From positions 1 to 64,000 of the IMG/VR virus record IMGVR_UViG_3300027793_000055: 64,000 bases of DNA. One strand, 5' to 3'. Positions within the stretch are counted from its first letter, which is position 1; each line of letters begins with the position of its first letter. Source of the DNA: a virus. The notes under the pieces are model-generated. The model ran no database searches. It was not told where the DNA came from and worked only from the letters and a program-made list of their open reading frames with translations. This document shows, one piece after another, positions 1 through 64,000 of this stretch. The position numbers were made by a program, and so were the translations under genes.

Positions 1-103
1 TCATATCCAAACATACGAATATCTTTTGGGCAGAACATAATATAATAAGCAGTATAGTTATGTGAAAAACCAATATATTTATCTTTCCAAGAACCTATAA
101 ATT

Positions 104-433
104 TCATTTATCACCAAACTTTTTCTTTAATCTTTCATATTCTTTCTTATCACGCTCTTCTCTATCTTCTTTCATTTTCTTTTTGAACTTTGCTACTTTT
201 TCTAAATCTTTCATTCTTTGATTGTATTCTTTATCTGTTTCCAATCTATAGCCTTTGATATGCCATTCTACTGATGTGTAATCATCATCACTATACCAAC
301 TAACTAATAGATCTGTCCATTCACCACTCTTTTCTGCTTCTTTTGCAGCTTGTAAAGAGTTGATAAGATTATCTATTCCATCATCAGGATGAATAGTTGA
401 ATGAGTATCAAAGACACGAATTTTGTTTGTCAT
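104..433 (-). CDS. Hypothetical phage protein
   Basis: 109-aa ORF, tightly packed on the coding strand with neighbours. Confidence 0.7.
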   Translation of the reverse strand: MTNKIRVFDTHSTIHPDDGIDNLINSLQAAKEAEKSGEWTDLLVSWYSDDDYTSVEWHIKGYRLETDKEYNQRMKDLEKVAKFKKKMKEDREERDKKEYERLKKKFGDK

Positions 434-616
434 TTATTCTACTCCTGAAATGATATGGAGAATATCGCTTATGTGAAATCTATATTCCTTCTCGTGACCA
501 AGTGGATATCCGTGAAAAAATCTTTTAGAAGTTTCTAAACTTGTAACAAGAATATAAACATCTTTATATAAAGTTTCTTTTAATTGAATAATATCTCCAA
601 CTTGAGGTATTAGCAT
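434..616 (-). CDS. Small hypothetical protein, GD[LI]V/SH3-like family
   Basis: N-terminal QVGDIIQL resembles other small ORFs in the window; abuts neighbours. Confidence 0.6.
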   Translation of the reverse strand: MLIPQVGDIIQLKETLYKDVYILVTSLETSKRFFHGYPLGHEKEYRFHISDILHIISGVE

Positions 617-619
617 TTA

Positions 620-889
620 TCACCAAGTTAAAATACGAGGACCATAGTTTGTTAGTTTATCAAAGTTTGCTTTATCAGTCAAGATCAAACTTTCCATATC
701 ATCATAGAATATAATATGGTTTTCTTTTGTTTCCATAACCCAACTTTCGGGAAATAGAGAACGAAATTGTTTTGCTACTTCTTTATAATCTTGATGTGTA
801 AAACCTATTACAGCATCACCATCGCCACCTTCATCAATAATGGTTCTATATATCCAGTCAAATAATAGTTGGTTGGTTGTTGAGTTCAT
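620..889 (-). CDS. Hypothetical phage protein
   Basis: 89-aa ORF overlapping the upstream stop (ATGA coupling). Confidence 0.7.
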   Translation of the reverse strand: MNSTTNQLLFDWIYRTIIDEGGDGDAVIGFTHQDYKEVAKQFRSLFPESWVMETKENHIIFYDDMESLILTDKANFDKLTNYGPRILTW

Positions 890-1569
890 TTATTCCTCAC
901 AATTTCCAACCAACGAGCGGTAATCAATTTGATATAGTCATCAGGGCACATATCGCCCCATCTATAATAACCCAAAGACCATCCATCATTTGCTTCAACA
1001 AGGATTGTTTTTCCATCAACCACACCAACATCTAAACAATAACCAACAGGAGAACCACCATAACACTCAACCATTTTTTTGGCAAGTTCTAAATCTGGCT
1101 GTTCTTCATTATCACCTGTATCGTATCTGGAATATCCAAGAATTTGTTTGTTTAGAACATATACACGCCATTCGGATGTAATATTGACTGGATCTGAAAT
1201 CCAAACAGGTTCATTATCTTTTACCAGTTCTTCAATATCTTTTTTGATGCCGCCAGTAAATACTTTTGTTGATTTTGGTTTACAGAACTGTTCTGGCTTT
1301 ACATCACCATAAACACCACTCCAAATATTTCTACCAAAGAAACCCATTAGTTGTTCGGGATAAGAAATGTTTTCTGGTAAAATAATATTATTCTGTTCAC
1401 AATACTTTTTTACAAATTCTACTGTTCCAACTGGAATAATATTTTCTTTATCCTCAACCGGTTTTAGTTGTTCGTATGATAAGAAAAAGTGGGAATAGGA
1501 TGGAGAAGACTTTATCATAAACTTCTCCTCATACATAACACCAGTTTCTTGCTGTAGAAGGTATTTCAC
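886..1569 (-). CDS. ATP-grasp domain protein (DUF4343/R2K-like)
   Basis: SEWRVYV, LDVGV..G..ILVEANDGWSLGYY motifs typical of this ATP-grasp family. Confidence 0.7.
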   Translation of the reverse strand: MKYLLQQETGVMYEEKFMIKSSPSYSHFFLSYEQLKPVEDKENIIPVGTVEFVKKYCEQNNIILPENISYPEQLMGFFGRNIWSGVYGDVKPEQFCKPKSTKVFTGGIKKDIEELVKDNEPVWISDPVNITSEWRVYVLNKQILGYSRYDTGDNEEQPDLELAKKMVECYGGSPVGYCLDVGVVDGKTILVEANDGWSLGYYRWGDMCPDDYIKLITARWLEIVRNK

Positions 1570-1739
1570 TCATCACCGACTTTCGTATACAAGAAATTTT
1601 CATCAGTGCCATTCAGTTGAAAATGACCACTTGAATGTGTTGAATCCAAAATAAGTTGTTTTAGTTTATTGATCTGGTCTTCAAGTTCATCAATTCGCTT
1701 GATAGCGTCTTTTAGTTCACGATATTGGTAGTTGTCCAT
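1566..1739 (-). CDS. Unannotated 57-aa protein (MDNYQYRELKDAIKRIDELEDQINKLKQLI...)
   Basis: Manually translated ATG..TGA ORF filling the gap; stop overlaps the GTG start of the ATP-grasp gene; coiled-coil-like. Confidence 0.6.
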   Translation of the reverse strand: MDNYQYRELKDAIKRIDELEDQINKLKQLILDSTHSSGHFQLNGTDENFLYTKVGDE

Positions 1740-1935
1740 TTTTGTTCCATTTTTCTAATGTTTCTTTGAAAGTATCAACTTGTTTTTCTGAATACCATAT
1801 ATCTCTATCCCAATCAAAGAAATAAACATAGTATCCAAAACCATAAAGTTCTGTTGTGCGACTAATATAGCCAAGTTTTATTTCTTCGCTCTTAAAGTCC
1901 CTTCTTGCTATAAGATCGCCAATATTATGTTTCAT
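1717..1935 (-). CDS. Small hypothetical protein, GD[LI]V/SH3-like family
   Basis: MKHNIGDLIARR..LGYI..YYVYFFD pattern. Confidence 0.65.
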   Translation of the reverse strand: MKHNIGDLIARRDFKSEEIKLGYISRTTELYGFGYYVYFFDWDRDIWYSEKQVDTFKETLEKWNKNGQLPIS

Positions 1936-1938
1936 AAA

Positions 1939-2097
1939 TTATGAATTAATATATTTACAACAAGTTTGTCCAGATTGATCCTGATATATCACAACAGAGA
2001 TAGAACCCGAATTAGGAATAAAATATTTACCGTTAAAATTATAACTCAACAGATAAAAATTTGTATCTGGAAAATTAGAAAAATTATAAGTCATCAT
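1939..2097 (-). CDS. Unannotated 52-aa hypothetical protein (MMTYNFSNFPDTNFYLLSY...)
   Basis: Manual translation; fills the gap between 1935 and 2139. Confidence 0.4.
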   Translation of the reverse strand: MMTYNFSNFPDTNFYLLSYNFNGKYFIPNSGSISVVIYQDQSGQTCCKYINS

Positions 2098-2152
2098 AAT
2101 CAGTATCTCCATTGTTTAGGATTACAAGATCGCCAATATTATGTTTGGCCAT
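2084..2152 (-). pseudogene. Truncated 22-aa paralog of the GDLV family (MAKHNIGDLVILNNGDTDYDDL*)
   Basis: Shares 21 identical nt (aaacataatattggcgatctt) with the start of 1717..1935 and stops early. Confidence 0.5.
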
Positions 2153-2345
2153 ATTTTTCCTTGTAGTTTCTTATAAAGTTGGCAACACTAAATTCGTTAA
2201 TGCCGGTGCAGACAAATCCATCTTTGAACCAAAAAACAGAATATACAGGTTCTCCTGAAAAACTTTCATCGGTGTTGTCTTGGATATAACCAAAGTCTCC
2301 ATTGTTTGCGATCACAAGGGAACCAAGTTGATATTTATAAGCCAT
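2139..2345 (-). CDS. Small hypothetical protein, GDLV/SH3-like family
   Basis: YQLGSLVIANNGDFGYI..YSVFWF. Confidence 0.65.
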   Translation of the reverse strand: MAYKYQLGSLVIANNGDFGYIQDNTDESFSGEPVYSVFWFKDGFVCTGINEFSVANFIRNYKEKYGQT

Positions 2346-2347
2346 TA

Positions 2348-2629
2348 TTATTCCACCCTTGAAAGTAATCTCATATCAAGACTATGAAGATGAACAGTGC
2401 CAACATCAAGAAAAACAGAATAAGTATTCACTGTTGAAAAAACACCATCTTCTCTGCCAAGTCTTTTTTCAATAATACCTATCTTATCAACAAGTGGTCC
2501 AATAATAACGCGGTTTTGATCTGGTGCTCTTACAACAAGAACAAGATCACCAACTCTAAACTTTCCAGATATTTGGTAGTCTTTTGGATCTTTTGCGTTT
2601 TTTTTAGTTTTCATCTTTTTCACCATCAC
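2348..2629 (-). CDS. Small hypothetical protein, GDLV/SH3-like family
   Basis: KFRVGDLVLV..IGII..YSVFLD. Confidence 0.65.
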   Translation of the reverse strand: MMVKKMKTKKNAKDPKDYQISGKFRVGDLVLVVRAPDQNRVIIGPLVDKIGIIEKRLGREDGVFSTVNTYSVFLDVGTVHLHSLDMRLLSRVE

Positions 2630-2685
2630 TTACAAATTTTTTATATAAATAAAATCATCCCGCTCGATCTGGCTAGCTTGTGGTC

Positions 2686-2714
2686 ATTGTACCAGAGCCA
2701 ACACAGGAAGTCAA
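2686..2714 (-). promoter_or_regulatory. Sigma70-type promoter TTGACT-N17-TACAAT inside a 12-bp inverted repeat (2653-2664/2714-2725)
   Basis: Direct reading of the minus strand; 17-nt spacer counted. Confidence 0.75.
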
Positions 2715-2745
2715 GCGGGATGATTGTATCAATATTTAAATTAAT

Positions 2746-3435
2746 TTACTTGAGTAGCTTTCTTACATTTTTTGCCATAGAACGAACAGCCATCTTTTCT
2801 AGACGACTAAGTGAATTAAAAGATTCAAGCTGCAATTCTTGTTTACCCTCTTTAAAAGTAAAAGGACGATCATTTACGCGAGTCATGAACTCAGCCTCTT
2901 CACCACCCCTGAAATCACCAAGACTAATCTTATTACCTAGGCCCGGAAAATCACTATTATTTGTACCAAGAAGGAATGCCTCTTTGCCGCCTCTTGGAAT
3001 AAAAAGGATAGAATCTTGACAATATGCCTCACCAAGCTTAGTCAAGCGACTTAGAAAATCAGCATTTTCGCTAGAATTTACAACAAATAGACTTCTTTCT
3101 TTTACTTCAACTTGTTGTGGAGTACTAAAATTCTCAATATAGGAACCAAGAACCTCAGTAACCTGATAGCCTTCGTCCAATAGAAGTGCTTTTAGTTCTG
3201 CACTTCGCATTCTATTGATCTCTCTTTTCCTCCGAGGACGACCAGTTTCTGGCTCTGTTGCAAAGCTTTCTGCACTTAGTGCATTATCTGTACATTTAGT
3301 TCTATCAAGAGGGCTACTGCGATAGGCAGAAATAATTATACAATCGTGCTCTTGAATATGTCCATATACTCTGGAAAGACTACTTTCTGTCAAAGTGTCT
3401 GTAAAACTTTTCCAATTCTCCAACAAAACTTTCAT
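2746..3435 (-). CDS. Conserved hypothetical phage protein
   Basis: 229-aa ORF with AAGGAG RBS; N-terminal MKVLLENWKSF..LTE. Confidence 0.7.
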   Translation of the reverse strand: MKVLLENWKSFTDTLTESSLSRVYGHIQEHDCIIISAYRSSPLDRTKCTDNALSAESFATEPETGRPRRKREINRMRSAELKALLLDEGYQVTEVLGSYIENFSTPQQVEVKERSLFVVNSSENADFLSRLTKLGEAYCQDSILFIPRGGKEAFLLGTNNSDFPGLGNKISLGDFRGGEEAEFMTRVNDRPFTFKEGKQELQLESFNSLSRLEKMAVRSMAKNVRKLLK

Positions 3436-3464
3436 AAAGTCTCCTTTAAATGTAATAAGTATCT

Positions 3465-3968
3465 TTATTTAAAATATAAATCAACTTCTTTTTGCCTGCG
3501 AGTTTCTAATCCTTTTGTGACTTTTCCATTTGCTTTTCTCCACTTTAGAAACTCAACTGCTATTTCAGGATTATTTGGACTTACATTTACAAGTTTTAGC
3601 AAACGAGAATGCTTTATGGAGCCATAACCAATATTATAAGACAGACTTACCAGTGCATCAAACTGATTTTGATTTATATCAGTTTTTACCAGTTTATTTA
3701 CCCATTTTTCATATTTATGAATTTTTTTTCTAAAAAGACGATCTGCGGCTGCTTCTGTTATAGGAGGATCAGATAGCAACACTGGTCTTCCATTTTCATA
3801 AGTTGTAGAACCATAACCAATAGCAACTGTACCGGCTGGACAAACATAAGGATAGTCTGAATATCCCTCTAGGTTCTTTATAAGGGCTAAACCACTATCA
3901 GAAATTTGGTGTGGTATTTTTTCTATCTGCGAAAAAGAAAAAATAAATATTAAAGTTGATATTATCAA
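3465..3968 (-). CDS. GH24 lysozyme/endolysin with hydrophobic N-terminus
   Basis: LIKNLEG..YPYVCPAG..IGYG, QNQFDALVSLSYNIG, GLETRRQKE motifs; TTG start with AGGA RBS. Confidence 0.9.
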   Translation of the reverse strand: MIISTLIFIFSFSQIEKIPHQISDSGLALIKNLEGYSDYPYVCPAGTVAIGYGSTTYENGRPVLLSDPPITEAAADRLFRKKIHKYEKWVNKLVKTDINQNQFDALVSLSYNIGYGSIKHSRLLKLVNVSPNNPEIAVEFLKWRKANGKVTKGLETRRQKEVDLYFK

Positions 3969-4024
3969 AGTACGATCCTACAGTTTTAGGTTTTTATTCC
4001 TACAATTGTAGGATATTTGATTGC

Positions 4025-4132
4025 TTATTCTTTTCCTCTTGCCGTCTCAGCAAGAGAAAGAATGCCAACACCAATAATCCAAATTGGAATGCTCAATATC
4101 AAACAACCAACTACAAAATGAGTGCCAGTCAT
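4025..4132 (-). CDS. Unannotated 35-aa single-TM peptide (MTGTHFVVGCLILSIPIWIIGVGILSLAETARGKE)
   Basis: Manual translation; hydrophobic core; directly upstream of the lysozyme and just after an ACTAATTA motif. Confidence 0.55.
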   Translation of the reverse strand: MTGTHFVVGCLILSIPIWIIGVGILSLAETARGKE

Positions 4133-4159
4133 TATTAATAATTAGTTGTTTAAAATCGT

Positions 4160-4633
4160 TTATCCAGCGAGTTGCTTTTCAAGCTGTTGCTGTTTCGCCT
4201 TCAAAGTTTGGATTTCCTTTTCAAGTCTTTGCTTTTCAGCCTTTGCAGCCGCTTCTTGACGAAGCTGCTTTGCTTTCTCACGATTTACTTTTGCTTCTGT
4301 AAGTTTCTTCTTGAAAAGAGGACGAGAAGGAAATGTCGGTTTTTCCCAAATTTCACTTTCAGTCAAGGCTTCACCCTTATAAAAGAAATAAGTAAAGTTT
4401 TCATCACCCTTTGCATCAAGGCGGAAAATTACATCAATATTCTTTGAAAGTTCAGCAACAAATTGTGGTGCCCACCACTTTACTTCTGGGGACCACTTGC
4501 GCCACATAAAGTTTTCAAACTTTGGACCATCCTTTTCATTCTTGAATTCAGGATGGGCATTAGCAGTATCAATAATGAAATTCTCTCCACCCGTCACATC
4601 AGCATCAAGTTTCCAAGCGGTGTAGCTTCCCAT
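4160..4633 (-). CDS. Hypothetical protein with C-terminal coiled coil
   Basis: 157-aa ORF with AGGAG RBS and an upstream promoter. Confidence 0.75.
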   Translation of the reverse strand: MGSYTAWKLDADVTGGENFIIDTANAHPEFKNEKDGPKFENFMWRKWSPEVKWWAPQFVAELSKNIDVIFRLDAKGDENFTYFFYKGEALTESEIWEKPTFPSRPLFKKKLTEAKVNREKAKQLRQEAAAKAEKQRLEKEIQTLKAKQQQLEKQLAG

Positions 4634-4673
4634 ATTTTATCTCCTATAAAAGCACGATCCGTGGTGCTGCACG

Positions 4674-4702
4674 AGCATACCACGGATCTGGCAGACAGTC
4701 AA
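4674..4702 (-). promoter_or_regulatory. Sigma70-type promoter TTGACT-N17-TATGCT overlapped by a 10-bp inverted repeat (4656-4665/4679-4688)
   Basis: Direct reading of the minus strand. Confidence 0.75.
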
Positions 4703-4715
4703 GCAACGTAACCGA

Positions 4716-5138
4716 TCAACCAATTTTTATAACTTGCTTTCTGTTCTTTTTACTATTCCAAGATACATGAACCCAACCACTATCTGGAATGCCTGGTTTA
4801 TAGTATTCAAGAATGAGTTGATCAAAATCAAGATTATCTTTGATCCAATCAAACACAACTTTATTATCTAAACCTGGGATTTCTATATCTGCGGCTTGTC
4901 CTGTCAGATGCTGACTGTTTCGTGCCCCGCCAATAGCCTTATTTAGTTTAGGTCCACGATAGCCACTATTCACCATAATAGGTCTTTTGAAATGCGCTCT
5001 TACTTTTTCTAATACATTTTCACATAGTTCTTTTAGATTGTCAATAACTTCTTGTGTTGGTGTATTGTCAATTTTTTTTCGTTCTGCTGTTTGCGATTTA
5101 GTCATTTCTTGTAGAGAAAAGTTTTCAGTTAGTTTCAT
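4716..5138 (-). CDS. Peptidase M15A (Zn D-Ala-D-Ala peptidase) endolysin
   Basis: NSGYR..IGGARNSQHLTGQAADI..WVHVS motif; start reassigned to MKLTENF (AAGGAG RBS). Confidence 0.88.
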   Translation of the reverse strand: MKLTENFSLQEMTKSQTAERKKIDNTPTQEVIDNLKELCENVLEKVRAHFKRPIMVNSGYRGPKLNKAIGGARNSQHLTGQAADIEIPGLDNKVVFDWIKDNLDFDQLILEYYKPGIPDSGWVHVSWNSKKNRKQVIKIG

Positions 5139-5154
5139 TTTATCTCCTTGTGTA

Positions 5155-5340
5155 TTATTCACATACATAGATTATATGATGATGTTCGAACCATCCATTA
5201 TCTTGCATTTTTTCATCTTGCCAAAAAATATAATATTTAACTCCATGTCTATGTTTTTGTATTTTTAAAATTTGACCAAATACAAAACTTATTGGTGATA
5301 CGACAAGACTACCTATTTTATAAAATAACATACGTATCAC
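5155..5340 (-). CDS. Small hypothetical protein, GDLV/SH3-like family
   Basis: YKIGSLVV..GQILKI..YYIFW. Confidence 0.6.
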   Translation of the reverse strand: MIRMLFYKIGSLVVSPISFVFGQILKIQKHRHGVKYYIFWQDEKMQDNGWFEHHHIIYVCE

Positions 5341-5435
5341 TTTTTCAAAACGTCATCAAAGAATTTCAGCCAAAAAGGTAAACCAATAAAGACTCCAGTA
5401 AACAATATACTTAAAGAAAGAATGTCAATATTCAT
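5337..5435 (-). CDS. Unannotated 32-aa single-TM peptide (MNIDILSLSILFTGVFIGLPFWLKFFDDVLKK)
   Basis: Manual translation; fills the gap exactly between neighbours. Confidence 0.55.
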   Translation of the reverse strand: MNIDILSLSILFTGVFIGLPFWLKFFDDVLKK

Positions 5436-5438
5436 AAT

Positions 5439-5777
5439 TTATTTCCATATAATTTGAATCATTAATATTGCAACTGCCAATATTAAACAAACTGTTGTTT
5501 TTGTATTAATTACTTCCTGAAAGACAAAAAACGAAAGACCAGTAAACACAACTGTACCTATTGAAAATCCAATAAGTCTAGATGGCCATATCTCTCCATT
5601 ATGTGCATCAACTAAAAATTTAACACTATAAACAAATAAATAGGAAATTGGAATACCAAGAAGTATGACGAGCCAAGTGTTTTGTTTTAAAAAAGATATT
5701 TTAAATTGACCCTGTAGTTGAAAAAAGGATAATATATGTGCGAATATATTGATGATGATGCCATAAATTAAGTTCAT
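5439..5777 (-). CDS. Four-TM small membrane protein (SMR/DMT-like size and topology)
   Basis: 112 aa, four hydrophobic segments. Confidence 0.55.
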   Translation of the reverse strand: MNLIYGIIINIFAHILSFFQLQGQFKISFLKQNTWLVILLGIPISYLFVYSVKFLVDAHNGEIWPSRLIGFSIGTVVFTGLSFFVFQEVINTKTTVCLILAVAILMIQIIWK

Positions 5778-5783
5778 TTATTT

Positions 5784-6377
5784 CTATTTTCCCACAGATG
5801 GTTTTCTAATTCTTTGTTGCGCGCAAGTATCACAAAGTGTGACAATCCAGCTATCATTTCTTACTTCTCCCGGCATACTACACTCTTCACATGTTACTGA
5901 ACTCATAGCTTCTGCCATAGAGATAACACCACTACAAAATTCATCTCCACCGGCACTGTAAACTCGCAGTGTTCCAAATTTTTCTTTAATCTGTGTAAAT
6001 ACTAGTTGAGTTGGTGGTTTACCATATTCTGTACGAAAGTTTTTCGCTTCTAAATCTTTTTTTAGGCGCTCTTCTATTTGTTGATCATTATAACCAAGAT
6101 GGTTTTTAAAGTAATATTTTAGATTTGTAGAATTACCACCGATTGCCTGTCTTAAGATGCGATTGAATTTACGAATACTGGCAATATTCTTACGAGTTTG
6201 TGTAATGTGGTTTTGAATCAAACCACACATAGAATTTATAATAGGAAACCATCCATCAGAACATTCGATTCCAAAAGCCATGCAGCTTTGAGATGCTGGC
6301 AGTTTAGTTTCTGCAAAAAGCTTAGGATATTTTTTAATCAACATTTCTTCAAGTTCGTTTTTCATAATTAATCCCAA
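5784..6377 (-). CDS. Conserved phage hypothetical protein with C-terminal Zn ribbon
   Basis: QIKEKFGTLRVY, CEECS..LCDTC; likely true start MKNELEE at 6365. Confidence 0.7.
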   Translation of the reverse strand: MGLIMKNELEEMLIKKYPKLFAETKLPASQSCMAFGIECSDGWFPIINSMCGLIQNHITQTRKNIASIRKFNRILRQAIGGNSTNLKYYFKNHLGYNDQQIEERLKKDLEAKNFRTEYGKPPTQLVFTQIKEKFGTLRVYSAGGDEFCSGVISMAEAMSSVTCEECSMPGEVRNDSWIVTLCDTCAQQRIRKPSVGK

Positions 6378-6931
6378 AATCTGTCAAGAGTTTCTAGTAT
6401 GCCAATAAAATCACTAAATGGATCACCACTACGGAAAGCACCCACTTGTTCTGGATAATCTCCGTAGCGACAGTAGCCAGCATCAAGATGGGCTTTCATT
6501 TCTTCAAGTTGTTTTACTGCTGCTTCTGTAATATAATTTAAGTTTGTAGCAACAGAATAACGATACTTGCCCTTTTCAATTTCATTGATGCAATCATTAC
6601 CAGATACATCCATAAGTTTACAATATCCAAGATCATATGGACTTGGTTTTTTGAACTTTAGTTCTTTGAACTCGCTATCTGGAATATCTTCAAACATCAT
6701 GTCATTTTTATCAAAATTATCGTAATACTCTTCGTATTTTTCACGATCAAACATCACAAGTTCTTTGTGATATTTGCCAAGAGTGCCAAAATGTGGTTCT
6801 TCTTCGCCGATATCAATTTGGAATTCAACATCTAGTGAAAACCAATATGAACCAGAAGAATATGATGGGCTATTTTCACTTTTTTCAATCTTTAGAATTT
6901 TGAATGTCATTTGCCTTTTTATCCTCGTCAA
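6368..6931 (-). CDS. Hypothetical protein
   Basis: 187-aa ORF; true start probably MTFKIL at about 6910. Confidence 0.65.
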   Translation of the reverse strand: MTRIKRQMTFKILKIEKSENSPSYSSGSYWFSLDVEFQIDIGEEEPHFGTLGKYHKELVMFDREKYEEYYDNFDKNDMMFEDIPDSEFKELKFKKPSPYDLGYCKLMDVSGNDCINEIEKGKYRYSVATNLNYITEAAVKQLEEMKAHLDAGYCRYGDYPEQVGAFRSGDPFSDFIGILETLDRFWD

Positions 6932-7229
6932 GATATATCATCTTACCATCAACAAATAGGGCAACAAATTGCGCCCATTCATTTGATTTTACATCCCACT
7001 CATAGAAACGAAGTTCACCTGTTAAATCAATTTTCTCTGGTGGCTTTTTTGGTGCATCTTCTTCTTCCCAAAAATCATTATCAATCCACCAAAGTTCACC
7101 CTCTTTAGTAATCTTATACACATCCATACTACAAATCAAGCTCTTTGTTTGAAACAAAGAGTTTTGATAATTTTTAAATTTTTCTGGAAGGGGAAATTCA
7201 CACTTAAGCATATCATACATTCCCATCAT
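6885..7229 (-). CDS. Conserved phage hypothetical protein (MGMYD..CE.PLP)
   Basis: 114-aa ORF coupled to neighbours. Confidence 0.65.
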   Translation of the reverse strand: MMGMYDMLKCEFPLPEKFKNYQNSLFQTKSLICSMDVYKITKEGELWWIDNDFWEEEDAPKKPPEKIDLTGELRFYEWDVKSNEWAQFVALFVDGKMIYLDEDKKANDIQNSKD

Positions 7230-7536
7230 TCACCTCTAAAAATCTTATTTCATCTTCATATACAAAATATCTAGCACCATCGCTCTGAGAAACAACTACA
7301 TACCCGTGATCGGAGCTAGATAGCTTGCTTTTTAATGGTTTAATAAAAAGTTCTTGTGCTGATATTGCCCTTAAAACAATAAGAGTATTATTAATTTGAT
7401 ATTTTGGACAGCCAAGATCGGCTAAAATATAATTCCATTTGTTTTTATGTTCCCAATAAGTAAATTTTCTACGAACATAGCCAAGAAAAGCTACAAGATC
7501 TCCTTCTTCATACAATGGAGGTATTATACAAGCCAT
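7213..7536 (-). CDS. Hypothetical protein, GDLV/SH3-like family
   Basis: YEEGDLVAF..YVVVSQ..YFVYEDEI. Confidence 0.6.
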   Translation of the reverse strand: MACIIPPLYEEGDLVAFLGYVRRKFTYWEHKNKWNYILADLGCPKYQINNTLIVLRAISAQELFIKPLKSKLSSSDHGYVVVSQSDGARYFVYEDEIRFLEVNDGNV

Positions 7537-7560
7537 TAATTATAATTAATGCTTATATAA

Positions 7561-7589
7561 CAAAAGCCACTTAGCTAAGTGGCTTTTGT
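7561..7589. terminator. Perfect palindromic bidirectional intrinsic terminator
   Basis: caaaagccacttagctaagtggcttttg is self-complementary with A/T tails. Confidence 0.8.
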
Positions 7590-7598
7590 TTAAAACAA

Positions 7599-7868
7599 TC
7601 AAATAACAGTACCTTTTTTAATCACATCAACATAGTGTTGAATTTCACCTAGGTCTTCGTCGTTCTTAAGAGCGCGATAAGCTTTGAGTACAGCAGACAT
7701 TTCTTCTCGTGATAGCCAGTCATTGTCTACATAACTCTTCTTAAGATCCTTTAGATGTTCACGAAATGGCTCCATAGCACGAAGTGTTTGATCAAGAGCC
7801 TTTACATAATTCTGCACGTGATCTTCCTTGGTGAGTTTCTTTTCTTCTTGTGTATTAGCAGTAGTCAT
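7599..7868 (-). CDS. Small helical DNA-binding protein, possibly T4 DsbA/GapR-like
   Basis: 89 aa, predicted all-helical, ..LKDLKKSY..LSREEMSAVLKAYR pattern. Confidence 0.45.
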   Translation of the reverse strand: MTTANTQEEKKLTKEDHVQNYVKALDQTLRAMEPFREHLKDLKKSYVDNDWLSREEMSAVLKAYRALKNDEDLGEIQHYVDVIKKGTVI

Positions 7869-8164
7869 GTTTCATCCTTTAGAATTGCTGTAATTGCAGT
7901 CTCTGGTGATAAAAATAGTTCTTTTATTCCGAATTTACCAATTGGAGTAGCATTTTCGGAAACTACCAGATCACCCGGTACCAGCTTGTCACCCATCTTA
8001 TCACAGTCGGTGGCTATGTCAAGCACACGGAAGAATTCGTATTGTTCATTTTTTTCGGAATCTGGTAATATAAAATTGAATCCACCAAGATTTGTTTTTG
8101 ATAGATCTAATTGTACTTTTTCTAACAGTATTCGTTTATTTAATGGTTTTGCTGTCCAAGTCAT
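7865..8164 (-). CDS. GroES-like co-chaperonin (gp31-like)
   Basis: KPLNKRILLEKV..GG..ILPDSEK..VL..GDLVV. Confidence 0.75.
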   Translation of the reverse strand: MTWTAKPLNKRILLEKVQLDLSKTNLGGFNFILPDSEKNEQYEFFRVLDIATDCDKMGDKLVPGDLVVSENATPIGKFGIKELFLSPETAITAILKDET

Positions 8165-8174
8165 TTTAAACCTT

Positions 8175-9152
8175 TCATTCTGCCCAAACTTCTGACCAAT
8201 CGCCTGTTAGGGCACCTTTTGCATAATCTGTTACTTTTTGTTCAAAGAAATTACTGTGTGTAACTCCTAACATACCATCTACCCAAGTTAAAGGGTTTTT
8301 CTTTACTTTAAAGATACCTTTTAAACCTAACATAATCAATCTACGATCAGCAATATAACGAATATATTGCTTTACTTCATCTTTTGTTAGACGCTCCATA
8401 TCGCCCATTGCAAAGGCAAGATCAACGAATTTATCTTCTAGTTCAACCATCTTGGTTGCAATTGTATAGATTTCGCTCTTTAATTGGTCTGTCCAAATAT
8501 GCTTGTTTTCTGATATAAACTCACGAAATAATTTAATCATACTTTCAGCGTGAAGTGTCTCATCAGAAATACTCCAAGCAATAATCTGGCCCATACCCTT
8601 CATTTTGCCATTGCGAGCAAAATTAAGTAACATCACAAAACTGGAAAAAAGCTGTAGTCCTTCTGTAAATGCTGAAAATGCTGCAATCTGTTGAGCAATG
8701 TTGTTGCCATCTTTTTCTGAGAAATTAGTAAAGTACTCATGCTTTTCCTTCATAGCTTCGTATTGAAGAAATTCATTATATGTTGACTCAGGCATACCTA
8801 AAGTTTCAATTAGGTGTGAATATGCCTGAATATGAATTGCTTCTCTAGCGGCAAAAGAACACAACATCATTCTAATTTCTGGTTGAGGGAAGTATGGTAA
8901 GTAATTTTTTACATATCCACCAGCTACATCAACGTCTGCTTGTGTAAAAAAGCGAAAAATATTAGTAAGAAAATATTTTTCAGATTCAGATAAAGTATTT
9001 TTCCAATCTTTCACATCTTCTAGAAGAGGCACTTCTTGAGGAAGCCAATGCATTTGTTCACTTTGTACGAATGCATCAAATGCCCAATCATAATTGAATG
9101 GTTTAAAATATACTCTTTCATCAGTTAGTTTTAATTTTTTTTTGGAAGCCAT
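8175..9152 (-). CDS. nrdB: Ribonucleotide reductase class Ia beta subunit
   Basis: HWLPQEV..D..DW, EAIH, EG..FSSF, DETLH di-iron ligands. Confidence 0.96.
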   Translation of the reverse strand: MASKKKLKLTDERVYFKPFNYDWAFDAFVQSEQMHWLPQEVPLLEDVKDWKNTLSESEKYFLTNIFRFFTQADVDVAGGYVKNYLPYFPQPEIRMMLCSFAAREAIHIQAYSHLIETLGMPESTYNEFLQYEAMKEKHEYFTNFSEKDGNNIAQQIAAFSAFTEGLQLFSSFVMLLNFARNGKMKGMGQIIAWSISDETLHAESMIKLFREFISENKHIWTDQLKSEIYTIATKMVELEDKFVDLAFAMGDMERLTKDEVKQYIRYIADRRLIMLGLKGIFKVKKNPLTWVDGMLGVTHSNFFEQKVTDYAKGALTGDWSEVWAE

Positions 9153-9155
9153 TTT

Positions 9156-10970
9156 TCAACCCTCGCATGCCAAGCATGTATTACCTTCTGCTAATTCTTT
9201 AAGATTTATTTCATCTTCAATCTTTTTACGCTCAACTTTTTGACCAACACGATCTGCTTTACGAAGTTTATCGCTTCGGCAGTAGTATAGCGACTTCAAT
9301 CCTTGTTTCCAAGCTTGGAAATGGACTGCATGCAAATATTTTATTCCTACATCTGGTCTAAAAAATATATTTACACTTTGACCCTGATCAACAAATTGCT
9401 GACGATCACCTGCAAGTTCAATAACCCATCGCTGATCAAGTTCTGGTGCTGTTTTGTATACATCTTTTGTATAATCATCAAGCCAATCTAAATGCTGAAC
9501 TGAACCATCATTTGAAATAATAGAAGCCCATACTTCATTTATATCAAGTTTTAGTTCTTCACATTTCTTTTCCAGAATTTTTTCAAGAAAACGATTTTTG
9601 TATATATGCGCTCCTGAAAGTGTGTCTTGCCTGAATACATTTGCACGATATGGTTCAATGCTTGGAGAAGTATTACCCATAATAAGTGAAGTAGAGGCAT
9701 TTGGTGCTAGAGCTAACATATGAGAAAAACGAACATTATAGCCATGCTTTTGAGCATCAGGACACGCTCCTCTTTCGTTGGCAAGTCTAACATTTGCTTC
9801 ATCCATTTTAGAACGAATATTCTTGAATATTTTCATATTGGCTGATTTAGCAAGAGCACTTTCAAATGGAATATGCTTTTTTTGTAGATAAGCATGAAAA
9901 CCAAGAGTACCAAGACCAACCGATCTTTCACGCATAGCAGAATACTTTGCCCTGCTAATAGTGTCTGGTGCATTTTCAATAAAATATGTTAATACGTTAT
10001 CAAGCATTTCAGCAATATCACTAATGAAAACTGCATCATCTTTCCAGTCATCATAGTATTCTAAATTTAGGGATGATAGACAACAAACTGCTGTTCTGTC
10101 CTTACTTGTAGGCAAAAAGATCTCACTACAAAGATTACTACCGTGTATTTTTAGTTCTTCTTTTTTTAGCCATTCTGGTAGTGCTTTGTTGGCTGTATCA
10201 ATAAAGCAAAGATATGGTTCGCCAGTTTGCATACGCATTTCAAGAATGCGCTGCCATATTTCTTTTGCTGAAACTTTTTCTTTTACAACATTACTACTTG
10301 GATCTTTTAGTTCCCAAGTGTCATCAGCATTTGGATCTAACATACACCTTTCAATGATGTTCATAAAATCATCAGTGATATTGATTCCGTGATGTAGATT
10401 TAGACAACGGAGATTTTGATCTCCTGTTGGTTTACGCATTTCTAAAAACTGAATAATATCTGGATGATTTACATCAAGATAGGCGGCATATGAACCACGA
10501 CGAGTCTTACCTTGACGATAAGCAAGAGAAGAAGCATCATAGATTTTCATATGAGGCATGATACCTGTTGATTTATCGCCGGCAGAACGGATTTGAACAT
10601 GAACACCTACACCACCACCAAGCATTGAAAGCCAGTTTGTTTCACTCAAAGTATCAACAAGACCTTCTGCCGAGTCTGTCATATAATTTAGAAAACAGCT
10701 GATTGGTAGACCTTTTCTAGAACGCCCAAAAGATAAAACCGGAGTTGAATATGAAAGCCAATGCTTTGACGAATAGTCATATAGTCGTTGAGCATGCTCT
10801 GGATTTGAAGAAAACTGTTGCGAAACAAAAGCAAAACGCTCTTGTGGTGAGTTTTCTTGTTCTGTCATATAAGACTCTTTTAGTCTTTTACGACCAAGTT
10901 CATCAAACAAACTATCACGTTCATAATCAACAATAATTCCATTAACTAACTTTGTCATATTAGGCTCCAA
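9156..10970 (-). CDS. nrdA: Ribonucleotide reductase class Ia alpha subunit (no N-terminal ATP cone)
   Basis: PISCFL, GSNLCSEI, APNAS, SLYYCR, C-terminal CLAC. Confidence 0.96.
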   Translation of the reverse strand: MEPNMTKLVNGIIVDYERDSLFDELGRKRLKESYMTEQENSPQERFAFVSQQFSSNPEHAQRLYDYSSKHWLSYSTPVLSFGRSRKGLPISCFLNYMTDSAEGLVDTLSETNWLSMLGGGVGVHVQIRSAGDKSTGIMPHMKIYDASSLAYRQGKTRRGSYAAYLDVNHPDIIQFLEMRKPTGDQNLRCLNLHHGINITDDFMNIIERCMLDPNADDTWELKDPSSNVVKEKVSAKEIWQRILEMRMQTGEPYLCFIDTANKALPEWLKKEELKIHGSNLCSEIFLPTSKDRTAVCCLSSLNLEYYDDWKDDAVFISDIAEMLDNVLTYFIENAPDTISRAKYSAMRERSVGLGTLGFHAYLQKKHIPFESALAKSANMKIFKNIRSKMDEANVRLANERGACPDAQKHGYNVRFSHMLALAPNASTSLIMGNTSPSIEPYRANVFRQDTLSGAHIYKNRFLEKILEKKCEELKLDINEVWASIISNDGSVQHLDWLDDYTKDVYKTAPELDQRWVIELAGDRQQFVDQGQSVNIFFRPDVGIKYLHAVHFQAWKQGLKSLYYCRSDKLRKADRVGQKVERKKIEDEINLKELAEGNTCLACEG

Positions 10971-10976
10971 TCTAAA

Positions 10977-11441
10977 TTATTTTTTTCTATGTACTAAATG
11001 ATCTGCTGCATAAATAGCTGCCACGTTCTGTGGTTTGTAGAAAGCTGGGAAGCCGCAACTTGTAGCATATCCAATTGCAGAATTTAACAACTTGTTTGAA
11101 CGATGTTCTGGATCTGAATTTAGATCCAGATCTACTGCCTCAATATCAATATTGAATTGCTCTCTGAGATAAGATGCAAAAGAAACGGCTTTTTCTACCT
11201 CATACCAAAGGCGTCTATATATATCCTCTATTTTTGGTACTTTATCTTTTAAATAGACAATAAAAGCACCACTATTATTTGGATGTACGCCGACCAACAC
11301 AGTAATATAGATAGTCTTATCACGAACATTTAAACTGTCACAGCCTACACGATATTTGATACTCGGTGATTTTGTTTTTAAAAAATCAGACAACAATACA
11401 GGATCGTTTGAACCATATGTTTTTATTTTAATGTTTGTCAT
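10977..11441 (-). CDS. RNase H-like YkuK family protein
   Basis: VGCDS, RRLWYEV, VDLDLN, AADHL motifs. Confidence 0.75.
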   Translation of the reverse strand: MTNIKIKTYGSNDPVLLSDFLKTKSPSIKYRVGCDSLNVRDKTIYITVLVGVHPNNSGAFIVYLKDKVPKIEDIYRRLWYEVEKAVSFASYLREQFNIDIEAVDLDLNSDPEHRSNKLLNSAIGYATSCGFPAFYKPQNVAAIYAADHLVHRKK

Positions 11442-11445
11442 AAAA

Positions 11446-12843
11446 TCAATTTGTTTCTTTCTTATCTACCGGATCGCTACTTTTAAATTGCTGATATTTT
11501 TCTTTGAGTTTATTTAATTGCTTTTTCGAAGCCTTCTTTTCAATTTCTTCTTTGCTATCAGTTGTTGGTTCAAACACTTTAATTTCAGCACAACTGGTAT
11601 CCATAAAAATAGGACATATAAGACCATCTGAACCAAAACGGTTTTTAGCAATCAACATACGACCAGCATTATTCTTTTTATCGTCGAGAGTACGTGATAC
11701 AGTAAAAATAAAGTCAGCAACGAAACACTTATTAAATGCTTCTGATATACTTTCAAGCGTATTTACTTCTGCATTTAGTCCACTTCTATTTGTTTGGGAA
11801 GCCGTCCAAATAGGACAACCTGTTTCTTTTGCAAGACCACGCAATTCTTCGTATATTGATTCGAGTTCTTCACGCTTTTCTTTACGACTTGAAACTGGCT
11901 TTAACAAATCACCGTAGTCAACAATAATCATACCAACTTGAATACCACGCTGTTTCAACTTTTCAAGATGGTTACGAATTGTACCAGTTGAGGCACTTTT
12001 TGTTGGATACTCTTTGATAATCAGTTTGCCTTTTACATCTTTAATCTTTTCAAAGATTACGTCTTTCTTGGCGTGCAAGGCATCAAGTGGAATTCCGGTG
12101 ATTGCACTATCATAACGTAAGCCAATTGTTTTGTCATCTAGTTCTAGTGTATAATGTACAACAGTTTTACCTGCTTTTACTGCTTGTGCACCAAGATGGA
12201 CAAGTACAAATGATTTACCTGCACCAGTTGGTGCAATAACTACTCCTAATTCACCACGACCCAAACCACCACGCATAAATCCATCAAATACATCCCATCC
12301 TGTTGTTACAACATTACGAGCCTTAAGTTCATAACGCTGTTCAAAGTGTTCATCATACGAATAACCAAAGTCACTATTTGTGCCAAGCTTAATTGCATTG
12401 TCAATTAATTGACGAATTTCTTCAAAAGAAGACTGTTTCAAAAGTTCAACACTCTTGATCATCGCTTCTTTTAGTTTTTGCTTCTTACAAAATTCAACTG
12501 AATTTGTTTTCACATACTCATCATCAACAGTATTTGTGTTAGTGATAAACCGTGCATAAAATTCACGAACTTGCTTCTGTAAAGCTTCATTTTCTTCTTC
12601 CATCTCAGAACGAAGAATAGTTTCTACTGTTGCTTGACTTGGATATTTACCAAATTTATTTTTGTAATCAAAGATCTTTTTTGTAAAAAGACGTAGATAC
12701 TTTAATTCAAAAAAATTATAGTCCAATACTTCACCAATTTGGTTGGCAAAGATTGGATCTTGCATAATAAGAAATGCTAATTTTTCCTGAAATTGTTTTC
12801 CAAAAGAAGAAAAATTAGTCTCACCTTGTTCTACTTCAATCAT
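11446..12843 (-). CDS. dnaB: DnaB-like replicative helicase (gp41-like)
   Basis: Walker A APTGAGKS, IIVDYGD, TASQTNR, KNRFG. Confidence 0.92.
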   Translation of the reverse strand: MIEVEQGETNFSSFGKQFQEKLAFLIMQDPIFANQIGEVLDYNFFELKYLRLFTKKIFDYKNKFGKYPSQATVETILRSEMEEENEALQKQVREFYARFITNTNTVDDEYVKTNSVEFCKKQKLKEAMIKSVELLKQSSFEEIRQLIDNAIKLGTNSDFGYSYDEHFEQRYELKARNVVTTGWDVFDGFMRGGLGRGELGVVIAPTGAGKSFVLVHLGAQAVKAGKTVVHYTLELDDKTIGLRYDSAITGIPLDALHAKKDVIFEKIKDVKGKLIIKEYPTKSASTGTIRNHLEKLKQRGIQVGMIIVDYGDLLKPVSSRKEKREELESIYEELRGLAKETGCPIWTASQTNRSGLNAEVNTLESISEAFNKCFVADFIFTVSRTLDDKKNNAGRMLIAKNRFGSDGLICPIFMDTSCAEIKVFEPTTDSKEEIEKKASKKQLNKLKEKYQQFKSSDPVDKKETN

Positions 12844-13111
12844 CTAGTTTCTCCAAATCATAATAATAAACCCACCCTTGAGTTTGATCCTGTTGTAAGA
12901 ATACATAATATCTATCTCTACTCATGGTATCAAATTCACCGCTTCTCTGTAAAATAATACAAATTTGTTTTTCCGAAGAGAAACAAATTAATTCATCTCC
13001 ACTGAGAATTCGGCCAGCATGGATGGCTGCACCATTCCTTATTACAGCTGTCTGGCCAACACCAAATTCGAATTTCGAAGTCATCCTATCACAAACCTTT
13101 GTGATCTGCAA
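12836..13111 (-). CDS. Small hypothetical protein, SH3-like
   Basis: 91-aa ORF coupled to neighbours. Confidence 0.55.
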   Translation of the reverse strand: MQITKVCDRMTSKFEFGVGQTAVIRNGAAIHAGRILSGDELICFSSEKQICIILQRSGEFDTMSRDRYYVFLQQDQTQGWVYYYDLEKLDD

Positions 13112-14078
13112 TGATCTTCTTTAGGGCAGCATAAAGTTCATCAAATTTAACTTCACCAAAACCATCTTCAATCATCATTTTACGGACTTCTGTTAAGTTA
13201 AATTCTGGATTATAATTATCCAGAGAAAAGTCAACCTTCTTCAAGACCTGATAAGACATATTTGGTGATTTAAGCTGCATCACACTAAAATTAGTATGAA
13301 CCTGTTCTGCTGCATCAAGAATATTCTGAAACAGTTTTAGTTTAGAACCTTCATCAAGTTGTTGCTTGCAGAAATTCAATACATCTTCTGTAATATATTC
13401 TTTTTCTTCAACAAGAAAAGGAATACGTTTTGCAATTGTTGTTAGACCAAGACCCTTTACACCATCAATATTATCTGATGGATCGCCAGCCATTGCACGG
13501 GCAATAGCAAAGTTATTTGGGTGAATACCAAATTCTTCCAAAACAGATTTAGTTGTCATTACCTGATTCTGAATTGGCCTGAATAGGACAGTATTTTTAT
13601 CACAAAGTTGAATAAAGTCTTTGTCTGAGGATACAATTACTTTGTCCCAATCTTTGAACTTTTCGTGTTGAGCAACAACCGAAATAAGATCATCTGCTTC
13701 TACTTCCCTTTCCAGAAACTGCATAATTGGCATACAGTTGAGGTATTCAATAGTGCGAAGTTGTTGCCAAACTTTATTATTAATCTCTTCTGATTCTGTA
13801 AGATTCTTAACATCTCGATTAAGACGAATCGGCTTACGACCATCCTTGTAGTCCTTAATAATTAACTTTTTCTTTTTACTGCCGCCGGGTCCATCCCAAA
13901 CAACAACAATACCGTTTGGTTTAACATCACGAATTAACTTCTGTAACGACTTAAAATAGCCCTTCAAGCCTCCAAGTGGTTGTCCGTGCGTCGACATAGA
14001 GGGGTCAACAACATAGTTGCGGATAAAGAGATTTAGAGAGTCAATAATCATCAGACGTTTTGGCATATGGTACCTCAT
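13089..14078 (-). CDS. 5'-3' exonuclease / flap endonuclease (PolI 5' nuclease, T4 RNase H-like)
   Basis: IIDSLN, VVWDG, EADDLI, SSDKDFIQL, GDPSDNIDGVKGLG. Confidence 0.93.
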   Translation of the reverse strand: MRYHMPKRLMIIDSLNLFIRNYVVDPSMSTHGQPLGGLKGYFKSLQKLIRDVKPNGIVVVWDGPGGSKKKKLIIKDYKDGRKPIRLNRDVKNLTESEEINNKVWQQLRTIEYLNCMPIMQFLEREVEADDLISVVAQHEKFKDWDKVIVSSDKDFIQLCDKNTVLFRPIQNQVMTTKSVLEEFGIHPNNFAIARAMAGDPSDNIDGVKGLGLTTIAKRIPFLVEEKEYITEDVLNFCKQQLDEGSKLKLFQNILDAAEQVHTNFSVMQLKSPNMSYQVLKKVDFSLDNYNPEFNLTEVRKMMIEDGFGEVKFDELYAALKKIIADHKGL

Positions 14079-14085
14079 AAAAGGG

Positions 14086-14112
14086 AAAACCCCTGATCGA
14101 TCTGATCAAGGG
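14086..14112 (-). terminator. Intrinsic terminator after the basic peptide gene
   Basis: cccttgatc-agatc-gatcagggg followed by TTTT on the minus strand. Confidence 0.65.
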
Positions 14113-14124
14113 TATCCCAAAGTT

Positions 14125-14220
14125 TCACTTCTGTTTACGGTTCTTTTTCATAGCTTTTCGCTTTTTAGAACCAATTTTACGCCTACCTTTACGTGGGCGA
14201 TTTTTATGTGGATGAGGCAT
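14125..14220 (-). CDS. Unannotated 31-aa highly basic peptide (MPHPHKNRPRKGRRKIGSKKRKAMKKNRKQK)
   Basis: Manual translation; AGGA RBS upstream, terminator downstream. Confidence 0.7.
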   Translation of the reverse strand: MPHPHKNRPRKGRRKIGSKKRKAMKKNRKQK

Positions 14221-14223
14221 ACA

Positions 14224-14454
14224 TTATCCTACCTTTCTTTCTTTATGGTTGAATGACATTTCTACAATAAATCCATTTTCTTTTTTTCCAGATTCATCTA
14301 CTTCAAAAGTCGAAGTTGAATCAAATCTTGATACACTCCTACGATCAAGAATGATACCTTTTGGTCGGCACCACATTGCTAGTGCTTCAAATACTTCATC
14401 TTGATTAAAAGTGTAAAGACCTTCACTTGTTTCTTTATCAAACTTACTGTTCAT
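14224..14454 (-). CDS. Hypothetical protein
   Basis: 76-aa ORF coupled to the upstream gene. Confidence 0.6.
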   Translation of the reverse strand: MNSKFDKETSEGLYTFNQDEVFEALAMWCRPKGIILDRRSVSRFDSTSTFEVDESGKKENGFIVEMSFNHKERKVG

Positions 14455-14753
14455 CTAACTTCCTTGCAATTTTCACAATTTGCATCCCAATGACCAATGC
14501 TTACACTACCTTTAAAGGTGTTTTTAGTAAAAATATTTTTAACATTTTTCTGAATGCGTTTTGCTACATCAAGTTTAGCAGTCATAAAAGTAGCATCACA
14601 GATCTCATCTGTCAGATCTGTAAACATAGAACTAAGAAGTCGGCGATCTCGACGTTCTAGAGAACGAAGAAACTGTTTTTCAGTATCTCCATTTTCATCT
14701 GTATCGAAAGTAACAAAAATTGTAAAATGTGGAATATTATCAAAATTAGCCAT
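14451..14753 (-). CDS. Hypothetical protein
   Basis: 100-aa ORF with AAGGA RBS. Confidence 0.65.
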   Translation of the reverse strand: MANFDNIPHFTIFVTFDTDENGDTEKQFLRSLERRDRRLLSSMFTDLTDEICDATFMTAKLDVAKRIQKNVKNIFTKNTFKGSVSIGHWDANCENCKEVR

Positions 14754-14764
14754 TTTATTTCCTT

Positions 14765-15260
14765 TTAGATAGCTACAAACTGCATTACTGCAAACTTACC
14801 ATGATGATCTTGACCATAACGATCAAGAAAATGATTGGTAATCATTGATGGTTCACCAACAAGTCCAATCATTTCACGATTACGCATTGTACAAATTTCA
14901 CCGTCATCATTCACATACAAAACCTTTGCAACGCCGGCCTTCTTCAAGGCATGTTGACAAAGAGGACACGGCTTACCATTCTTGTTTTCTCGGGCAGTTG
15001 GTGAAGTCGTGTTATTAAACCGATAAATATAGATTTTTGAACCCTTTGCCTTTTCGCCCAACTTATCCAAAAGATCAATCTCAGCGTGCATCGAACACTT
15101 AAAGACTGACCGGTTCTTGGAATACCGCCTCTGGTTAACACCAAAAGCCAAAGGCTTACCACCAGAAATGGCAAAAGCTACAATCTGATGCTGAAGGGAG
15201 TCATCACGATACTGTGATGCCAGATCTTCAGCGAGGTTCTAGAAATTCAAGATACTTCAT
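14765..15260 (-). pseudogene. Zn-dependent CMP/dCMP-type deaminase with a 1-nt frameshift near codon 7
   Basis: HAEID and KPCPLC motifs; AGGAG RBS plus ATG at 15260 is one base out of frame with the body (496 nt). Confidence 0.75.
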
Positions 15261-15322
15261 AATATCAAGCTCCTGTAGTTAATGGAAGAACAGGCAAAAC
15301 AAACAGCCTCTTCCGCAGATTC

Positions 15323-15351
15323 ATCTTACCACGGAAGAGGCCGGTTGTCAA
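15323..15351 (-). promoter_or_regulatory. Sigma70-type promoter TTGACA-N17-TAAGAT overlapped by a 10-bp inverted repeat (15306-15315/15332-15341)
   Basis: Direct reading of the minus strand. Confidence 0.8.
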
Positions 15352-15366
15352 GCCACACGAACTTTT

Positions 15367-16497
15367 TCACTCACCATTTTCATCTGATTCTGATGAATCC
15401 TGTTTATCATAGAATTGTGAGGCTTCTCCTTCTCTTTTATCAAACTTAAGAATAACTTCTTCATTCAACAATTCGAATATTCGCTCACGAAACTTTGGTT
15501 CTTTCATTTTAGCTGCCCAATCAGCAGAACGGAATTTTTCACTTGAACCATCACTATGTTCAAGTGTATTCCAAGCACCAACAGTTAGGCTTGGTGATGA
15601 TTTAATCGCTTCAAATAGTGATTCATCATCAAGAACACCAACACGATCTGCCCACATAATCTGGAATTCACAAGAACGACCCTGTGTACCAAATCGCGAT
15701 TTTTCTAATCGTGCTTTTACTAGTGAACCAATACGAAACCCTTTTGAATCATTAACAAAACTATCTTTTGCTTTTGAGCCAGTTAGCCAAATACGAAGAC
15801 TATAGGCATATGCTGGTGATTTACCGCCAGGTGTAAAAAACTTTTGTGACTGAGTCAGATACTTGGCGTTTCCTTCTGCTGCTAGATTTAATTTAAGCTG
15901 ATTAAGAATGAGTAGTGTTGATTTGCTTTCGGCAATTGGAATTGTTAATTTCGAGAAACCTTTTGAAAGAATACGTGCTTTCATGGCCATAGAAGACTGT
16001 GGATTAAAATCACCCTCAACATCTGTGACTGTTGGTGTCATCGCCAAAGAATCCCAAATAAACAAAAACCGGTTTCCACCATTCTTCAAAAGTTCTTCAA
16101 TTTGTTCTAAAACAGCTTCTACTGAAATTGCCTGAATATAAAGAAGGTTTTCTAGATCACAGCCAGCATTTTGCAAAAACTGTGGATCAATAGCACTTTC
16201 ACTATCAAAATACACCGGTACAATACCCATTTTTTGGGCATTTGCAGCTACTTGTGCTGCCATATAGCTTTTACCAGTTGCTTCTTCACCAGCAATTTCA
16301 CTAATTTTACCAACAGGAATACCGGCTTTTTTACCACGGCAAATAATTGAATCTAGCCAAGTTGATCCGGTTGATATCCACTCTGTTACTTCTGTAGGAT
16401 TTTCTTCTTCTAGATCATGAGCAACATTCATACCTGCTTTTTTATTCAGCAAGGTTCTCATTTCACTAATTGATAGTTTTCCGGCCTTAAGACCCAT
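15367..16497 (-). CDS. recA: RecA/UvsX recombinase
   Basis: STGS..LD, GKISEIAGEEATGKS, YFDSE, WDS, LNQ, TPGG motifs. Confidence 0.93.
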   Translation of the reverse strand: MGLKAGKLSISEMRTLLNKKAGMNVAHDLEEENPTEVTEWISTGSTWLDSIICRGKKAGIPVGKISEIAGEEATGKSYMAAQVAANAQKMGIVPVYFDSESAIDPQFLQNAGCDLENLLYIQAISVEAVLEQIEELLKNGGNRFLFIWDSLAMTPTVTDVEGDFNPQSSMAMKARILSKGFSKLTIPIAESKSTLLILNQLKLNLAAEGNAKYLTQSQKFFTPGGKSPAYAYSLRIWLTGSKAKDSFVNDSKGFRIGSLVKARLEKSRFGTQGRSCEFQIMWADRVGVLDDESLFEAIKSSPSLTVGAWNTLEHSDGSSEKFRSADWAAKMKEPKFRERIFELLNEEVILKFDKREGEASQFYDKQDSSESDENGE

Positions 16498-16507
16498 TTT
16501 TTACTCC

Positions 16508-16547
16508 TATAAAAAAAGGCAGTACAATTTTACTTATACTGCCTTTT
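16508..16547 (-). terminator. Intrinsic terminator after the SSB gene
   Basis: aaaggcagta...tactgccttt followed by a T tract on the minus strand. Confidence 0.7.
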
Positions 16548-16569
16548 AGTTCGTTAAGTTGTTATAACA

Positions 16570-17313
16570 TCAATCTCGTAGAGATTTAAGGGCTGCATCG
16601 ACACTTGATGGTTCATCGAATTTTGTTACACCATCACTGTCATCAGCTTCTGCTGATTCTGCTCCGCTAAGGAACTGTTCAAGCAGAACTTTAATTTCTT
16701 CTACAGTACGACGCTTGTGTAGCTTATCAAAATCTGGAATACGGTCTAGAATATCTTTACAAGAGTCTGGATCCATATCTTTACACATCGGACTTGAACG
16801 ACGCTTCAAAGTAAGTTTTGTTTCTGGAAACTTCTTGCCAGATTTCTTACCATATTCTAGATCAATATCTACGCCTTCTTCAAGATCTGTTACATCGCCG
16901 TATTCTGGGTTTAGCACAGTTTCGATAAGGAACTGATAGGTTGACTTGCTATATCCCCAAATTTTGGGTCCATCCTTTTCATCACCACGAACTAGGATTG
17001 GTGAGAAGAAACGTTGCTTCTTGACCATTTTTGAAGCTTGTTCACGGCTTTCCTCATCTTTATCGTTATAGAGCTTTTGCACAAAATCACAAATTGGGCA
17101 AGGATCGCCAAAGTTTCCCTTTGGACATAGGATACTTTCCTTACCAAATCCATAATGGAAGAAGAAAGATTTAAACGGATCACCATCACCGGTTGGAAGA
17201 ATTCGGATTGTTTGAACACCTTCTTGTGGGGACCAGAATTTAGCATTTTGCTGTTTGCCACCACCTTTTAGGGCATCTAGTTTATTACGCATTTTTGAAA
17301 TATCAATAGCCAT
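16570..17313 (-). CDS. Single-stranded DNA-binding protein (gp32-like)
   Basis: IRILP..PF..FHY, CP..FGDPCPIC Zn site, acidic C-terminus; next to recA. Confidence 0.85.
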   Translation of the reverse strand: MAIDISKMRNKLDALKGGGKQQNAKFWSPQEGVQTIRILPTGDGDPFKSFFFHYGFGKESILCPKGNFGDPCPICDFVQKLYNDKDEESREQASKMVKKQRFFSPILVRGDEKDGPKIWGYSKSTYQFLIETVLNPEYGDVTDLEEGVDIDLEYGKKSGKKFPETKLTLKRRSSPMCKDMDPDSCKDILDRIPDFDKLHKRRTVEEIKVLLEQFLSGAESAEADDSDGVTKFDEPSSVDAALKSLRD

Positions 17314-17379
17314 TTTGTTTTCTCCGTTACAGCCTCAATTGGCCGAGTTAATACACGGTCTACAGTCGACCGCACCAGC

Positions 17380-17408
17380 ATTCTAGCACAGATCACTACT
17401 TGTGTCAA
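17380..17408 (-). promoter_or_regulatory. Sigma70-type promoter TTGACA-N17-TAGAAT (extended -10 TG)
   Basis: Direct reading; upstream of the SSB gene. Confidence 0.8.
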
Positions 17409-18247
17409 GTATCGGTATTTACATTTTGTATAAAATGTGTATTAGCTTCAACGTATACGTAATTTTCTTTCCACTCATTTGCGTATACACCAAAGCCGCC
17501 ATCTAAATCATCGGCCAATTTCTCTCTTACTTGATTTTTAATTTTAGTAAGAAGTTTGCCATCTTTTTCTAGAACAGCTTTGCTTATTGAAAAATAATAA
17601 AATTTATTTGTTGTGTTTGTTAGATTGTAAAATAGTGTCTCTTTGCCAGAAGCCGGATCTGACAGACCAATTGTGCTGATCCTAGTTATAGCAGACTCTT
17701 CCTGATCTGTCAAGATCACCGGTTCTGAATTTTTACAGACATTAATCATATGCATTGTCGATGCAATCAGTGAATTAATTTTTTTATGATACATCGAAAT
17801 TGGCGTATCTCCAATTATATTTTCCATCAATACATTATCTACAACATATAGACGGTTAAATAATCCAGAACGTGCATACTCCTGAAAAACATTGAATGTT
17901 ATTTTTTCTTGCAGAAACTTTTTTTGTGAGAGCAAACTAAGATCTGGTCTTATATAAAGCACAGTTATTTGACATTTTTTTAACTGTTCTAAAATAGAAA
18001 GTGATGCACCGGTAATATCACCACCACCAACCATTATAAAAAGCAATTCATCTTCTATAGAAGTAAAAAATGACTTAAGATTTGGGCATTTTTCTTCATA
18101 TATCTCTGGTGATTTATATTTAGGCAATTGCCAGTTTTTATCACTCTTTTCTAGATCTGTACCTATTTTATAAATATCATATTGTGGATATTGCTGAAAC
18201 TCTTCAGCTATTCTTATGCCACCATTTCCCAATCCGAGTACGAACAT
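17405..18247 (-). CDS. Divergent tubulin/FtsZ-like GTPase (PhuZ/TubZ-like)
   Basis: N-terminal VLGLGNGG, GGGDITGAS signature variant, TVLYIRP, YVVDN. Confidence 0.7.
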   Translation of the reverse strand: MFVLGLGNGGIRIAEEFQQYPQYDIYKIGTDLEKSDKNWQLPKYKSPEIYEEKCPNLKSFFTSIEDELLFIMVGGGDITGASLSILEQLKKCQITVLYIRPDLSLLSQKKFLQEKITFNVFQEYARSGLFNRLYVVDNVLMENIIGDTPISMYHKKINSLIASTMHMINVCKNSEPVILTDQEESAITRISTIGLSDPASGKETLFYNLTNTTNKFYYFSISKAVLEKDGKLLTKIKNQVREKLADDLDGGFGVYANEWKENYVYVEANTHFIQNVNTDT

Positions 18248-18258
18248 TTATAAATCCT

Positions 18259-19431
18259 TTAGCTAATCTTGAGCATGCTTCCGAAATCTTGTCCGCGAGA
18301 TAAGTTAACAGGGAAAACAGCAAGATCGTTGCTAGCAAATATGCTATATATATCTCTAATGACTTCTGATTCATCATTGGTAACATCCAAAAATACGGCA
18401 TCATGAATGATAAAGCTAACAAAACTTTTCCTTTTATCTAAATATGCATCAATTTTTAAAACTTGTCTTAAAACAAGATCTGCAGTTGTAGATTGTACTA
18501 AATAATTTAATGCGTGAAAAGGATCTGCTTCTATTTTTCTACCATATGGATTCTGGATATACTTTCCATCATAGTATTTATCCAGCACCGATTTGATATC
18601 AAAAAGTTCTGAGAATCTATCATATTCCGGTTTTCTAGAACCATAGAGCCAAGCAAATAATCCCTTCTTTGCTTCATCTCTTGTGATATTTAGTTTTTTA
18701 GAATTCCATTCATGAATGTCTTCTTTTGGCTGATCTTTACCGCTCAGAGCTAGAAGAGTTCTTGCTTCTGCAGCATTATAATCTAATTCAATAAAATGAT
18801 CATTTGTTGGTTTGACAATTGATCTATAGTCACTATTCATGGTTAAAATAGGAAAACTATTTGGTTGTGTTGTTAATCTACCAGTTTTAGTACCAAACTG
18901 ATTGTAACTAATACTCTTAGTATGATCTTTGATCGATCTAATAAATTCTTTTTTCTTTAAGATCTTATTTGTATTTAATTTTAGATCTAAATTAAGATCT
19001 CTAGATCTGATTTTAGCGATCAGTTTTTCGAGTGTTAAGTAGAAAAAATAGTTTTCTGGTTTTTTATAGTTTTCAAAAACGGTGTCGACGATCTGTGACT
19101 TAATTTCGCAATATTCTAGTAAAAAATGTTCCGGAACTAAATCAAAAAAACAGTTATCGTTTAAATCGATTTTTGATTCAACAAATGACCGATAAAAGGC
19201 ATCAAGTTTTTTATTCTGTATCGTTAGTTTATTCTTAAGATGCTCTGGACAGATCTGTTCAATCGATTTGCCCTCTGCCCATAAATGTCCAAATAAAACA
19301 TTTCCGTCATCAAAGGACGGATTATATTTCCAAGTTTTGTCTAAGTTTGTTGGAAATCTATTGTAATAGATTTTACCATTGGTATAAATTCCTTTACACC
19401 AATCTTTGTCATCTAAAGTGATAAAAGACAT
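18259..19431 (-). CDS. Compact family-A DNA polymerase (polymerase domain only)
   Basis: TKTGRL, motif A LDYNAAEAR, motif B RDEAKKGLFAWLYG, NYLVQSTTAD, motif C IIHDA. Confidence 0.85.
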   Translation of the reverse strand: MSFITLDDKDWCKGIYTNGKIYYNRFPTNLDKTWKYNPSFDDGNVLFGHLWAEGKSIEQICPEHLKNKLTIQNKKLDAFYRSFVESKIDLNDNCFFDLVPEHFLLEYCEIKSQIVDTVFENYKKPENYFFYLTLEKLIAKIRSRDLNLDLKLNTNKILKKKEFIRSIKDHTKSISYNQFGTKTGRLTTQPNSFPILTMNSDYRSIVKPTNDHFIELDYNAAEARTLLALSGKDQPKEDIHEWNSKKLNITRDEAKKGLFAWLYGSRKPEYDRFSELFDIKSVLDKYYDGKYIQNPYGRKIEADPFHALNYLVQSTTADLVLRQVLKIDAYLDKRKSFVSFIIHDAVFLDVTNDESEVIRDIYSIFASNDLAVFPVNLSRGQDFGSMLKIS

Positions 19432-19432
19432 T

Positions 19433-20662
19433 CTAGATCCAATTTAAATTAAAATTTCTATTTTTTTTGCTAGCGGCCGATGGACGGCTAGTGATCGGTC
19501 TAATATACCTTAGTGCAGCATCCGTGTCAAGCCTTTCCTTGAGCATAATAAACGTTTTTTCTATATTACGGAAAGTGCTTTGATCCCAATTTAAATTATT
19601 TTCTCTTCCCTTGAGAAAAACATATGTTGATAAAATTACTCGATCAAATTCTTTATTATCAATCAATTCATTTAAGTCTAAGAATAATATATTAATTGGC
19701 GTATGTTTAATGACAGTTATATCACCACAAATATTAAATTCAGGCTTATTTTTATTGCTATTTGAAGAAACATATGTATTATAAAACTGAACCATATATG
19801 TTTTCAATAGGACTAGATCGTAGCTATCAGCTGTTATAAAGTTGGTTTTATAAAAAGAGTCTTGATTTATATTATATTTTTGCATATATGGCATCATAGC
19901 CGGTGAATCAATATCTGCCCACAGTCTCCACGGAATTTGTTTATCTACAAAAAACCCAAATTTAGTAGCTGTTTTTTTAAAAATTGCGAAGTTTGGATCT
20001 TGTAAAAAAGTGTTATATTTTTTTTCATCATCGCCCGGATCTGAACTGTTAACATCGAAGCACAAACCGGTTATAAGTGGATCCGCCAGTCTGGAAACTA
20101 TAAAACTAGAATACAGAAATGGCACAAATGGCATTAATCCATCTAGAAATGCCAAGAACTGTTTTGTAAATTGATTAAAATCGGTTATAATAATATTATT
20201 TTTAGTTATATCATCAGCAAATTGTTTATAAATTTCATTTAGATAATAAAAATATAATCTACCACTGTTAACGTCATTGTTTTTGATTTTAATATCTTGA
20301 AAAACTCCACCAGCTTTTAACTTATTAATTTTTTTTAAATAATCCCAATAAGAAATTAATTCTTTATAGGCATCGTGCACAAAATTATGTAATACTATTT
20401 GTTTTGGTCCAAGAGAAACTATTTTTGTTTGTGATTCACTTATTATAACCGGTATATTATTTAAGTCTACACGGCCATAATGTTGCTTTTCATATAATAT
20501 GTTGATTGGTTTATTTTCTGTTACTAATGGTTGTGCAAAAGCTTTAATTTCATAAAGCTTTTCCTGATAAAAAGCACTAAGTGCGGTTGAAGAATTATTA
20601 CCGGTTGGATTAGAAGTCGTTACCAGAAAATTATCTTTTTTGTTGATATCAATTTTTTTCAT
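19433..20662 (-). CDS. Hypothetical protein (possibly baseplate-associated)
   Basis: 409-aa ORF at the end of the baseplate operon. Confidence 0.6.
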   Translation of the reverse strand: MKKIDINKKDNFLVTTSNPTGNNSSTALSAFYQEKLYEIKAFAQPLVTENKPINILYEKQHYGRVDLNNIPVIISESQTKIVSLGPKQIVLHNFVHDAYKELISYWDYLKKINKLKAGGVFQDIKIKNNDVNSGRLYFYYLNEIYKQFADDITKNNIIITDFNQFTKQFLAFLDGLMPFVPFLYSSFIVSRLADPLITGLCFDVNSSDPGDDEKKYNTFLQDPNFAIFKKTATKFGFFVDKQIPWRLWADIDSPAMMPYMQKYNINQDSFYKTNFITADSYDLVLLKTYMVQFYNTYVSSNSNKNKPEFNICGDITVIKHTPINILFLDLNELIDNKEFDRVILSTYVFLKGRENNLNWDQSTFRNIEKTFIMLKERLDTDAALRYIRPITSRPSAASKKNRNFNLNWI

Positions 20663-23427
20663 CGCACTATACCCAAGCTTGTTTGAGTGTTAGCAGGTAC
20701 CGGTGCTAACTCTAACTCTCCATCATTGATTGTACCATCTGCAAATGCTGACCATACGCCGCGTAATTCTGTTTTAAATGAACCGATTTCAATTGAGTTA
20801 TTGATCTCAGTTATTAAATAATAACCGCCTAAACCAATTTCTTTTAGTAGTTTACTTGTTTCATATTTCTGACTACCTACATTTGTCATCGATGAACCAC
20901 CATTATATGGTAAAAGAAACATATATGTACCAACCTGAATACTAGTATTGCCAAATAGCTCAAGACTTACGTTATATTTTTCGCGAATTATCTTAGATAC
21001 ACCTTTGCCTTCGGAAGATGCGGCTAATATGTTATCTGCTCTCCTATTTGGATTATCAACTCTAGAAAATTTAAGATTAGTTATTGTACTCTTGCTTTCT
21101 CCAGGATAGAAATGTAATATACCATTTTTCTTATCTTCTTCATAATCACCAATTCTTTCATATGGTGAATCGTTAATACAATAAAAAACTAAATAATCTC
21201 TTGGTTTTGCAAAACGTGGCGACTCTTCTGGTAATTGATCTAATTCTGCATCTTCACCTTTTGTTTTTAAAGTCTTTAGGGCATCTAGAGATAATCTAAA
21301 ACCACCGCCTGCTAGTTTGAATTTTTTATATTTATATCCTTTTTCCCATTCATAGCCATTAATATTTTTTAAAAAAGCTCTTTCGTTATGTTCACTAGTT
21401 ATAGAAGTAAACAAATCAGATCTTATTTTTGCTTTTTGTTTTGGTACACCCAAATAAACCTGGTTATTAAGTGAAGCCATAACAAGATCATTTAAGATAA
21501 GTGAAATAAAATCATTTATTGTCATATTTTCAATATTTTTATTGACAATGTGTTCATTAAACCATCTCTGAAATTCTTTGAGAGATATTGGAATATCGCC
21601 GATGTTTATTGATTTTGTTTTTCCGTTGTATATTCTTACATATTTTTGACCGGTACCGGTATCTGATTCTGTTTTTTCTGTTAATCGATATGTTTGTCCA
21701 CTATCTTCTAGAGAGCCATAATCAATAATAGACATAGGACCAAGTAATATTCTTAGTTTTTTGTTAATAAAGTTAGGATTATTATTGTTTTCATTTAATA
21801 TTGCTTCTATAGCTGTATCAATAAGCGAACTTAGATAAAAAAATGCAAATCCATTTCTATTCTTTTTATCAACTTGACCGTCTCTGATAAAATCATCGGT
21901 TTCTATTAAATTAAATAAATTATCTGATTGTTTGAAGATTTCACTTTCTTGCTCTTCATCTGTTCCAATATTAACTAATTGATCTATATCGCTTTTAAAG
22001 CGAGAACTATCACCTAAAACAGATGTTGCTTCTTTTGCAGCATCTGTTATTGCAAAATTATTTACGGTACCAGTAGAGCCGGCTTTTTGTATTGCTTGTT
22101 TTTCTTTTTGAGAAGATATAAAATCTTGTATATCTTTCTCGTTTCCAGAATTATACAATTCTCTGGATGGTCTTAACTTCGAAAGAATGTCGATAAATTC
22201 TTTTTTATATGTAAATAAATGTAATTGCTTTTTTTGTGCAAGTCTTGTTATAAAATAGCTATATTTTAATTTTCTAGATGATGATATAAGTGTCTGTAAT
22301 TTTTCTTCTAATTTTTTAATCTGTTCAGAATTGGCTTGAAGACCATCTTTGGCAGTTGTATCGATACCAAAAAACTTAGTTACTCCCCACTGATCTTGCT
22401 GTTGTTTTTGATCTTCAATCTGTAATCGTTCGGTTTGTTGATTAAGGTTCCGTATTTCTTGTCTAATTGTTTTAATTACAATTTCATAATTTGTACCAAG
22501 TGTTAGTACATTGGCATTCTGAATATCTGATATTGTATTATCTGCTCTACCGATGAAATCGATTTGAAGTTGTACGCCGCCGGTATCTTCAAAATCAATT
22601 GTGTGGCTGACAAAGTTTAAATATAGAACTTCTTTTTGGTTCTTTAATGCTTTCAAGAATTTTTCTGTATCTTCTCTTGGATTATTATCTTTAATACTTT
22701 GTAATCCTTCTTCGCTAATACTCCAGCCAACTATGGCTTTAATAACATAATCTTCTGGATTATATGTACCGGTACCTTGATTTGTTTGCTGACGCCAATC
22801 CTTTTTTTGATATAACAAATCTTGAATTGAAGCAGCTAAAATTTCATTACCAAACATAACAGAATTTCTTTCTCTAAAGAATTCCTGAATATTTTGCATA
22901 TAGATATTCATAGATACTTTAAACGTTGGTGTAGCGGCTTCATTTTTTGGGTTTTGTTTCCAGTTAAATGAGGTAATACCTGCACCGGTGCCTCTACCTT
23001 CGCTTGACTTAAAAATATCATCTATACCAATCTGTTTGGTATCGAATGGTAATTCTAGAACAATCTCTTTGCCATCTGACGGATTTCGAAATACTTTAAA
23101 TATTCTGACTAATGGTACTAGACTAGATAATTCAAAAGTTGTCAGTCTCAACAGAATATCATTATCTTCAATATCTGTTTTAAGGATGTTCATAAAAGTA
23201 GTTGGCCGGTTTGTATCAATAAGGCAGATATTCGGTAATTTTGAACTAGTATTACCCAAAGCATTAGTTTTTAAAGATGCAATATCTTCTGAATTTTGTG
23301 CAAGATTGGTATTTTCTATACCAATCTCACTTCTATTGTGAGTTAGTTCAAATATATTATGTAATAATATACCTTGCTCATCAAGAACTATCGGTTCTAA
23401 GCTACCAGATTCAGCCATATCAAACAC
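20659..23427 (-). CDS. Putative baseplate hub protein (gp27/gpD-like)
   Basis: Position after the LysM-like gene; C-terminal LELFGN..IQVG..GGYYLITEINNSI..FKTELRG. Confidence 0.6.
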   Translation of the reverse strand: MFDMAESGSLEPIVLDEQGILLHNIFELTHNRSEIGIENTNLAQNSEDIASLKTNALGNTSSKLPNICLIDTNRPTTFMNILKTDIEDNDILLRLTTFELSSLVPLVRIFKVFRNPSDGKEIVLELPFDTKQIGIDDIFKSSEGRGTGAGITSFNWKQNPKNEAATPTFKVSMNIYMQNIQEFFRERNSVMFGNEILAASIQDLLYQKKDWRQQTNQGTGTYNPEDYVIKAIVGWSISEEGLQSIKDNNPREDTEKFLKALKNQKEVLYLNFVSHTIDFEDTGGVQLQIDFIGRADNTISDIQNANVLTLGTNYEIVIKTIRQEIRNLNQQTERLQIEDQKQQQDQWGVTKFFGIDTTAKDGLQANSEQIKKLEEKLQTLISSSRKLKYSYFITRLAQKKQLHLFTYKKEFIDILSKLRPSRELYNSGNEKDIQDFISSQKEKQAIQKAGSTGTVNNFAITDAAKEATSVLGDSSRFKSDIDQLVNIGTDEEQESEIFKQSDNLFNLIETDDFIRDGQVDKKNRNGFAFFYLSSLIDTAIEAILNENNNNPNFINKKLRILLGPMSIIDYGSLEDSGQTYRLTEKTESDTGTGQKYVRIYNGKTKSINIGDIPISLKEFQRWFNEHIVNKNIENMTINDFISLILNDLVMASLNNQVYLGVPKQKAKIRSDLFTSITSEHNERAFLKNINGYEWEKGYKYKKFKLAGGGFRLSLDALKTLKTKGEDAELDQLPEESPRFAKPRDYLVFYCINDSPYERIGDYEEDKKNGILHFYPGESKSTITNLKFSRVDNPNRRADNILAASSEGKGVSKIIREKYNVSLELFGNTSIQVGTYMFLLPYNGGSSMTNVGSQKYETSKLLKEIGLGGYYLITEINNSIEIGSFKTELRGVWSAFADGTINDGELELAPVPANTQTSLGIVR

Positions 23428-23761
23428 CTATTATTTGTAAAATCTTATCTAAAGGTTTTGGTATAAAAACCTGATCGCCTATTCTAAAATGAGCTTCTGT
23501 TGGTTTTTTATTAAACCAAGCTATTATCCACCATAATTGACTATCATTATAATGTTCATATGATAATTTAAATAATCTATCGCCGGCTTTCCAGGTATGT
23601 GATACAAATTGTATATTTGAGAATGTTTCTATATCATTCGTACCAAAAACCGGTGTTGTATACTGATTAATATAGGAAACATCTCTAGCATCAAAATGTT
23701 CTCTAAACATTTCAAGATTATTTTTAAATTTCTCTCTATTCCTGTATCTTGAGTATGTCAT
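23420..23761 (-). CDS. LysM-like baseplate wedge protein (gp53/gpX-like)
   Basis: HTWKAGDRL..LSYEHY....LWWIIAWFN..GDQVFIP. Confidence 0.8.
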   Translation of the reverse strand: MTYSRYRNREKFKNNLEMFREHFDARDVSYINQYTTPVFGTNDIETFSNIQFVSHTWKAGDRLFKLSYEHYNDSQLWWIIAWFNKKPTEAHFRIGDQVFIPKPLDKILQIIGV

Positions 23762-24663
23762 TTTTTCTTCCTATAATAAAAGGTATCTGTTTTATATGGA
23801 AATATTGGGTAGGTAGCAAAACCTTCTTCTTTTCCGGGAATAGCAATAGGCTGACCAAATAGATGAGTTTCTAATTCTTGTCCACTTCCTATGACATTTT
23901 TTGTCCATCCAAGTTCTTGTGTATGAACAACAGAGATATTCAAACTAACTGTAAACAGTTTTGGAACAAGATTATTGTTTATAAAATGAAAACCCTGTTC
24001 TAGATCTGGCTTAAAACTTACTTCACTTACTATTCCAACTAATGCGTCTGAACCGTAAAAATCTCTTTCTCCGGTTGCATGTCCAATGTCTTCTGAAACC
24101 CAATTCATAAATTTAATATATAAAAGTGGAGGAGAAGTAATAAAGCGTCCTTGAGGATTACTTACAGAATTTTGACTATTTGTTCTAGATGGCTGTAATA
24201 TTGTTTTAGTAATAGTAAAATTGGGTGTTGTTTCTGTAGTAACAATAGGTTGTGCTTGAGTAGAAGTAGTACTACTGATATTTTTTAAATCAGTTGTTTC
24301 ATAAACAGGATATTGCATCATAATCAATTTTTGTAATTGAATAAAATTAAATTGAGACTCATCTTCTGAATGGGATGGTACATCAAAAGCTATACTTATT
24401 TGCCGCTGTGTATTTTTATAGGTTTGGATAGGATCCATACGACCCATAGTTTCTTTTGGATTCCAATTTGTTTTAAAGCTATCATTAAAATCAGTTAAAA
24501 ATGCTTTAAAAGTTGCTTGACTACCGTTATCTATACCGGCATCGACAGATTTACGAAAAGTTGCAATATGATAAAATTGAATTATGGCACCATTTTTTTC
24601 TGATGCTGCACCGAATTCACTATTTTGTCCTGCCATATTGTCAGTTACATCAAAAAAAGCCAT
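23758..24663 (-). CDS. Tail tube initiator / baseplate tube cap (gp48/gp54-like)
   Basis: F..FLTDF.D...WN....GRMDPI.TY..TQRQISI.F; follows the tape measure gene. Confidence 0.65.
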   Translation of the reverse strand: MAFFDVTDNMAGQNSEFGAASEKNGAIIQFYHIATFRKSVDAGIDNGSQATFKAFLTDFNDSFKTNWNPKETMGRMDPIQTYKNTQRQISIAFDVPSHSEDESQFNFIQLQKLIMMQYPVYETTDLKNISSTTSTQAQPIVTTETTPNFTITKTILQPSRTNSQNSVSNPQGRFITSPPLLYIKFMNWVSEDIGHATGERDFYGSDALVGIVSEVSFKPDLEQGFHFINNNLVPKLFTVSLNISVVHTQELGWTKNVIGSGQELETHLFGQPIAIPGKEEGFATYPIFPYKTDTFYYRKKK

Positions 24664-24675
24664 ATTTACCTCTTA

Positions 24676-27210
24676 TCAACTATTTGTTGTAAATCCATTA
24701 ACAGTAGATGTGGAACCAAAAGTATTTGACATTTCGTTACGATTCTGTTTTAATTGAACTACCTTACTAACTATTTTCTTATCTAGAACTTTACCATCTA
24801 GAGTTACAGGCATTTCAATTGTTATATTCGCTGTCATAGTTGATTCACCAGCTGCAGAAGCCTTTGTAGTGACAGTTGCCGGCATACCAGCAGTCAAGTT
24901 GGTAGATGGTGCTGTTGCTGCAGCAGCGGCCATTATAGGCATCATAAGAGGGTTCATTAAGGCTATGGACATAGCAGCTGAAGAAGCAGCTACTCTTTCC
25001 ATATATTCTGCCATCTGTTTCATCACATTTCTTATGCTTTCTAATTTAGTAATTTCAAAATTGGTAATAGCATCAAAGCCTTCTTTGGCCATTGCCATAC
25101 CTTGACCAACCATCAAGAATGAAGCGCCAAATGCCAAAGCAGCAAGACTTAGTGCTGCCAAGACACCAAGACCAATTGCACCAATTGTACCTAATTGAGC
25201 TAAAGCAAAAGCTAAACCAACTAATGAAATAGCAAGAATTCCAAATGCTAAGGCTGCAGTTAAAGATGATGCACCGGCATCTATTAAAGTTTTAATAAAT
25301 GGAGTTAGTGCTTCTAGGACCATCTTAAATGCATATGCAAGACCCATAATTATAAGAGTAATTGCACCGGCTACCAATACACCAGCAAGCACTTGTGGTG
25401 CAGCTAAACTCTTAACAGCGTTTCCAAGTGCTTTAAAGCCTTCTCCAACTGCAGTAAATAGAGTTTTAATACCACTACCAACACTTTGTGCCAAATTTTT
25501 TACAAAGCCTCCAATTGATTTTGAAGAATTTTTTAAAGTTTCTGATGCTTTTTCTACTGCACCAGATATTGTATCTCCAAGATTCCCGACAGCATTCTTA
25601 GCAGCACCAAAGATATTAGGAGTATCTTTTAATAATTTCCATAACATCCCCACTGTACCAACAAAAGTTCCAAAGAAGCCAAGTACGGCAGTCACACCGG
25701 CAACCAATACTGCCAAAGCAGCTGCAAACATAAGTGCCCATCTTATTGGAGCAAATTGAACAATCTGAGTAAGTATATCAACAACAAATCCTAAGCCTTT
25801 TGCTAGAATCATAACTGCTGGACTTATAGCATTAAATAATGATTTTAATTTTTCACCTAATGGCACAAATGCTGCAACAGTTTCGTTAAAAGTTTTTTCA
25901 GCATCAGCTGCAGCTTTTGCTTCAGCACCGGTTTTTTGGAAAAAGCCAGCTGCAGTATCCATATCAGTACCTAAAATATCAGCAAACAATCTTCTTTGCT
26001 GACCACTTAATTGTTCAAAACTCTTACCAGTTGACTGTAAGGCACCACGCAACATTTCTGTTGCTTTTATTGGATCATCACTAGCTGCTCTTAAAAGTTC
26101 AAGTGAATCAATATAGTTTCCACCAAGAATAGAATTTAATTCACCAGCTGCTTCTGCCGCACCTTCAAAAGTAGTAAACTTTTCAGTGATACCAAGTAGT
26201 TTATCCATCTCGGTACCCATCTGTTTTGCCTGAAATGCTAAGTCCTTAAAGATTCTTGGTGCTTCTTTACCAAAAGCAGCCAATCGTGGCATAACAGAAG
26301 CTAGGCCATCATTAATGGCTTTTGTGCTAATGCTATTTGCTTTAGCAAATGCAAACAACTCTTTTTGGTATTTCATTACCTGAGTTGCGCCCATTCCCAT
26401 ACTTTTTGAAGCAACATTTAAAAATTTAGCTGTTGCTTGAGAAGAGATACCAGCCTTTTCCATTTTGGCTGTAAATTCAGTTAAATCCTGTTGAGTTTGT
26501 ACGCTTAAACTACTGAATTGTGAAAACTCTGTAAACAGATCACCAATTGCTGCCGCTGCATTTTCTGCACTAATGCCAAATCTTATATTTGTAGCACTAA
26601 CACTAGCCAACATAGAATCAAACTGACCAGTTGTATTTGTCAGCTTATTTAAATTTGCTGAAACAGAATTTAAGTTTTCTGCCATAGCAAAAATGACCAT
26701 ACCGGCTTCTTGAGCACGTGCTGTCAAAGTTGCAAATATATCTGCAGAACTAAGCTTTTGTGTTTCAGCCCAAATCTCAGTTAATTTAATTCTTCTTTGT
26801 TCTTCTGCTTTTACAAGACCAAGAACATTTTGTTTGATTCTATTTTGATGTGATTCCTCTTTTTCAAGAAGTTTAATTCTATTTTGTTGATTTTTGATAT
26901 TTTCTGTGGCATCTTTTTTTGCCTGTTCTAGAGAAACTTCAATTTCTTTTAATTTTTTTAACTCTTCATCCTTTAATCCATTTTTTTGCTGTGCTTGTAA
27001 TAACTCAAGCCTCTGTATCTCAAGAGTTTTTATTTTAATTGCTTCTTCTGCTTTTAATTTTTCAAGCAGTTTTTCAGCTTCTTCTATTGAACCAGCAATA
27101 ATCTCTTTTGTTTCTGTTTCAAGATCTTTTAATTTACCTTGAAGCTCTATTGCTTCGGCTTTATATTTTACTATTAGTTCTTGTTCTGCAGAGGTTGTTT
27201 CATTAGCCAT
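24676..27210 (-). CDS. Tape measure protein
   Basis: 844 aa; N-terminal coiled coil, Ala/Gly-rich amphipathic and hydrophobic segments; position after the chaperones. Confidence 0.85.
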   Translation of the reverse strand: MANETTSAEQELIVKYKAEAIELQGKLKDLETETKEIIAGSIEEAEKLLEKLKAEEAIKIKTLEIQRLELLQAQQKNGLKDEELKKLKEIEVSLEQAKKDATENIKNQQNRIKLLEKEESHQNRIKQNVLGLVKAEEQRRIKLTEIWAETQKLSSADIFATLTARAQEAGMVIFAMAENLNSVSANLNKLTNTTGQFDSMLASVSATNIRFGISAENAAAAIGDLFTEFSQFSSLSVQTQQDLTEFTAKMEKAGISSQATAKFLNVASKSMGMGATQVMKYQKELFAFAKANSISTKAINDGLASVMPRLAAFGKEAPRIFKDLAFQAKQMGTEMDKLLGITEKFTTFEGAAEAAGELNSILGGNYIDSLELLRAASDDPIKATEMLRGALQSTGKSFEQLSGQQRRLFADILGTDMDTAAGFFQKTGAEAKAAADAEKTFNETVAAFVPLGEKLKSLFNAISPAVMILAKGLGFVVDILTQIVQFAPIRWALMFAAALAVLVAGVTAVLGFFGTFVGTVGMLWKLLKDTPNIFGAAKNAVGNLGDTISGAVEKASETLKNSSKSIGGFVKNLAQSVGSGIKTLFTAVGEGFKALGNAVKSLAAPQVLAGVLVAGAITLIIMGLAYAFKMVLEALTPFIKTLIDAGASSLTAALAFGILAISLVGLAFALAQLGTIGAIGLGVLAALSLAALAFGASFLMVGQGMAMAKEGFDAITNFEITKLESIRNVMKQMAEYMERVAASSAAMSIALMNPLMMPIMAAAAATAPSTNLTAGMPATVTTKASAAGESTMTANITIEMPVTLDGKVLDKKIVSKVVQLKQNRNEMSNTFGSTSTVNGFTTNS

Positions 27211-27220
27211 AATTTAAATC

Positions 27221-27547
27221 CTATTTAAATGGCCATTTTAAGCCGGTTATTCTTTCAAAAGATGCAGTAGCTTTATCTAATTCTGCTTTTGAACGATAAG
27301 TTTGTGGATTATCTAATCCAAGAGCATAGAATGTTTCCATATATTTTTTTTCATATGATAAGGCATTCTTTAAAACATCAATCTGTTGTTGTGTGCCACG
27401 AATTACAATTGGTGGTGTTGGTATGCCAAACATTCTCTGCATTAGTGATTTTATAAGACCACCAAATATTCGTAAATAACTTTCATTAAGTTCTTTATTG
27501 TTTTTAACATTTAAATCTAAAACAAGTGGCACAATTTTATCTGACAT
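27221..27547 (-). CDS. Conserved hypothetical protein (late gene)
   Basis: 108-aa ORF with GAGG RBS and an ACTACTTA motif upstream. Confidence 0.7.
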   Translation of the reverse strand: MSDKIVPLVLDLNVKNNKELNESYLRIFGGLIKSLMQRMFGIPTPPIVIRGTQQQIDVLKNALSYEKKYMETFYALGLDNPQTYRSKAELDKATASFERITGLKWPFK

Positions 27548-27580
27548 AACTATACCTCGGCATAATAAGTAGTTTTATAT

Positions 27581-27610
27581 AAAAATATAGGGCCGATGAA
27601 GCCCTATATT
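27581..27610 (-). terminator. Intrinsic terminator
   Basis: aatatagggc...gccctatatt stem with a T tract on the minus strand. Confidence 0.7.
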
Positions 27611-27837
27611 TATCTTTTCTTTGATGCGTTTTCTATTGCTTCTTTTTCTTCTTGTTTTTGTTTAACAAGACGCTTAAGAAACCAGGTTCTTATTTTAACA
27701 GGAAGATTATAAGCTTCTGTAAAACTCCAACCACCGTGATATTTTAATAAGAAAAACTGTTCGTAAACATTCTCTATATATTCATCACTTAGGCCAAAAA
27801 AAGTCCACAGTAAAGGGCACCTCCATTTCCTGTTCAA
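27610..27837 (-). CDS. Tail assembly chaperone extension (gp51/GT-like), probably expressed by frameshift
   Basis: No ATG or RBS; overlaps the end of the upstream gene at a T7 run; FFLLKYHGGWSFTEAYNLPV..R.WF. Confidence 0.65.
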   Translation of the reverse strand: MNRKWRCPLLWTFFGLSDEYIENVYEQFFLLKYHGGWSFTEAYNLPVKIRTWFLKRLVKQKQEEKEAIENASKKR

Positions 27838-28639
27838 AAGAACAAGATGGGCAGGTAAATTGCTGTGTCATATCAACGCTTGGCACTATTGTACGATATA
27901 GGAGGCGTAATTGTCTTGCATCCAAAGCAGGCAGATTCTCTACAAACTGTTTAATTAAGTTTTTATCAGTGCTGCCATTGACTGAAACAAGATATGCTTT
28001 CATTTGTGAAGTTGAAGCTTCTTCTGGTAAATTAGCTTTTTTCTTTTTTTCTAGAAGTTCTGCTAATTCTACTTCGTCTTTTCCGGTCAAAGGTCTAACC
28101 TCAACGGTTGCTTTTGTTTTTGGTAATGAAAAAACAAATGTCTTGTTTGGTGTTAGTGTTACTCCTAGATCAGATAACGAATCACAGTGGCTGTGAGTAA
28201 GTTTCTCTAAATCAAATTCGTGTTTAACATTGGTGCCACAATTTGGGCAGGTAACTGCAGTCTTATATGAAGAACCGTAACCAGATATACGAGCACCGAC
28301 AATAAGTGCATTTTTATCACCTAATAACATATTATCTACTTTAATATTTTTATCAACAAGTAGACTTTCTAACATTCTATCAATAGCGACACCCTTTTTA
28401 ATAAGTGAACGAGAGGTAAGAATATCTTCCTCTTTCGCTGTCATAAATTTAATTTCAACTTTATCTTTACCTTTTAATGGATGACCTTCTGGATATAGTT
28501 CACCTTTTGATGGTAAATCAACAAACTCTGTTGGTGCCACAAAACTTAATTGACTATTTTGTGTTGTTTGAACCGGCATTTGTGCTGCTGGGGCATCTGT
28601 TTGAATCAATGCACCTAATCTATCTTCATTATCTCTCAT
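27785..28639 (-). CDS. Baseplate hub / tail assembly chaperone (T4 gp26-like)
   Basis: LPSKG..YP, MTAKEEDIL, GDKNAL..ARI.GYG, CPNC and CPSC; between tube and TMP genes. Confidence 0.8.
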   Translation of the reverse strand: MRDNEDRLGALIQTDAPAAQMPVQTTQNSQLSFVAPTEFVDLPSKGELYPEGHPLKGKDKVEIKFMTAKEEDILTSRSLIKKGVAIDRMLESLLVDKNIKVDNMLLGDKNALIVGARISGYGSSYKTAVTCPNCGTNVKHEFDLEKLTHSHCDSLSDLGVTLTPNKTFVFSLPKTKATVEVRPLTGKDEVELAELLEKKKKANLPEEASTSQMKAYLVSVNGSTDKNLIKQFVENLPALDARQLRLLYRTIVPSVDMTQQFTCPSCSFEQEMEVPFTVDFFWPK

Positions 28640-28650
28640 TTAACACCTCT

Positions 28651-28691
28651 AAAAAGAAATATGGGTATACCATTAAATATAGTATACCCAT
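28651..28691 (-). terminator. Intrinsic terminator after the tail tube gene
   Basis: atgggtatac...gtatacccat stem with a T-rich tail. Confidence 0.75.
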
Positions 28692-28715
28692 AAATTCTTT
28701 TTGTTAAGATTTAAA

Positions 28716-29315
28716 TCAGCGTGGTGTAAAGAGGTTATCTGAACCTTCATTAAATACACAGTAATCATAAGTAATTTCAATGTCTACTGTAGCAATACCA
28801 TCATCTTCATAACTTAATTCACTTGGTGTATATTTTGTTATAAATGCATTTTTTAATGTCCATTTTTCAACTTGTACACCTTCTGCATTTACCATAGTTA
28901 TGGTAACACCATTTGCTGCAGCAGCAGTAGGACCGGTAGCACCTGAGCTAAGAGAATCAACTGCTTTTGCTTTTGAGATAGTACCTAGACTGCCTTCATT
29001 TGAAGGAACAATATAGCCATTATCTGTTAAAACTTGCAATAATGATTTCATAGTATCATTACCGCTATTTGCTAAATCACCAACAGCACCACCAGCTGTA
29101 TCAACCATAGTAAGTGTAATAGGTTTCCACTCAGGACGACCTGGATAATTAAAAGTGTGATTTAGGTACTTATGTTGTTTTGAAGTTACTTCAATTGATG
29201 GTCTTCCAACTTTTGTTGCAAAGTACATATTGCCATTATAAATACCGTCAAATTGTACAACCCAACGATTTTGTCTTTTTGGTTCTATTCTGCCATCTGT
29301 CCAAAAATTTGCCAT
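28716..29315 (-). CDS. Tail tube protein (gp19-like)
   Basis: EPKRQNRW, YPGRPEW..ITLT..D, W.L.NAF....L.Y; follows the sheath gene. Confidence 0.88.
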   Translation of the reverse strand: MANFWTDGRIEPKRQNRWVVQFDGIYNGNMYFATKVGRPSIEVTSKQHKYLNHTFNYPGRPEWKPITLTMVDTAGGAVGDLANSGNDTMKSLLQVLTDNGYIVPSNEGSLGTISKAKAVDSLSSGATGPTAAAANGVTITMVNAEGVQVEKWTLKNAFITKYTPSELSYEDDGIATVDIEITYDYCVFNEGSDNLFTPR

Positions 29316-29363
29316 TTTATAAATCTCCTGTTATCACACTTAATTAGTATATTAATTTAATTA

Positions 29364-32183
29364 TCAAAGGTCATCAAAAGAAGCGCCACTATTTGTAATA
29401 ACAAAGTCGATACCAATAAACTCAATTGCGTAAGCTGGTTTGATAAAGATTTTTGCATACATAGTGTTTCTATCAATTAAATCTGGAGTGGTTGTTGTTT
29501 CATCAAGAACAACCTTATAATCAACGATACCACCACCTGACTTAGTGCTCTCCATTAATGGATTGACTTGGTTAAGGAAACGTTGCCAAGTTGTTTTAAT
29601 ATTTTGGTCAAATAGTAGACCAGAAGCAATACCTGAAATTTGTTTCTTGAGGAACAATACAAGTCTGCGTACATTGATTCTGTCAAGTGCAGATGGTGTA
29701 GCTTGCAAGGTCTTTTGACCAAATATAACAATACCTTCTGCTGGGAATCTTGCAATTGGATTGATATTGACTTCATAGAGATCATCACGTTGTGTTGCTT
29801 TTAGAACTTCACGAACGTCAGTTACAGTCAAACCAGCTGAACCACGGTCTAGACCGCCACGATTGAAACCAGCTGGAGCAAACCAAACTGCTGATACTTC
29901 TTGTGAAGAAGCCATAGTGCCAAGTGCTACAACAGATGGTGGTACCCAAAGATCGCCATTCTCACGTTGATCTTTAATCTTGACCCAAGGATAGTAAGCA
30001 CAAGCATAACTTGAGTTAAAGTCACGAGCCTTAACAGCATTAATGGTGTTTGTTACTGAACCTAGTCTTTCTTGTAGATTATCTTTTTCTACTAGATTTG
30101 TTTCTGCATCTGGGATATAACCACCGGCAACATCAATAATAGCTAGTGCATCAGCACGTGATTCACAGACTTCTATTACACGATTTGTTACTTTTTCATC
30201 TGTAACACCAGGAACTGTCATTAGATTCATATCTAGTGTTTCTGGATCAGCAACTGCTGCAATTGCTCTTCTTAGGGAATAAAGAGCATAATTTGTTTTA
30301 CCTTCAATATCTGAAACTCCTGCATTAGCTAGGAAGCTATTGCGGAATGGATCTTTTTCTGTTACACGTACACCATCGGTACCACCGAAAAGTGGCATAG
30401 TGAAGCGATTAAAGCCGGCATTAAGAACGTTCTTGTAACTTACATCTGAACCAGTTGCTGTGAATGAGTCACCAGCAGCACGTGAACCGGGTACCCAAAC
30501 CGCCAAAGTTGTTGAATCTACAGAAGCACTTACATCATCCAATGTAAATACTGGTGAATTTTGTGAACCTGTAGCAAGTGGATCAACTTCGTAAGAATCG
30601 AAACCAGCTGGTTTAGCTCTTAATAGATCTAGTACATCTTCATTAAAGACGCCATTTGCACCAAGTGAACAATTAATACCAAAATGTGTAGTAGCACCAC
30701 GTTGTGCTGCAGATTCAACCATTGGTATAGTTGGGAAAAGTAGTTCAACATCAACTGGGTTTGAAACAGAGCCACTAAATAGTGCAGCTACTTCTGAATT
30801 TACACCAGCAGCTAATTTGGCTGATACAAATTGAGGTGGACCAAAGAATCCGAAAGGTAGCAATTGTGCATCAAGAGCGCCTTGTTCAAGGAGTGAGTCC
30901 ATTTCAACACGAATAAAGTTTGAATTATTATCAAAATTACCAATTGTTCTGTGTTTTGCTTCAACATCATCCCAAATTGTCATTTTATCACCAATTAGTT
31001 TGGCAATAAAGTTTGGTGATGTTGGATCTAGATTGCAATTTGTAAATGTTTCTAGAACTTCCTGTCTTTTATCTGAATCATAAAGTTTACGAACTTTAAC
31101 AGTAAATGAACCATATTTGTTAAAGCTGCTATTTGATGGTTTAATATCTTCTATAGATACTTTAACATTCTTTTGTTCCCATTCGCCACTGCTATCGCCT
31201 TCTTCACCACCAAGAGTGGAGAATCTAAACAGTTTTGACATTAAAGATGGATCGAAAGAGTTAGTTGGAGCATCTAGATCTTGTGCTATAACCCAACCGG
31301 TTTTAGCTGGTTGAGCTTGTACGCCTAAATGATCACCAAGATTTGCAGAAGAAACATCTTGTAGAGCAACCAATGTAGCCATTACTTGTCCGGTGGCAGC
31401 TGCTGAACCGGTACCAATTTCTTCTCTTACAAAGGTTTCAAATGTCTCACCGAGCCAGTAGTTTTTTACTATTGCTGGTGGATTGATATCTGAGTTAGTG
31501 AGTACTGGATTTGTATTAAGTACTTTACGAATATGTTTAGCACTTGCTTTATTTAAATTAAAAGCTGTATCTACTTTTGTAGAGGCACCATCCATAACTT
31601 TAAGTCTAAACTCAAAGTCATCACCGGTACTCTTGACAAATACATTTGTACCAGATACCATACTACTACCAGTAAGATCGGTACCAACTAATTCTAGAGA
31701 ACCTGTAGCTAAATAAATAACAGCAGCCAAAGCGCCGGTTACATTTGAACCGGATGGAGCAACGAAAATACCCCAAGCGCCACCTTGTGAACTAGCTTCA
31801 CCAGAACCTGCAACCCAACCAGCTTTTGCTTCTTCGATATTATCTCTTTGTGGATGCTCAACACCCAGCAAACGTACAGCTGTTAAAGGTGAAGAATTTT
31901 TTAACCAAGCTTCTGCAGCATATGCAGCATAGGTTGGAGATTGTAATTGTCCAGTTCTCCATACATCGCTTCTTGTACTGTTAACAACACCGCGTGTTGG
32001 ACTACCAAAGGTGTTATCAAAATCAATATAGCTTTCAACTGTAACCGGTACCATACCTGGACCATGTTGAAATCTACCAACTACAACTGGACCGATTGCA
32101 CCAATATTGGCTGTTAATACGGAACGGTCGATTTCATTAATTTTTACACCCGGTGATACGAAGCGAAATCTTTTAGCTGTCAT
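29364..32183 (-). CDS. Tail sheath protein (gp18-like)
   Basis: SPGV..EID, WFAPAGFNRG, RDDLYEVNINPI, GQKTL, LDRINVRRL. Confidence 0.95.
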   Translation of the reverse strand: MTAKRFRFVSPGVKINEIDRSVLTANIGAIGPVVVGRFQHGPGMVPVTVESYIDFDNTFGSPTRGVVNSTRSDVWRTGQLQSPTYAAYAAEAWLKNSSPLTAVRLLGVEHPQRDNIEEAKAGWVAGSGEASSQGGAWGIFVAPSGSNVTGALAAVIYLATGSLELVGTDLTGSSMVSGTNVFVKSTGDDFEFRLKVMDGASTKVDTAFNLNKASAKHIRKVLNTNPVLTNSDINPPAIVKNYWLGETFETFVREEIGTGSAAATGQVMATLVALQDVSSANLGDHLGVQAQPAKTGWVIAQDLDAPTNSFDPSLMSKLFRFSTLGGEEGDSSGEWEQKNVKVSIEDIKPSNSSFNKYGSFTVKVRKLYDSDKRQEVLETFTNCNLDPTSPNFIAKLIGDKMTIWDDVEAKHRTIGNFDNNSNFIRVEMDSLLEQGALDAQLLPFGFFGPPQFVSAKLAAGVNSEVAALFSGSVSNPVDVELLFPTIPMVESAAQRGATTHFGINCSLGANGVFNEDVLDLLRAKPAGFDSYEVDPLATGSQNSPVFTLDDVSASVDSTTLAVWVPGSRAAGDSFTATGSDVSYKNVLNAGFNRFTMPLFGGTDGVRVTEKDPFRNSFLANAGVSDIEGKTNYALYSLRRAIAAVADPETLDMNLMTVPGVTDEKVTNRVIEVCESRADALAIIDVAGGYIPDAETNLVEKDNLQERLGSVTNTINAVKARDFNSSYACAYYPWVKIKDQRENGDLWVPPSVVALGTMASSQEVSAVWFAPAGFNRGGLDRGSAGLTVTDVREVLKATQRDDLYEVNINPIARFPAEGIVIFGQKTLQATPSALDRINVRRLVLFLKKQISGIASGLLFDQNIKTTWQRFLNQVNPLMESTKSGGGIVDYKVVLDETTTTPDLIDRNTMYAKIFIKPAYAIEFIGIDFVITNSGASFDDL

Positions 32184-32253
32184 TATACAATTCTCCTCTA
32201 AAATTAACTTTTCTAAAATAAATAGTGCTGTTTGTGGTCAAAAGCTGATGTTT

Positions 32254-33075
32254 TTACCATTTCTTTTTATATAGTGAGTTTTCATCTGTTAAAGTATACT
32301 CTCTTGGAATTTTAACTTCAACTGCATTTTCTCTATAAATTATGTTTGGTTCATTCTCATTATTACCAGAATTAACCATATGGCCAACTACATTTAATTT
32401 TATAGTTGTCTTGAACATTCTTTCTTCTTGTTCTAACTTATCTCCATTATGTTCAATGGCATAGTTAGAATCAATAAAGACTTCAAAACGATGACCTTCA
32501 TTTTCAAGAACAAAATAATTTCCAGCACCTGTATATACAAGAAATGGCTGAGTTAATTCATTCATTTGTTGTTGATATTCTGTTCTTAAATCAATTTGGT
32601 ATTCAAAATTGGCTTGTACAGGAAATTTAATAGATTTAAAGCCATAAACTATTTTTTTATTTTCTCTTTTGGAGTTTGGTTGACCAGTCTTTTTCTGTGA
32701 ATCTGCATTAGCAAAATTAGTAGTCTTATCTTGATTAATTTGTTTTACTAAAATATAATCATCTTTAAAAAGATTTGGGACAACATTACCAGGAAATATA
32801 CCTTTTACTTTTAGATCTTTATTAATTGCGGTTCTTTTAACAGTAATTACTGGTAGAATAAAACTGCCATCATTTTGTCTTAAATCCTTATTATTTTTAA
32901 TCTGGAAAGATCTTTCACCGGAAACCCATATAACTGGTGTTTTTGCCCATCCTTTATTTGTTGTGGTATATAGATTCATTACTTCATCTAGCCATTTATA
33001 GACAGCTAGATCAATATTTTCTATCTTAGATGGATCCAGAGGAAATTTTCCATTACCTTCTTTTTGATTATTCAT
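32254..33075 (-). CDS. Tail terminator / sheath stabiliser (gp15-like)
   Basis: IDLAVY.W, LP.I...R, YQ.QMNEL; position between neck and sheath genes. Confidence 0.65.
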   Translation of the reverse strand: MNNQKEGNGKFPLDPSKIENIDLAVYKWLDEVMNLYTTTNKGWAKTPVIWVSGERSFQIKNNKDLRQNDGSFILPVITVKRTAINKDLKVKGIFPGNVVPNLFKDDYILVKQINQDKTTNFANADSQKKTGQPNSKRENKKIVYGFKSIKFPVQANFEYQIDLRTEYQQQMNELTQPFLVYTGAGNYFVLENEGHRFEVFIDSNYAIEHNGDKLEQEERMFKTTIKLNVVGHMVNSGNNENEPNIIYRENAVEVKIPREYTLTDENSLYKKKW

Positions 33076-33079
33076 TTAT

Positions 33080-33931
33080 CTATTCCTCAGTAATTTCAAA
33101 AATACCATTACCAAATGGTCCATCTTCAAAGATTTCAAATGCAAATGGTGATGTGTACCAAATACCACCTTCATTATAGTAGAATTTATTAGCTATTTGA
33201 AAAGGTGGTGGATGATAATCTCCCAAAGCTGTTAGATAAATGACACATCCTTTATAATTCTGTGGATTTTCATTATAATCGATAAATTGTGGGAGATCTT
33301 GAGAATTATTTGCAGCACTAATTTTTCTAATTGTACCACGACAGCCCTCGACAACATCTCCCATATTGACAACTTTACCATCTTCTGTCAATTCACGGAA
33401 TATTTCAAGAACCTGATCAATTTCTGCCGGGTATTCAAATAAACCTTTTCTTGCTGTAATACATTGTGATATTATTTCAAATCTGTGTTCAGCTTGTCCA
33501 AACAATTGACGAGGGATATTAGCTGTAACTATTTCATAAAAACGACCACCATAGAATACAAAATCGCCTTCACGAACAAATAAATTCTGATCCTGTGTTA
33601 ATCTTCTGCGATGAAAATTAACAGTTATTTTGGTTTTCTTGTCAAGACCAAACTGATCAGTGGCTGTTTCAATACCTTCAAATTTAACTAAAGCATGCAC
33701 ACGAACAGGAGGTAGAAAGTTTTTTTCTATTGCCTCTCCATAAACTGGATGGAAATTAGTATGTGTATAACTTATAGGAAAATAGAGAATTGTTTGACCA
33801 ATTACTCGTTCAATTACCTCATCATTAACTTGTTTAACAAGATCGCGTTCCTTTTCTCCAAGGAACATTGGTGGTGGAGGATTTGAAGGCTGTTCCCATT
33901 TATTAAATTTAGAATTCTTTTTTCTAGCCAT
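33080..33931 (-). CDS. Neck / head closure protein (gp14-like) with C-terminal extension
   Basis: ELIERVIGQ.ILYF..YGE..K.F, FHRRRL..VREGDF. Confidence 0.7.
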   Translation of the reverse strand: MARKKNSKFNKWEQPSNPPPPMFLGEKERDLVKQVNDEVIERVIGQTILYFPISYTHTNFHPVYGEAIEKNFLPPVRVHALVKFEGIETATDQFGLDKKTKITVNFHRRRLTQDQNLFVREGDFVFYGGRFYEIVTANIPRQLFGQAEHRFEIISQCITARKGLFEYPAEIDQVLEIFRELTEDGKVVNMGDVVEGCRGTIRKISAANNSQDLPQFIDYNENPQNYKGCVIYLTALGDYHPPPFQIANKFYYNEGGIWYTSPFAFEIFEDGPFGNGIFEITEE

Positions 33932-33940
33932 TTTTTAGCC

Positions 33941-35221
33941 TCAACCAGTGAATATGACCATTGGTACTTTATCGATTGTTTTTTGAACATTCTCGCCAAT
34001 ATTAGCAGTTTGTTCAGCTAATTTATCATAAGTCATTTCTGCCAAGATAGTTTTCATTTCTTCGCGGAGAGCAGTCATTTCTTCTTTTGCTTGAGCTAGT
34101 AAAGAATCAGCATTTAATTTAACACTTTCTCCTGGAATTGGAACACTATCAAACTTGCCACGAATCTGTCCTAACATCTCTTTACAAATTGCAAGAGCAA
34201 AACGTCGAATCCACTGTTTACCAATTGAGTTTATATTTTCATATGGAATGTTGGTAAAAGGAAGTGTATTAATATTATTAACACCACCGGCTCTATCACT
34301 TTGAGTCGATGCTGAGCCACTTGGACCTGATTCACCATAACTAAACACACCTTGTGGAATAGTAAATTCAATCCAGATTGACTGTAAATCTGTGCCGGTT
34401 GGAATAGGAAACATTCGCAATTTATTATTTCTAATCTCATAAGAATAATGTGAGATACGTGTATAAATATTATCTTCATAAGCCATCGCTTGTGCTTTGT
34501 TGTGCCAAGCAGGAATAACTTCAAATGTGCTATCATCAGCAAATTGACCATAAGTACTTAAATTACCTACAGTATTTATACCACCATAATATCCATAGAA
34601 TCTCCACATAGCTCTTGGAGACTTATAATAAACTTTTCTTACTTCTACTTTTTTATCAATTAAACCAGCAAAAGGAGAACCGGGTATCTGACTGGCAGTT
34701 ACTAATGCAGTCTGAACATCATAGTCTTGTTGATCTCCCACAATTGGTATTGAAGCTGAAAATACTGTTAAATTACCGCCTACTCCTGCCATTTCAGACG
34801 TTCTTGTCATAACTTCTTTTGCATAACCAATATCAAAAGACGGTAATAATAGTTGTGGATTTTGCCCAGCTAATGCACTACCAGAAGAAAATTCACCATC
34901 ACTATTAAAAGTACCAGTTGGTGAGCCAAGAGAGTTAGCCAACACATTTCTTGATTGATGAACGTTGATTATATAACTGTATTCCAATACAGCTGCTTCA
35001 TAAGCTGCGTATACATTTTGTTCAGTTAACTCTATATCAAGTACATCGCCACCAAGCATTTTATATGTAAATGCAACCTGATCAACAGCGCCAGTTATAA
35101 AATCAGAATTTGTTGCATATATACCAAAAGGTAAACTAGCAGTAACACGACTAGCTGTACCAATAGCCGGTAATACAATTGCACTTATTTGACTTTTTGG
35201 TGCTAATACAGGTAATGCCAT
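33941..35221 (-). CDS. Neck / head-tail adaptor protein (gp13-like)
   Basis: LGGDVLDIELT..YE.A..EY, WIRRFALA..KEMLG.IRGK. Confidence 0.75.
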   Translation of the reverse strand: MALPVLAPKSQISAIVLPAIGTASRVTASLPFGIYATNSDFITGAVDQVAFTYKMLGGDVLDIELTEQNVYAAYEAAVLEYSYIINVHQSRNVLANSLGSPTGTFNSDGEFSSGSALAGQNPQLLLPSFDIGYAKEVMTRTSEMAGVGGNLTVFSASIPIVGDQQDYDVQTALVTASQIPGSPFAGLIDKKVEVRKVYYKSPRAMWRFYGYYGGINTVGNLSTYGQFADDSTFEVIPAWHNKAQAMAYEDNIYTRISHYSYEIRNNKLRMFPIPTGTDLQSIWIEFTIPQGVFSYGESGPSGSASTQSDRAGGVNNINTLPFTNIPYENINSIGKQWIRRFALAICKEMLGQIRGKFDSVPIPGESVKLNADSLLAQAKEEMTALREEMKTILAEMTYDKLAEQTANIGENVQKTIDKVPMVIFTG

Positions 35222-35268
35222 TTTAATATAACTCCTAAGTTATTTAGTAAATAGTTTTAATATTTATT

Positions 35269-35301
35269 AAAAACAAAACCCACCATATTTCAGGTGGGTT
35301 T
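35269..35301 (-). terminator. Repeated terminator copy 1 (aaacccacc-N8-ggtgggttt + T tract)
   Basis: Identical hairpin at 36837-36869 and 38257-38291. Confidence 0.85.
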
Positions 35302-35320
35302 ATAAATTTATTATCTTCTA

Positions 35321-36778
35321 TCAAACACCAGTTGTTGGATGTGAATCTGGCGGTGTAAAGTTTGTTGTATATCTTGCGATACCTTGAGTCAGCCTAAGAT
35401 CATCAATATAACCATTTAAATATCTCAAAGCACTATTGCTTCTATGAAAACCAACATAAAAAGTTGTAGGAAGTGTAGCTATAGAAGAAGCTAAACTTGA
35501 GCCTCTTAATATACCATTAATAAATAATCTCACAGTTGTTCCATCATTAGAAAGTGCAACATGGTTCCAACTGTTTAGAGAAACAAGACCGGCAGCCGTT
35601 GCGAATTGCCATATTGGAGTTTGAGAGTTTCCAAATCCATTTGCTGTCATACTTCCATTTAAATTTACAGCTAATTGAACTCTATTGATATTTGATGTTG
35701 TGGTGCCATTATAAAATAAACCACTACCATTTGTAGCATCTCCATAAGAATTAAGATAAAACCAGGTTTCTATAGTATAAGAGCCGCTTAGTTTAAGGTT
35801 TGAATTACTAAGAGAAAGATAATCGTTAGTTCCGTCAAAATAAGCACTACCAGTGATTGCTGTTACGATATTAGCAAGTGGCGACACGTCGCTGATTTGC
35901 GGTGAACCACGTCCTATTGTTATTGAATAGTTATTAGGTCCGTTGTCCTTGAATATACGTCCCTGGCAAGTTAATAATATCGTTCCAGAAATAGATTGTA
36001 GTGCAGTGGTTGGCGGGGAGAATGCAGACGTATAAACAGAAGTTCCACAAATTCTTAGATTTGATAGGTGGCAGTCGGTTCTGCCATAGTCGCCTCCGTT
36101 GGGATTTGGTGTTGAACCACCAATTGTGATGCTTTCTGCTGTTCCGTTATTTAACGGTGTATTAAATACTTCTTGTAACTCCAATACTCCATCTACAAAT
36201 ATTCTGTAAGTTGTACCTTGTTTGACAAAGGCTAGATGGTGCCAGTTGCCGTCATCTACGCGAGAAACAGAAAAGAATGACTTAATATTGACCGGCCATC
36301 CCGTACCGTGATACACGGTAAAATAAAACTTACCAACGTTGGTTCCAGACTCCATCACGCTGGCCACCCAAGAATTTCCTGTATCAGAATGCATGTCTGA
36401 TTTTGCCGCTATAGTAGCTCGCTGGGAATTAGAACTGCCACGGAACCATGTTTCAAATGTCCAATTTGTTCCTATATTTCCACCAACGATAGCGCCGTTG
36501 ACTAGTAGATAGTTTTTCCTTATGCTATCGGCTTGTGATGGAAAATAAATGCTCCATTTACCATCTTCTTTATTGTGCGGACTAAATGAGTCAATCCGGG
36601 TATTACCAAACCTTGAGATGGCAAGATTATTAACACTGCTGTCAACAAAAGTTGTGCTATTGTTAGCCCCGGCTGCTTTCAATAATAGTGATACATTTGA
36701 AAAATAAGGATCGGTTGTTGGAATATTTGTAGGCTCACTGCCAGTTGTTTGATTTTCTGCTTCACTATAAAAAAACAT
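35321..36778 (-). CDS. MFFY-leader protein with two LamG/concanavalin-A-like domains (putative virion decoration/adhesin)
   Basis: DPYFSNVSLLL..DSS, WHHLAFV..IFVDG, WNHVAL..LFING, GYIDDLRLT. Confidence 0.8.
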   Translation of the reverse strand: MFFYSEAENQTTGSEPTNIPTTDPYFSNVSLLLKAAGANNSTTFVDSSVNNLAISRFGNTRIDSFSPHNKEDGKWSIYFPSQADSIRKNYLLVNGAIVGGNIGTNWTFETWFRGSSNSQRATIAAKSDMHSDTGNSWVASVMESGTNVGKFYFTVYHGTGWPVNIKSFFSVSRVDDGNWHHLAFVKQGTTYRIFVDGVLELQEVFNTPLNNGTAESITIGGSTPNPNGGDYGRTDCHLSNLRICGTSVYTSAFSPPTTALQSISGTILLTCQGRIFKDNGPNNYSITIGRGSPQISDVSPLANIVTAITGSAYFDGTNDYLSLSNSNLKLSGSYTIETWFYLNSYGDATNGSGLFYNGTTTSNINRVQLAVNLNGSMTANGFGNSQTPIWQFATAAGLVSLNSWNHVALSNDGTTVRLFINGILRGSSLASSIATLPTTFYVGFHRSNSALRYLNGYIDDLRLTQGIARYTTNFTPPDSHPTTGV

Positions 36779-36836
36779 CTTTTATTTCTCCTGTCATTGA
36801 AGATAAATATAGATATAAATAGTTTTAGAATAATTC

Positions 36837-36869
36837 AAAAACAAAACCCACCATATTTCAGGTGGGTTT
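36837..36869 (-). terminator. Repeated terminator copy 2
   Basis: Same hairpin as copy 1. Confidence 0.85.
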
Positions 36870-36892
36870 GTGTTGGTAATTATACTTACTGT

Positions 36893-38197
36893 TTATTCTT
36901 CATTGAATACATAAGCAAGACCAGACTCATTGCCGCTTGTTGATTTTTCATCTCTCCACGCACCAACGATAACACGATCACCGGCAGAATTCATTGCAAC
37001 TGAATATCCAAACTGATCATCATTGGTTGCCAAACTTCCACTTAGGATAGGCTGCTGCTGTGTCCAGCCGGTTGTTCCACTAACAAATATATAAGCAAGA
37101 CCAGAAGAACCAACTCCACCACTACCAGTTATTTCGTCTAGACGAGCACCAACAATGATACGATCACCGGCAGAATTCATTGCAACAGACCAACCAAACC
37201 AATCATCAGTATTATTTGCAAAAGTTCCGCTTATGATGGGTTGTTGTGACCAACCACCAGTTCCACTTACAAATACATAAGCAAGACCTTCGTTGTAATT
37301 AGTTGCTTGGCTAACTCTTTCATCCAAATATGCACCAACAACAACACGATCACCAGCAGAATTCATCGCAACTGAATTACCAAATTGTTCATTGGAACTA
37401 GTTGCCAAGGTGCCACTTAGAACATGCTGCTGAGTCCAGCCACCAGTTCCACTTACAAATATATAGGCAAGACCTTCTGAGAGAGGGCCTCCGCTTCTTT
37501 CATCTTGCCCAGCACCAACGATAACACGATCACCAGCTGAATTCATTGCAACTGAATTACCGAATTGATCAGTTGAATTAACTGCTAAAGTTCCACTTAA
37601 TATATGTTGCTCTACCCATCCACTTGCTCCACTGACATATATATAAGCAAGTCCTTCTGAAATCTGGCCACCACTTCTTTCATCCAATTGGGCACCAACA
37701 ATAATACGATCACCTACGGAATTCATTGCAACTGCACTACCGAATTGATCACTAGTAGTTGCAAAAGTTCCGGTTGGGATAAGTTGTTGTGACCAACCAC
37801 CGGCTCCGCTGACGAATACATAAGCAAGACCTTGTGTGATGCTGGCTGGTCCCAATTCATCTAGCCGAGCACCAATAACAACACGATCACCAGCAGAATT
37901 CATTGCAACTGAATTGCCAAAATTATCATTTAAATCTATTGCAAAACTTCCACTTAGAACAATTTGTTCATTCCACCCACCGGTTCCACTAACATATATA
38001 TAAGCAAGCCCAGAAGAACCACTTCCGCCACTTCTTTCATCTTGCCACGCACCAACGATAACACGATCACCGGCAGAATTCATTGCAACTGAATATCCAA
38101 AATTGTCAGTTAAATCGGTTGCCAAAGTACCAGATAAAATCTGCTTTTCTTTCCAATTTTTTATTATATTTTCAATTATTTCTCTATAAAAAAACAT
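36893..38197 (-). CDS. MFFY-leader protein with seven FG-GAP repeats (7-blade beta-propeller)
   Basis: Seven counted repeats of FG.SVAMNSAGDR(V/I)(I/V)VGA..DE...GLAY. Confidence 0.88.
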   Translation of the reverse strand: MFFYREIIENIIKNWKEKQILSGTLATDLTDNFGYSVAMNSAGDRVIVGAWQDERSGGSGSSGLAYIYVSGTGGWNEQIVLSGSFAIDLNDNFGNSVAMNSAGDRVVIGARLDELGPASITQGLAYVFVSGAGGWSQQLIPTGTFATTSDQFGSAVAMNSVGDRIIVGAQLDERSGGQISEGLAYIYVSGASGWVEQHILSGTLAVNSTDQFGNSVAMNSAGDRVIVGAGQDERSGGPLSEGLAYIFVSGTGGWTQQHVLSGTLATSSNEQFGNSVAMNSAGDRVVVGAYLDERVSQATNYNEGLAYVFVSGTGGWSQQPIISGTFANNTDDWFGWSVAMNSAGDRIIVGARLDEITGSGGVGSSGLAYIFVSGTTGWTQQQPILSGSLATNDDQFGYSVAMNSAGDRVIVGAWRDEKSTSGNESGLAYVFNEE

Positions 38198-38256
38198 CTT
38201 TTGTATCCCATCCTTTACTAGCTTATTAGTAAGTGTAAATAGTTTTGTAATAGTTT

Positions 38257-38291
38257 AAAAAAACAAAACCCACCATATTTCAGGTGGGTTT
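38257..38291 (-). terminator. Repeated terminator copy 3
   Basis: Same hairpin as copy 1. Confidence 0.85.
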
Positions 38292-38310
38292 AAAAAATTA
38301 TTATCTTCTA

Positions 38311-38406
38311 TCAAGCACCAGCTACTTTTAACAATAACGATACACTTATAAAATATGTATCGGGTATGACTACTGATTAAATTGGGTCTGCTGCTTCACT
38401 ATGAAT
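38311..38406 (-). pseudogene. Internal-deletion remnant of a LamG-cassette paralog
   Basis: Reads HSEAADPI*SVVIPDTYFISVSLLLKVAGA*, matching YSEAE..DPYFSNVSLLLKAAGA, fused to the same 3' end (tgatagaagataataa) as 35321..36778. Confidence 0.7.
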
Positions 38407-38416
38407 GCACCTAAAT

Positions 38417-39082
38417 TTAGGCAATTTCATATCTAATAATTACAATACCAGATGCTCCAGCACCACCATTTTTACTATAGTATCGATGCCCCCATCGATC
38501 TCGTTCTCCACCGCCACCACCAGCGCCAGTATTTGCAATTCCAGGGAATCCAAATGAAGCTAGGCCACCACGACCACCGCCGCCAAGACCACCATTAGCA
38601 TTGCCACCAGCACCACCACCACCAGCATAATATTTTAAAGTTCCATCTATAGATGATTGTAAACCATTAATACCACCACTTGCGCCTACGCCGTTGATCT
38701 GATTCCTCGCTGAACCTTTAAAGGCACCGCCAGCGGCAGTAATATTAAAAGCCGATGATGGATTGCCAGAAGTTACAGAAAATCCACCAACAATTATCGG
38801 ATAAGATTGAGCAGCTAAAATTATAGAGCCGCTAATCATTTGACCGGCATCGCCACCATTACCATCATACTTACCAAGAATTCCACCAACAGACCCCTCA
38901 AAACCTCTACCACCACCGCCGCCGCCGCCAATAATCAAATATTCAACTAATCCCGAATATTCAATTGTTAAAGTACCATTTTGTAAAAATCTATGAACTC
39001 TGTAGGTTTTTCCATCAAGTGAAAATTGTTCAGTTATTCCACCACTACCTTCTAAAAATTCTGCTTCGCCATAAAAAAACAT
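38417..39082 (-). CDS. MFFY-leader glycine-rich domain protein (putative virion accessory)
   Basis: YRVHRF..GT..VEYLIIGGGGGGG..YYAGGGG..GIVIIRY pattern of phage Gly-rich domains. Confidence 0.8.
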   Translation of the reverse strand: MFFYGEAEFLEGSGGITEQFSLDGKTYRVHRFLQNGTLTIEYSGLVEYLIIGGGGGGGRGFEGSVGGILGKYDGNGGDAGQMISGSIILAAQSYPIIVGGFSVTSGNPSSAFNITAAGGAFKGSARNQINGVGASGGINGLQSSIDGTLKYYAGGGGAGGNANGGLGGGGRGGLASFGFPGIANTGAGGGGGERDRWGHRYYSKNGGAGASGIVIIRYEIA

Positions 39083-39140
39083 ATTTAGTGTCTCCTGTCG
39101 TCCAACGACAAATACAGATATAAATAGTTTTAAAATTTAT

Positions 39141-39169
39141 AAAACAAAACCCGCCATTTCTGGCGGGTT
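39141..39169 (-). terminator. Terminator after the major capsid gene (variant of the repeated hairpin)
   Basis: aacccgcca-gaaa-tggcgggtt followed by ttgtttt on the minus strand. Confidence 0.85.
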
Positions 39170-39196
39170 CTGCTAGAATATTAGTCTAATCTGTTA

Positions 39197-40915
39197 TCAG
39201 CCCAAGAGATCTTGAACAACAACTAGACCGAACATATCTGGACGTACCATCTTCTTAGCGTAACGGGTCATAACGCCTTTACGTGGTACGAAGTCTTCGG
39301 TACCAAAGATGGTTGGTGTGACTTGGAGTGGTACGTATGGAGCGTAGACATATCCGCTTTCGAGGAATTGTGTACCACGACGACCAACTAGCAACAAGTT
39401 ACGTGGGAAGTATGGGTCAACCATAACATCCCATTTCTTGCTGAGTGAACCAACTTTAACTGCACCGGCTGTGCCCTTGGCTTCATCTGGAACAACACCT
39501 GAAGCACGGAAGCCAGCAGTCATTTCGAGGATACTGGCAACTTCTGGTGAAGTTACGATAAAGTTAGCACCACCACGTAATGTTTTACGGTGGATTTGAG
39601 CACTTAGATCATTAACGGTTTCGAGTAGTGTTTCGTACCACATTGAAACGTTACCGGTAAAGTCTGCACCAAGTAGATCTTCATTTGCTGAAGCACTGAT
39701 TGGAGCACCAGTTGCTTTGTTGACAAAGCGACCTGGACGACGTGACCAGTGATAAACACCGGCTGTAGCGCCTTTAACGAGGTCTTCTAGGACTTCTTGG
39801 TCGATTTCAAGAGCGATGTGCTCGCTCATGATGCTTGTCAATTCGACTTCGGCGTCGAGATTGTGGTAAGCATTTAGATCTTGACCGAGTTCTGGTGTCC
39901 ACTTGACTTTGAGTTTTTTGGTTTTGGCACTAACTGAAACTGAATCAATTTTTACATCGATTTCTGGAATTTCAGAACTACCTTCAAGACCCCAAAGTTG
40001 TTGTGCTAATACAGAACCTAGAGCACCACCAACACCTAGATTATCATCTATTGGGAAGGTTATAGATTTAGTACCACTTGTTAATTCAGTTTGTAAAGCA
40101 CCAAGAACAGCTGCACTGTTTGCTTTAAATACTAAACGCAAATGAGTATAAGTATCACCACCAACATCGGCACCGCTAGCATCGCACTTAGCAGTTAAAC
40201 GACGTACTTGTGTACCATTTGTGACTGCAGTTGTAACTTTGATAGCAACTAGATTGCTCTTGTTTAGTTTTTGGCCACCAACTTCTAGTGAAGCTACTGG
40301 AACAACAACAGCAATAACACCGTCTGAACCTGAAACTAGATCTGGATCGAAACGTAGAGCACGATCAAGTGCTGGATCAGCACCAACTAATTGACCACCA
40401 CCAAGTACCGAGGTCAATGAGGCAGTTACTGAACCGGTTGGTGAGCTATAACCGTTGTTTAAGCTGTAGAATGATTTTTCGAGGTTAACACCAGTTAAAT
40501 CAACGCCGCCTGTGATTTGGCTAGCAACACGACCACCACCAAATACTGAATCATTTGCATCTAGACCTAAACGGCTTCCGCTGACTTGGAAGTCAAGGAA
40601 GAAGATTAGACCGCTTGGTAGACTCATTGGTTGTACTGAAACAAGTTCATTGGCAATCAATGAACCGAATACACGGCGAACGATTGGGAATGCAACAGCT
40701 GCGAAACCTTCAACGTCACCAGCACTCATTGCACTACTTTCTTTGAGTAGTTGTTTGGCTTGGTTTTCCAATAGAACGGCCATACCATTCTTTTGGCTCT
40801 CATCACGAAGACCTTCTAATAGACCGGTCTTTTCCCATTTTGCACGTAGAGCGGCACCTTCTTTTGTAAGGTCACGGTCAACGATATTCTCTGTTAAACG
40901 CTTTAAAATTGACAT
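39197..40915 (-). CDS. Major capsid protein (gp23-like)
   Basis: KWEKTGLLEGL, VQPMSLPSGLIF, KLKVKWT.EL.QDL.A.H, YAPYVPL, GVMTRY. Confidence 0.96.
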   Translation of the reverse strand: MSILKRLTENIVDRDLTKEGAALRAKWEKTGLLEGLRDESQKNGMAVLLENQAKQLLKESSAMSAGDVEGFAAVAFPIVRRVFGSLIANELVSVQPMSLPSGLIFFLDFQVSGSRLGLDANDSVFGGGRVASQITGGVDLTGVNLEKSFYSLNNGYSSPTGSVTASLTSVLGGGQLVGADPALDRALRFDPDLVSGSDGVIAVVVPVASLEVGGQKLNKSNLVAIKVTTAVTNGTQVRRLTAKCDASGADVGGDTYTHLRLVFKANSAAVLGALQTELTSGTKSITFPIDDNLGVGGALGSVLAQQLWGLEGSSEIPEIDVKIDSVSVSAKTKKLKVKWTPELGQDLNAYHNLDAEVELTSIMSEHIALEIDQEVLEDLVKGATAGVYHWSRRPGRFVNKATGAPISASANEDLLGADFTGNVSMWYETLLETVNDLSAQIHRKTLRGGANFIVTSPEVASILEMTAGFRASGVVPDEAKGTAGAVKVGSLSKKWDVMVDPYFPRNLLLVGRRGTQFLESGYVYAPYVPLQVTPTIFGTEDFVPRKGVMTRYAKKMVRPDMFGLVVVQDLLG

Positions 40916-40945
40916 TGTAATTCTCCTTAAATGAATTAATAAATA

Positions 40946-42301
40946 CTATTTCTTGATACCTGCAAGTTTACTCCATCTATCAAAAGCTGGTGTAGTTGCT
41001 GGTTCTTCTTTCTCTCTAGAACGAATACTAAAACTACTATTTCGTGAAACTGCTTCGCTTAGTGATTTTGGTTCTTTTGTTGCCTTAGCTGAACCCACCG
41101 TGCTTTGAAGTGTTTCAAATATAATTTTAACTTCGTCTACAGAATCAGCTTTTGAAATAGCTTCGACAATATGATTTTTTTGTCGCTCATTCAAGGAGAC
41201 GCTACTTAGTGCCTGATTCTTGTAATATAACTTAGCATTTTGAACATTCATTTGTTCAACCTGCTTCGCAAATTCTAATGCACTTATTTGCATTTCTTTA
41301 TGCTCTTTTAATAAACGTGCATTTTCTTCTGCTAGTAGCTTGTTCTTATTCTGAACTTTTTTATGCTCTTCTAGCAGTTGTGAAGTTTTTTGGGCCAAAA
41401 CTTGTGCTTCATTTAGCATTTTCTTTTCATTGTTTTTGGCAGTTTTGTTTTCACGCAATTGGCCTGTGATTAAGTGTTTTGCAACTTCTGCTGCAATTGC
41501 ATTAATTAATTTATTATCTTTAATTGCTTCTATGCCAACATCGCCTTCGATTTGTGCTTTATCTGAACTAGTACGATTTGGATAACGAGCATCTTCTTCT
41601 AGATCCTCTGAATCTTCTGACTCTTTGCTATCATCATCTAATTCAACGCCACGAGCAACAAGAACATCTTTTTTTGTTACCTTATTAAATGGAGGAGCTT
41701 TAGCAGCTAGATCTTTTTCACGATCTGACATTTCTTCTAAATCTTCTACTTCTTGGAATAATTCTTCATCTTCTAAAAGACTATTGATTAGTTCTTCATC
41801 TAATTCAATTTCTTCATCCATATTTTCTTCTTGCATTAATGGCTCTTCTTCTGGTACTTCTGGTGCCATATTTGCATTTACATCTGGTGCAGCAGGAGAT
41901 TCTTCAGCAGGAGTCATTGGTGCTGGAAGTGTACTTTGTGCAACTTGCATTTCTGGTGGTTGCATCATAGCTTTTTGCAATTGATTAAAATCAATTTCTA
42001 TAACTTCTTCATTATCTGGACAAGGACATAAATTCATTCCATTTGTAGCTGCCATAGGTATCTGTTTATCTAAACTACCTTGTGCTTGATCAGCACCTAA
42101 AGTATCCATATCTGGATCTAATAATGGTTCTTCAGTTCCTATATCACCGGGAGAAGCTTCATCTTGCTCTAAAAGAAGAGCTTCAACAGCTTTTTTAACT
42201 TCTGGATTATATTTTTCTAATATTGTTTCTTGTGCACTCTTTAAAGCAGCTTCTTTAAGTGCTTTTGCATCAATTATGGCTTCTTCTAGCAAATTTGACA
42301 T
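40946..42301 (-). CDS. Prohead core / scaffold protein (gp22-like)
   Basis: Acidic coiled-coil protein immediately upstream of MCP; NAKL.Y.N. Confidence 0.8.
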   Translation of the reverse strand: MSNLLEEAIIDAKALKEAALKSAQETILEKYNPEVKKAVEALLLEQDEASPGDIGTEEPLLDPDMDTLGADQAQGSLDKQIPMAATNGMNLCPCPDNEEVIEIDFNQLQKAMMQPPEMQVAQSTLPAPMTPAEESPAAPDVNANMAPEVPEEEPLMQEENMDEEIELDEELINSLLEDEELFQEVEDLEEMSDREKDLAAKAPPFNKVTKKDVLVARGVELDDDSKESEDSEDLEEDARYPNRTSSDKAQIEGDVGIEAIKDNKLINAIAAEVAKHLITGQLRENKTAKNNEKKMLNEAQVLAQKTSQLLEEHKKVQNKNKLLAEENARLLKEHKEMQISALEFAKQVEQMNVQNAKLYYKNQALSSVSLNERQKNHIVEAISKADSVDEVKIIFETLQSTVGSAKATKEPKSLSEAVSRNSSFSIRSREKEEPATTPAFDRWSKLAGIKK

Positions 42302-42365
42302 TCTTGTCTCCCAAATAAATATAGAAATTCAATATAACTAGTATACTAGTTGTATAAAATGCCTT

Positions 42366-42920
42366 TTAACGCTTGTTAATCATACATTTTATTAAATTGC
42401 TGTCACCGGATGCATCTTCAAGAGCTTGACCAATTATAATACCGGTTAAATCTCTTTTAAAAACACTCCATTTTTTCTTCTTGACTGCCATTCCGTGGCC
42501 TGTTATATTACTAGTACAGATAAAATCACCACGTTTAACTTCACCAGTTACTAAAACTAATTCTGCTCCAAAAACAACCGGTTCACTTTTGTTGTCTTTA
42601 GTAACACCCATAACAAGTATATCTTCTTCTTTTCTGCAGGGTTCTAGACCATTTTCACCCCAAACAAGCACAGTGCCATCACTATACATAGCAATTGATG
42701 GCGTTGAGAGGCCATATTCGAATATAGCACCAACTGTTGTTTGTACAGCATATATATCTTTCCAACGAAATGTAGGACTACCTAGATCTGTAATACCATT
42801 TCCATTAGGTGATAAATTTCCAGTAACCGCAACAGAACCGCTAAAACTAACAGTTCCATTATCTAATATTCTATGGATTACAGTGGTGCCTTTATATACG
42901 GCAAGACCTTTTGCTGCCAT
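42366..42920 (-). CDS. Short fibre-related protein with chaperone/peptidase G2-like C-terminal region
   Basis: DLGS..RW..IYA, VTGEVKRGDFICTS..G.GM..IIGQALE; N-terminus like that of the long fibre. Confidence 0.55.
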   Translation of the reverse strand: MAAKGLAVYKGTTVIHRILDNGTVSFSGSVAVTGNLSPNGNGITDLGSPTFRWKDIYAVQTTVGAIFEYGLSTPSIAMYSDGTVLVWGENGLEPCRKEEDILVMGVTKDNKSEPVVFGAELVLVTGEVKRGDFICTSNITGHGMAVKKKKWSVFKRDLTGIIIGQALEDASGDSNLIKCMINKR

Positions 42921-42978
42921 TATTAACCTCTACAATATTATAAATATAGCTATAACACAAAAAAAGCCAATTTTAATT

Positions 42979-43009
42979 AAAAAAAAGAAGGGCTGACCAG
43001 CAGCCCTTC
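42979..43009 (-). terminator. Intrinsic terminator after the fibre gene
   Basis: gaagggctg-ctggt-cagcccttc + T tract on the minus strand. Confidence 0.75.
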
Positions 43010-43034
43010 CTAAACCAACCTAAATCAGTTTAAA

Positions 43035-46000
43035 TCAGCCCATATAGAATGGAGCATCAAACCATTCACCATCTTGACGGAAGTACCAGCACTTGCCACG
43101 TGGGAAAGTACCTGTTGGATCGTCACTTACATCGGTGAGATAGAACATATCACCATCTTGTGCTGTACGGGCGGCAGCTTGTACACGTGTCATTCTGGTT
43201 GAGACAGCGCCTTGTGATACTTGCATATCACCGGTTGAAACTGTCAAACCACCAGCTACTGTTGCGCCACCAGTGACACTCAAACCAGCACTAGCTGAGA
43301 GTTGAGCGGCTGATAGTGAACCGGCGATACTAACTGAATCTTTTAGAGAAACAGTTACAACGCCTGCTGCACTTGCAACAGCGATATTGCTTGAACTGAC
43401 AATCGAGAATGCACCACCAAATGGATCAACAGACATACCGTTGACACTAAATGATGCACTATTGATTTGTGCTTGTAGACCAGCTTCAGCAGCGGTTGCA
43501 CGTTGGATTTCAGAAACTAAGTTGCCACTTAGTGTACTGATATCTGCACCAATATTTGTGACAGCAGCTAATAGAGCATTATCATTGGTTAGATCGATGC
43601 TGTTAACAAAGTCAACAACTTCTTTAAATGTATCGAGATCAACACTTGAGCCTGATAGAATTGCATCAATTCTACCTTTTTCAGTGTTAATTGCTGATTG
43701 TAAACCAGCTTCAGCGCCTTCAGCACGGGTTTTTTCTGCTGCAATTGCTGTAGCTAATGAACCTGATACTGAATCAAGATTACTTTGTACGAGTGCTTCT
43801 GCTGTTGCTGCTCTAGATGCTTCAGCAGCTAGTGCAGTTGCAAAAGAACTTGATAGTGAAGAATTAGCACTTGTTTGAGCCGAATCAAGACTATCAATAT
43901 AACCCTTTAGTGAGCCAGATGCTGAATCTAGGTTACTTTGTATTAATCCTTCTGCTGCTGTTGCTCTGGCAATTTCTGCAGCCAATGCTGAAGAAAGTGA
44001 ACTTGAAAGAGCTGATGTATCACCAGATGCGCCAGATTGAATTGCGTCAATAGCAGCTTTCAATGAACCTGAAACACTGTCCAAATTTGACTGTACAGCT
44101 GCATCACCCGCTATTCTAGCAGCTATTTCTGCTGCTAACGAACTGGAAACAGCACCAGATAGATCTGTTACTGCTGCAGCACGATCAGTAATTTCTTGTA
44201 CAAGAGCACCACTAATAGCGGCAACTCTTAATGTCAAGTCTTGTGCAGCACTTCCTGAACCATCCAAGAAAGCAGCGATTTCTTGAATACTGTTCAATGA
44301 AGAAGTGATTGTTGCTAGTGTTGCACTATCACCAACTATTGCATTAACAGTTGTTTCTAGTGAGCCAACACGAGTATTAAATGAACTAGAAAGTGAATTT
44401 CTAGCAGTTGTTTGAGCGCCTAATGCAGCATCAATACCAGCAAAGTGACCTAATGAACTGGTTACTGTACCAGACATTGTGTAATTTACTGGAACATGTG
44501 AAACGAATTGGCTTCCTGCATTATCCAAGAAATCATAAACAACACCACTACCAGTATCTAATGCTCTGGCAGTTAGAATGCCATTGCTTGCTCTACTAAA
44601 TGCTAGAGTTGTGTGAGATACAGAGTCAATCTTATATCTTGCTGTACCGGTTGTTGGACCAATCTTGTATACTGAAGCACCGCCTTGACTTGCTACAGTT
44701 ATTGCTCTAAATTGGGTGTTAACTATGCCCAAGTATGAAGTTGATGTACTGCCACCAATTGAACCGTTGGTAACAACACCACCCATTGTGCGGTCAATAT
44801 CATAAACACGGCAACCATCAATTTCACCAATGGTCATTGTTGGACCAATTACTGATGCAAATGTTGAGTTGTGTGCTTTAAGTGTTAATGAGCCGAAAGA
44901 TGGTACTGTGGTACTTGCTCCAAATGGAACAAAGCCGCAGTATGTTCTTGAACCTGAATCAGCATTACCGATTCTGGATGATTCAACTTCTAGAACAACC
45001 GCTGGTGCGCGTGCTGATGTGACAGTGTTGTCATGAATCATTACTACGCCGCCGAGGATGGCTGCATTATCAACTGAAACATAGAACTGACCGAAGTTTG
45101 AATCCCAATTATAGTTTGCACCACCATTTTCGAATTCAAGTGATGTTCTACCGGTTACTGTAACAACGTTCGCTGTTGGATCTGATTCAAGACCGCCACC
45201 TGCATCACCAGCGATTTCAAAACTCATTTGAGCAGAGAAGCCGGTCCATGGTGCTGGATATTGCGCCTTAAATGCTTCTAGATTTGATGCTGGGAAGTCT
45301 GCCTTCTTAACATCCATCTTAACGGTACCGGCGATTCTAGCGCCATTACCAACTAGGGCAACACGGGCACGCTTAAATCCTAGTACAACATCTTCTGCAT
45401 ATGTACCAGGAGCTAGTTTAAAGATTAGTTTTTCAGTAACGAATTTTTCAACATTAGCATTGTATGTTGTATTCGAAGAATTACCTAATGACTGAACTTG
45501 TGAATAAGCGTAGTTGATTGTTCTGAATGGTTTTAATAGTGTACCATTACCAACTGCGTCTAAACCACCAACAGGGTCAACGTGTACTACGTTACCATTA
45601 TATGCTTCTAGAGCATCTAATCTTACATCTAGTGCATCAATTGAACTTGATAGTGCTTGATCTGCTGCAATACGTGCAGAAGCTTCGGCACTAATAGCAC
45701 CAGATAGAGAGCCGGAAACTGAATCTAGGTTACTTTGAACCTGTGCTTCAGCAGCGGTTGCTCTGGTAACTTCAGCAGCTAGTGCTGAAGAAAGCGAACT
45801 TGAAACTTCACCGTCTCTTAAATCAATATAGGACTTTAGTGAACTTGAAAGTGCTGAAGTATCACCAGAAGCACCTGATTGAATTGCGTCAATAGCTGCT
45901 TTTAATGAACTTGAAACATTATTCAAATTTGTTTGGACTGCTGCATCGCCAGAAACACGATCAGTTGCTTCTTGTACCAAAGCACCACTGATACGGCTTA

Positions 46001-46553
46001 CTTCGGTACTCAAGTCAGCAACTAGAGTTACTGGATTGCCATCACCGTCTAGATATTCAGCTAGATTTTGAATGGTTGTTAATGCAGCAGAAATGCTGCC
46101 TGTATCACCAATCAATGTATTAACTGTTGTTTCTAGTGTGCCAACACGACCGGTCAAAGATGAAACGGCTGTGTTATTTGAAGCTGTATAAGCATTTAAT
46201 GCTGATGCAGCTGCATTAGCAACTGCAGTATCGCCAGCTTCTCTTGCTGCAGCTTCTGCACTATCTTGTGCATCAATATATGATTTTAGCGAACTTGAAA
46301 GAGCCGCCTCGCCATTTGCTGCTTCGTTTTTTAATTCAACTAAAATACCACCTAGTGTGGTATTTGAGAATTCACCGCCAACATTACCAACTAGAATATT
46401 GTTGGCTGATGCGGTTAGTTGACCGGTTACGTTAATGTTACCACTAACTGTTACTGCTGCTGGATTTACAGCGGTACCGAGTTCAACTCTACCATCTTGC
46501 ATTAATTTGTGGACTACTGCGGAGCCACTAAATACTGCTAAACCTTTTTTCAT
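43035..46553 (-). CDS. Long fibre/whisker-like structural protein (coiled-coil repeats, central beta-rich domain)
   Basis: 1172 aa, Ala/Ser-rich repeats, VHVDP..G.D..GNGT..KPFRTI beta-helix-like start, C-terminal YFRQDGEWF. Confidence 0.7.
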   Translation of the reverse strand: MKKGLAVFSGSAVVHKLMQDGRVELGTAVNPAAVTVSGNINVTGQLTASANNILVGNVGGEFSNTTLGGILVELKNEAANGEAALSSSLKSYIDAQDSAEAAAREAGDTAVANAAASALNAYTASNNTAVSSLTGRVGTLETTVNTLIGDTGSISAALTTIQNLAEYLDGDGNPVTLVADLSTEVSRISGALVQEATDRVSGDAAVQTNLNNVSSSLKAAIDAIQSGASGDTSALSSSLKSYIDLRDGEVSSSLSSALAAEVTRATAAEAQVQSNLDSVSGSLSGAISAEASARIAADQALSSSIDALDVRLDALEAYNGNVVHVDPVGGLDAVGNGTLLKPFRTINYAYSQVQSLGNSSNTTYNANVEKFVTEKLIFKLAPGTYAEDVVLGFKRARVALVGNGARIAGTVKMDVKKADFPASNLEAFKAQYPAPWTGFSAQMSFEIAGDAGGGLESDPTANVVTVTGRTSLEFENGGANYNWDSNFGQFYVSVDNAAILGGVVMIHDNTVTSARAPAVVLEVESSRIGNADSGSRTYCGFVPFGASTTVPSFGSLTLKAHNSTFASVIGPTMTIGEIDGCRVYDIDRTMGGVVTNGSIGGSTSTSYLGIVNTQFRAITVASQGGASVYKIGPTTGTARYKIDSVSHTTLAFSRASNGILTARALDTGSGVVYDFLDNAGSQFVSHVPVNYTMSGTVTSSLGHFAGIDAALGAQTTARNSLSSSFNTRVGSLETTVNAIVGDSATLATITSSLNSIQEIAAFLDGSGSAAQDLTLRVAAISGALVQEITDRAAAVTDLSGAVSSSLAAEIAARIAGDAAVQSNLDSVSGSLKAAIDAIQSGASGDTSALSSSLSSALAAEIARATAAEGLIQSNLDSASGSLKGYIDSLDSAQTSANSSLSSSFATALAAEASRAATAEALVQSNLDSVSGSLATAIAAEKTRAEGAEAGLQSAINTEKGRIDAILSGSSVDLDTFKEVVDFVNSIDLTNDNALLAAVTNIGADISTLSGNLVSEIQRATAAEAGLQAQINSASFSVNGMSVDPFGGAFSIVSSSNIAVASAAGVVTVSLKDSVSIAGSLSAAQLSASAGLSVTGGATVAGGLTVSTGDMQVSQGAVSTRMTRVQAAARTAQDGDMFYLTDVSDDPTGTFPRGKCWYFRQDGEWFDAPFYMG

Positions 46554-46693
46554 ATTTTTAAATCTCCTAAATAAGTTAAAGATCTTTTATATTGTACCAG
46601 GCCCAATTATAAAAGTTTCGATTATATATAATTAGTTTCAAAATTTTTTAAAAATCTTAAGTAGTCTCTCTGTTTTTATAAATCCTCGTCGAC

Positions 46694-46722
46694 AAAACAA
46701 AATGTGGCATTGCTGCCACATT
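46694..46722 (-). terminator. Intrinsic terminator after rpsU
   Basis: aatgtggca-N4-tgccacatt followed by ttgtttt. Confidence 0.8.
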
Positions 46723-46775
46723 CTATTTAACTTATTTAGGAATATCTGACTTATCTAACACATCTGACAATTTGG

Positions 46776-46982
46776 TCAATCTTTTTCCGAAGCTTTTTCT
46801 TGTTTAAGCTTCTCTAACACCCTCTTTCTTCTGCGTTTTTGTTCATTCCTTTTGACCGAAGGTTTTTTAAAATATTTTCTTTCTTGTAGGTTGTCCATTA
46901 AACCACTTTTCTTAACTTTATTAAGAAATTTTTTAATGGCAAAGTCTACATTTTCATCTCTACCGACCTTTACCGCTGTCAT
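46776..46982 (-). CDS. rpsU: Phage-encoded 30S ribosomal protein bS21
   Basis: V.V..DE.VD.AIKKF..KVKKSG...L.ERKYF.KPS.KR pattern; 68 aa, basic. Confidence 0.88.
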   Translation of the reverse strand: MTAVKVGRDENVDFAIKKFLNKVKKSGLMDNLQERKYFKKPSVKRNEQKRRRKRVLEKLKQEKASEKD

Positions 46983-47458
46983 TTCTTCGTACCTTTCATA
47001 AATGCTTGTGTAAACTTTGGATTTAACAAGCCACTAATATCAACTCCAGCATCATTTGGTGCTATTCCTTGAAGTGGATTAACTGGACCGGTTTGAACCG
47101 GTTCATCCGGAATAGTATCGTTGATACCTTCAAAAATGTTAACACCTTTGTATGCTGTTCTGCCAATATTATCTAATGCTTCTCTATTATTACTTAAAAC
47201 TTTTTTAGCTTGTGATCTTTTTAGGATCTCGCGCATATGTGAATCTTGATCAAATCCTTTTTCTTCTTCAAGGAATTGCTGTTTTGGTTGTATTTTTGTT
47301 GGTTGTTTGTTTTCAACTAATACAGGTTGTAAGCCTTTTACAACTTCACTGATAACTTGAGATAATAATCCACTTTCTAAAAGAATGGTTTGAATATTTT
47401 CATTAACACATTCCCTTACAATTGGTTCAATTATCTCTTTTAACTCACTCTTTTTCAT
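46979..47458 (-). CDS. Hypothetical head-associated protein
   Basis: Between protease and bS21; MKKSELKEIIE N-terminus. Confidence 0.65.
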   Translation of the reverse strand: MKKSELKEIIEPIVRECVNENIQTILLESGLLSQVISEVVKGLQPVLVENKQPTKIQPKQQFLEEEKGFDQDSHMREILKRSQAKKVLSNNREALDNIGRTAYKGVNIFEGINDTIPDEPVQTGPVNPLQGIAPNDAGVDISGLLNPKFTQAFMKGTKK

Positions 47459-47470
47459 TCTTGCCTCGTA

Positions 47471-48070
47471 TCAATCAATTATATCATTAATGAGTCTGAC
47501 TAGTTTATCGCTCTTTGTCATCTCAGCAGGCTTTTTTGCTTCGCTTAAGTTAAGGAAGGCACCTTTTGTAGACGGTTCAGATACTATATCAAAACAAATA
47601 AGTTGTAAATCATCTTCTACAATTGTTTTGCCTTGTGATTCTCTAACTGAACCAAGTGCTCTTGAAGAAATGCCAAGTGTTACACCATTGCTAATAAGTG
47701 CTTTTAAAATATTACCAGCTGGTGTATCTAATATTTTTAATTTACCCATAACATCTTTTCCATTCCACCAAACATCTGTTACAATGTGTGAAACGTTTTT
47801 AAGATTAATTACTGAATCATCAGGATGATCCAACTCACCAACAGCACGATTTTGAGCAATTATATTTTTATAGTTTTCTATTTCTCTCTCAAGTGTCTTT
47901 TGTGGATAAACGCGACCATTACCATTTTGTGCATCTGCTCTTTGCATAACACCTGTTAAGAAAAAAGCCTTTTGTTCACGAACAAGTGTTTTTTCACTTT
48001 CGGTTAATAAGTCTTCACATTTACCACCATCACAAAGTTGGTAGAATTCTCTTAAAACATATTTACTCAT
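47471..48070 (-). CDS. Prohead maturation protease (gp21-like)
   Basis: NGNGRVYP, GELDHP, VSH, LGISSRALGSV, FDIVSEPS. Confidence 0.93.
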   Translation of the reverse strand: MSKYVLREFYQLCDGGKCEDLLTESEKTLVREQKAFFLTGVMQRADAQNGNGRVYPQKTLEREIENYKNIIAQNRAVGELDHPDDSVINLKNVSHIVTDVWWNGKDVMGKLKILDTPAGNILKALISNGVTLGISSRALGSVRESQGKTIVEDDLQLICFDIVSEPSTKGAFLNLSEAKKPAEMTKSDKLVRLINDIID

Positions 48071-49278
48071 TTGGTTTTACCTGTTAGGAGGTTAAATATT
48101 TCTTCAACAATTGCTTCTTGAAGAGACTCGCCCAATCTTCCACCAGATTTCTGCATACCTCTCTGTAATGAAGATGTTATTTGTTTTTTAGTTTTACTTG
48201 TAGGTCGTTTTGCTATTGGTTTTTTAGTCTTGGTTGGAGGTAGGGCACCCAAAAGTCTTAAAAGTTCATCTTTTTCTTTTGCATTAAGAACACCGCCAGA
48301 ATCAAATTTTTTCTTAAGTACGCCCAATTTATCAGCATTGGTTTTTGCAATTTGTTGTCCTGTTTGTGGTTCTTCATCTACCGGTGCAAGAAATTTTATT
48401 TTAGCATTCTTGGTAGCTACTTCCGTACCAGAAACTACATCTGGTACTTCTGCTGGTTGTGCTGCTGCTGGTTGTGCTGGTTCTGCTAAACCATAATGTT
48501 GTTTTAATGATTGTGCGGCACGAGCACTTAATTGTTCTCCAGTTCTAGGATCTAAGCCTTGTGATATAGCCGCACTAACTTTCTGAGAATTTTGTGGATC
48601 TTTTAGCATATCATTTATTTTTGTAATTCTACGAGCGTCTTCTTGACCTTGAAAATCGCCTGCTTGCGGTTGTGGTGGTGGTTTTGCTGTTAAACTTGCT
48701 GCTGCGGGTTGTGCTGGCGCAGCATCTTGTTCTGGAGTTGAAGCCGGTTCTTCACTTTCTATATCACTATCTGATACTTCGGTATCACCAGTTTGTGTTT
48801 GCTGTACATCTGATTTTTCAACTGGCTTACTACCTTTTGGTATTAAGCCTAGGCTAGTCATCATTTTATTGGCTTTCTCGTTTTTTTTCATAGAATCAAT
48901 AAAATCAGTTAACATTTGTGGTGTAACTTTTTTATTTTTAATCATTTTTATGAAATCTGCACCAAGAGCTTCTTTTAAATTATCTTCTTCATCTGAACCA
49001 AATACTTGTTTACCAAATTCTGTTGCAAGTATTGCTTTTGTAATTCCTGGATCTCTTTGAGCCATTTGTAAGAAATCGCCCACTTTTCGAAGAGTTTTAT
49101 CATCAAGCTGTGGTGGGGGAGCTACTTTTTCACCAGCTTGAGTCATTTTCTTACCGGTAGTAGTCAACACAGAAGAAGCTTTACTTCTTAGCCAATCGCT
49201 TACTCCTTCATTTTTGAGATCTTGCTCAAGCATTTCTTTAATAACTAATTTTTTTAATTCTTCTCTAGAGATTGCCAT
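48067..49278 (-). CDS. Hypothetical virion (internal head) protein
   Basis: 403 aa, Pro/Ala/Gln low-complexity linker; late motif upstream. Confidence 0.6.
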   Translation of the reverse strand: MAISREELKKLVIKEMLEQDLKNEGVSDWLRSKASSVLTTTGKKMTQAGEKVAPPPQLDDKTLRKVGDFLQMAQRDPGITKAILATEFGKQVFGSDEEDNLKEALGADFIKMIKNKKVTPQMLTDFIDSMKKNEKANKMMTSLGLIPKGSKPVEKSDVQQTQTGDTEVSDSDIESEEPASTPEQDAAPAQPAAASLTAKPPPQPQAGDFQGQEDARRITKINDMLKDPQNSQKVSAAISQGLDPRTGEQLSARAAQSLKQHYGLAEPAQPAAAQPAEVPDVVSGTEVATKNAKIKFLAPVDEEPQTGQQIAKTNADKLGVLKKKFDSGGVLNAKEKDELLRLLGALPPTKTKKPIAKRPTSKTKKQITSSLQRGMQKSGGRLGESLQEAIVEEIFNLLTGKTK

Positions 49279-49370
49279 AATATAGCTCCATAATCAACTA
49301 TTCAAAAAATAAATAGTTGAATTTTTATCAAATACATTAAGTTTTGTAGATTTTACGCCTCGCGACGGTT

Positions 49371-49393
49371 AAAAAAGCAGCGGCAAGCTGCTT
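49371..49393 (-). terminator. Intrinsic terminator
   Basis: aagcagc-ttgcc-gctgctt + TTTT on the minus strand. Confidence 0.75.
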
Positions 49394-49396
49394 CAG

Positions 49397-49462
49397 TTAG
49401 CTGCCTTTGCAGCATCTACGGCAAACAGGCAGAAACCATTTTCTTGTGACTATTGGATTCAT
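49397..49462 (-). CDS. Unannotated 21-aa Cys-rich peptide (MNPIVTRKWFLPVCRRCCKGS)
   Basis: AAGGAG RBS, ATG..TAA, terminator immediately downstream. Confidence 0.65.
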   Translation of the reverse strand: MNPIVTRKWFLPVCRRCCKGS

Positions 49463-49464
49463 AA

Positions 49465-49761
49465 CTACTCCTTGTTAAATTTAATCCCTTCATCAGAGAC
49501 TATTTTATCTAATAAATAGGACGTACCAGAACTTAAACAGGCCAATAAAAAGCCTGTTAATGGTAAATTATCAAAATGATATAATTTTGTTAATGGATTA
49601 ACCAACCATAGCAATAATCCAACCCAAAATCCCGTGCACATTGAACAGGATAATAACTCACCAAAAAATCCGGTCTTTGGTCTTATCCTATCAAATATTT
49701 TTCCATAACATAATATTTGTGTAAGACCGTATGCAACCAATATAAAAATTATTAAATTCAT
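49465..49761 (-). CDS. Membrane protein with CxxC (DUF1360-like)
   Basis: Three hydrophobic segments; GELLSCSMCTGFWVG. Confidence 0.65.
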   Translation of the reverse strand: MNLIIFILVAYGLTQILCYGKIFDRIRPKTGFFGELLSCSMCTGFWVGLLLWLVNPLTKLYHFDNLPLTGFLLACLSSGTSYLLDKIVSDEGIKFNKE

Positions 49762-49940
49762 CGTCGACGAGCTTTTGGTTTTTCTGAAATTCGATTTGCG
49801 TGTGATTTACCTGAGCCTTGTGAATCCTGTGATTCACCACCACGTTTTGATTTAATAGCTCTACGTTGTTTTCTATTAAGTTTCTGTTCTTCCGGTTTAC
49901 TTTCTTCTTGAACAGTTTCTTCTTTTTGGTCTTCTTGCAT
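49758..49940 (-). CDS. Hypothetical low-complexity protein (NRKQRRA motif)
   Basis: Coupled to both neighbours. Confidence 0.5.
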   Translation of the reverse strand: MQEDQKEETVQEESKPEEQKLNRKQRRAIKSKRGGESQDSQGSGKSHANRISEKPKARRR

Positions 49941-49943
49941 ATA

Positions 49944-50537
49944 TCACCACCAACCACCTAGATAACGGCGGCTTTGATATTTAGGAATTGAACCTTTTTC
50001 ACTCTCTTGAGGAACTTCTCCCAATTCTGTCGTTTCTTCATCAGTTGGTTCTGATAATCTATCATCAAATTCTTCTTCATACTTTTTATCAAATTCTAAA
50101 GCAGGTCTTTGACTATCGATCCAAGAAGCTATATTTAATAATACTAATTCATTTAATGGTATTGCTGTGTCTTTTGGTTTTAATATATTAGCTTCCATAG
50201 AACCAAATATATTTCCACCTTTTACAGTTTCTAGGGCTATAATACCTTTACGAGCCATATGATCAAAAAATCTATCCTGAGTATGGTAAACTAGTTCACT
50301 AAAGGCAATTTTATTATTTTCAGAGTATGGAATTGTTAGAATTTTCATTTTCTCTGGCATTAATATGATATCAATATAGTGGTGATCATATATGTAAAAA
50401 TTGCCATCTAGAGTTTTTCTTATGTTTAGCTTAGCACCTAATTTACCGTTAGGTTTTTGATCAACTTTTTGTTCTTGTGAAGTTTGTGCTTGATTATTTT
50501 CTTGCTCTTCTTCTCCAACTTTAACAGTAATTGCCAT
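49944..50537 (-). CDS. Hypothetical head-associated protein
   Basis: 197-aa ORF in the head operon. Confidence 0.65.
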   Translation of the reverse strand: MAITVKVGEEEQENNQAQTSQEQKVDQKPNGKLGAKLNIRKTLDGNFYIYDHHYIDIILMPEKMKILTIPYSENNKIAFSELVYHTQDRFFDHMARKGIIALETVKGGNIFGSMEANILKPKDTAIPLNELVLLNIASWIDSQRPALEFDKKYEEEFDDRLSEPTDEETTELGEVPQESEKGSIPKYQSRRYLGGWW

Positions 50538-51376
50538 TATTTAGTTGCCTCATTTACAAATTGTTGTATTTTAAGTACTTCTGTCAACATCTGGTGATCA
50601 ACCGGTTTCTTTTTAAAAGTCTCTATTTTTTCTAATAATTTATTAGTTTTGTCAGTAAGAAAATTATTATTTTTAAATTCTTCTGTTACTAATAGATTTT
50701 CAATATTATTCCTTAAACGACCAATTTCTTCATTTAAATAAACCTTTAAACTAACTCCATCATCAGTACCAGACATAACATAAAATGAAAGAAGTTCTTT
50801 CTGTTCCTTGATTAATGTTTCACCATATTTCTCATTAAATTTTTTTGCAAAAGAGGTGAAAACAATATTATCAACAGACTGCATATTTTTTGAATCAGCG
50901 ACCTCTTTATTTTTAGATATTAAAGAAGTTAACAAAGTCTGTTCAAGTAAAATTCTTTCTTTAACAGGTGCTCTCTTATTGAAAATTTGATAAATTGTTG
51001 CTAAATTTTTATAATCTGGTAAAAAATTATTAAAAACATTTGGTGTAACTGATTTATTTATTTTAGCTATTAATTTAGATTGTTCGCTGTAAATCTCTTC
51101 TTCATCTAGCTGAGAATATAGACGTACAGCCTCCTGAATTAACCTTTCGGCCAATTTAGGCTCCAAGTCAGAACTTTCATTTAATATAGAATAAAGTTGA
51201 AGTTCTTTTTGTAACGGTTTATCGGATGCAAAAAACTCTTTACAAATAGATACAATTGTATTTTTTGTTTTATTATCTTTGTTGACAACTGCTCTAGTTA
51301 ATTCTTTTACTAAACTTTCATATAAAAAAGCTGTATTACGCTTTTTATTGTGCTTTAGTTTGCTTTTTTCTTGCAT
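50537..51376 (-). CDS. Conserved hypothetical protein downstream of portal
   Basis: KHNKKRNTAFLYE N-terminus; helical. Confidence 0.7.
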   Translation of the reverse strand: MQEKSKLKHNKKRNTAFLYESLVKELTRAVVNKDNKTKNTIVSICKEFFASDKPLQKELQLYSILNESSDLEPKLAERLIQEAVRLYSQLDEEEIYSEQSKLIAKINKSVTPNVFNNFLPDYKNLATIYQIFNKRAPVKERILLEQTLLTSLISKNKEVADSKNMQSVDNIVFTSFAKKFNEKYGETLIKEQKELLSFYVMSGTDDGVSLKVYLNEEIGRLRNNIENLLVTEEFKNNNFLTDKTNKLLEKIETFKKKPVDHQMLTEVLKIQQFVNEATK

Positions 51377-53387
51377 CTTTTCTCTCCAATTCTGTAATTA
51401 GATCTTTTATTTTCTTATTATTTTCTAATATTAGTTTTTCTTCTTGTTTATCATAATTAGAATCATTTTTAATACCTTCCTCGAAAGGTACTTTGGTTAA
51501 ACTTTTCATATCTGAATAACCTTTAAATACATTGCGTACAGTATTTGAAGCTAGATTGGTATTGCCCAAAGAATGCATTCTTTGCTGACGACCAGTTCTT
51601 TTATCATATGGCTCTGGTTCATACCATTTTCCTTTTGATTTGTTGGTAGTTGTAGAACCATCATTTGCTTCAAATTTAAGAACCTTGACCGGCTCATCTT
51701 CACGTCTTGCTGGTGGGGTTACTAATAGTGGACCAGGTTCTTCGCCTGTTTCACCTGTTTCTGCAGATTCAGGAGAGGATTCTTCTGGTGTTGCAGTTTC
51801 CTCTGGTTCAGCGGTTGGCTCCTCGGTTGGTGTCTCTGCACCTTCTTCTGGTGCAAATTGACTTAAATCAGAACCACCAGATCCAGCACCAGATTCATCA
51901 ACAACTGCTTCCGCTTCCTTATCTAACATAGTTGATACTTTTCGATCATAGAACAGTTCACGTTGATTACGTAGGAAGTCTTCTTCACTCATACCAAATA
52001 GATTCTTGGCAATCCATCGTTTACTAAAGAAATTTTCAGTTGCAGAACCAGCAACATCAAATTTGGTTTTCCAGTGTTCTAATTCTTGCAATTCAGCAAT
52101 CTTTGATGGATTATTAAGTGATATTTTGTGACCCAATAGGTCATCGCCACGATATCCAAGTACATAAAGATGTACAACGCCAATCTTTTCTAGTTCTGTG
52201 ACAACTGAACGTTGTAGTCTTTGTATTGTTCTTGCAAATCTTACATCTTTTTGTGAAAGTGTTGTTTTATCTTCTTCTCCACCTTCACCACGTGCGAGAT
52301 ATGACTGTGGTACTTTAATTGCTGAAAACAGTTTATCTCGTAGATATTTAACGTCTTCAATGTCACCGGTATAAGTACCACCGGGAAGGCTTTCTATTTT
52401 TGTATTTGATGTAGCACCACGAACTGGTAAGAAGTAATCTTCTTCAATACTCATAGGATTATAACGTAAATCAACACGACCGGTTTTATCATCAATAACC
52501 TGATTGCGTTTCATAGTTGAAACAATTTTTTGCATATATTGTTCAACATCGTTTGGATCTATATTTCCTACATCTACATAAAAAACACGTCTTTCTGGAG
52601 AGCGTACAATTCGATAAGCCATCATCGCATCTTCCAGAAGAGTTAATTGTCGCCATATACGCCGCGCCGGCTCTAAAACACTTGTTCCATATGGCGCATA
52701 ACGGTCATTACCAAGAATACGGAAATGTCCCATTTGCCAATTTTCAAAAGTCATACCAGCTGAATTCCATTGGTATTGAACATAATTTGGATTTGTTGGA
52801 TCTTGACCTTCCAATCTTTCAACTTCATGAGGCGGAAGACCAATTACATTTTTAATACCAATTTCTTCATCTATATCAAGATATAAGAAGAAGTCGCCGT
52901 ATTTAACCATATTACGACACCAGCCAAATAGGTTAAATTCAACATTTAAAATATTATGATATAGATTAATTAAAATGTTTTTAATTTCTTCATTATCGCA
53001 GTCAACAATCAACATTTTCTGCAGCTTGCTCCAAGTGGTCATTTCATCTGCATATATGTCTAATGCCGAAGCTAATTCTGGGGTAAATTCCATTTGATCA
53101 AATTCTGCATATCTTTCACCACGATTATGATTTTTCATCATATTTGTGTGAATGAATTCAAATGGATTATAATCTGTTTTTTGAAAAGCTTTACCAGAAG
53201 CCGATTTAAAGTCGTATTTATCTAAGTCTTTTCGTTTTTCTTGACGATAAAACTGTGCACGTTTATTAACTATAGGACCAGAAAGAAGTCTGGTTAATCT
53301 CTTAAATAATTGAGATTCTGGATTTCTATTGTTATTTGTTTTAACGGTACCACCGGTATAGTTATATTTATTCGAATTATTCGGCAT
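51345..53387 (-). CDS. Portal protein (gp20-like) with acidic C-terminal extension
   Basis: ALDIYADE, LEDAMMAYRI.R.PERRVFY.DVGN, EDYFLPVRG..I..LPG, ALKVP. Confidence 0.93.
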   Translation of the reverse strand: MPNNSNKYNYTGGTVKTNNNRNPESQLFKRLTRLLSGPIVNKRAQFYRQEKRKDLDKYDFKSASGKAFQKTDYNPFEFIHTNMMKNHNRGERYAEFDQMEFTPELASALDIYADEMTTWSKLQKMLIVDCDNEEIKNILINLYHNILNVEFNLFGWCRNMVKYGDFFLYLDIDEEIGIKNVIGLPPHEVERLEGQDPTNPNYVQYQWNSAGMTFENWQMGHFRILGNDRYAPYGTSVLEPARRIWRQLTLLEDAMMAYRIVRSPERRVFYVDVGNIDPNDVEQYMQKIVSTMKRNQVIDDKTGRVDLRYNPMSIEEDYFLPVRGATSNTKIESLPGGTYTGDIEDVKYLRDKLFSAIKVPQSYLARGEGGEEDKTTLSQKDVRFARTIQRLQRSVVTELEKIGVVHLYVLGYRGDDLLGHKISLNNPSKIAELQELEHWKTKFDVAGSATENFFSKRWIAKNLFGMSEEDFLRNQRELFYDRKVSTMLDKEAEAVVDESGAGSGGSDLSQFAPEEGAETPTEEPTAEPEETATPEESSPESAETGETGEEPGPLLVTPPARREDEPVKVLKFEANDGSTTTNKSKGKWYEPEPYDKRTGRQQRMHSLGNTNLASNTVRNVFKGYSDMKSLTKVPFEEGIKNDSNYDKQEEKLILENNKKIKDLITELERKDARKKQTKAQ

Positions 53388-53390
53388 TGT

Positions 53391-54983
53391 TTATCCCTTT
53401 ATTAACCAAAGTAGATCTCGGTATTTTTGTTTTAAGTCCTCGGAATAAGGATCAAAAGCTTGATTCTGTTTATATCCTGCTTGTCCTTGTACCAAGGTGG
53501 TCATTTTTGAATTAGCTTTCATAATAGAGCCTAAAATGGCTTTTGTATAGGCTGATTCGCGTTTATTTGCTGTTAAAGCAGTATCACTAATCCAACAAGC
53601 AATAGCCATTGACATTACAAGATCGTCGTGATAACCACGCATAGCTTCTGGTCTTCCATTGTTCCAAACAAACGTTTCAAATTCTTGATATAGTCGACCA
53701 GACTTAATTTTAATAACTTTATTTCTAACAAACTCTTCCATTTTTGCAATAATTAATGGACGAGTTTTGGAACTGGTCGTGAAACCAGGAACTGTATTAT
53801 TTTGAAATTCTGCTGTATTTTGTTCAACATACTCATGGGTTGACTTAACAGAAAAATATAAATTTGGGTATTCCATCTCTATAAGTTTTTCTAATACGTT
53901 ATAACCAACGTTATTGTTTTCTACAACTAATAAACAATTGTTATATTCTCTGCCAACAGAATTAAGCATCGAGGCAAACATTTCAAGTACAGGTTTTCCT
54001 TGATATTCTGCTACCTGTTCCATAGTATCTAAACGTATAACGTGAAATACTGAATTATCACCACCATCACCACGTGCAACGTCTGCAATCATTGTATAAG
54101 AAACTCCATTTTGTGGCTGTTCCCATATCCAATAATTTCTATCGAAGCCTGTTTTATATACTGGCTCTATAATTTCGTCCTTAAGCTCAACCATATTATC
54201 TGGATGGATAACTGTATCGCCAGATGCATTAAAAGCACATTCGAATTCTTGAGCAATCTCTCGACGAGACATACTCTTTGTCTGCTCTTGAAACCACTGT
54301 GGTGTATAATCAGGATGTACATTCCAAGGTAATTTTATTGGATAAAAATTATTAATTCCATTCTCTGCATCAGTGTATGTTTTATAAAACCAGTTACCAA
54401 CACCATTTGGTGTACTCAAAGCAATACAGCGACCACCGGTTGAAATTGTTGGAAAAATACCAGTCCACAATTCTTCCATATTTTCAACGTGTGCAGCCTC
54501 GTCTATAATCAATAATGAAAGAGCTTCAGAACGACCGGCATCACTTTTTGATGTTGTTGATGCTTTAATATTTGAGCCATTAGAAAGTTCAAAAGAAGTT
54601 TGGTTATCTACTGTTATTTGAGCTATACGTAACCAGTCTGGTATACTTTTCATCATCTTCTTGACTTTTGAAGCTAAGTTAGCAGCTGTTTTAAATTTAG
54701 TTGCCAGTACAAGCACCGTCTTTTCACGACGGAATAACATTAGCCAAGTAGCATAGCCAGCTACAATTGTTGAAATACCAAGCTGTCTGGCTTTTAAAAT
54801 AACACTAAAACGATGATCATTGAAATCATTTAATAATTCATCTTGATAATCAAAGGTACTAAATGGTATTTGACCTTTTAATGCATGTGTAATTTTTACG
54901 TAATTCTTAAGGAAATAAATTGGATCATTTCCACATTTACGTATTTCTTCTTTGACGGCTTCTTTTGTTAATTTATATGCCAT
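53391..54983 (-). CDS. terL: Terminase large subunit (gp17-like)
   Basis: Walker A LKARQLGIST, Walker B LLIIDEAAH, STPNG, AQEFEC, DVARG, HDDLVM. Confidence 0.95.
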   Translation of the reverse strand: MAYKLTKEAVKEEIRKCGNDPIYFLKNYVKITHALKGQIPFSTFDYQDELLNDFNDHRFSVILKARQLGISTIVAGYATWLMLFRREKTVLVLATKFKTAANLASKVKKMMKSIPDWLRIAQITVDNQTSFELSNGSNIKASTTSKSDAGRSEALSLLIIDEAAHVENMEELWTGIFPTISTGGRCIALSTPNGVGNWFYKTYTDAENGINNFYPIKLPWNVHPDYTPQWFQEQTKSMSRREIAQEFECAFNASGDTVIHPDNMVELKDEIIEPVYKTGFDRNYWIWEQPQNGVSYTMIADVARGDGGDNSVFHVIRLDTMEQVAEYQGKPVLEMFASMLNSVGREYNNCLLVVENNNVGYNVLEKLIEMEYPNLYFSVKSTHEYVEQNTAEFQNNTVPGFTTSSKTRPLIIAKMEEFVRNKVIKIKSGRLYQEFETFVWNNGRPEAMRGYHDDLVMSMAIACWISDTALTANKRESAYTKAILGSIMKANSKMTTLVQGQAGYKQNQAFDPYSEDLKQKYRDLLWLIKG

Positions 54984-54987
54984 AAAA

Positions 54988-55020
54988 TAAAAAACCCAAC
55001 TATTTTAAATAGTTGGGTTT
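54988..55020 (-). terminator. Terminator hairpin containing an ACTATTTA motif upstream of terL
   Basis: aaacccaactatt-N3-aatagttgggttt + T tract. Confidence 0.75.
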
Positions 55021-55040
55021 CTAGCTTAATTTAAGGGGTT

Positions 55041-55514
55041 TTATTTGATACCCTCTTTTTTCTTAATATCCATCACACAACGTTCGTATTTCGCTTCATC
55101 TTCTCTGCCAACTTGTGCAGTACATACTGCCCAAGGATTTACTTTTTTTTCTTGTAAAACGGCATCTAATTCTTCTGATACAATAGATTCTATTTCGTCT
55201 AAACCAACTTCTTCTTGTTCCGGTGTCATTTGATCACTTTGTTCGGCCATTTGGCCTTCTAGGAAATGTTTTACATCACCCATCATAGCAGCGCATTTTG
55301 TAATCTTTGATTGAACCCAAGCTGGTAATTGATCATCATTTTGCAGCATATTTCCTAATTCTACAGCATAATTACCAATTTTAAAAAGTTCACCTCTTGC
55401 CATTCCGCCTTCTTCGTCTGGCTCACCAAACATATCTGGTGCGGATTCTTCTTTACGAAGAGCTTCCATCTCTTCTTTAATAATTTCTTTTAAACGTTGC
55501 TGAGTGATTTTCAT
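55041..55514 (-). CDS. Hypothetical protein (MKIT..RLKEIIKEE N-terminus)
   Basis: 157-aa ORF coupled to the upstream gene. Confidence 0.7.
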   Translation of the reverse strand: MKITQQRLKEIIKEEMEALRKEESAPDMFGEPDEEGGMARGELFKIGNYAVELGNMLQNDDQLPAWVQSKITKCAAMMGDVKHFLEGQMAEQSDQMTPEQEEVGLDEIESIVSEELDAVLQEKKVNPWAVCTAQVGREDEAKYERCVMDIKKKEGIK

Positions 55515-56089
55515 TTCTCATTTTCTCCGGACTTTTTTCTAGTATCGTTTTGTGGCTTTTTGGTACCAGGAAAACTATCTTTACCGGTGGCCATCATTTT
55601 ATCTACTTGTTTGTCTAGATCTTTTAATAAAGGTTCTTCTGTTTTTACTTCCTCGCCACCTGTGATTTCATAATTGCACATACCTTTTAGGTTTGTACGA
55701 ACCATTGAAACAGCTTCAACTTCATACTGGATTTTACCCTTCATTTTTAAAGTAAGAGTAGAACCGGTTATATTCTTAAATTCTTTCTTTAAGAAGGCGA
55801 CTATTTCCTGAATACGATCTTCGATTTCTTCTTCTAGTTTGTTTTCCAAAGCAGCTAATTTATGTCGAGCCATCATTTGTAGATGATAGGTGACACATAA
55901 TTCCTTTGGACTACGAACCTTAACAGTAAAACCGTCAATTGTACGCATGGTACGAGGATCAAGTAGTTCATTGTCCCGATCTAGACCGGTTTTTAATGGT
56001 TTACCATCTTTATCCTTGGCACCATCATAAGCATTAGCAGCTGCCTGCTTAATACCTTTAACTAATTCTTCAACAGATATAGCTGCCAT
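55511..56089 (-). CDS. Hypothetical protein
   Basis: 192-aa ORF with AGGAG RBS. Confidence 0.7.
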   Translation of the reverse strand: MAAISVEELVKGIKQAAANAYDGAKDKDGKPLKTGLDRDNELLDPRTMRTIDGFTVKVRSPKELCVTYHLQMMARHKLAALENKLEEEIEDRIQEIVAFLKKEFKNITGSTLTLKMKGKIQYEVEAVSMVRTNLKGMCNYEITGGEEVKTEEPLLKDLDKQVDKMMATGKDSFPGTKKPQNDTRKKSGENEK

Positions 56090-56096
56090 TTAAAGT

Positions 56097-56309
56097 TCAC
56101 TCCTGTTCAGCGTTTCTAGCTTCTTTAGTTTCTGAAACTAGTTTTCTGATATCCTTTAATTGTTTAATAGCATCTTGAGCTTTTTTACGTATACGAACAC
56201 CGGCAGAAGCATTGCCATTATCAAATTTCTCTGCATCACGCATCGACAATTGTAGATCATCGATTAGTTTTTGTAATGCTTCACTTAGTTTTTGTAGGTC
56301 GCCAACCAT
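56097..56309 (-). CDS. Histone H1-like (Hc1 family) small basic protein
   Basis: DAEKFDNGNASAGVRIRK..Q..LK.IRK; start reassigned to MVGDL after AGAGGTG. Confidence 0.6.
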   Translation of the reverse strand: MVGDLQKLSEALQKLIDDLQLSMRDAEKFDNGNASAGVRIRKKAQDAIKQLKDIRKLVSETKEARNAEQE

Positions 56310-56673
56310 TTTTCCACCTCTCTTCCCTATCTTCAACATACTGTATGTAGCATTCCTTACAGCAGTCAAATTTTAAAATATATAGCTCATCTTCTGCTTT
56401 AAGTATGTACTTATCGCAGCAAGAGCATTTTTTATCACTCTTCTTGTTAACTAGTTTTTTTGAAATTAAAAATCCATCTTTTTCTATTTTATCTTCATTT
56501 TCTTCAAGTTTAAATAGCTTTTGTGCATTTTCTTTTGCTTGTTCTTGATATTCTTTCTCTTTTTCTGGTGTCCAATCCTGTCTTGGATTCTTGATTGCTT
56601 CTTCGCCATACTGCTTTTTAATAGCTTGTTCTAGCTTACCAATATATTCTATACTTTTTTTAGGTTCCATCAC
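56281..56673 (-). CDS. Hypothetical protein with Cys cluster
   Basis: CSCC..CCKECY..EDREERW. Confidence 0.7.
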   Translation of the reverse strand: MMEPKKSIEYIGKLEQAIKKQYGEEAIKNPRQDWTPEKEKEYQEQAKENAQKLFKLEENEDKIEKDGFLISKKLVNKKSDKKCSCCDKYILKAEDELYILKFDCCKECYIQYVEDREERWKNGWRPTKTK

Positions 56674-57707
56674 TTCTCCATAAACGGATTCAAATCCTCT
56701 GTTAAATAAAGGATTGCATCTACAGTTAATACAGGACTGTCCAGTTTGTTAAATGGTAAATTAACTGCAGCACCAACTGCAAAGTTAGTTTTTACAAATG
56801 GTGGAACAAAATGATAATTTAATCCAACACCAAGTCTTGAATTTTGTAAACTACCCTTTAATGGTTCTGAAACATCAGCTGATACTTTTCCATATACTCC
56901 AATATTAGCATAATCAATATATCTACCTAAATTAGCTACTTCAAAACCAATTCCTGGCTGTAATGCAATATCAAATGTTGCTAATGGTCTAAATGTAAAC
57001 ACATCAACTAATTTCTTTTGTTTTTCTTCCAACTTCTCATTTACGTATTTAAATTCACTTTCTTTAATAGAAACAGAAGAATCTGGTATTAAATTACCTT
57101 CGCTATCTACTTCATCTATTGATACTCGACGAACCTGAATATTTCCTGTTTTATCCTTGAATACTTCGCCTTTTACTTTTATATTCTGAGAATAAGAGAA
57201 TCTTTCGTTGTTTTTAACAAATATATCTGGATCATCAAGTCTGAAACGTTTTAAAGTATCCTCCCAGAAATAATCAACAACCGGTTGCTTTTCTGATGGT
57301 AAGCCGGGACAAACAACTGTTCCGGTACCAGAATTACCACCATTCAATTTGCCACGTAATGTGGCAATTGTACGATCACGACTTCTTATATCTAAATTAT
57401 ACTTCTCTCGTTCCTTCTCAAAGTCTTTATCTTTATCTGTTAACTGTCTCTTGTACTGTTCAGTTAGTTCTTTTTGTGTAACTAACTGTGAATCAGCCAA
57501 ACCTAAACTTTTATTAAAGTTTAAGATTTCTAGTTCATGATTTTTTTTAGTAGCTTCTAACTGTAAAGTTAATGCATTTACTTTTTTATTTTGTTCATTT
57601 AACGTAACACCTAAAAATAATATAAACAATATAAGACAAAAAACCACACCAACAGAAAAAAAGGCTAAAAGCCTTTTATTTCTTTCTATTATATTCCATC
57701 GGTTCAT
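56670..57707 (-). CDS. Membrane-anchored coiled-coil protein, spanin candidate
   Basis: N-terminal TM helix, coiled coil, C-terminal amphipathic beta strands; directly after the holin-like gene. Confidence 0.5.
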   Translation of the reverse strand: MNRWNIIERNKRLLAFFSVGVVFCLILFILFLGVTLNEQNKKVNALTLQLEATKKNHELEILNFNKSLGLADSQLVTQKELTEQYKRQLTDKDKDFEKEREKYNLDIRSRDRTIATLRGKLNGGNSGTGTVVCPGLPSEKQPVVDYFWEDTLKRFRLDDPDIFVKNNERFSYSQNIKVKGEVFKDKTGNIQVRRVSIDEVDSEGNLIPDSSVSIKESEFKYVNEKLEEKQKKLVDVFTFRPLATFDIALQPGIGFEVANLGRYIDYANIGVYGKVSADVSEPLKGSLQNSRLGVGLNYHFVPPFVKTNFAVGAAVNLPFNKLDSPVLTVDAILYLTEDLNPFMEK

Positions 57708-57937
57708 TCTTGCACCGTGCCACCTTTCGCTTTTAAATAATTAATTACAAAGTTACTTGCTGCTTGTGAACCAATATATACCATACTCAATTGCATCCAC
57801 TGTTCACCAGTAATATAGCCAAGTGGTACACCAATTGTACCAATAAACCAAACAAGTAACTTTCTACTTATAATCTTCTGTAAACCTCTGTCAACGACAG
57901 CGTTTCTTATCATTAATTTTGTTTCATCTGACATCAT
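57704..57937 (-). CDS. Holin-like two-TM protein
   Basis: ISRKLLVWF..W...YIGSQAA pattern; start reassigned after GAGGT RBS. Confidence 0.6.
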   Translation of the reverse strand: MMSDETKLMIRNAVVDRGLQKIISRKLLVWFIGTIGVPLGYITGEQWMQLSMVYIGSQAASNFVINYLKAKGGTVQE

Positions 57938-57945
57938 TAAGCACC

Positions 57946-60540
57946 TCAAATATTCACCTTGGCAAAGCCACCGGATGATTCAATAATTATCTGTTCATCA
58001 ACAATATCTTTTAGTGCATCAAGATGTGAAATAAGAATAATTGCTTTGAATTGATTTTTAATTATATCAATTATTCTTACGAAACCTTCCATGTTCTCTT
58101 CATCCAAAGCCGTTGCTGGTTCATCAAGCACAAATAAATCACCAACTGGCAAGTTACTTACTTTAATAAGTGCAAGTCTGATAGCAATTGCGGCAATACT
58201 CTTTTCTGCTCCTGAACCCAATTCAATTGGACGTGGATCATATTTTGGATGCCGGATATAGATATCAAGTTTCTTGCCATCGTCTTCAAAGAAGATCTCA
58301 AAGTTAACAATATTTGATAGAATTTTAGCTATCTCTTGATTAATAACAGGAAGTCTCTTCTTGATAATATCATAAACAATTCCATTGCTATGCATAGTTT
58401 TTAAGAATAGATCATAAGCAAGGAATTCATCACGCAAATTGGCTAATTCAACCTTTTCACGTTCAAGTGTTTCCTTTTTATTTACCAATGAACCGTGTTC
58501 ACGATAAAGTTTTTGACTATCATTTTCGCAAGCTTCTAATGATATTTGAGATAAAATAATTTTTGTATCTATCTCTTTTTGCTCCTTTTTAATTTCTAAT
58601 AATTGCAACATCCAAGCTTCATTTTCGTGGTATACTTTTTGTAGATTTTCTAAATCTACCAACTCTTTTTCACAGGATACAAGACGATTCTTTGCTTTTT
58701 CCAATTTTAACTGGAAATCAGAAATTTCTTTTTCTAAAGTATTAAGGCTTGAATTTAATTGCTCAAATTTATTGATATGTTTCTGGGTTTCATCATTTTT
58801 AATCTTTTCTTCAACCTCTTTTAAAAGAGTTTCATTCTGAAGCAATTCTTTTTCTGTTTCTGGTACTATTTCTCGCTCTTTTGCTGCATCAACAAGAAAC
58901 TTACAGGATAAAAATTTATCACCACACGGAACGTTATCAAGAATAGAAATCTTTTTCTGTTGTTCACTCTGTTGTTTCTGCAGCATTTTAACGGCAGATT
59001 CAAGAAGAACAGCGTTTTTATTAAGTTTCTCTAATTCTTTTTTATCATTCTTGAGCTTTTCGTAATCATATTTTAGTAAAGATTCACTCAATTGAGTAAT
59101 AACCGGTTGACGCTTATCAATTTCCTTCTTATATTCCAGATTTTTATTATTAATTGTTTCTATCTCATCCTTTTTAGAGGAGATATCTTTTATAAGTTTA
59201 GCAATATCAATAAATTCCTGTTTTGGACCAGAAGCAATTTTACCTTTTAGTTCTGAAAGGTGAATATGGTGGTTATGAAGTTCTTCTTTCAGTTCTCCAC
59301 ATTTTGTTTTATTACGTTCTGTAAGAATTTCATTATCAACAATATCTGTAAGTGTCTTTGAAATTTCTGCATCAAAGTCTTTTCCTTCAAGACGTTTGAT
59401 GGCACCTTTCAAAAGGGCACTTTCATCTTTTGCTAATTTAAACTTCTTATCAAAGTGTTCAAGATCAAGGAATTTACCAAGAATCTCTTTACGTTTTGTT
59501 GAACCTTCATTAATAAATGCAAGTGAACCAACCTGACTTGTCATCGAGGTCAGAAGAAAATCATCAATTGTACCAAATACTTTACGGATATTTGCATCTG
59601 TTTCATTACGATCCAGACCATTTAGACTTTCTTTTTCACCCGTTGCATTATCAATAACTGAGAAATCAAGTGAAGTTTTAGCTTCAACTGTTTCTTCACC
59701 GTGTAATTTCTTTGTGTATTTCTTAGCTTCACGAGTAATACAATAGGTCTTATTATCAATCTGAATCTCAACGTAGCCGGATGCTTCATCACGATTCTGA
59801 TTAATAATATCAACATTCTTACGAACATTCTTTGAAATAGAATTAAAGATTGTCCAAAGAATAGAATCTACAACACTTGATTTACCGCTGTAATTCTTGC
59901 CAAAGATACCAAGAACACCATTGATATTAGTAAAGTCAACACTATTACCGGTTCCGTAGTTAAAAAGATTATTCCATTCAACTTTTTTAATTTTCCAATG
60001 CACGTTACGAGCAATATCATCACTTTGCTCGGCAAGTGTATTGTATTTACGGTTGAATTCAAATACCTTTTCTAATACAGTATCATTTAGCTTGTAGTCT
60101 TTTAGATATTCACCAATAAGTTTCTCTTGGGTTGCAAGATCGCGAAGGTTTTCGTGTTCAACTTCATTTGATAACTCTTCAACAGAAATACGCTTGCCGG
60201 GTTTATTCTGAACCGTTACTGATTCGGGTTTAAATCGATTCTTAGCGATATCTACAGACTTCTTGAGTGCTTGGAGGGAAATGTGATTATTCGACACCAA
60301 ACGCAGTTTAGCGCCTTCCTGAATAGCAATATCATCTGGAATATTACCATCTGGTGTAAGTTCAACTGTAATAAACGGTGTTGGGTGTGGAATAGCAACA
60401 TGGTTTACTGAGAATGCGTCTTTATCCTCAATTTCCCAAATTAAGAAACCCTTATCATTTGTTTCACCAAAGTTCTGCTGAACAGTTGAGCCAGGATATA
60501 CAAAATATGGTTTTTTTCTAATAATTTTAATTTTAGACAT
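57946..60540 (-). CDS. sbcC: C-terminal part of SbcD nuclease fused to SbcC/gp46-like ATPase
   Basis: N-terminal YPGSTVQQNFGE (Mre11/SbcD last motif); Walker A GKNYSGKS, long coiled coil with CxxC hook, LGSGAEK, VLDEPATALD. Confidence 0.9.
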   Translation of the reverse strand: MSKIKIIRKKPYFVYPGSTVQQNFGETNDKGFLIWEIEDKDAFSVNHVAIPHPTPFITVELTPDGNIPDDIAIQEGAKLRLVSNNHISLQALKKSVDIAKNRFKPESVTVQNKPGKRISVEELSNEVEHENLRDLATQEKLIGEYLKDYKLNDTVLEKVFEFNRKYNTLAEQSDDIARNVHWKIKKVEWNNLFNYGTGNSVDFTNINGVLGIFGKNYSGKSSVVDSILWTIFNSISKNVRKNVDIINQNRDEASGYVEIQIDNKTYCITREAKKYTKKLHGEETVEAKTSLDFSVIDNATGEKESLNGLDRNETDANIRKVFGTIDDFLLTSMTSQVGSLAFINEGSTKRKEILGKFLDLEHFDKKFKLAKDESALLKGAIKRLEGKDFDAEISKTLTDIVDNEILTERNKTKCGELKEELHNHHIHLSELKGKIASGPKQEFIDIAKLIKDISSKKDEIETINNKNLEYKKEIDKRQPVITQLSESLLKYDYEKLKNDKKELEKLNKNAVLLESAVKMLQKQQSEQQKKISILDNVPCGDKFLSCKFLVDAAKEREIVPETEKELLQNETLLKEVEEKIKNDETQKHINKFEQLNSSLNTLEKEISDFQLKLEKAKNRLVSCEKELVDLENLQKVYHENEAWMLQLLEIKKEQKEIDTKIILSQISLEACENDSQKLYREHGSLVNKKETLEREKVELANLRDEFLAYDLFLKTMHSNGIVYDIIKKRLPVINQEIAKILSNIVNFEIFFEDDGKKLDIYIRHPKYDPRPIELGSGAEKSIAAIAIRLALIKVSNLPVGDLFVLDEPATALDEENMEGFVRIIDIIKNQFKAIILISHLDALKDIVDEQIIIESSGGFAKVNI

Positions 60541-61200
60541 TCAGAAATCCTTTAAAGTATTCAAAATCAAACTTGCTTTTTCTTTTTTTCTTTTAAAGCC
60601 CAAGTCATCTTCAAAAGCATAAAGATAATTTATAAGTTTCAGGCTATCTTTTTGATTTGTGATTCTTATTTGTGAATAAGAGGACTTTTGTTTTTTTACT
60701 CTTCTAATAGAATATTTAATATTTAAGTTTTTATATATATTTTCCAAAAAAGTCCAATCTTGTTCGTATGTACTTGTTGCTGTACACTGGACTGCTTTAC
60801 TGATATTATTAAAATAGAAGCAGCCATCACCATCCCAATATCCTCTTAACCAATAATTTTTTAAATTATCTGGTATTTTTTGTAAAATTTTATCCGCACT
60901 TGCATATGATTTTTTATCATAATCGTTATTTTTCAAAAACATTGAAAATTCTTTATTAGATATGTGGTAAACCATTTGCGGTTTCCAGTCTTCTCTATTG
61001 CGATATCTTATATTCCATTCTCCGGTATCTAGAAAAACTTTTCTTAAAGATTCTATATCCTCTTTAACACTCTCTAGAGAAATCATATTACCGCACATTG
61101 AGCCATCTGCCCATAGTAGACCGAGAATATAGCAAGTATATTCATTGATATTGTCTGTAAACAGATTGTTTTTAATATTATTAATTTTTTGTTTCGGCAT
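60541..61200 (-). mobile_element. Free-standing double-motif LAGLIDADG homing endonuclease inserted within sbcD
   Basis: YILGLLWADGS and WLRGYWDGDGC motifs; own RBS and ACTATTTA motif. Confidence 0.85.
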
Positions 61201-61251
61201 AGATCTCCTAGGTATTATTCATAAATAGTATAACTAGAAGCAATTAATAAT

Positions 61252-61905
61252 TTATTTTTTAATCCAACCCTGTTCAATATACAATGGTAGCTCTTCTTCG
61301 TCAATCTCTTTTTCTTCTATGCTCATTTCTTGAACAACCTGAAATGTCTTGTGGATATCGCCAGCCATTACATAATCGTGACCAGTAAAAGCAGAAATAT
61401 CATGATCACCATGATCCATAACATATCCCATATCTGTTAGAACACCAGATACAGAGCCGTGATAAAGAGCAATATTGATCTTTGATGGATCACTAATTTT
61501 CTGCCAATTTCCTTCATCAAAAATAGAAAGAACATTAAGAGTAATTTGTTCACTAATAGATACTTCACCTGAATCTTTTAAAAGATGAAGTTGGTTGTGT
61601 TGTAATGCTTGTACAATTGGTGTAATTGCATCCTGACGACCGCCATTTTTAAGGTTACCGTCGTGATTACCCAATAAGACATATGTGGGTGCAATATCTG
61701 CCAGATTCTTAAGGAATTCTGTTGCAAGTTCAAAGAATTCTGGACTTAATTGTGTTTTGGTATGTGCAATATCACCACAATGAACAATATAATCTACTTT
61801 TTGTTCACGTAGCTTGCTATAAATTTGTGAGAAAATCTCACGATATTCTTTATGAAATTTTAGGTTTCTTATGTGGGTGTCCGATAGATGGCAGATCTTA
61901 ATCAT
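61252..61905 (-). CDS. sbcD: N-terminal part of SbcD/Mre11/gp47-like metallophosphoesterase
   Basis: SDTH, CGDIAH, LGNHD, YHG, GDIHK motifs; the last motif lies in the downstream ORF. Confidence 0.9.
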   Translation of the reverse strand: MIKICHLSDTHIRNLKFHKEYREIFSQIYSKLREQKVDYIVHCGDIAHTKTQLSPEFFELATEFLKNLADIAPTYVLLGNHDGNLKNGGRQDAITPIVQALQHNQLHLLKDSGEVSISEQITLNVLSIFDEGNWQKISDPSKINIALYHGSVSGVLTDMGYVMDHGDHDISAFTGHDYVMAGDIHKTFQVVQEMSIEEKEIDEEELPLYIEQGWIKK

Positions 61906-62605
61906 CTTTTCTCCATATTTTATTATTTACAATATTCGAAATATTTGTGGCACAAGTATCAAAAATTAATGCTATATCTTTTAGCATCATTCCTTCTTTC
62001 GCCAATCTTCTTATTTCTTCTACTTTTTCCCAATTCAATTTAGAATGAGGGTTTTTTTCACCTTTTTTGCCATTACTGATTTTTATTTTTGTTTCTTCGC
62101 TTCTCTTACCTGTTGAATAAATTCCTTTTTTACCTTTATTCCAAGGAATTTGTCCTTTTTTAAATTTTGTTTTTATTTTATTTTTATGTTCGTCTGTTAG
62201 ATTTTTACCTTTATTCCAAGGATCCTTACCGAACATTCCATTATTTTCTACTACTTTCCCTTCTGAAATTATCTTTTTTGTTTCTTCGCTATGTTTTCCA
62301 TAAGAACCACCACCTTTTAGATTAAAACCTTTATCTAAATTTCTTGTTTCATAAAATATTATGAATCTATCTTCTTCTTCATCTAATTCTTTTTTGGAAT
62401 AACATTCTTTTAATATTTCCCACTCAAAATTTTCAATTCCATATTTTTTTATGGCGCTGTGAAAATAGTCATATTTAGGATTTTTACTTGCGTGTTTATG
62501 TTCGGAAACTCTTCTTGCTAAATGTTTAACGGTTTGTCCTATATAAAGTCTTCCGTCTATTTTTAAAGTTGCTTTATAAATTATTCCATATATTAATTTG
62601 CTCAT
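61898..62605 (-). mobile_element. Free-standing GIY-YIG homing endonuclease with NUMOD3-like repeats
   Basis: GIIY..LYIGQT, R..EH, HSEETK and PWNKGK repeats, C-terminal HTH. Confidence 0.88.
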
Positions 62606-62662
62606 ATATCAGATACTCCTATATTAATTAGTATCTATCTGAAATATGTGCAATTTTATACA

Positions 62663-63601
62663 TTAAATCACCAACTTGAATGCTTTTTGAATAAACGAGT
62701 CTTGTGTCATTAGGGTTGCTCGTTTTTTACGACGTGAAAATTCAAGTGTTGACATTTCACCAACATCTTTATACCCCGTCACGTCTATCTTGTAAAGTTC
62801 TACATCATACGACATTAAACTACGAATAAGGTAGTTTGTCTTTCTCTCTGCATCTGGATCTAGTGCAATATAGATCGGAGTATCATGTTTTGTTATTTCC
62901 TGAAATAGTTTAGAATCTTCTCTAAGAGTTGAACCTAATATTGGTACGGCGTTGCCTGCTTTAATGGCATCAAATACTCCTTCGACCAATACAAGATCAC
63001 TTTTCCAGTCAATAAACAAATCATTAAAAATAATATCTTTGCTTGTTGCTGGATTCATATAATTGGGTCTTTCTCCTGTATATGAGCGGGCAATAAAATA
63101 ATTGCAATATCCTTCACGATTAAAAGAAGGTACAATTATTCTATTTTTGTACATACCTTCCTTGCAATAGCCAATTTTCCAGCGAACAATATCTTCTTTT
63201 TCTAGGCCACGCTGTTGTAGGTATTTTAAAGGTTCTCTAGAAGAAAATGGTAAATTGTTATTTGCTAATGAAATAAATTCTTTTGGTAAAGAAATATGAC
63301 TTTCTTCTATCTTCTTGGTTGGAAAAAGAATATCTACAAGTGATTGGCTGATTTCTACTTCACCAGTTAAAGTTTCCCAAGTATGTTTTTGAGAAAAATT
63401 ACCATATTTACGAACTAATCTGCTTAGATTTGTGCCTTTATAATTGCAAAGCCAACATTTAAATACATTTTTTTGAATATTGACAGAAAGTTTTTTCTTT
63501 TCACTTTTACACTTTGGGCAGTAAAAAAGTAATTCCCCACCTTGTCGGAGGGGATTACCTAAAATATCAACTAAGATCTGCTGTTTCTGTTCTTGTGACA
63601 T
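62663..63601 (-). CDS. DNA primase (Zn finger + TOPRIM)
   Basis: CPKC..CWLC, VEGVFDA, ALDPDA. Confidence 0.9.
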   Translation of the reverse strand: MSQEQKQQILVDILGNPLRQGGELLFYCPKCKSEKKKLSVNIQKNVFKCWLCNYKGTNLSRLVRKYGNFSQKHTWETLTGEVEISQSLVDILFPTKKIEESHISLPKEFISLANNNLPFSSREPLKYLQQRGLEKEDIVRWKIGYCKEGMYKNRIIVPSFNREGYCNYFIARSYTGERPNYMNPATSKDIIFNDLFIDWKSDLVLVEGVFDAIKAGNAVPILGSTLREDSKLFQEITKHDTPIYIALDPDAERKTNYLIRSLMSYDVELYKIDVTGYKDVGEMSTLEFSRRKKRATLMTQDSFIQKAFKLVI

Positions 63602-63609
63602 ACCTTAAC

Positions 63610-63638
63610 AAACTACCACAGAAAGCGCGGGGTGTCAA
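63610..63638 (-). promoter_or_regulatory. Sigma70-type promoter TTGACA-N17-TAGTTT upstream of primase
   Basis: Direct reading; same CTTGAC..GTGG context as the other early promoters. Confidence 0.65.
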
Positions 63639-63666
63639 GTAGTCGTGTGGGTTATTATATTAGTGT

Positions 63667-63993
63667 TTAGGCAGGAAATCCTCGACCTTCAATTTCTATT
63701 TCTAATTGGACACCACTTCCGGAAACTACCAAAGTATCAGTCAGATCTAAAAAACCACTATACGATAGAGTAAAACCTGCCGTTAATGGATCTCCAAAAA
63801 ATATTAAATTTGGGTTATCAATAGAAAAACCTGGATTACCAATACTGGCAATTGCCGTGAAGCCTTCGCCTTCCGGTACGTTGAGTGCTTGAACACTAAA
63901 AAAAACTGAAGAACCGGCATTTATTGTTGCTGTTGATGGTGTTATTACTAATTCAACCGGTTGCTGTGTTTCTATAGATCGATAAAAAAACAT
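63667..63993 (-). CDS. MFFY-leader small beta-rich (Ig-like?) protein
   Basis: Starts ATG TTT TTT TAT like the cassette genes; beta-strand pattern. Confidence 0.6.
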   Translation of the reverse strand: MFFYRSIETQQPVELVITPSTATINAGSSVFFSVQALNVPEGEGFTAIASIGNPGFSIDNPNLIFFGDPLTAGFTLSYSGFLDLTDTLVVSGSGVQLEIEIEGRGFPA

Positions 63994-64000
63994 ATTATAT

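Follow-up and report, generated by a model that had tools for sequence, protein, structure and literature searches.

The window analysed here is the first 64 kb of the complete 187.7-kb record of an uncultivated T4-like virus. Three adjacent minus-strand genes, which we call A, B and C, lie in it between the gene for a gp23-type capsid protein and a gene for a gp13-like neck protein (Table 1). The capsid gene has an orthologue in all 80 related loci, and in the relatives a gp13-like orthologue likewise lies downstream of it. The neck gene of the window matches the T4 gp13 neck protein (9mkb, 9lu4; phmmer, E 2e-5), and the N-terminus of its product is MALP, not the MFFY with which A, B and C begin. 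The phage also encodes a gp21-type prohead protease and an acidic scaffold-like protein.

Table 1. Features of the array, its borders and related genes (window coordinates)
Feature	Position	Strand	Evidence
Major capsid protein, T4 gp23 type; upstream border of the array	39197..40915	-	Pfam Gp23, E 7e-69; PHROG major head protein
Terminator hairpin after the capsid gene, variant type (CCCGCC / AGAAAT / GGCGGG + T run)	~39147..39172	-	hairpin scan
Putative late-promoter motif AAAACTATTTA, cassette A	39121..39131	-	exact match
Gene A, 221 aa: MFFYGE leader and predicted TNF-like/glycine-rich fibre-tip module	38417..39082	-	Pfam Gly_rich_2; AF2; Foldseek
Fossil of a collapsed LamG cassette	38292..38416	-	local alignment with both ends of gene C (5′ and 3′); frame translations
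Terminator hairpin, identical copy 1 of 3	38266..38291	-	sequence identity
Putative late-promoter motif, cassette B	38236..38246	-	exact match
Gene B, 434 aa: MFFYRE leader and seven-bladed FG-GAP beta-propeller	36893..38197	-	seven FG-GAP_2 matches
Terminator hairpin, identical copy 2 of 3	36844..36869	-	sequence identity
Putative late-promoter motif, cassette C	36816..36826	-	exact match
Gene C, 485 aa: MFFYSE leader, linker and two LamG (ConA-like lectin) domains	35321..36778	-	two Laminin_G_3 matches
Terminator hairpin, identical copy 3 of 3	35276..35301	-	sequence identity
Putative late-promoter motif, neck gene	35248..35258	-	exact match; CTATTTA conserved there in relatives
gp13-like neck protein, 426 aa; downstream border of the array	33941..35221	-	phmmer match
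UvsX-like recombinase	15367..16497	-	PHROG UvsX-like recombinase, E 8e-52
108-aa MFFYRS gene, last member of the second FFY cluster	63667..63993	-	ATGTTTTTTTAT start

The proteins of the array are built from unrelated domains, and the Pfam matches bear out the assignments of an earlier note on this DNA: a glycine-rich domain in A, a seven-repeat FG-GAP propeller in B and a double LamG in C. The AF2 model of A has a pLDDT of 90.8, and Foldseek matches it best to the Pam3 tail fibre (7ypx, E 1.4e-5) and to Bxb1 tail-tip proteins. As modelled, A has the fold of the receptor-binding tip of that Pam3 fibre but not its docking domain, and carries the MFFY tag there instead. Gene B contains seven DNA repeats of ~180 nt each, its AF2 model reaches a pTM of 0.86, and orthologues at 65% identity are found in the related loci L024 and L026. 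While the domains of A and B are modelled confidently, residues 1-10 have a mean pLDDT of only 55 in A and 39 in B; in these predictions the short MFFYxE tag at the N-terminus is unstructured. C matches PHROG families labelled virion structural protein or baseplate wedge subunit, and its cyanophage homologues are annotated as virion structural proteins. The fossil between A and B consists of a decayed leader, ~30 codons with stops and a LamG-type 3′ end; at the corresponding place, upstream of their B orthologue, L024 and L026 have a LamG gene of 265 aa. The array proteins have sizes of 221-485 aa and isoelectric points of 6.7, 4.2 and 6.3, and MFFY-tagged genes in relatives reach 766 aa.

Every cassette begins with the intrinsic terminator hairpin of the preceding gene, followed by AAAACTATTTA, a purine-rich ribosome-binding site (mostly GGAG) and the open reading frame. 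There are four such units in the window, each of ~110 nt and composed of hairpin, T run, AAAACTATTTA, Shine–Dalgarno sequence and ATG. The hairpins have the form of intrinsic terminators, with GC stems, GNRA-like or 8-nt loops and T runs after them, and their stem changes are compensatory. The earlier note described four copies of one unit, one before each MFFY gene. The four exact motifs and the near-identity of ~85 nt (an 87-nt match between 38235-38321 and 35247-35331) are real, but only three of the hairpins are identical; the one after the capsid gene has another stem and loop, a variant type that the relatives share at the same place. Units do precede A, B and C, but the fourth stands before the MALP neck gene and none precedes the gene at 63667-63993.

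In nearly all of the 80 relatives, a set whose capsid proteins share 56-92% identity with that of the window, the motif core CTATTTA recurs 20-45 nt ahead of the orthologues of the gp13-like and sheath genes. From this position and conservation we read it as the putative core of the clade's late promoter. No -35/-10 pair occurs inside the units, and a sequence search found no gp55 homologue.

The start shared by the three genes, ATGTTTTTTTAT, occurs four times in the window, always on the minus strand (36767-36778, 38186-38197, 39071-39082 and 63982-63993) and always as the start of a long open reading frame, against 0.10 occurrences per window expected from shuffles. The earlier note had listed these same four genes. 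The enrichment of MFFY at N-termini is strong, and the cargo domains that follow it are unrelated. In the whole genome there are seven FFY-leader genes. Four form a second cluster (genome 63667-66701) that extends past the window, where the 63667-63993 gene abuts the FFY gene upstream of it with no terminator/promoter unit between, and where the tag lies inside a 29-nt stop/start junction repeat. A third tag locus, between two endolysin genes, is present in relatives, and other FFY genes adjoin tail-fibre genes. Altogether the tag is carried by ~8 cargo families at three or more loci, and it is the only element common to three DNA contexts: the late-promoter unit, the abutting junction and starts of the form MG(I/L)FFY.

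At the junction of relatives, the LamG, FG-GAP and Gly-rich homologues almost all start with MFFY. So do all eight of the closest homologues of A, which were found by their domain alone; even at 44-62% identity every homologue of A retains MFFY, with variation in residues 5-12. These two sources, the junction gene maps and the domain-alone homologues, are the only independent tests of MFFY conservation, since the 41 leaders that we gathered were collected with a pattern requiring MFFY, so that finding residues 1-4 invariant among them is circular. Within the set F and Y are kept through synonymous changes (TTC in 3 leaders, TAC in 4), codon 5 is free and Glu6 is present in 35 of the 41. TTT accounts for 79 of 82 F codons, compared with 79% genome-wide, so part of the conservation could act at the DNA or RNA level or reflect gene conversion.

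The backbone order of capsid, gp13-like, gp14/15-like and sheath genes is constant in the relatives. Between the capsid and gp13 genes, however, lie anything from 0 to 5 genes, with 0-5 of the MFFYxE type, in keeping with the swappable cassettes between conserved flanks that the earlier note envisaged. The content differs even between close relatives: at 88-92% identity of the capsid proteins, L006 has one gene, L007 and L008 have two, and the window has three and the fossil. Homology with L006 stops within the regulatory unit, at window position 39113 just past the promoter, and restarts at 35409, within the final 30 codons of gene C. Compared with L006, L008 and L009, the breakpoints fall at 39113-39197 and 35409-35429. 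They lie in extended homologous stretches with no fixed crossover point, a placement that points to homologous recombination. In L028 there are five tandem cassettes, with units that are 75-95% identical to one another (85-95% among the last four).

We consider it very probable that, at the DNA level, this is a hyperplastic array of self-contained late genes. The repeated stretches, namely the ~110-nt regulatory units, the leader codons and the conserved 3′ termini of LamG genes, would serve as substrates for the phage's UvsX-type homologous recombination, and whole genes would be duplicated, deleted or replaced while their neighbours are undisturbed. The UvsX-like recombinase encoded in the window is likely to be the enzyme concerned.

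The array resembles the shuffling of PeSLs, the promoter-early stem-loops that act as mobile regulatory cassettes in T4-type phages (Arbiol 2010, PMC2839356; Comeau 2014, PMC4122927). In both, a ~100-nt intergenic composite of terminator stem-loop, promoter and Shine–Dalgarno sequence ends at the start codon, the units are repeated in a hyperplastic region of a T4-like genome where they flank single non-core genes, and indels or replacements between close relatives (here L006, L008 and L009) end in the repeats. The same logic would operate with late instead of early promoters: the PeSL promoter is a strong sigma-70-like early promoter, whereas the one here appears to be of the late CTATTTA type. 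Also unlike PeSLs, the repeat runs into the reading frame as a conserved N-terminal peptide, and the gene products are large binding proteins, not small ORFans. Elsewhere the window does contain genuine early promoter stem-loops of the PeSL kind.

For the tag itself we propose, as the best reading, that it would plug interchangeable receptor-binding or lectin modules into one common outer site of the virion, in the tail/baseplate or the neck. Our judgement is evenly divided on whether the tag is an external docking element, and the explanation as a whole, a late-gene cassette array whose tag docks exchangeable binding modules, stands on an equal footing with its negation. We infer that the FFY proteins are virion-bound, that the tag is their attachment element and where it docks. 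An external role is supported by the likeness of A to fibre and tail-tip proteins and by the virion structural and baseplate wedge families matched by C, and the idea of a universal dock fits the external, receptor-binding character of the cargo. Against it, 6-8 residues are very short for a stable anchor. No docking partner was found, and a search run without a positive control detected no gp9/10-type domain (PF07880). The codon use of A and B is also ordinary, with a C-ending fraction of 0.09 and 0.16 compared with 0.55 in the capsid gene, and a very high copy number is therefore unlikely for these two proteins.

A functional analogue of such a leader would be the docking peptide of RBP2 in KP32-type Klebsiella podophages, an N-terminal stretch of ~29 residues that is the only conserved part of these exchangeable receptor-binding proteins and is enough to mount foreign binding domains on the virion, with a T4gp10-like branching domain as its partner (PMC6872550, PMC13352976). 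There too a conserved N-terminal peptide precedes unrelated C-terminal modules; here, by contrast, the tag has 6-8 residues, the phage is a myovirus and up to seven tagged proteins occur per genome. Pam3 gp24 (PDB 7ypx) docks to the baseplate through an N-terminal alpha-helical domain (PMC9608196). Gene A shares its TNF-like and glycine-rich receptor-binding module, but has only the MFFY leader in place of that helical domain.

Two other mechanisms had been suggested for the array by the earlier note, and neither is supported. One is an integron-like system; in a site-specific form of it, cassettes would be captured at the hairpins, acting as attC-like sites. Repeated hairpins do separate single-gene cassettes, but they belong to terminator and promoter units, not attC sites, and the breakpoints point to homologous recombination instead of a fixed crossover. 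There is no tyrosine recombinase (PF00589) in the complete 187.7-kb genome, although a control search was positive in 14/14 reference genomes, and each cassette has its own terminator, CTATTTA and Shine–Dalgarno sequence, with no promoterless cassettes under a common Pc. Given the lack of an integrase and the separate promoter of each cassette, we do not regard the array as integron-like and give this mechanism practically no credence. The other is a slipped-strand switch, in which the run of seven T residues directly after every start codon would gain or lose bases and toggle the cassettes on and off. Yet the run is T7 in all 14 distinct in-context starts of relatives, with no T6 or T8 alleles, and the TTC codons noted above interrupt it while leaving the frame intact. 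Seven bases are also short for frequent slippage, and the run is automatic, since it encodes FF followed by Y in a genome with 79% TTT and 84% TAT. Such a switch seems highly improbable.

The main rival to the external docking of binding modules is that MFFYxE, like the capsid targeting sequence (CTS) of T4, loads its cargo onto the prohead scaffolding core, is cut off by the gp21 protease and lets the cargo be injected with the DNA. The T4 CTS (MKTYQEFIAE) is a 10-residue N-terminal tag, found on otherwise unrelated, diverse internal proteins that evolve and are exchanged fast; it is cut by gp21 after loading on the prohead core, and its Tyr4 matters for targeting (PMC9026906, PMC3012670). 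Both tags have Tyr at position 4 and Glu at position 6, the array adjoins head genes, and the phage has the gp21-type protease, the scaffold-like protein and the gp23 capsid protein named above. The cargo modules, however, are of the kind that bind outside the cell (LamG lectin, FG-GAP propeller, tail-fibre receptor-binding tip), neither small nor basic like T4 internal proteins, and its genes stand in late-only units, some beside tail-fibre and lysis genes. Residues 4-6 read Y-x-E and a second Glu stands at position 8 in 6 of the 41 leaders, but no clear canonical L/I-x-E site follows the tag, although this phage's protease may differ in specificity from that canon. Position 7, directly after Glu6, is Pro in 8 of the 41 leaders, and proline at P1′ is not accepted by most proteases. 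Capsid targeting appears distinctly unlikely to us. We also think it unlikely, if less strikingly so, that the tag is without a role at the protein level. In that case the leader codons, as part of the recombining regulatory unit, would be kept alike by duplication and gene conversion, or a U-rich start (AUG UUU UUU UAU) would be selected for unstructured, efficient initiation, with the cargo acting alone, virion-bound or not. The excess of TTT in the leaders, the homogenised units within L028 and the 29-nt repeat of the second cluster favour this. But it is the tag alone that recurs in three different DNA contexts, F, F, Y and Glu6 persist through synonymous changes and a variable codon 5, diverged homologues of A retain MFFY while the residues after it change, and the capsid gene, the most highly expressed late gene, is without such a start.

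We suggest tentatively, leaning slightly against it, that MFFYxE is a universal plug for a virion socket in this T4-like clade. If true, a single particle could display up to seven different lectin or receptor-binding modules in changing combinations, recombination at the late-promoter cassettes would be all that is needed to acquire new ones, and a tag of only six residues would provide a myovirus with a natural plug-and-play host-range system.

Three adjacent minus-strand genes between the gp23-type capsid gene and the gp13-like neck gene share the six-residue N-terminal leader MFFYxE. Gene A encodes a 221-aa Gly_rich_2 protein, gene B a 434-aa protein with seven FG-GAP_2 repeats and gene C a 485-aa protein with two LamG domains. 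The repeated start reported in the earlier note is confirmed: the window holds four copies of ATGTTTTTTTAT, where 0.1 are expected, and each opens a long ORF. The regions 5′ of A, B, C and the neck gene have a common layout, i.e. a GC-rich hairpin with a T run, AAAACTATTTA, about 30 nt, a purine-rich Shine–Dalgarno site (GGAG before A, C and the neck gene, AGGA before B) and the ATG. The claim that these are copies of the same unit holds for three of the hairpins, which are identical over 26 nt, but the post-capsid hairpin differs in both stem and loop. Another terminator hairpin, before the terminase gene, has the late motif inside its own stem (…CCCAACTATTTAAAATAGTTGGG…).

The complete IMG/VR virus record is 187,750 bp long with 34% G+C; the window covers bases 1-64000 and carries nearly all of its genes on the minus strand. 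The nearest cultured phages (Microcystis phage Mel-JY01, Rhodothermus phage RM378 and Flavobacterium phage immuto) are distant, with 36-50% identity between capsid proteins. As about 50% is the highest capsid-protein identity to any cultured phage, there is no virion proteome to borrow. Upstream of the capsid gene, the 184-aa protein and the 1172-aa fibre-like protein have about 45 aa in common as an N-terminal module (…KGLAV…). Weak similarity links the C-terminus of the fibre to the C-terminal part of a neck-region protein (33080-33931; BLASTP E 0.002), and no similarity was found between the fibre and the gp13-like protein.

Features of the genome, with structural genes in the direction of transcription (window coordinates unless stated)
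Feature	Position	Place or remark
Terminator hairpin	55000-55030	minus strand, before terminase gene
Large terminase	53391-54983	first
Portal	51345-53387	after terminase
gp21-type prohead protease	47471-48070	after portal
1172-aa fibre-like protein	43035-46553	between protease and capsid gene
184-aa protein	42366-42920	between protease and capsid gene
Acidic scaffold-like protein		between protease and capsid gene
gp23-type capsid protein	39197-40915	after scaffold-like protein
Genes A, B, C		between capsid gene and gp13-like neck gene
gp13-like neck protein	33941-35221	then two further neck-region genes
Sheath	29364-32183	then tube, hub, tape measure
Sigma-70-like promoter/stem-loop sites	2630-2745, 4634-4715, 15152-15366, 17314-17404
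Sigma-70-like promoter/stem-loop sites	148833-148953, 150600-150794, 152502-152593, 154585-154662	genome coordinates

The motif in these units probably acts as a late promoter. Among 80 related loci gathered through the capsid protein (56-92% identity), CTATTTA occurs 20-45 nt upstream of the gp13-like and sheath gene starts in nearly every lineage, with differing flanking sequence. In the window it also lies 5′ of the sheath gene, with close variants 5′ of the scaffold and other head genes. By phylogenetic footprinting, we read CTATTTA as the probable late-promoter core of a large clade known only from metagenomes, for which such an element would now be defined. No homologue of T4 gp55 was detected in the genome, so this call rests on position and conservation. 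A 192-aa gene beside the gp47-like gene was considered as a gp55 candidate and set aside, being without PHROG support. The early genes of the same genome have sigma-70-like promoters embedded in stem-loops. These are intergenic (TTGAC..., 17 nt, TA..AT), lie in or before GC-rich stem-loops and are much like the PeSLs (promoter-early stem-loops) of T4-type phages.

The backbone order of capsid, gp13-like, two neck genes and sheath is constant in all relatives, and between the capsid and gp13 genes there are 0 to 5 genes. Their content differs sharply within both of the sub-clades that carry FFY genes, i.e. genes with such a leader. For example, among related loci, the junction holds a single 456-aa LamG gene in L006, two genes (766 and 226 aa) in each of L007 and L008, and one in L009; L026 carries a GIY-YIG endonuclease and a 265-aa LamG gene together with an orthologue of B, five cassettes stand in tandem in L028, and L023 and L025 have no cassette genes. 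In L006, whose capsid DNA is 84% identical to that of the window, nucleotide homology spans the capsid gene, terminator and promoter and ends at window 39113; it restarts at 35409, 88 nt before the stop of gene C, and then covers the terminator, promoter and neck genes. The ends of the exchanged segment therefore fall within conserved units. Between A and B lies a fossil cassette (38292-38416), with a decayed MFFY leader (…SEA…) and about 30 LamG codons interrupted by stops, that ends with a LamG-type stop and a 3′ flank running into the hairpin. Its position matches that of the 265-aa LamG gene preceding the B orthologue in L024 and L026. L029 also has a fossil-like 30-codon MFFYKE mini-ORF, immediately 5′ of position 11970. 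Among the five regulatory units of L028, mutual identity is 75-95% (85-95% among the last four), and four of the five are 80-84% identical to unit C of the window; in capsid DNA, the two phages share 70-73% identity.

The genome encodes a UvsX-like recombinase and no tyrosine integrase. Together with the variability, the L006 breakpoints, the fossil and the L028 units, this fits homologous recombination, not an integron. The integron-like array proposed in the earlier note is thus retained as an array of cassettes and loses its integron form, as the integrase is missing and the ends fall in repeated units. The cassette reading is supported once it is recast as PeSL-like: homologous recombination between repeated regulatory units would shuffle the cassettes, as in PeSLs (PMC2839356, PMC4122927), with the difference that the promoters here are late ones. 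This would extend the idea of repeated regulatory units as gene-shuffling vehicles from early to late, structural-type genes. In L024, L026 and L030, a GIY-YIG homing-endonuclease-like gene follows the capsid gene directly, ahead of the first cassette; it has a paralogue near the primase gene (window 61898-62605) and may promote exchange at the junction.

Two tests of the tag are independent of how the sequences were collected. Junction homologues of A, B or C in relatives nearly all start with MFFY, the exceptions being one MLAFYRIE and one extended start. The closest homologues of A, found by domain in a large protein database (44-62% identity), also start with MFFY (8/8), and their residues 5-12 vary. 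Homologues that are more distant either have a different short N-terminal extension or begin with a long fibre-like segment. In four homologues from other phage groups (P0010-P0013), the same glycine-rich tip domain follows a different N-terminal extension, 25-40 aa long, in which a loose S-F-x-L-N-like motif occurs; these extensions may serve other lineages as docking peptides.

In all, 41 distinct leaders came from a pattern scan of IMG/VR and the related loci. Their fifth residue varies freely (S, R, N, T, K, G, Q, A), 35 of the 41 retain Glu6, and A, P, I, S and N occur at position 7, where Pro is frequent. Among the cargo, the LamG super-group is large and its members often begin with an Ig-like domain, as judged by eye; the remainder are FG-GAP propellers, a Gly-rich group and five orphan families. 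The AlphaFold models of A (mean pLDDT 90.8) and B (pTM 0.86) have a pLDDT of 55 and 39, respectively, over the first ten residues, so the tag belongs to neither fold. Phe is encoded almost exclusively by TTT in the leaders (three synonymous TTC codons; for Tyr, four synonymous TAC codons), so gene conversion or selection on the mRNA start may explain part of the nucleotide conservation. The proposal that the T7 run is a slipped-strand switch finds no support, since assembled relatives have no length variants of the run.

The literature searched had nothing on MFFY in phages. In structure comparison, the model of A hits the cyanophage Pam3 tail fibre gp24 (7ypx, E 1.4e-5) as well as tail-tip proteins of mycobacteriophage Bxb1. 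Compared with Pam3 gp24, gene A has the tip but lacks the docking domain, where it carries the MFFY leader instead. For gene C, the PHROG matches are to families labelled virion structural protein and baseplate wedge subunit, and virion structural protein is also the annotation of its homologues in cyanophages. The matches of A and C are proteins of the particle outside, which favours an external docking tag over a capsid-interior tag like the T4 capsid targeting sequence (CTS). The latter shares Tyr4 and Glu6 with the tag, and the phage has the protease (PMC9026906); however, the cargo is not basic, Pro often follows Glu6 and the cargo resembles particle-outside proteins, so the interior reading is disfavoured. 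We infer that MFFYxE is an external docking tag for virion-bound cargo, as the best available explanation, and the conserved KP32-type peptide is an experimental precedent for such a tag (PMC13352976). A search for the gp9/10 N-domain (PF07880), run without a positive control, gave no match. Gene A had no tblastn match in cultured phages, probably owing to low-complexity filtering. Codon bias gave no decisive indication of copy number.

This is one system combining known kinds: PeSL shuffling, the T4 CTS and RBP docking peptides. If the tag is a docking element, it would be exceptionally short for a device that mounts exchangeable binding modules on a phage particle; to our knowledge, no such case has been described in a T4-like myovirus. 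Docking would also explain how uncultivated aquatic myoviruses vary binding with their core structural genes untouched, and would offer engineers of phage display or host range a simple rule for design.

FFY genes have further homes. The genome has seven, namely A, B, C and four at 63667-66701 (85, 251, 244 and 108 aa) that start with MGLFFYRQ, MGIFFYRE, MFFYRQ and MFFYRS. No MFFYxE gene was found in complete genomes of other sub-clades, including G002 and G005. A search for the docking partner by differential gene content against these two was considered and dropped, the genomes being too divergent overall for a specific comparison. The last two gene boundaries of the second cluster have the same 29-nt abutting stop/start junction (…AAATGGGGTATATAATATG…), with neither terminator nor promoter, and the two MG(I/L)FFY starts look like this junction minus 7 nt, creating a new ATG. 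The cluster is placed between the tail-fibre genes and RuvC-like resolvase on one side and the primase on the other (window 63667-64000; 667-3701 in the genome segment L086). In relatives, tagged genes also occur between two endolysin genes, orthologues of window 4716-5168 and 3465-3968. This third home is seen in L149, L161, L165, L173 and L189, and the window has an untagged 157-aa gene there.
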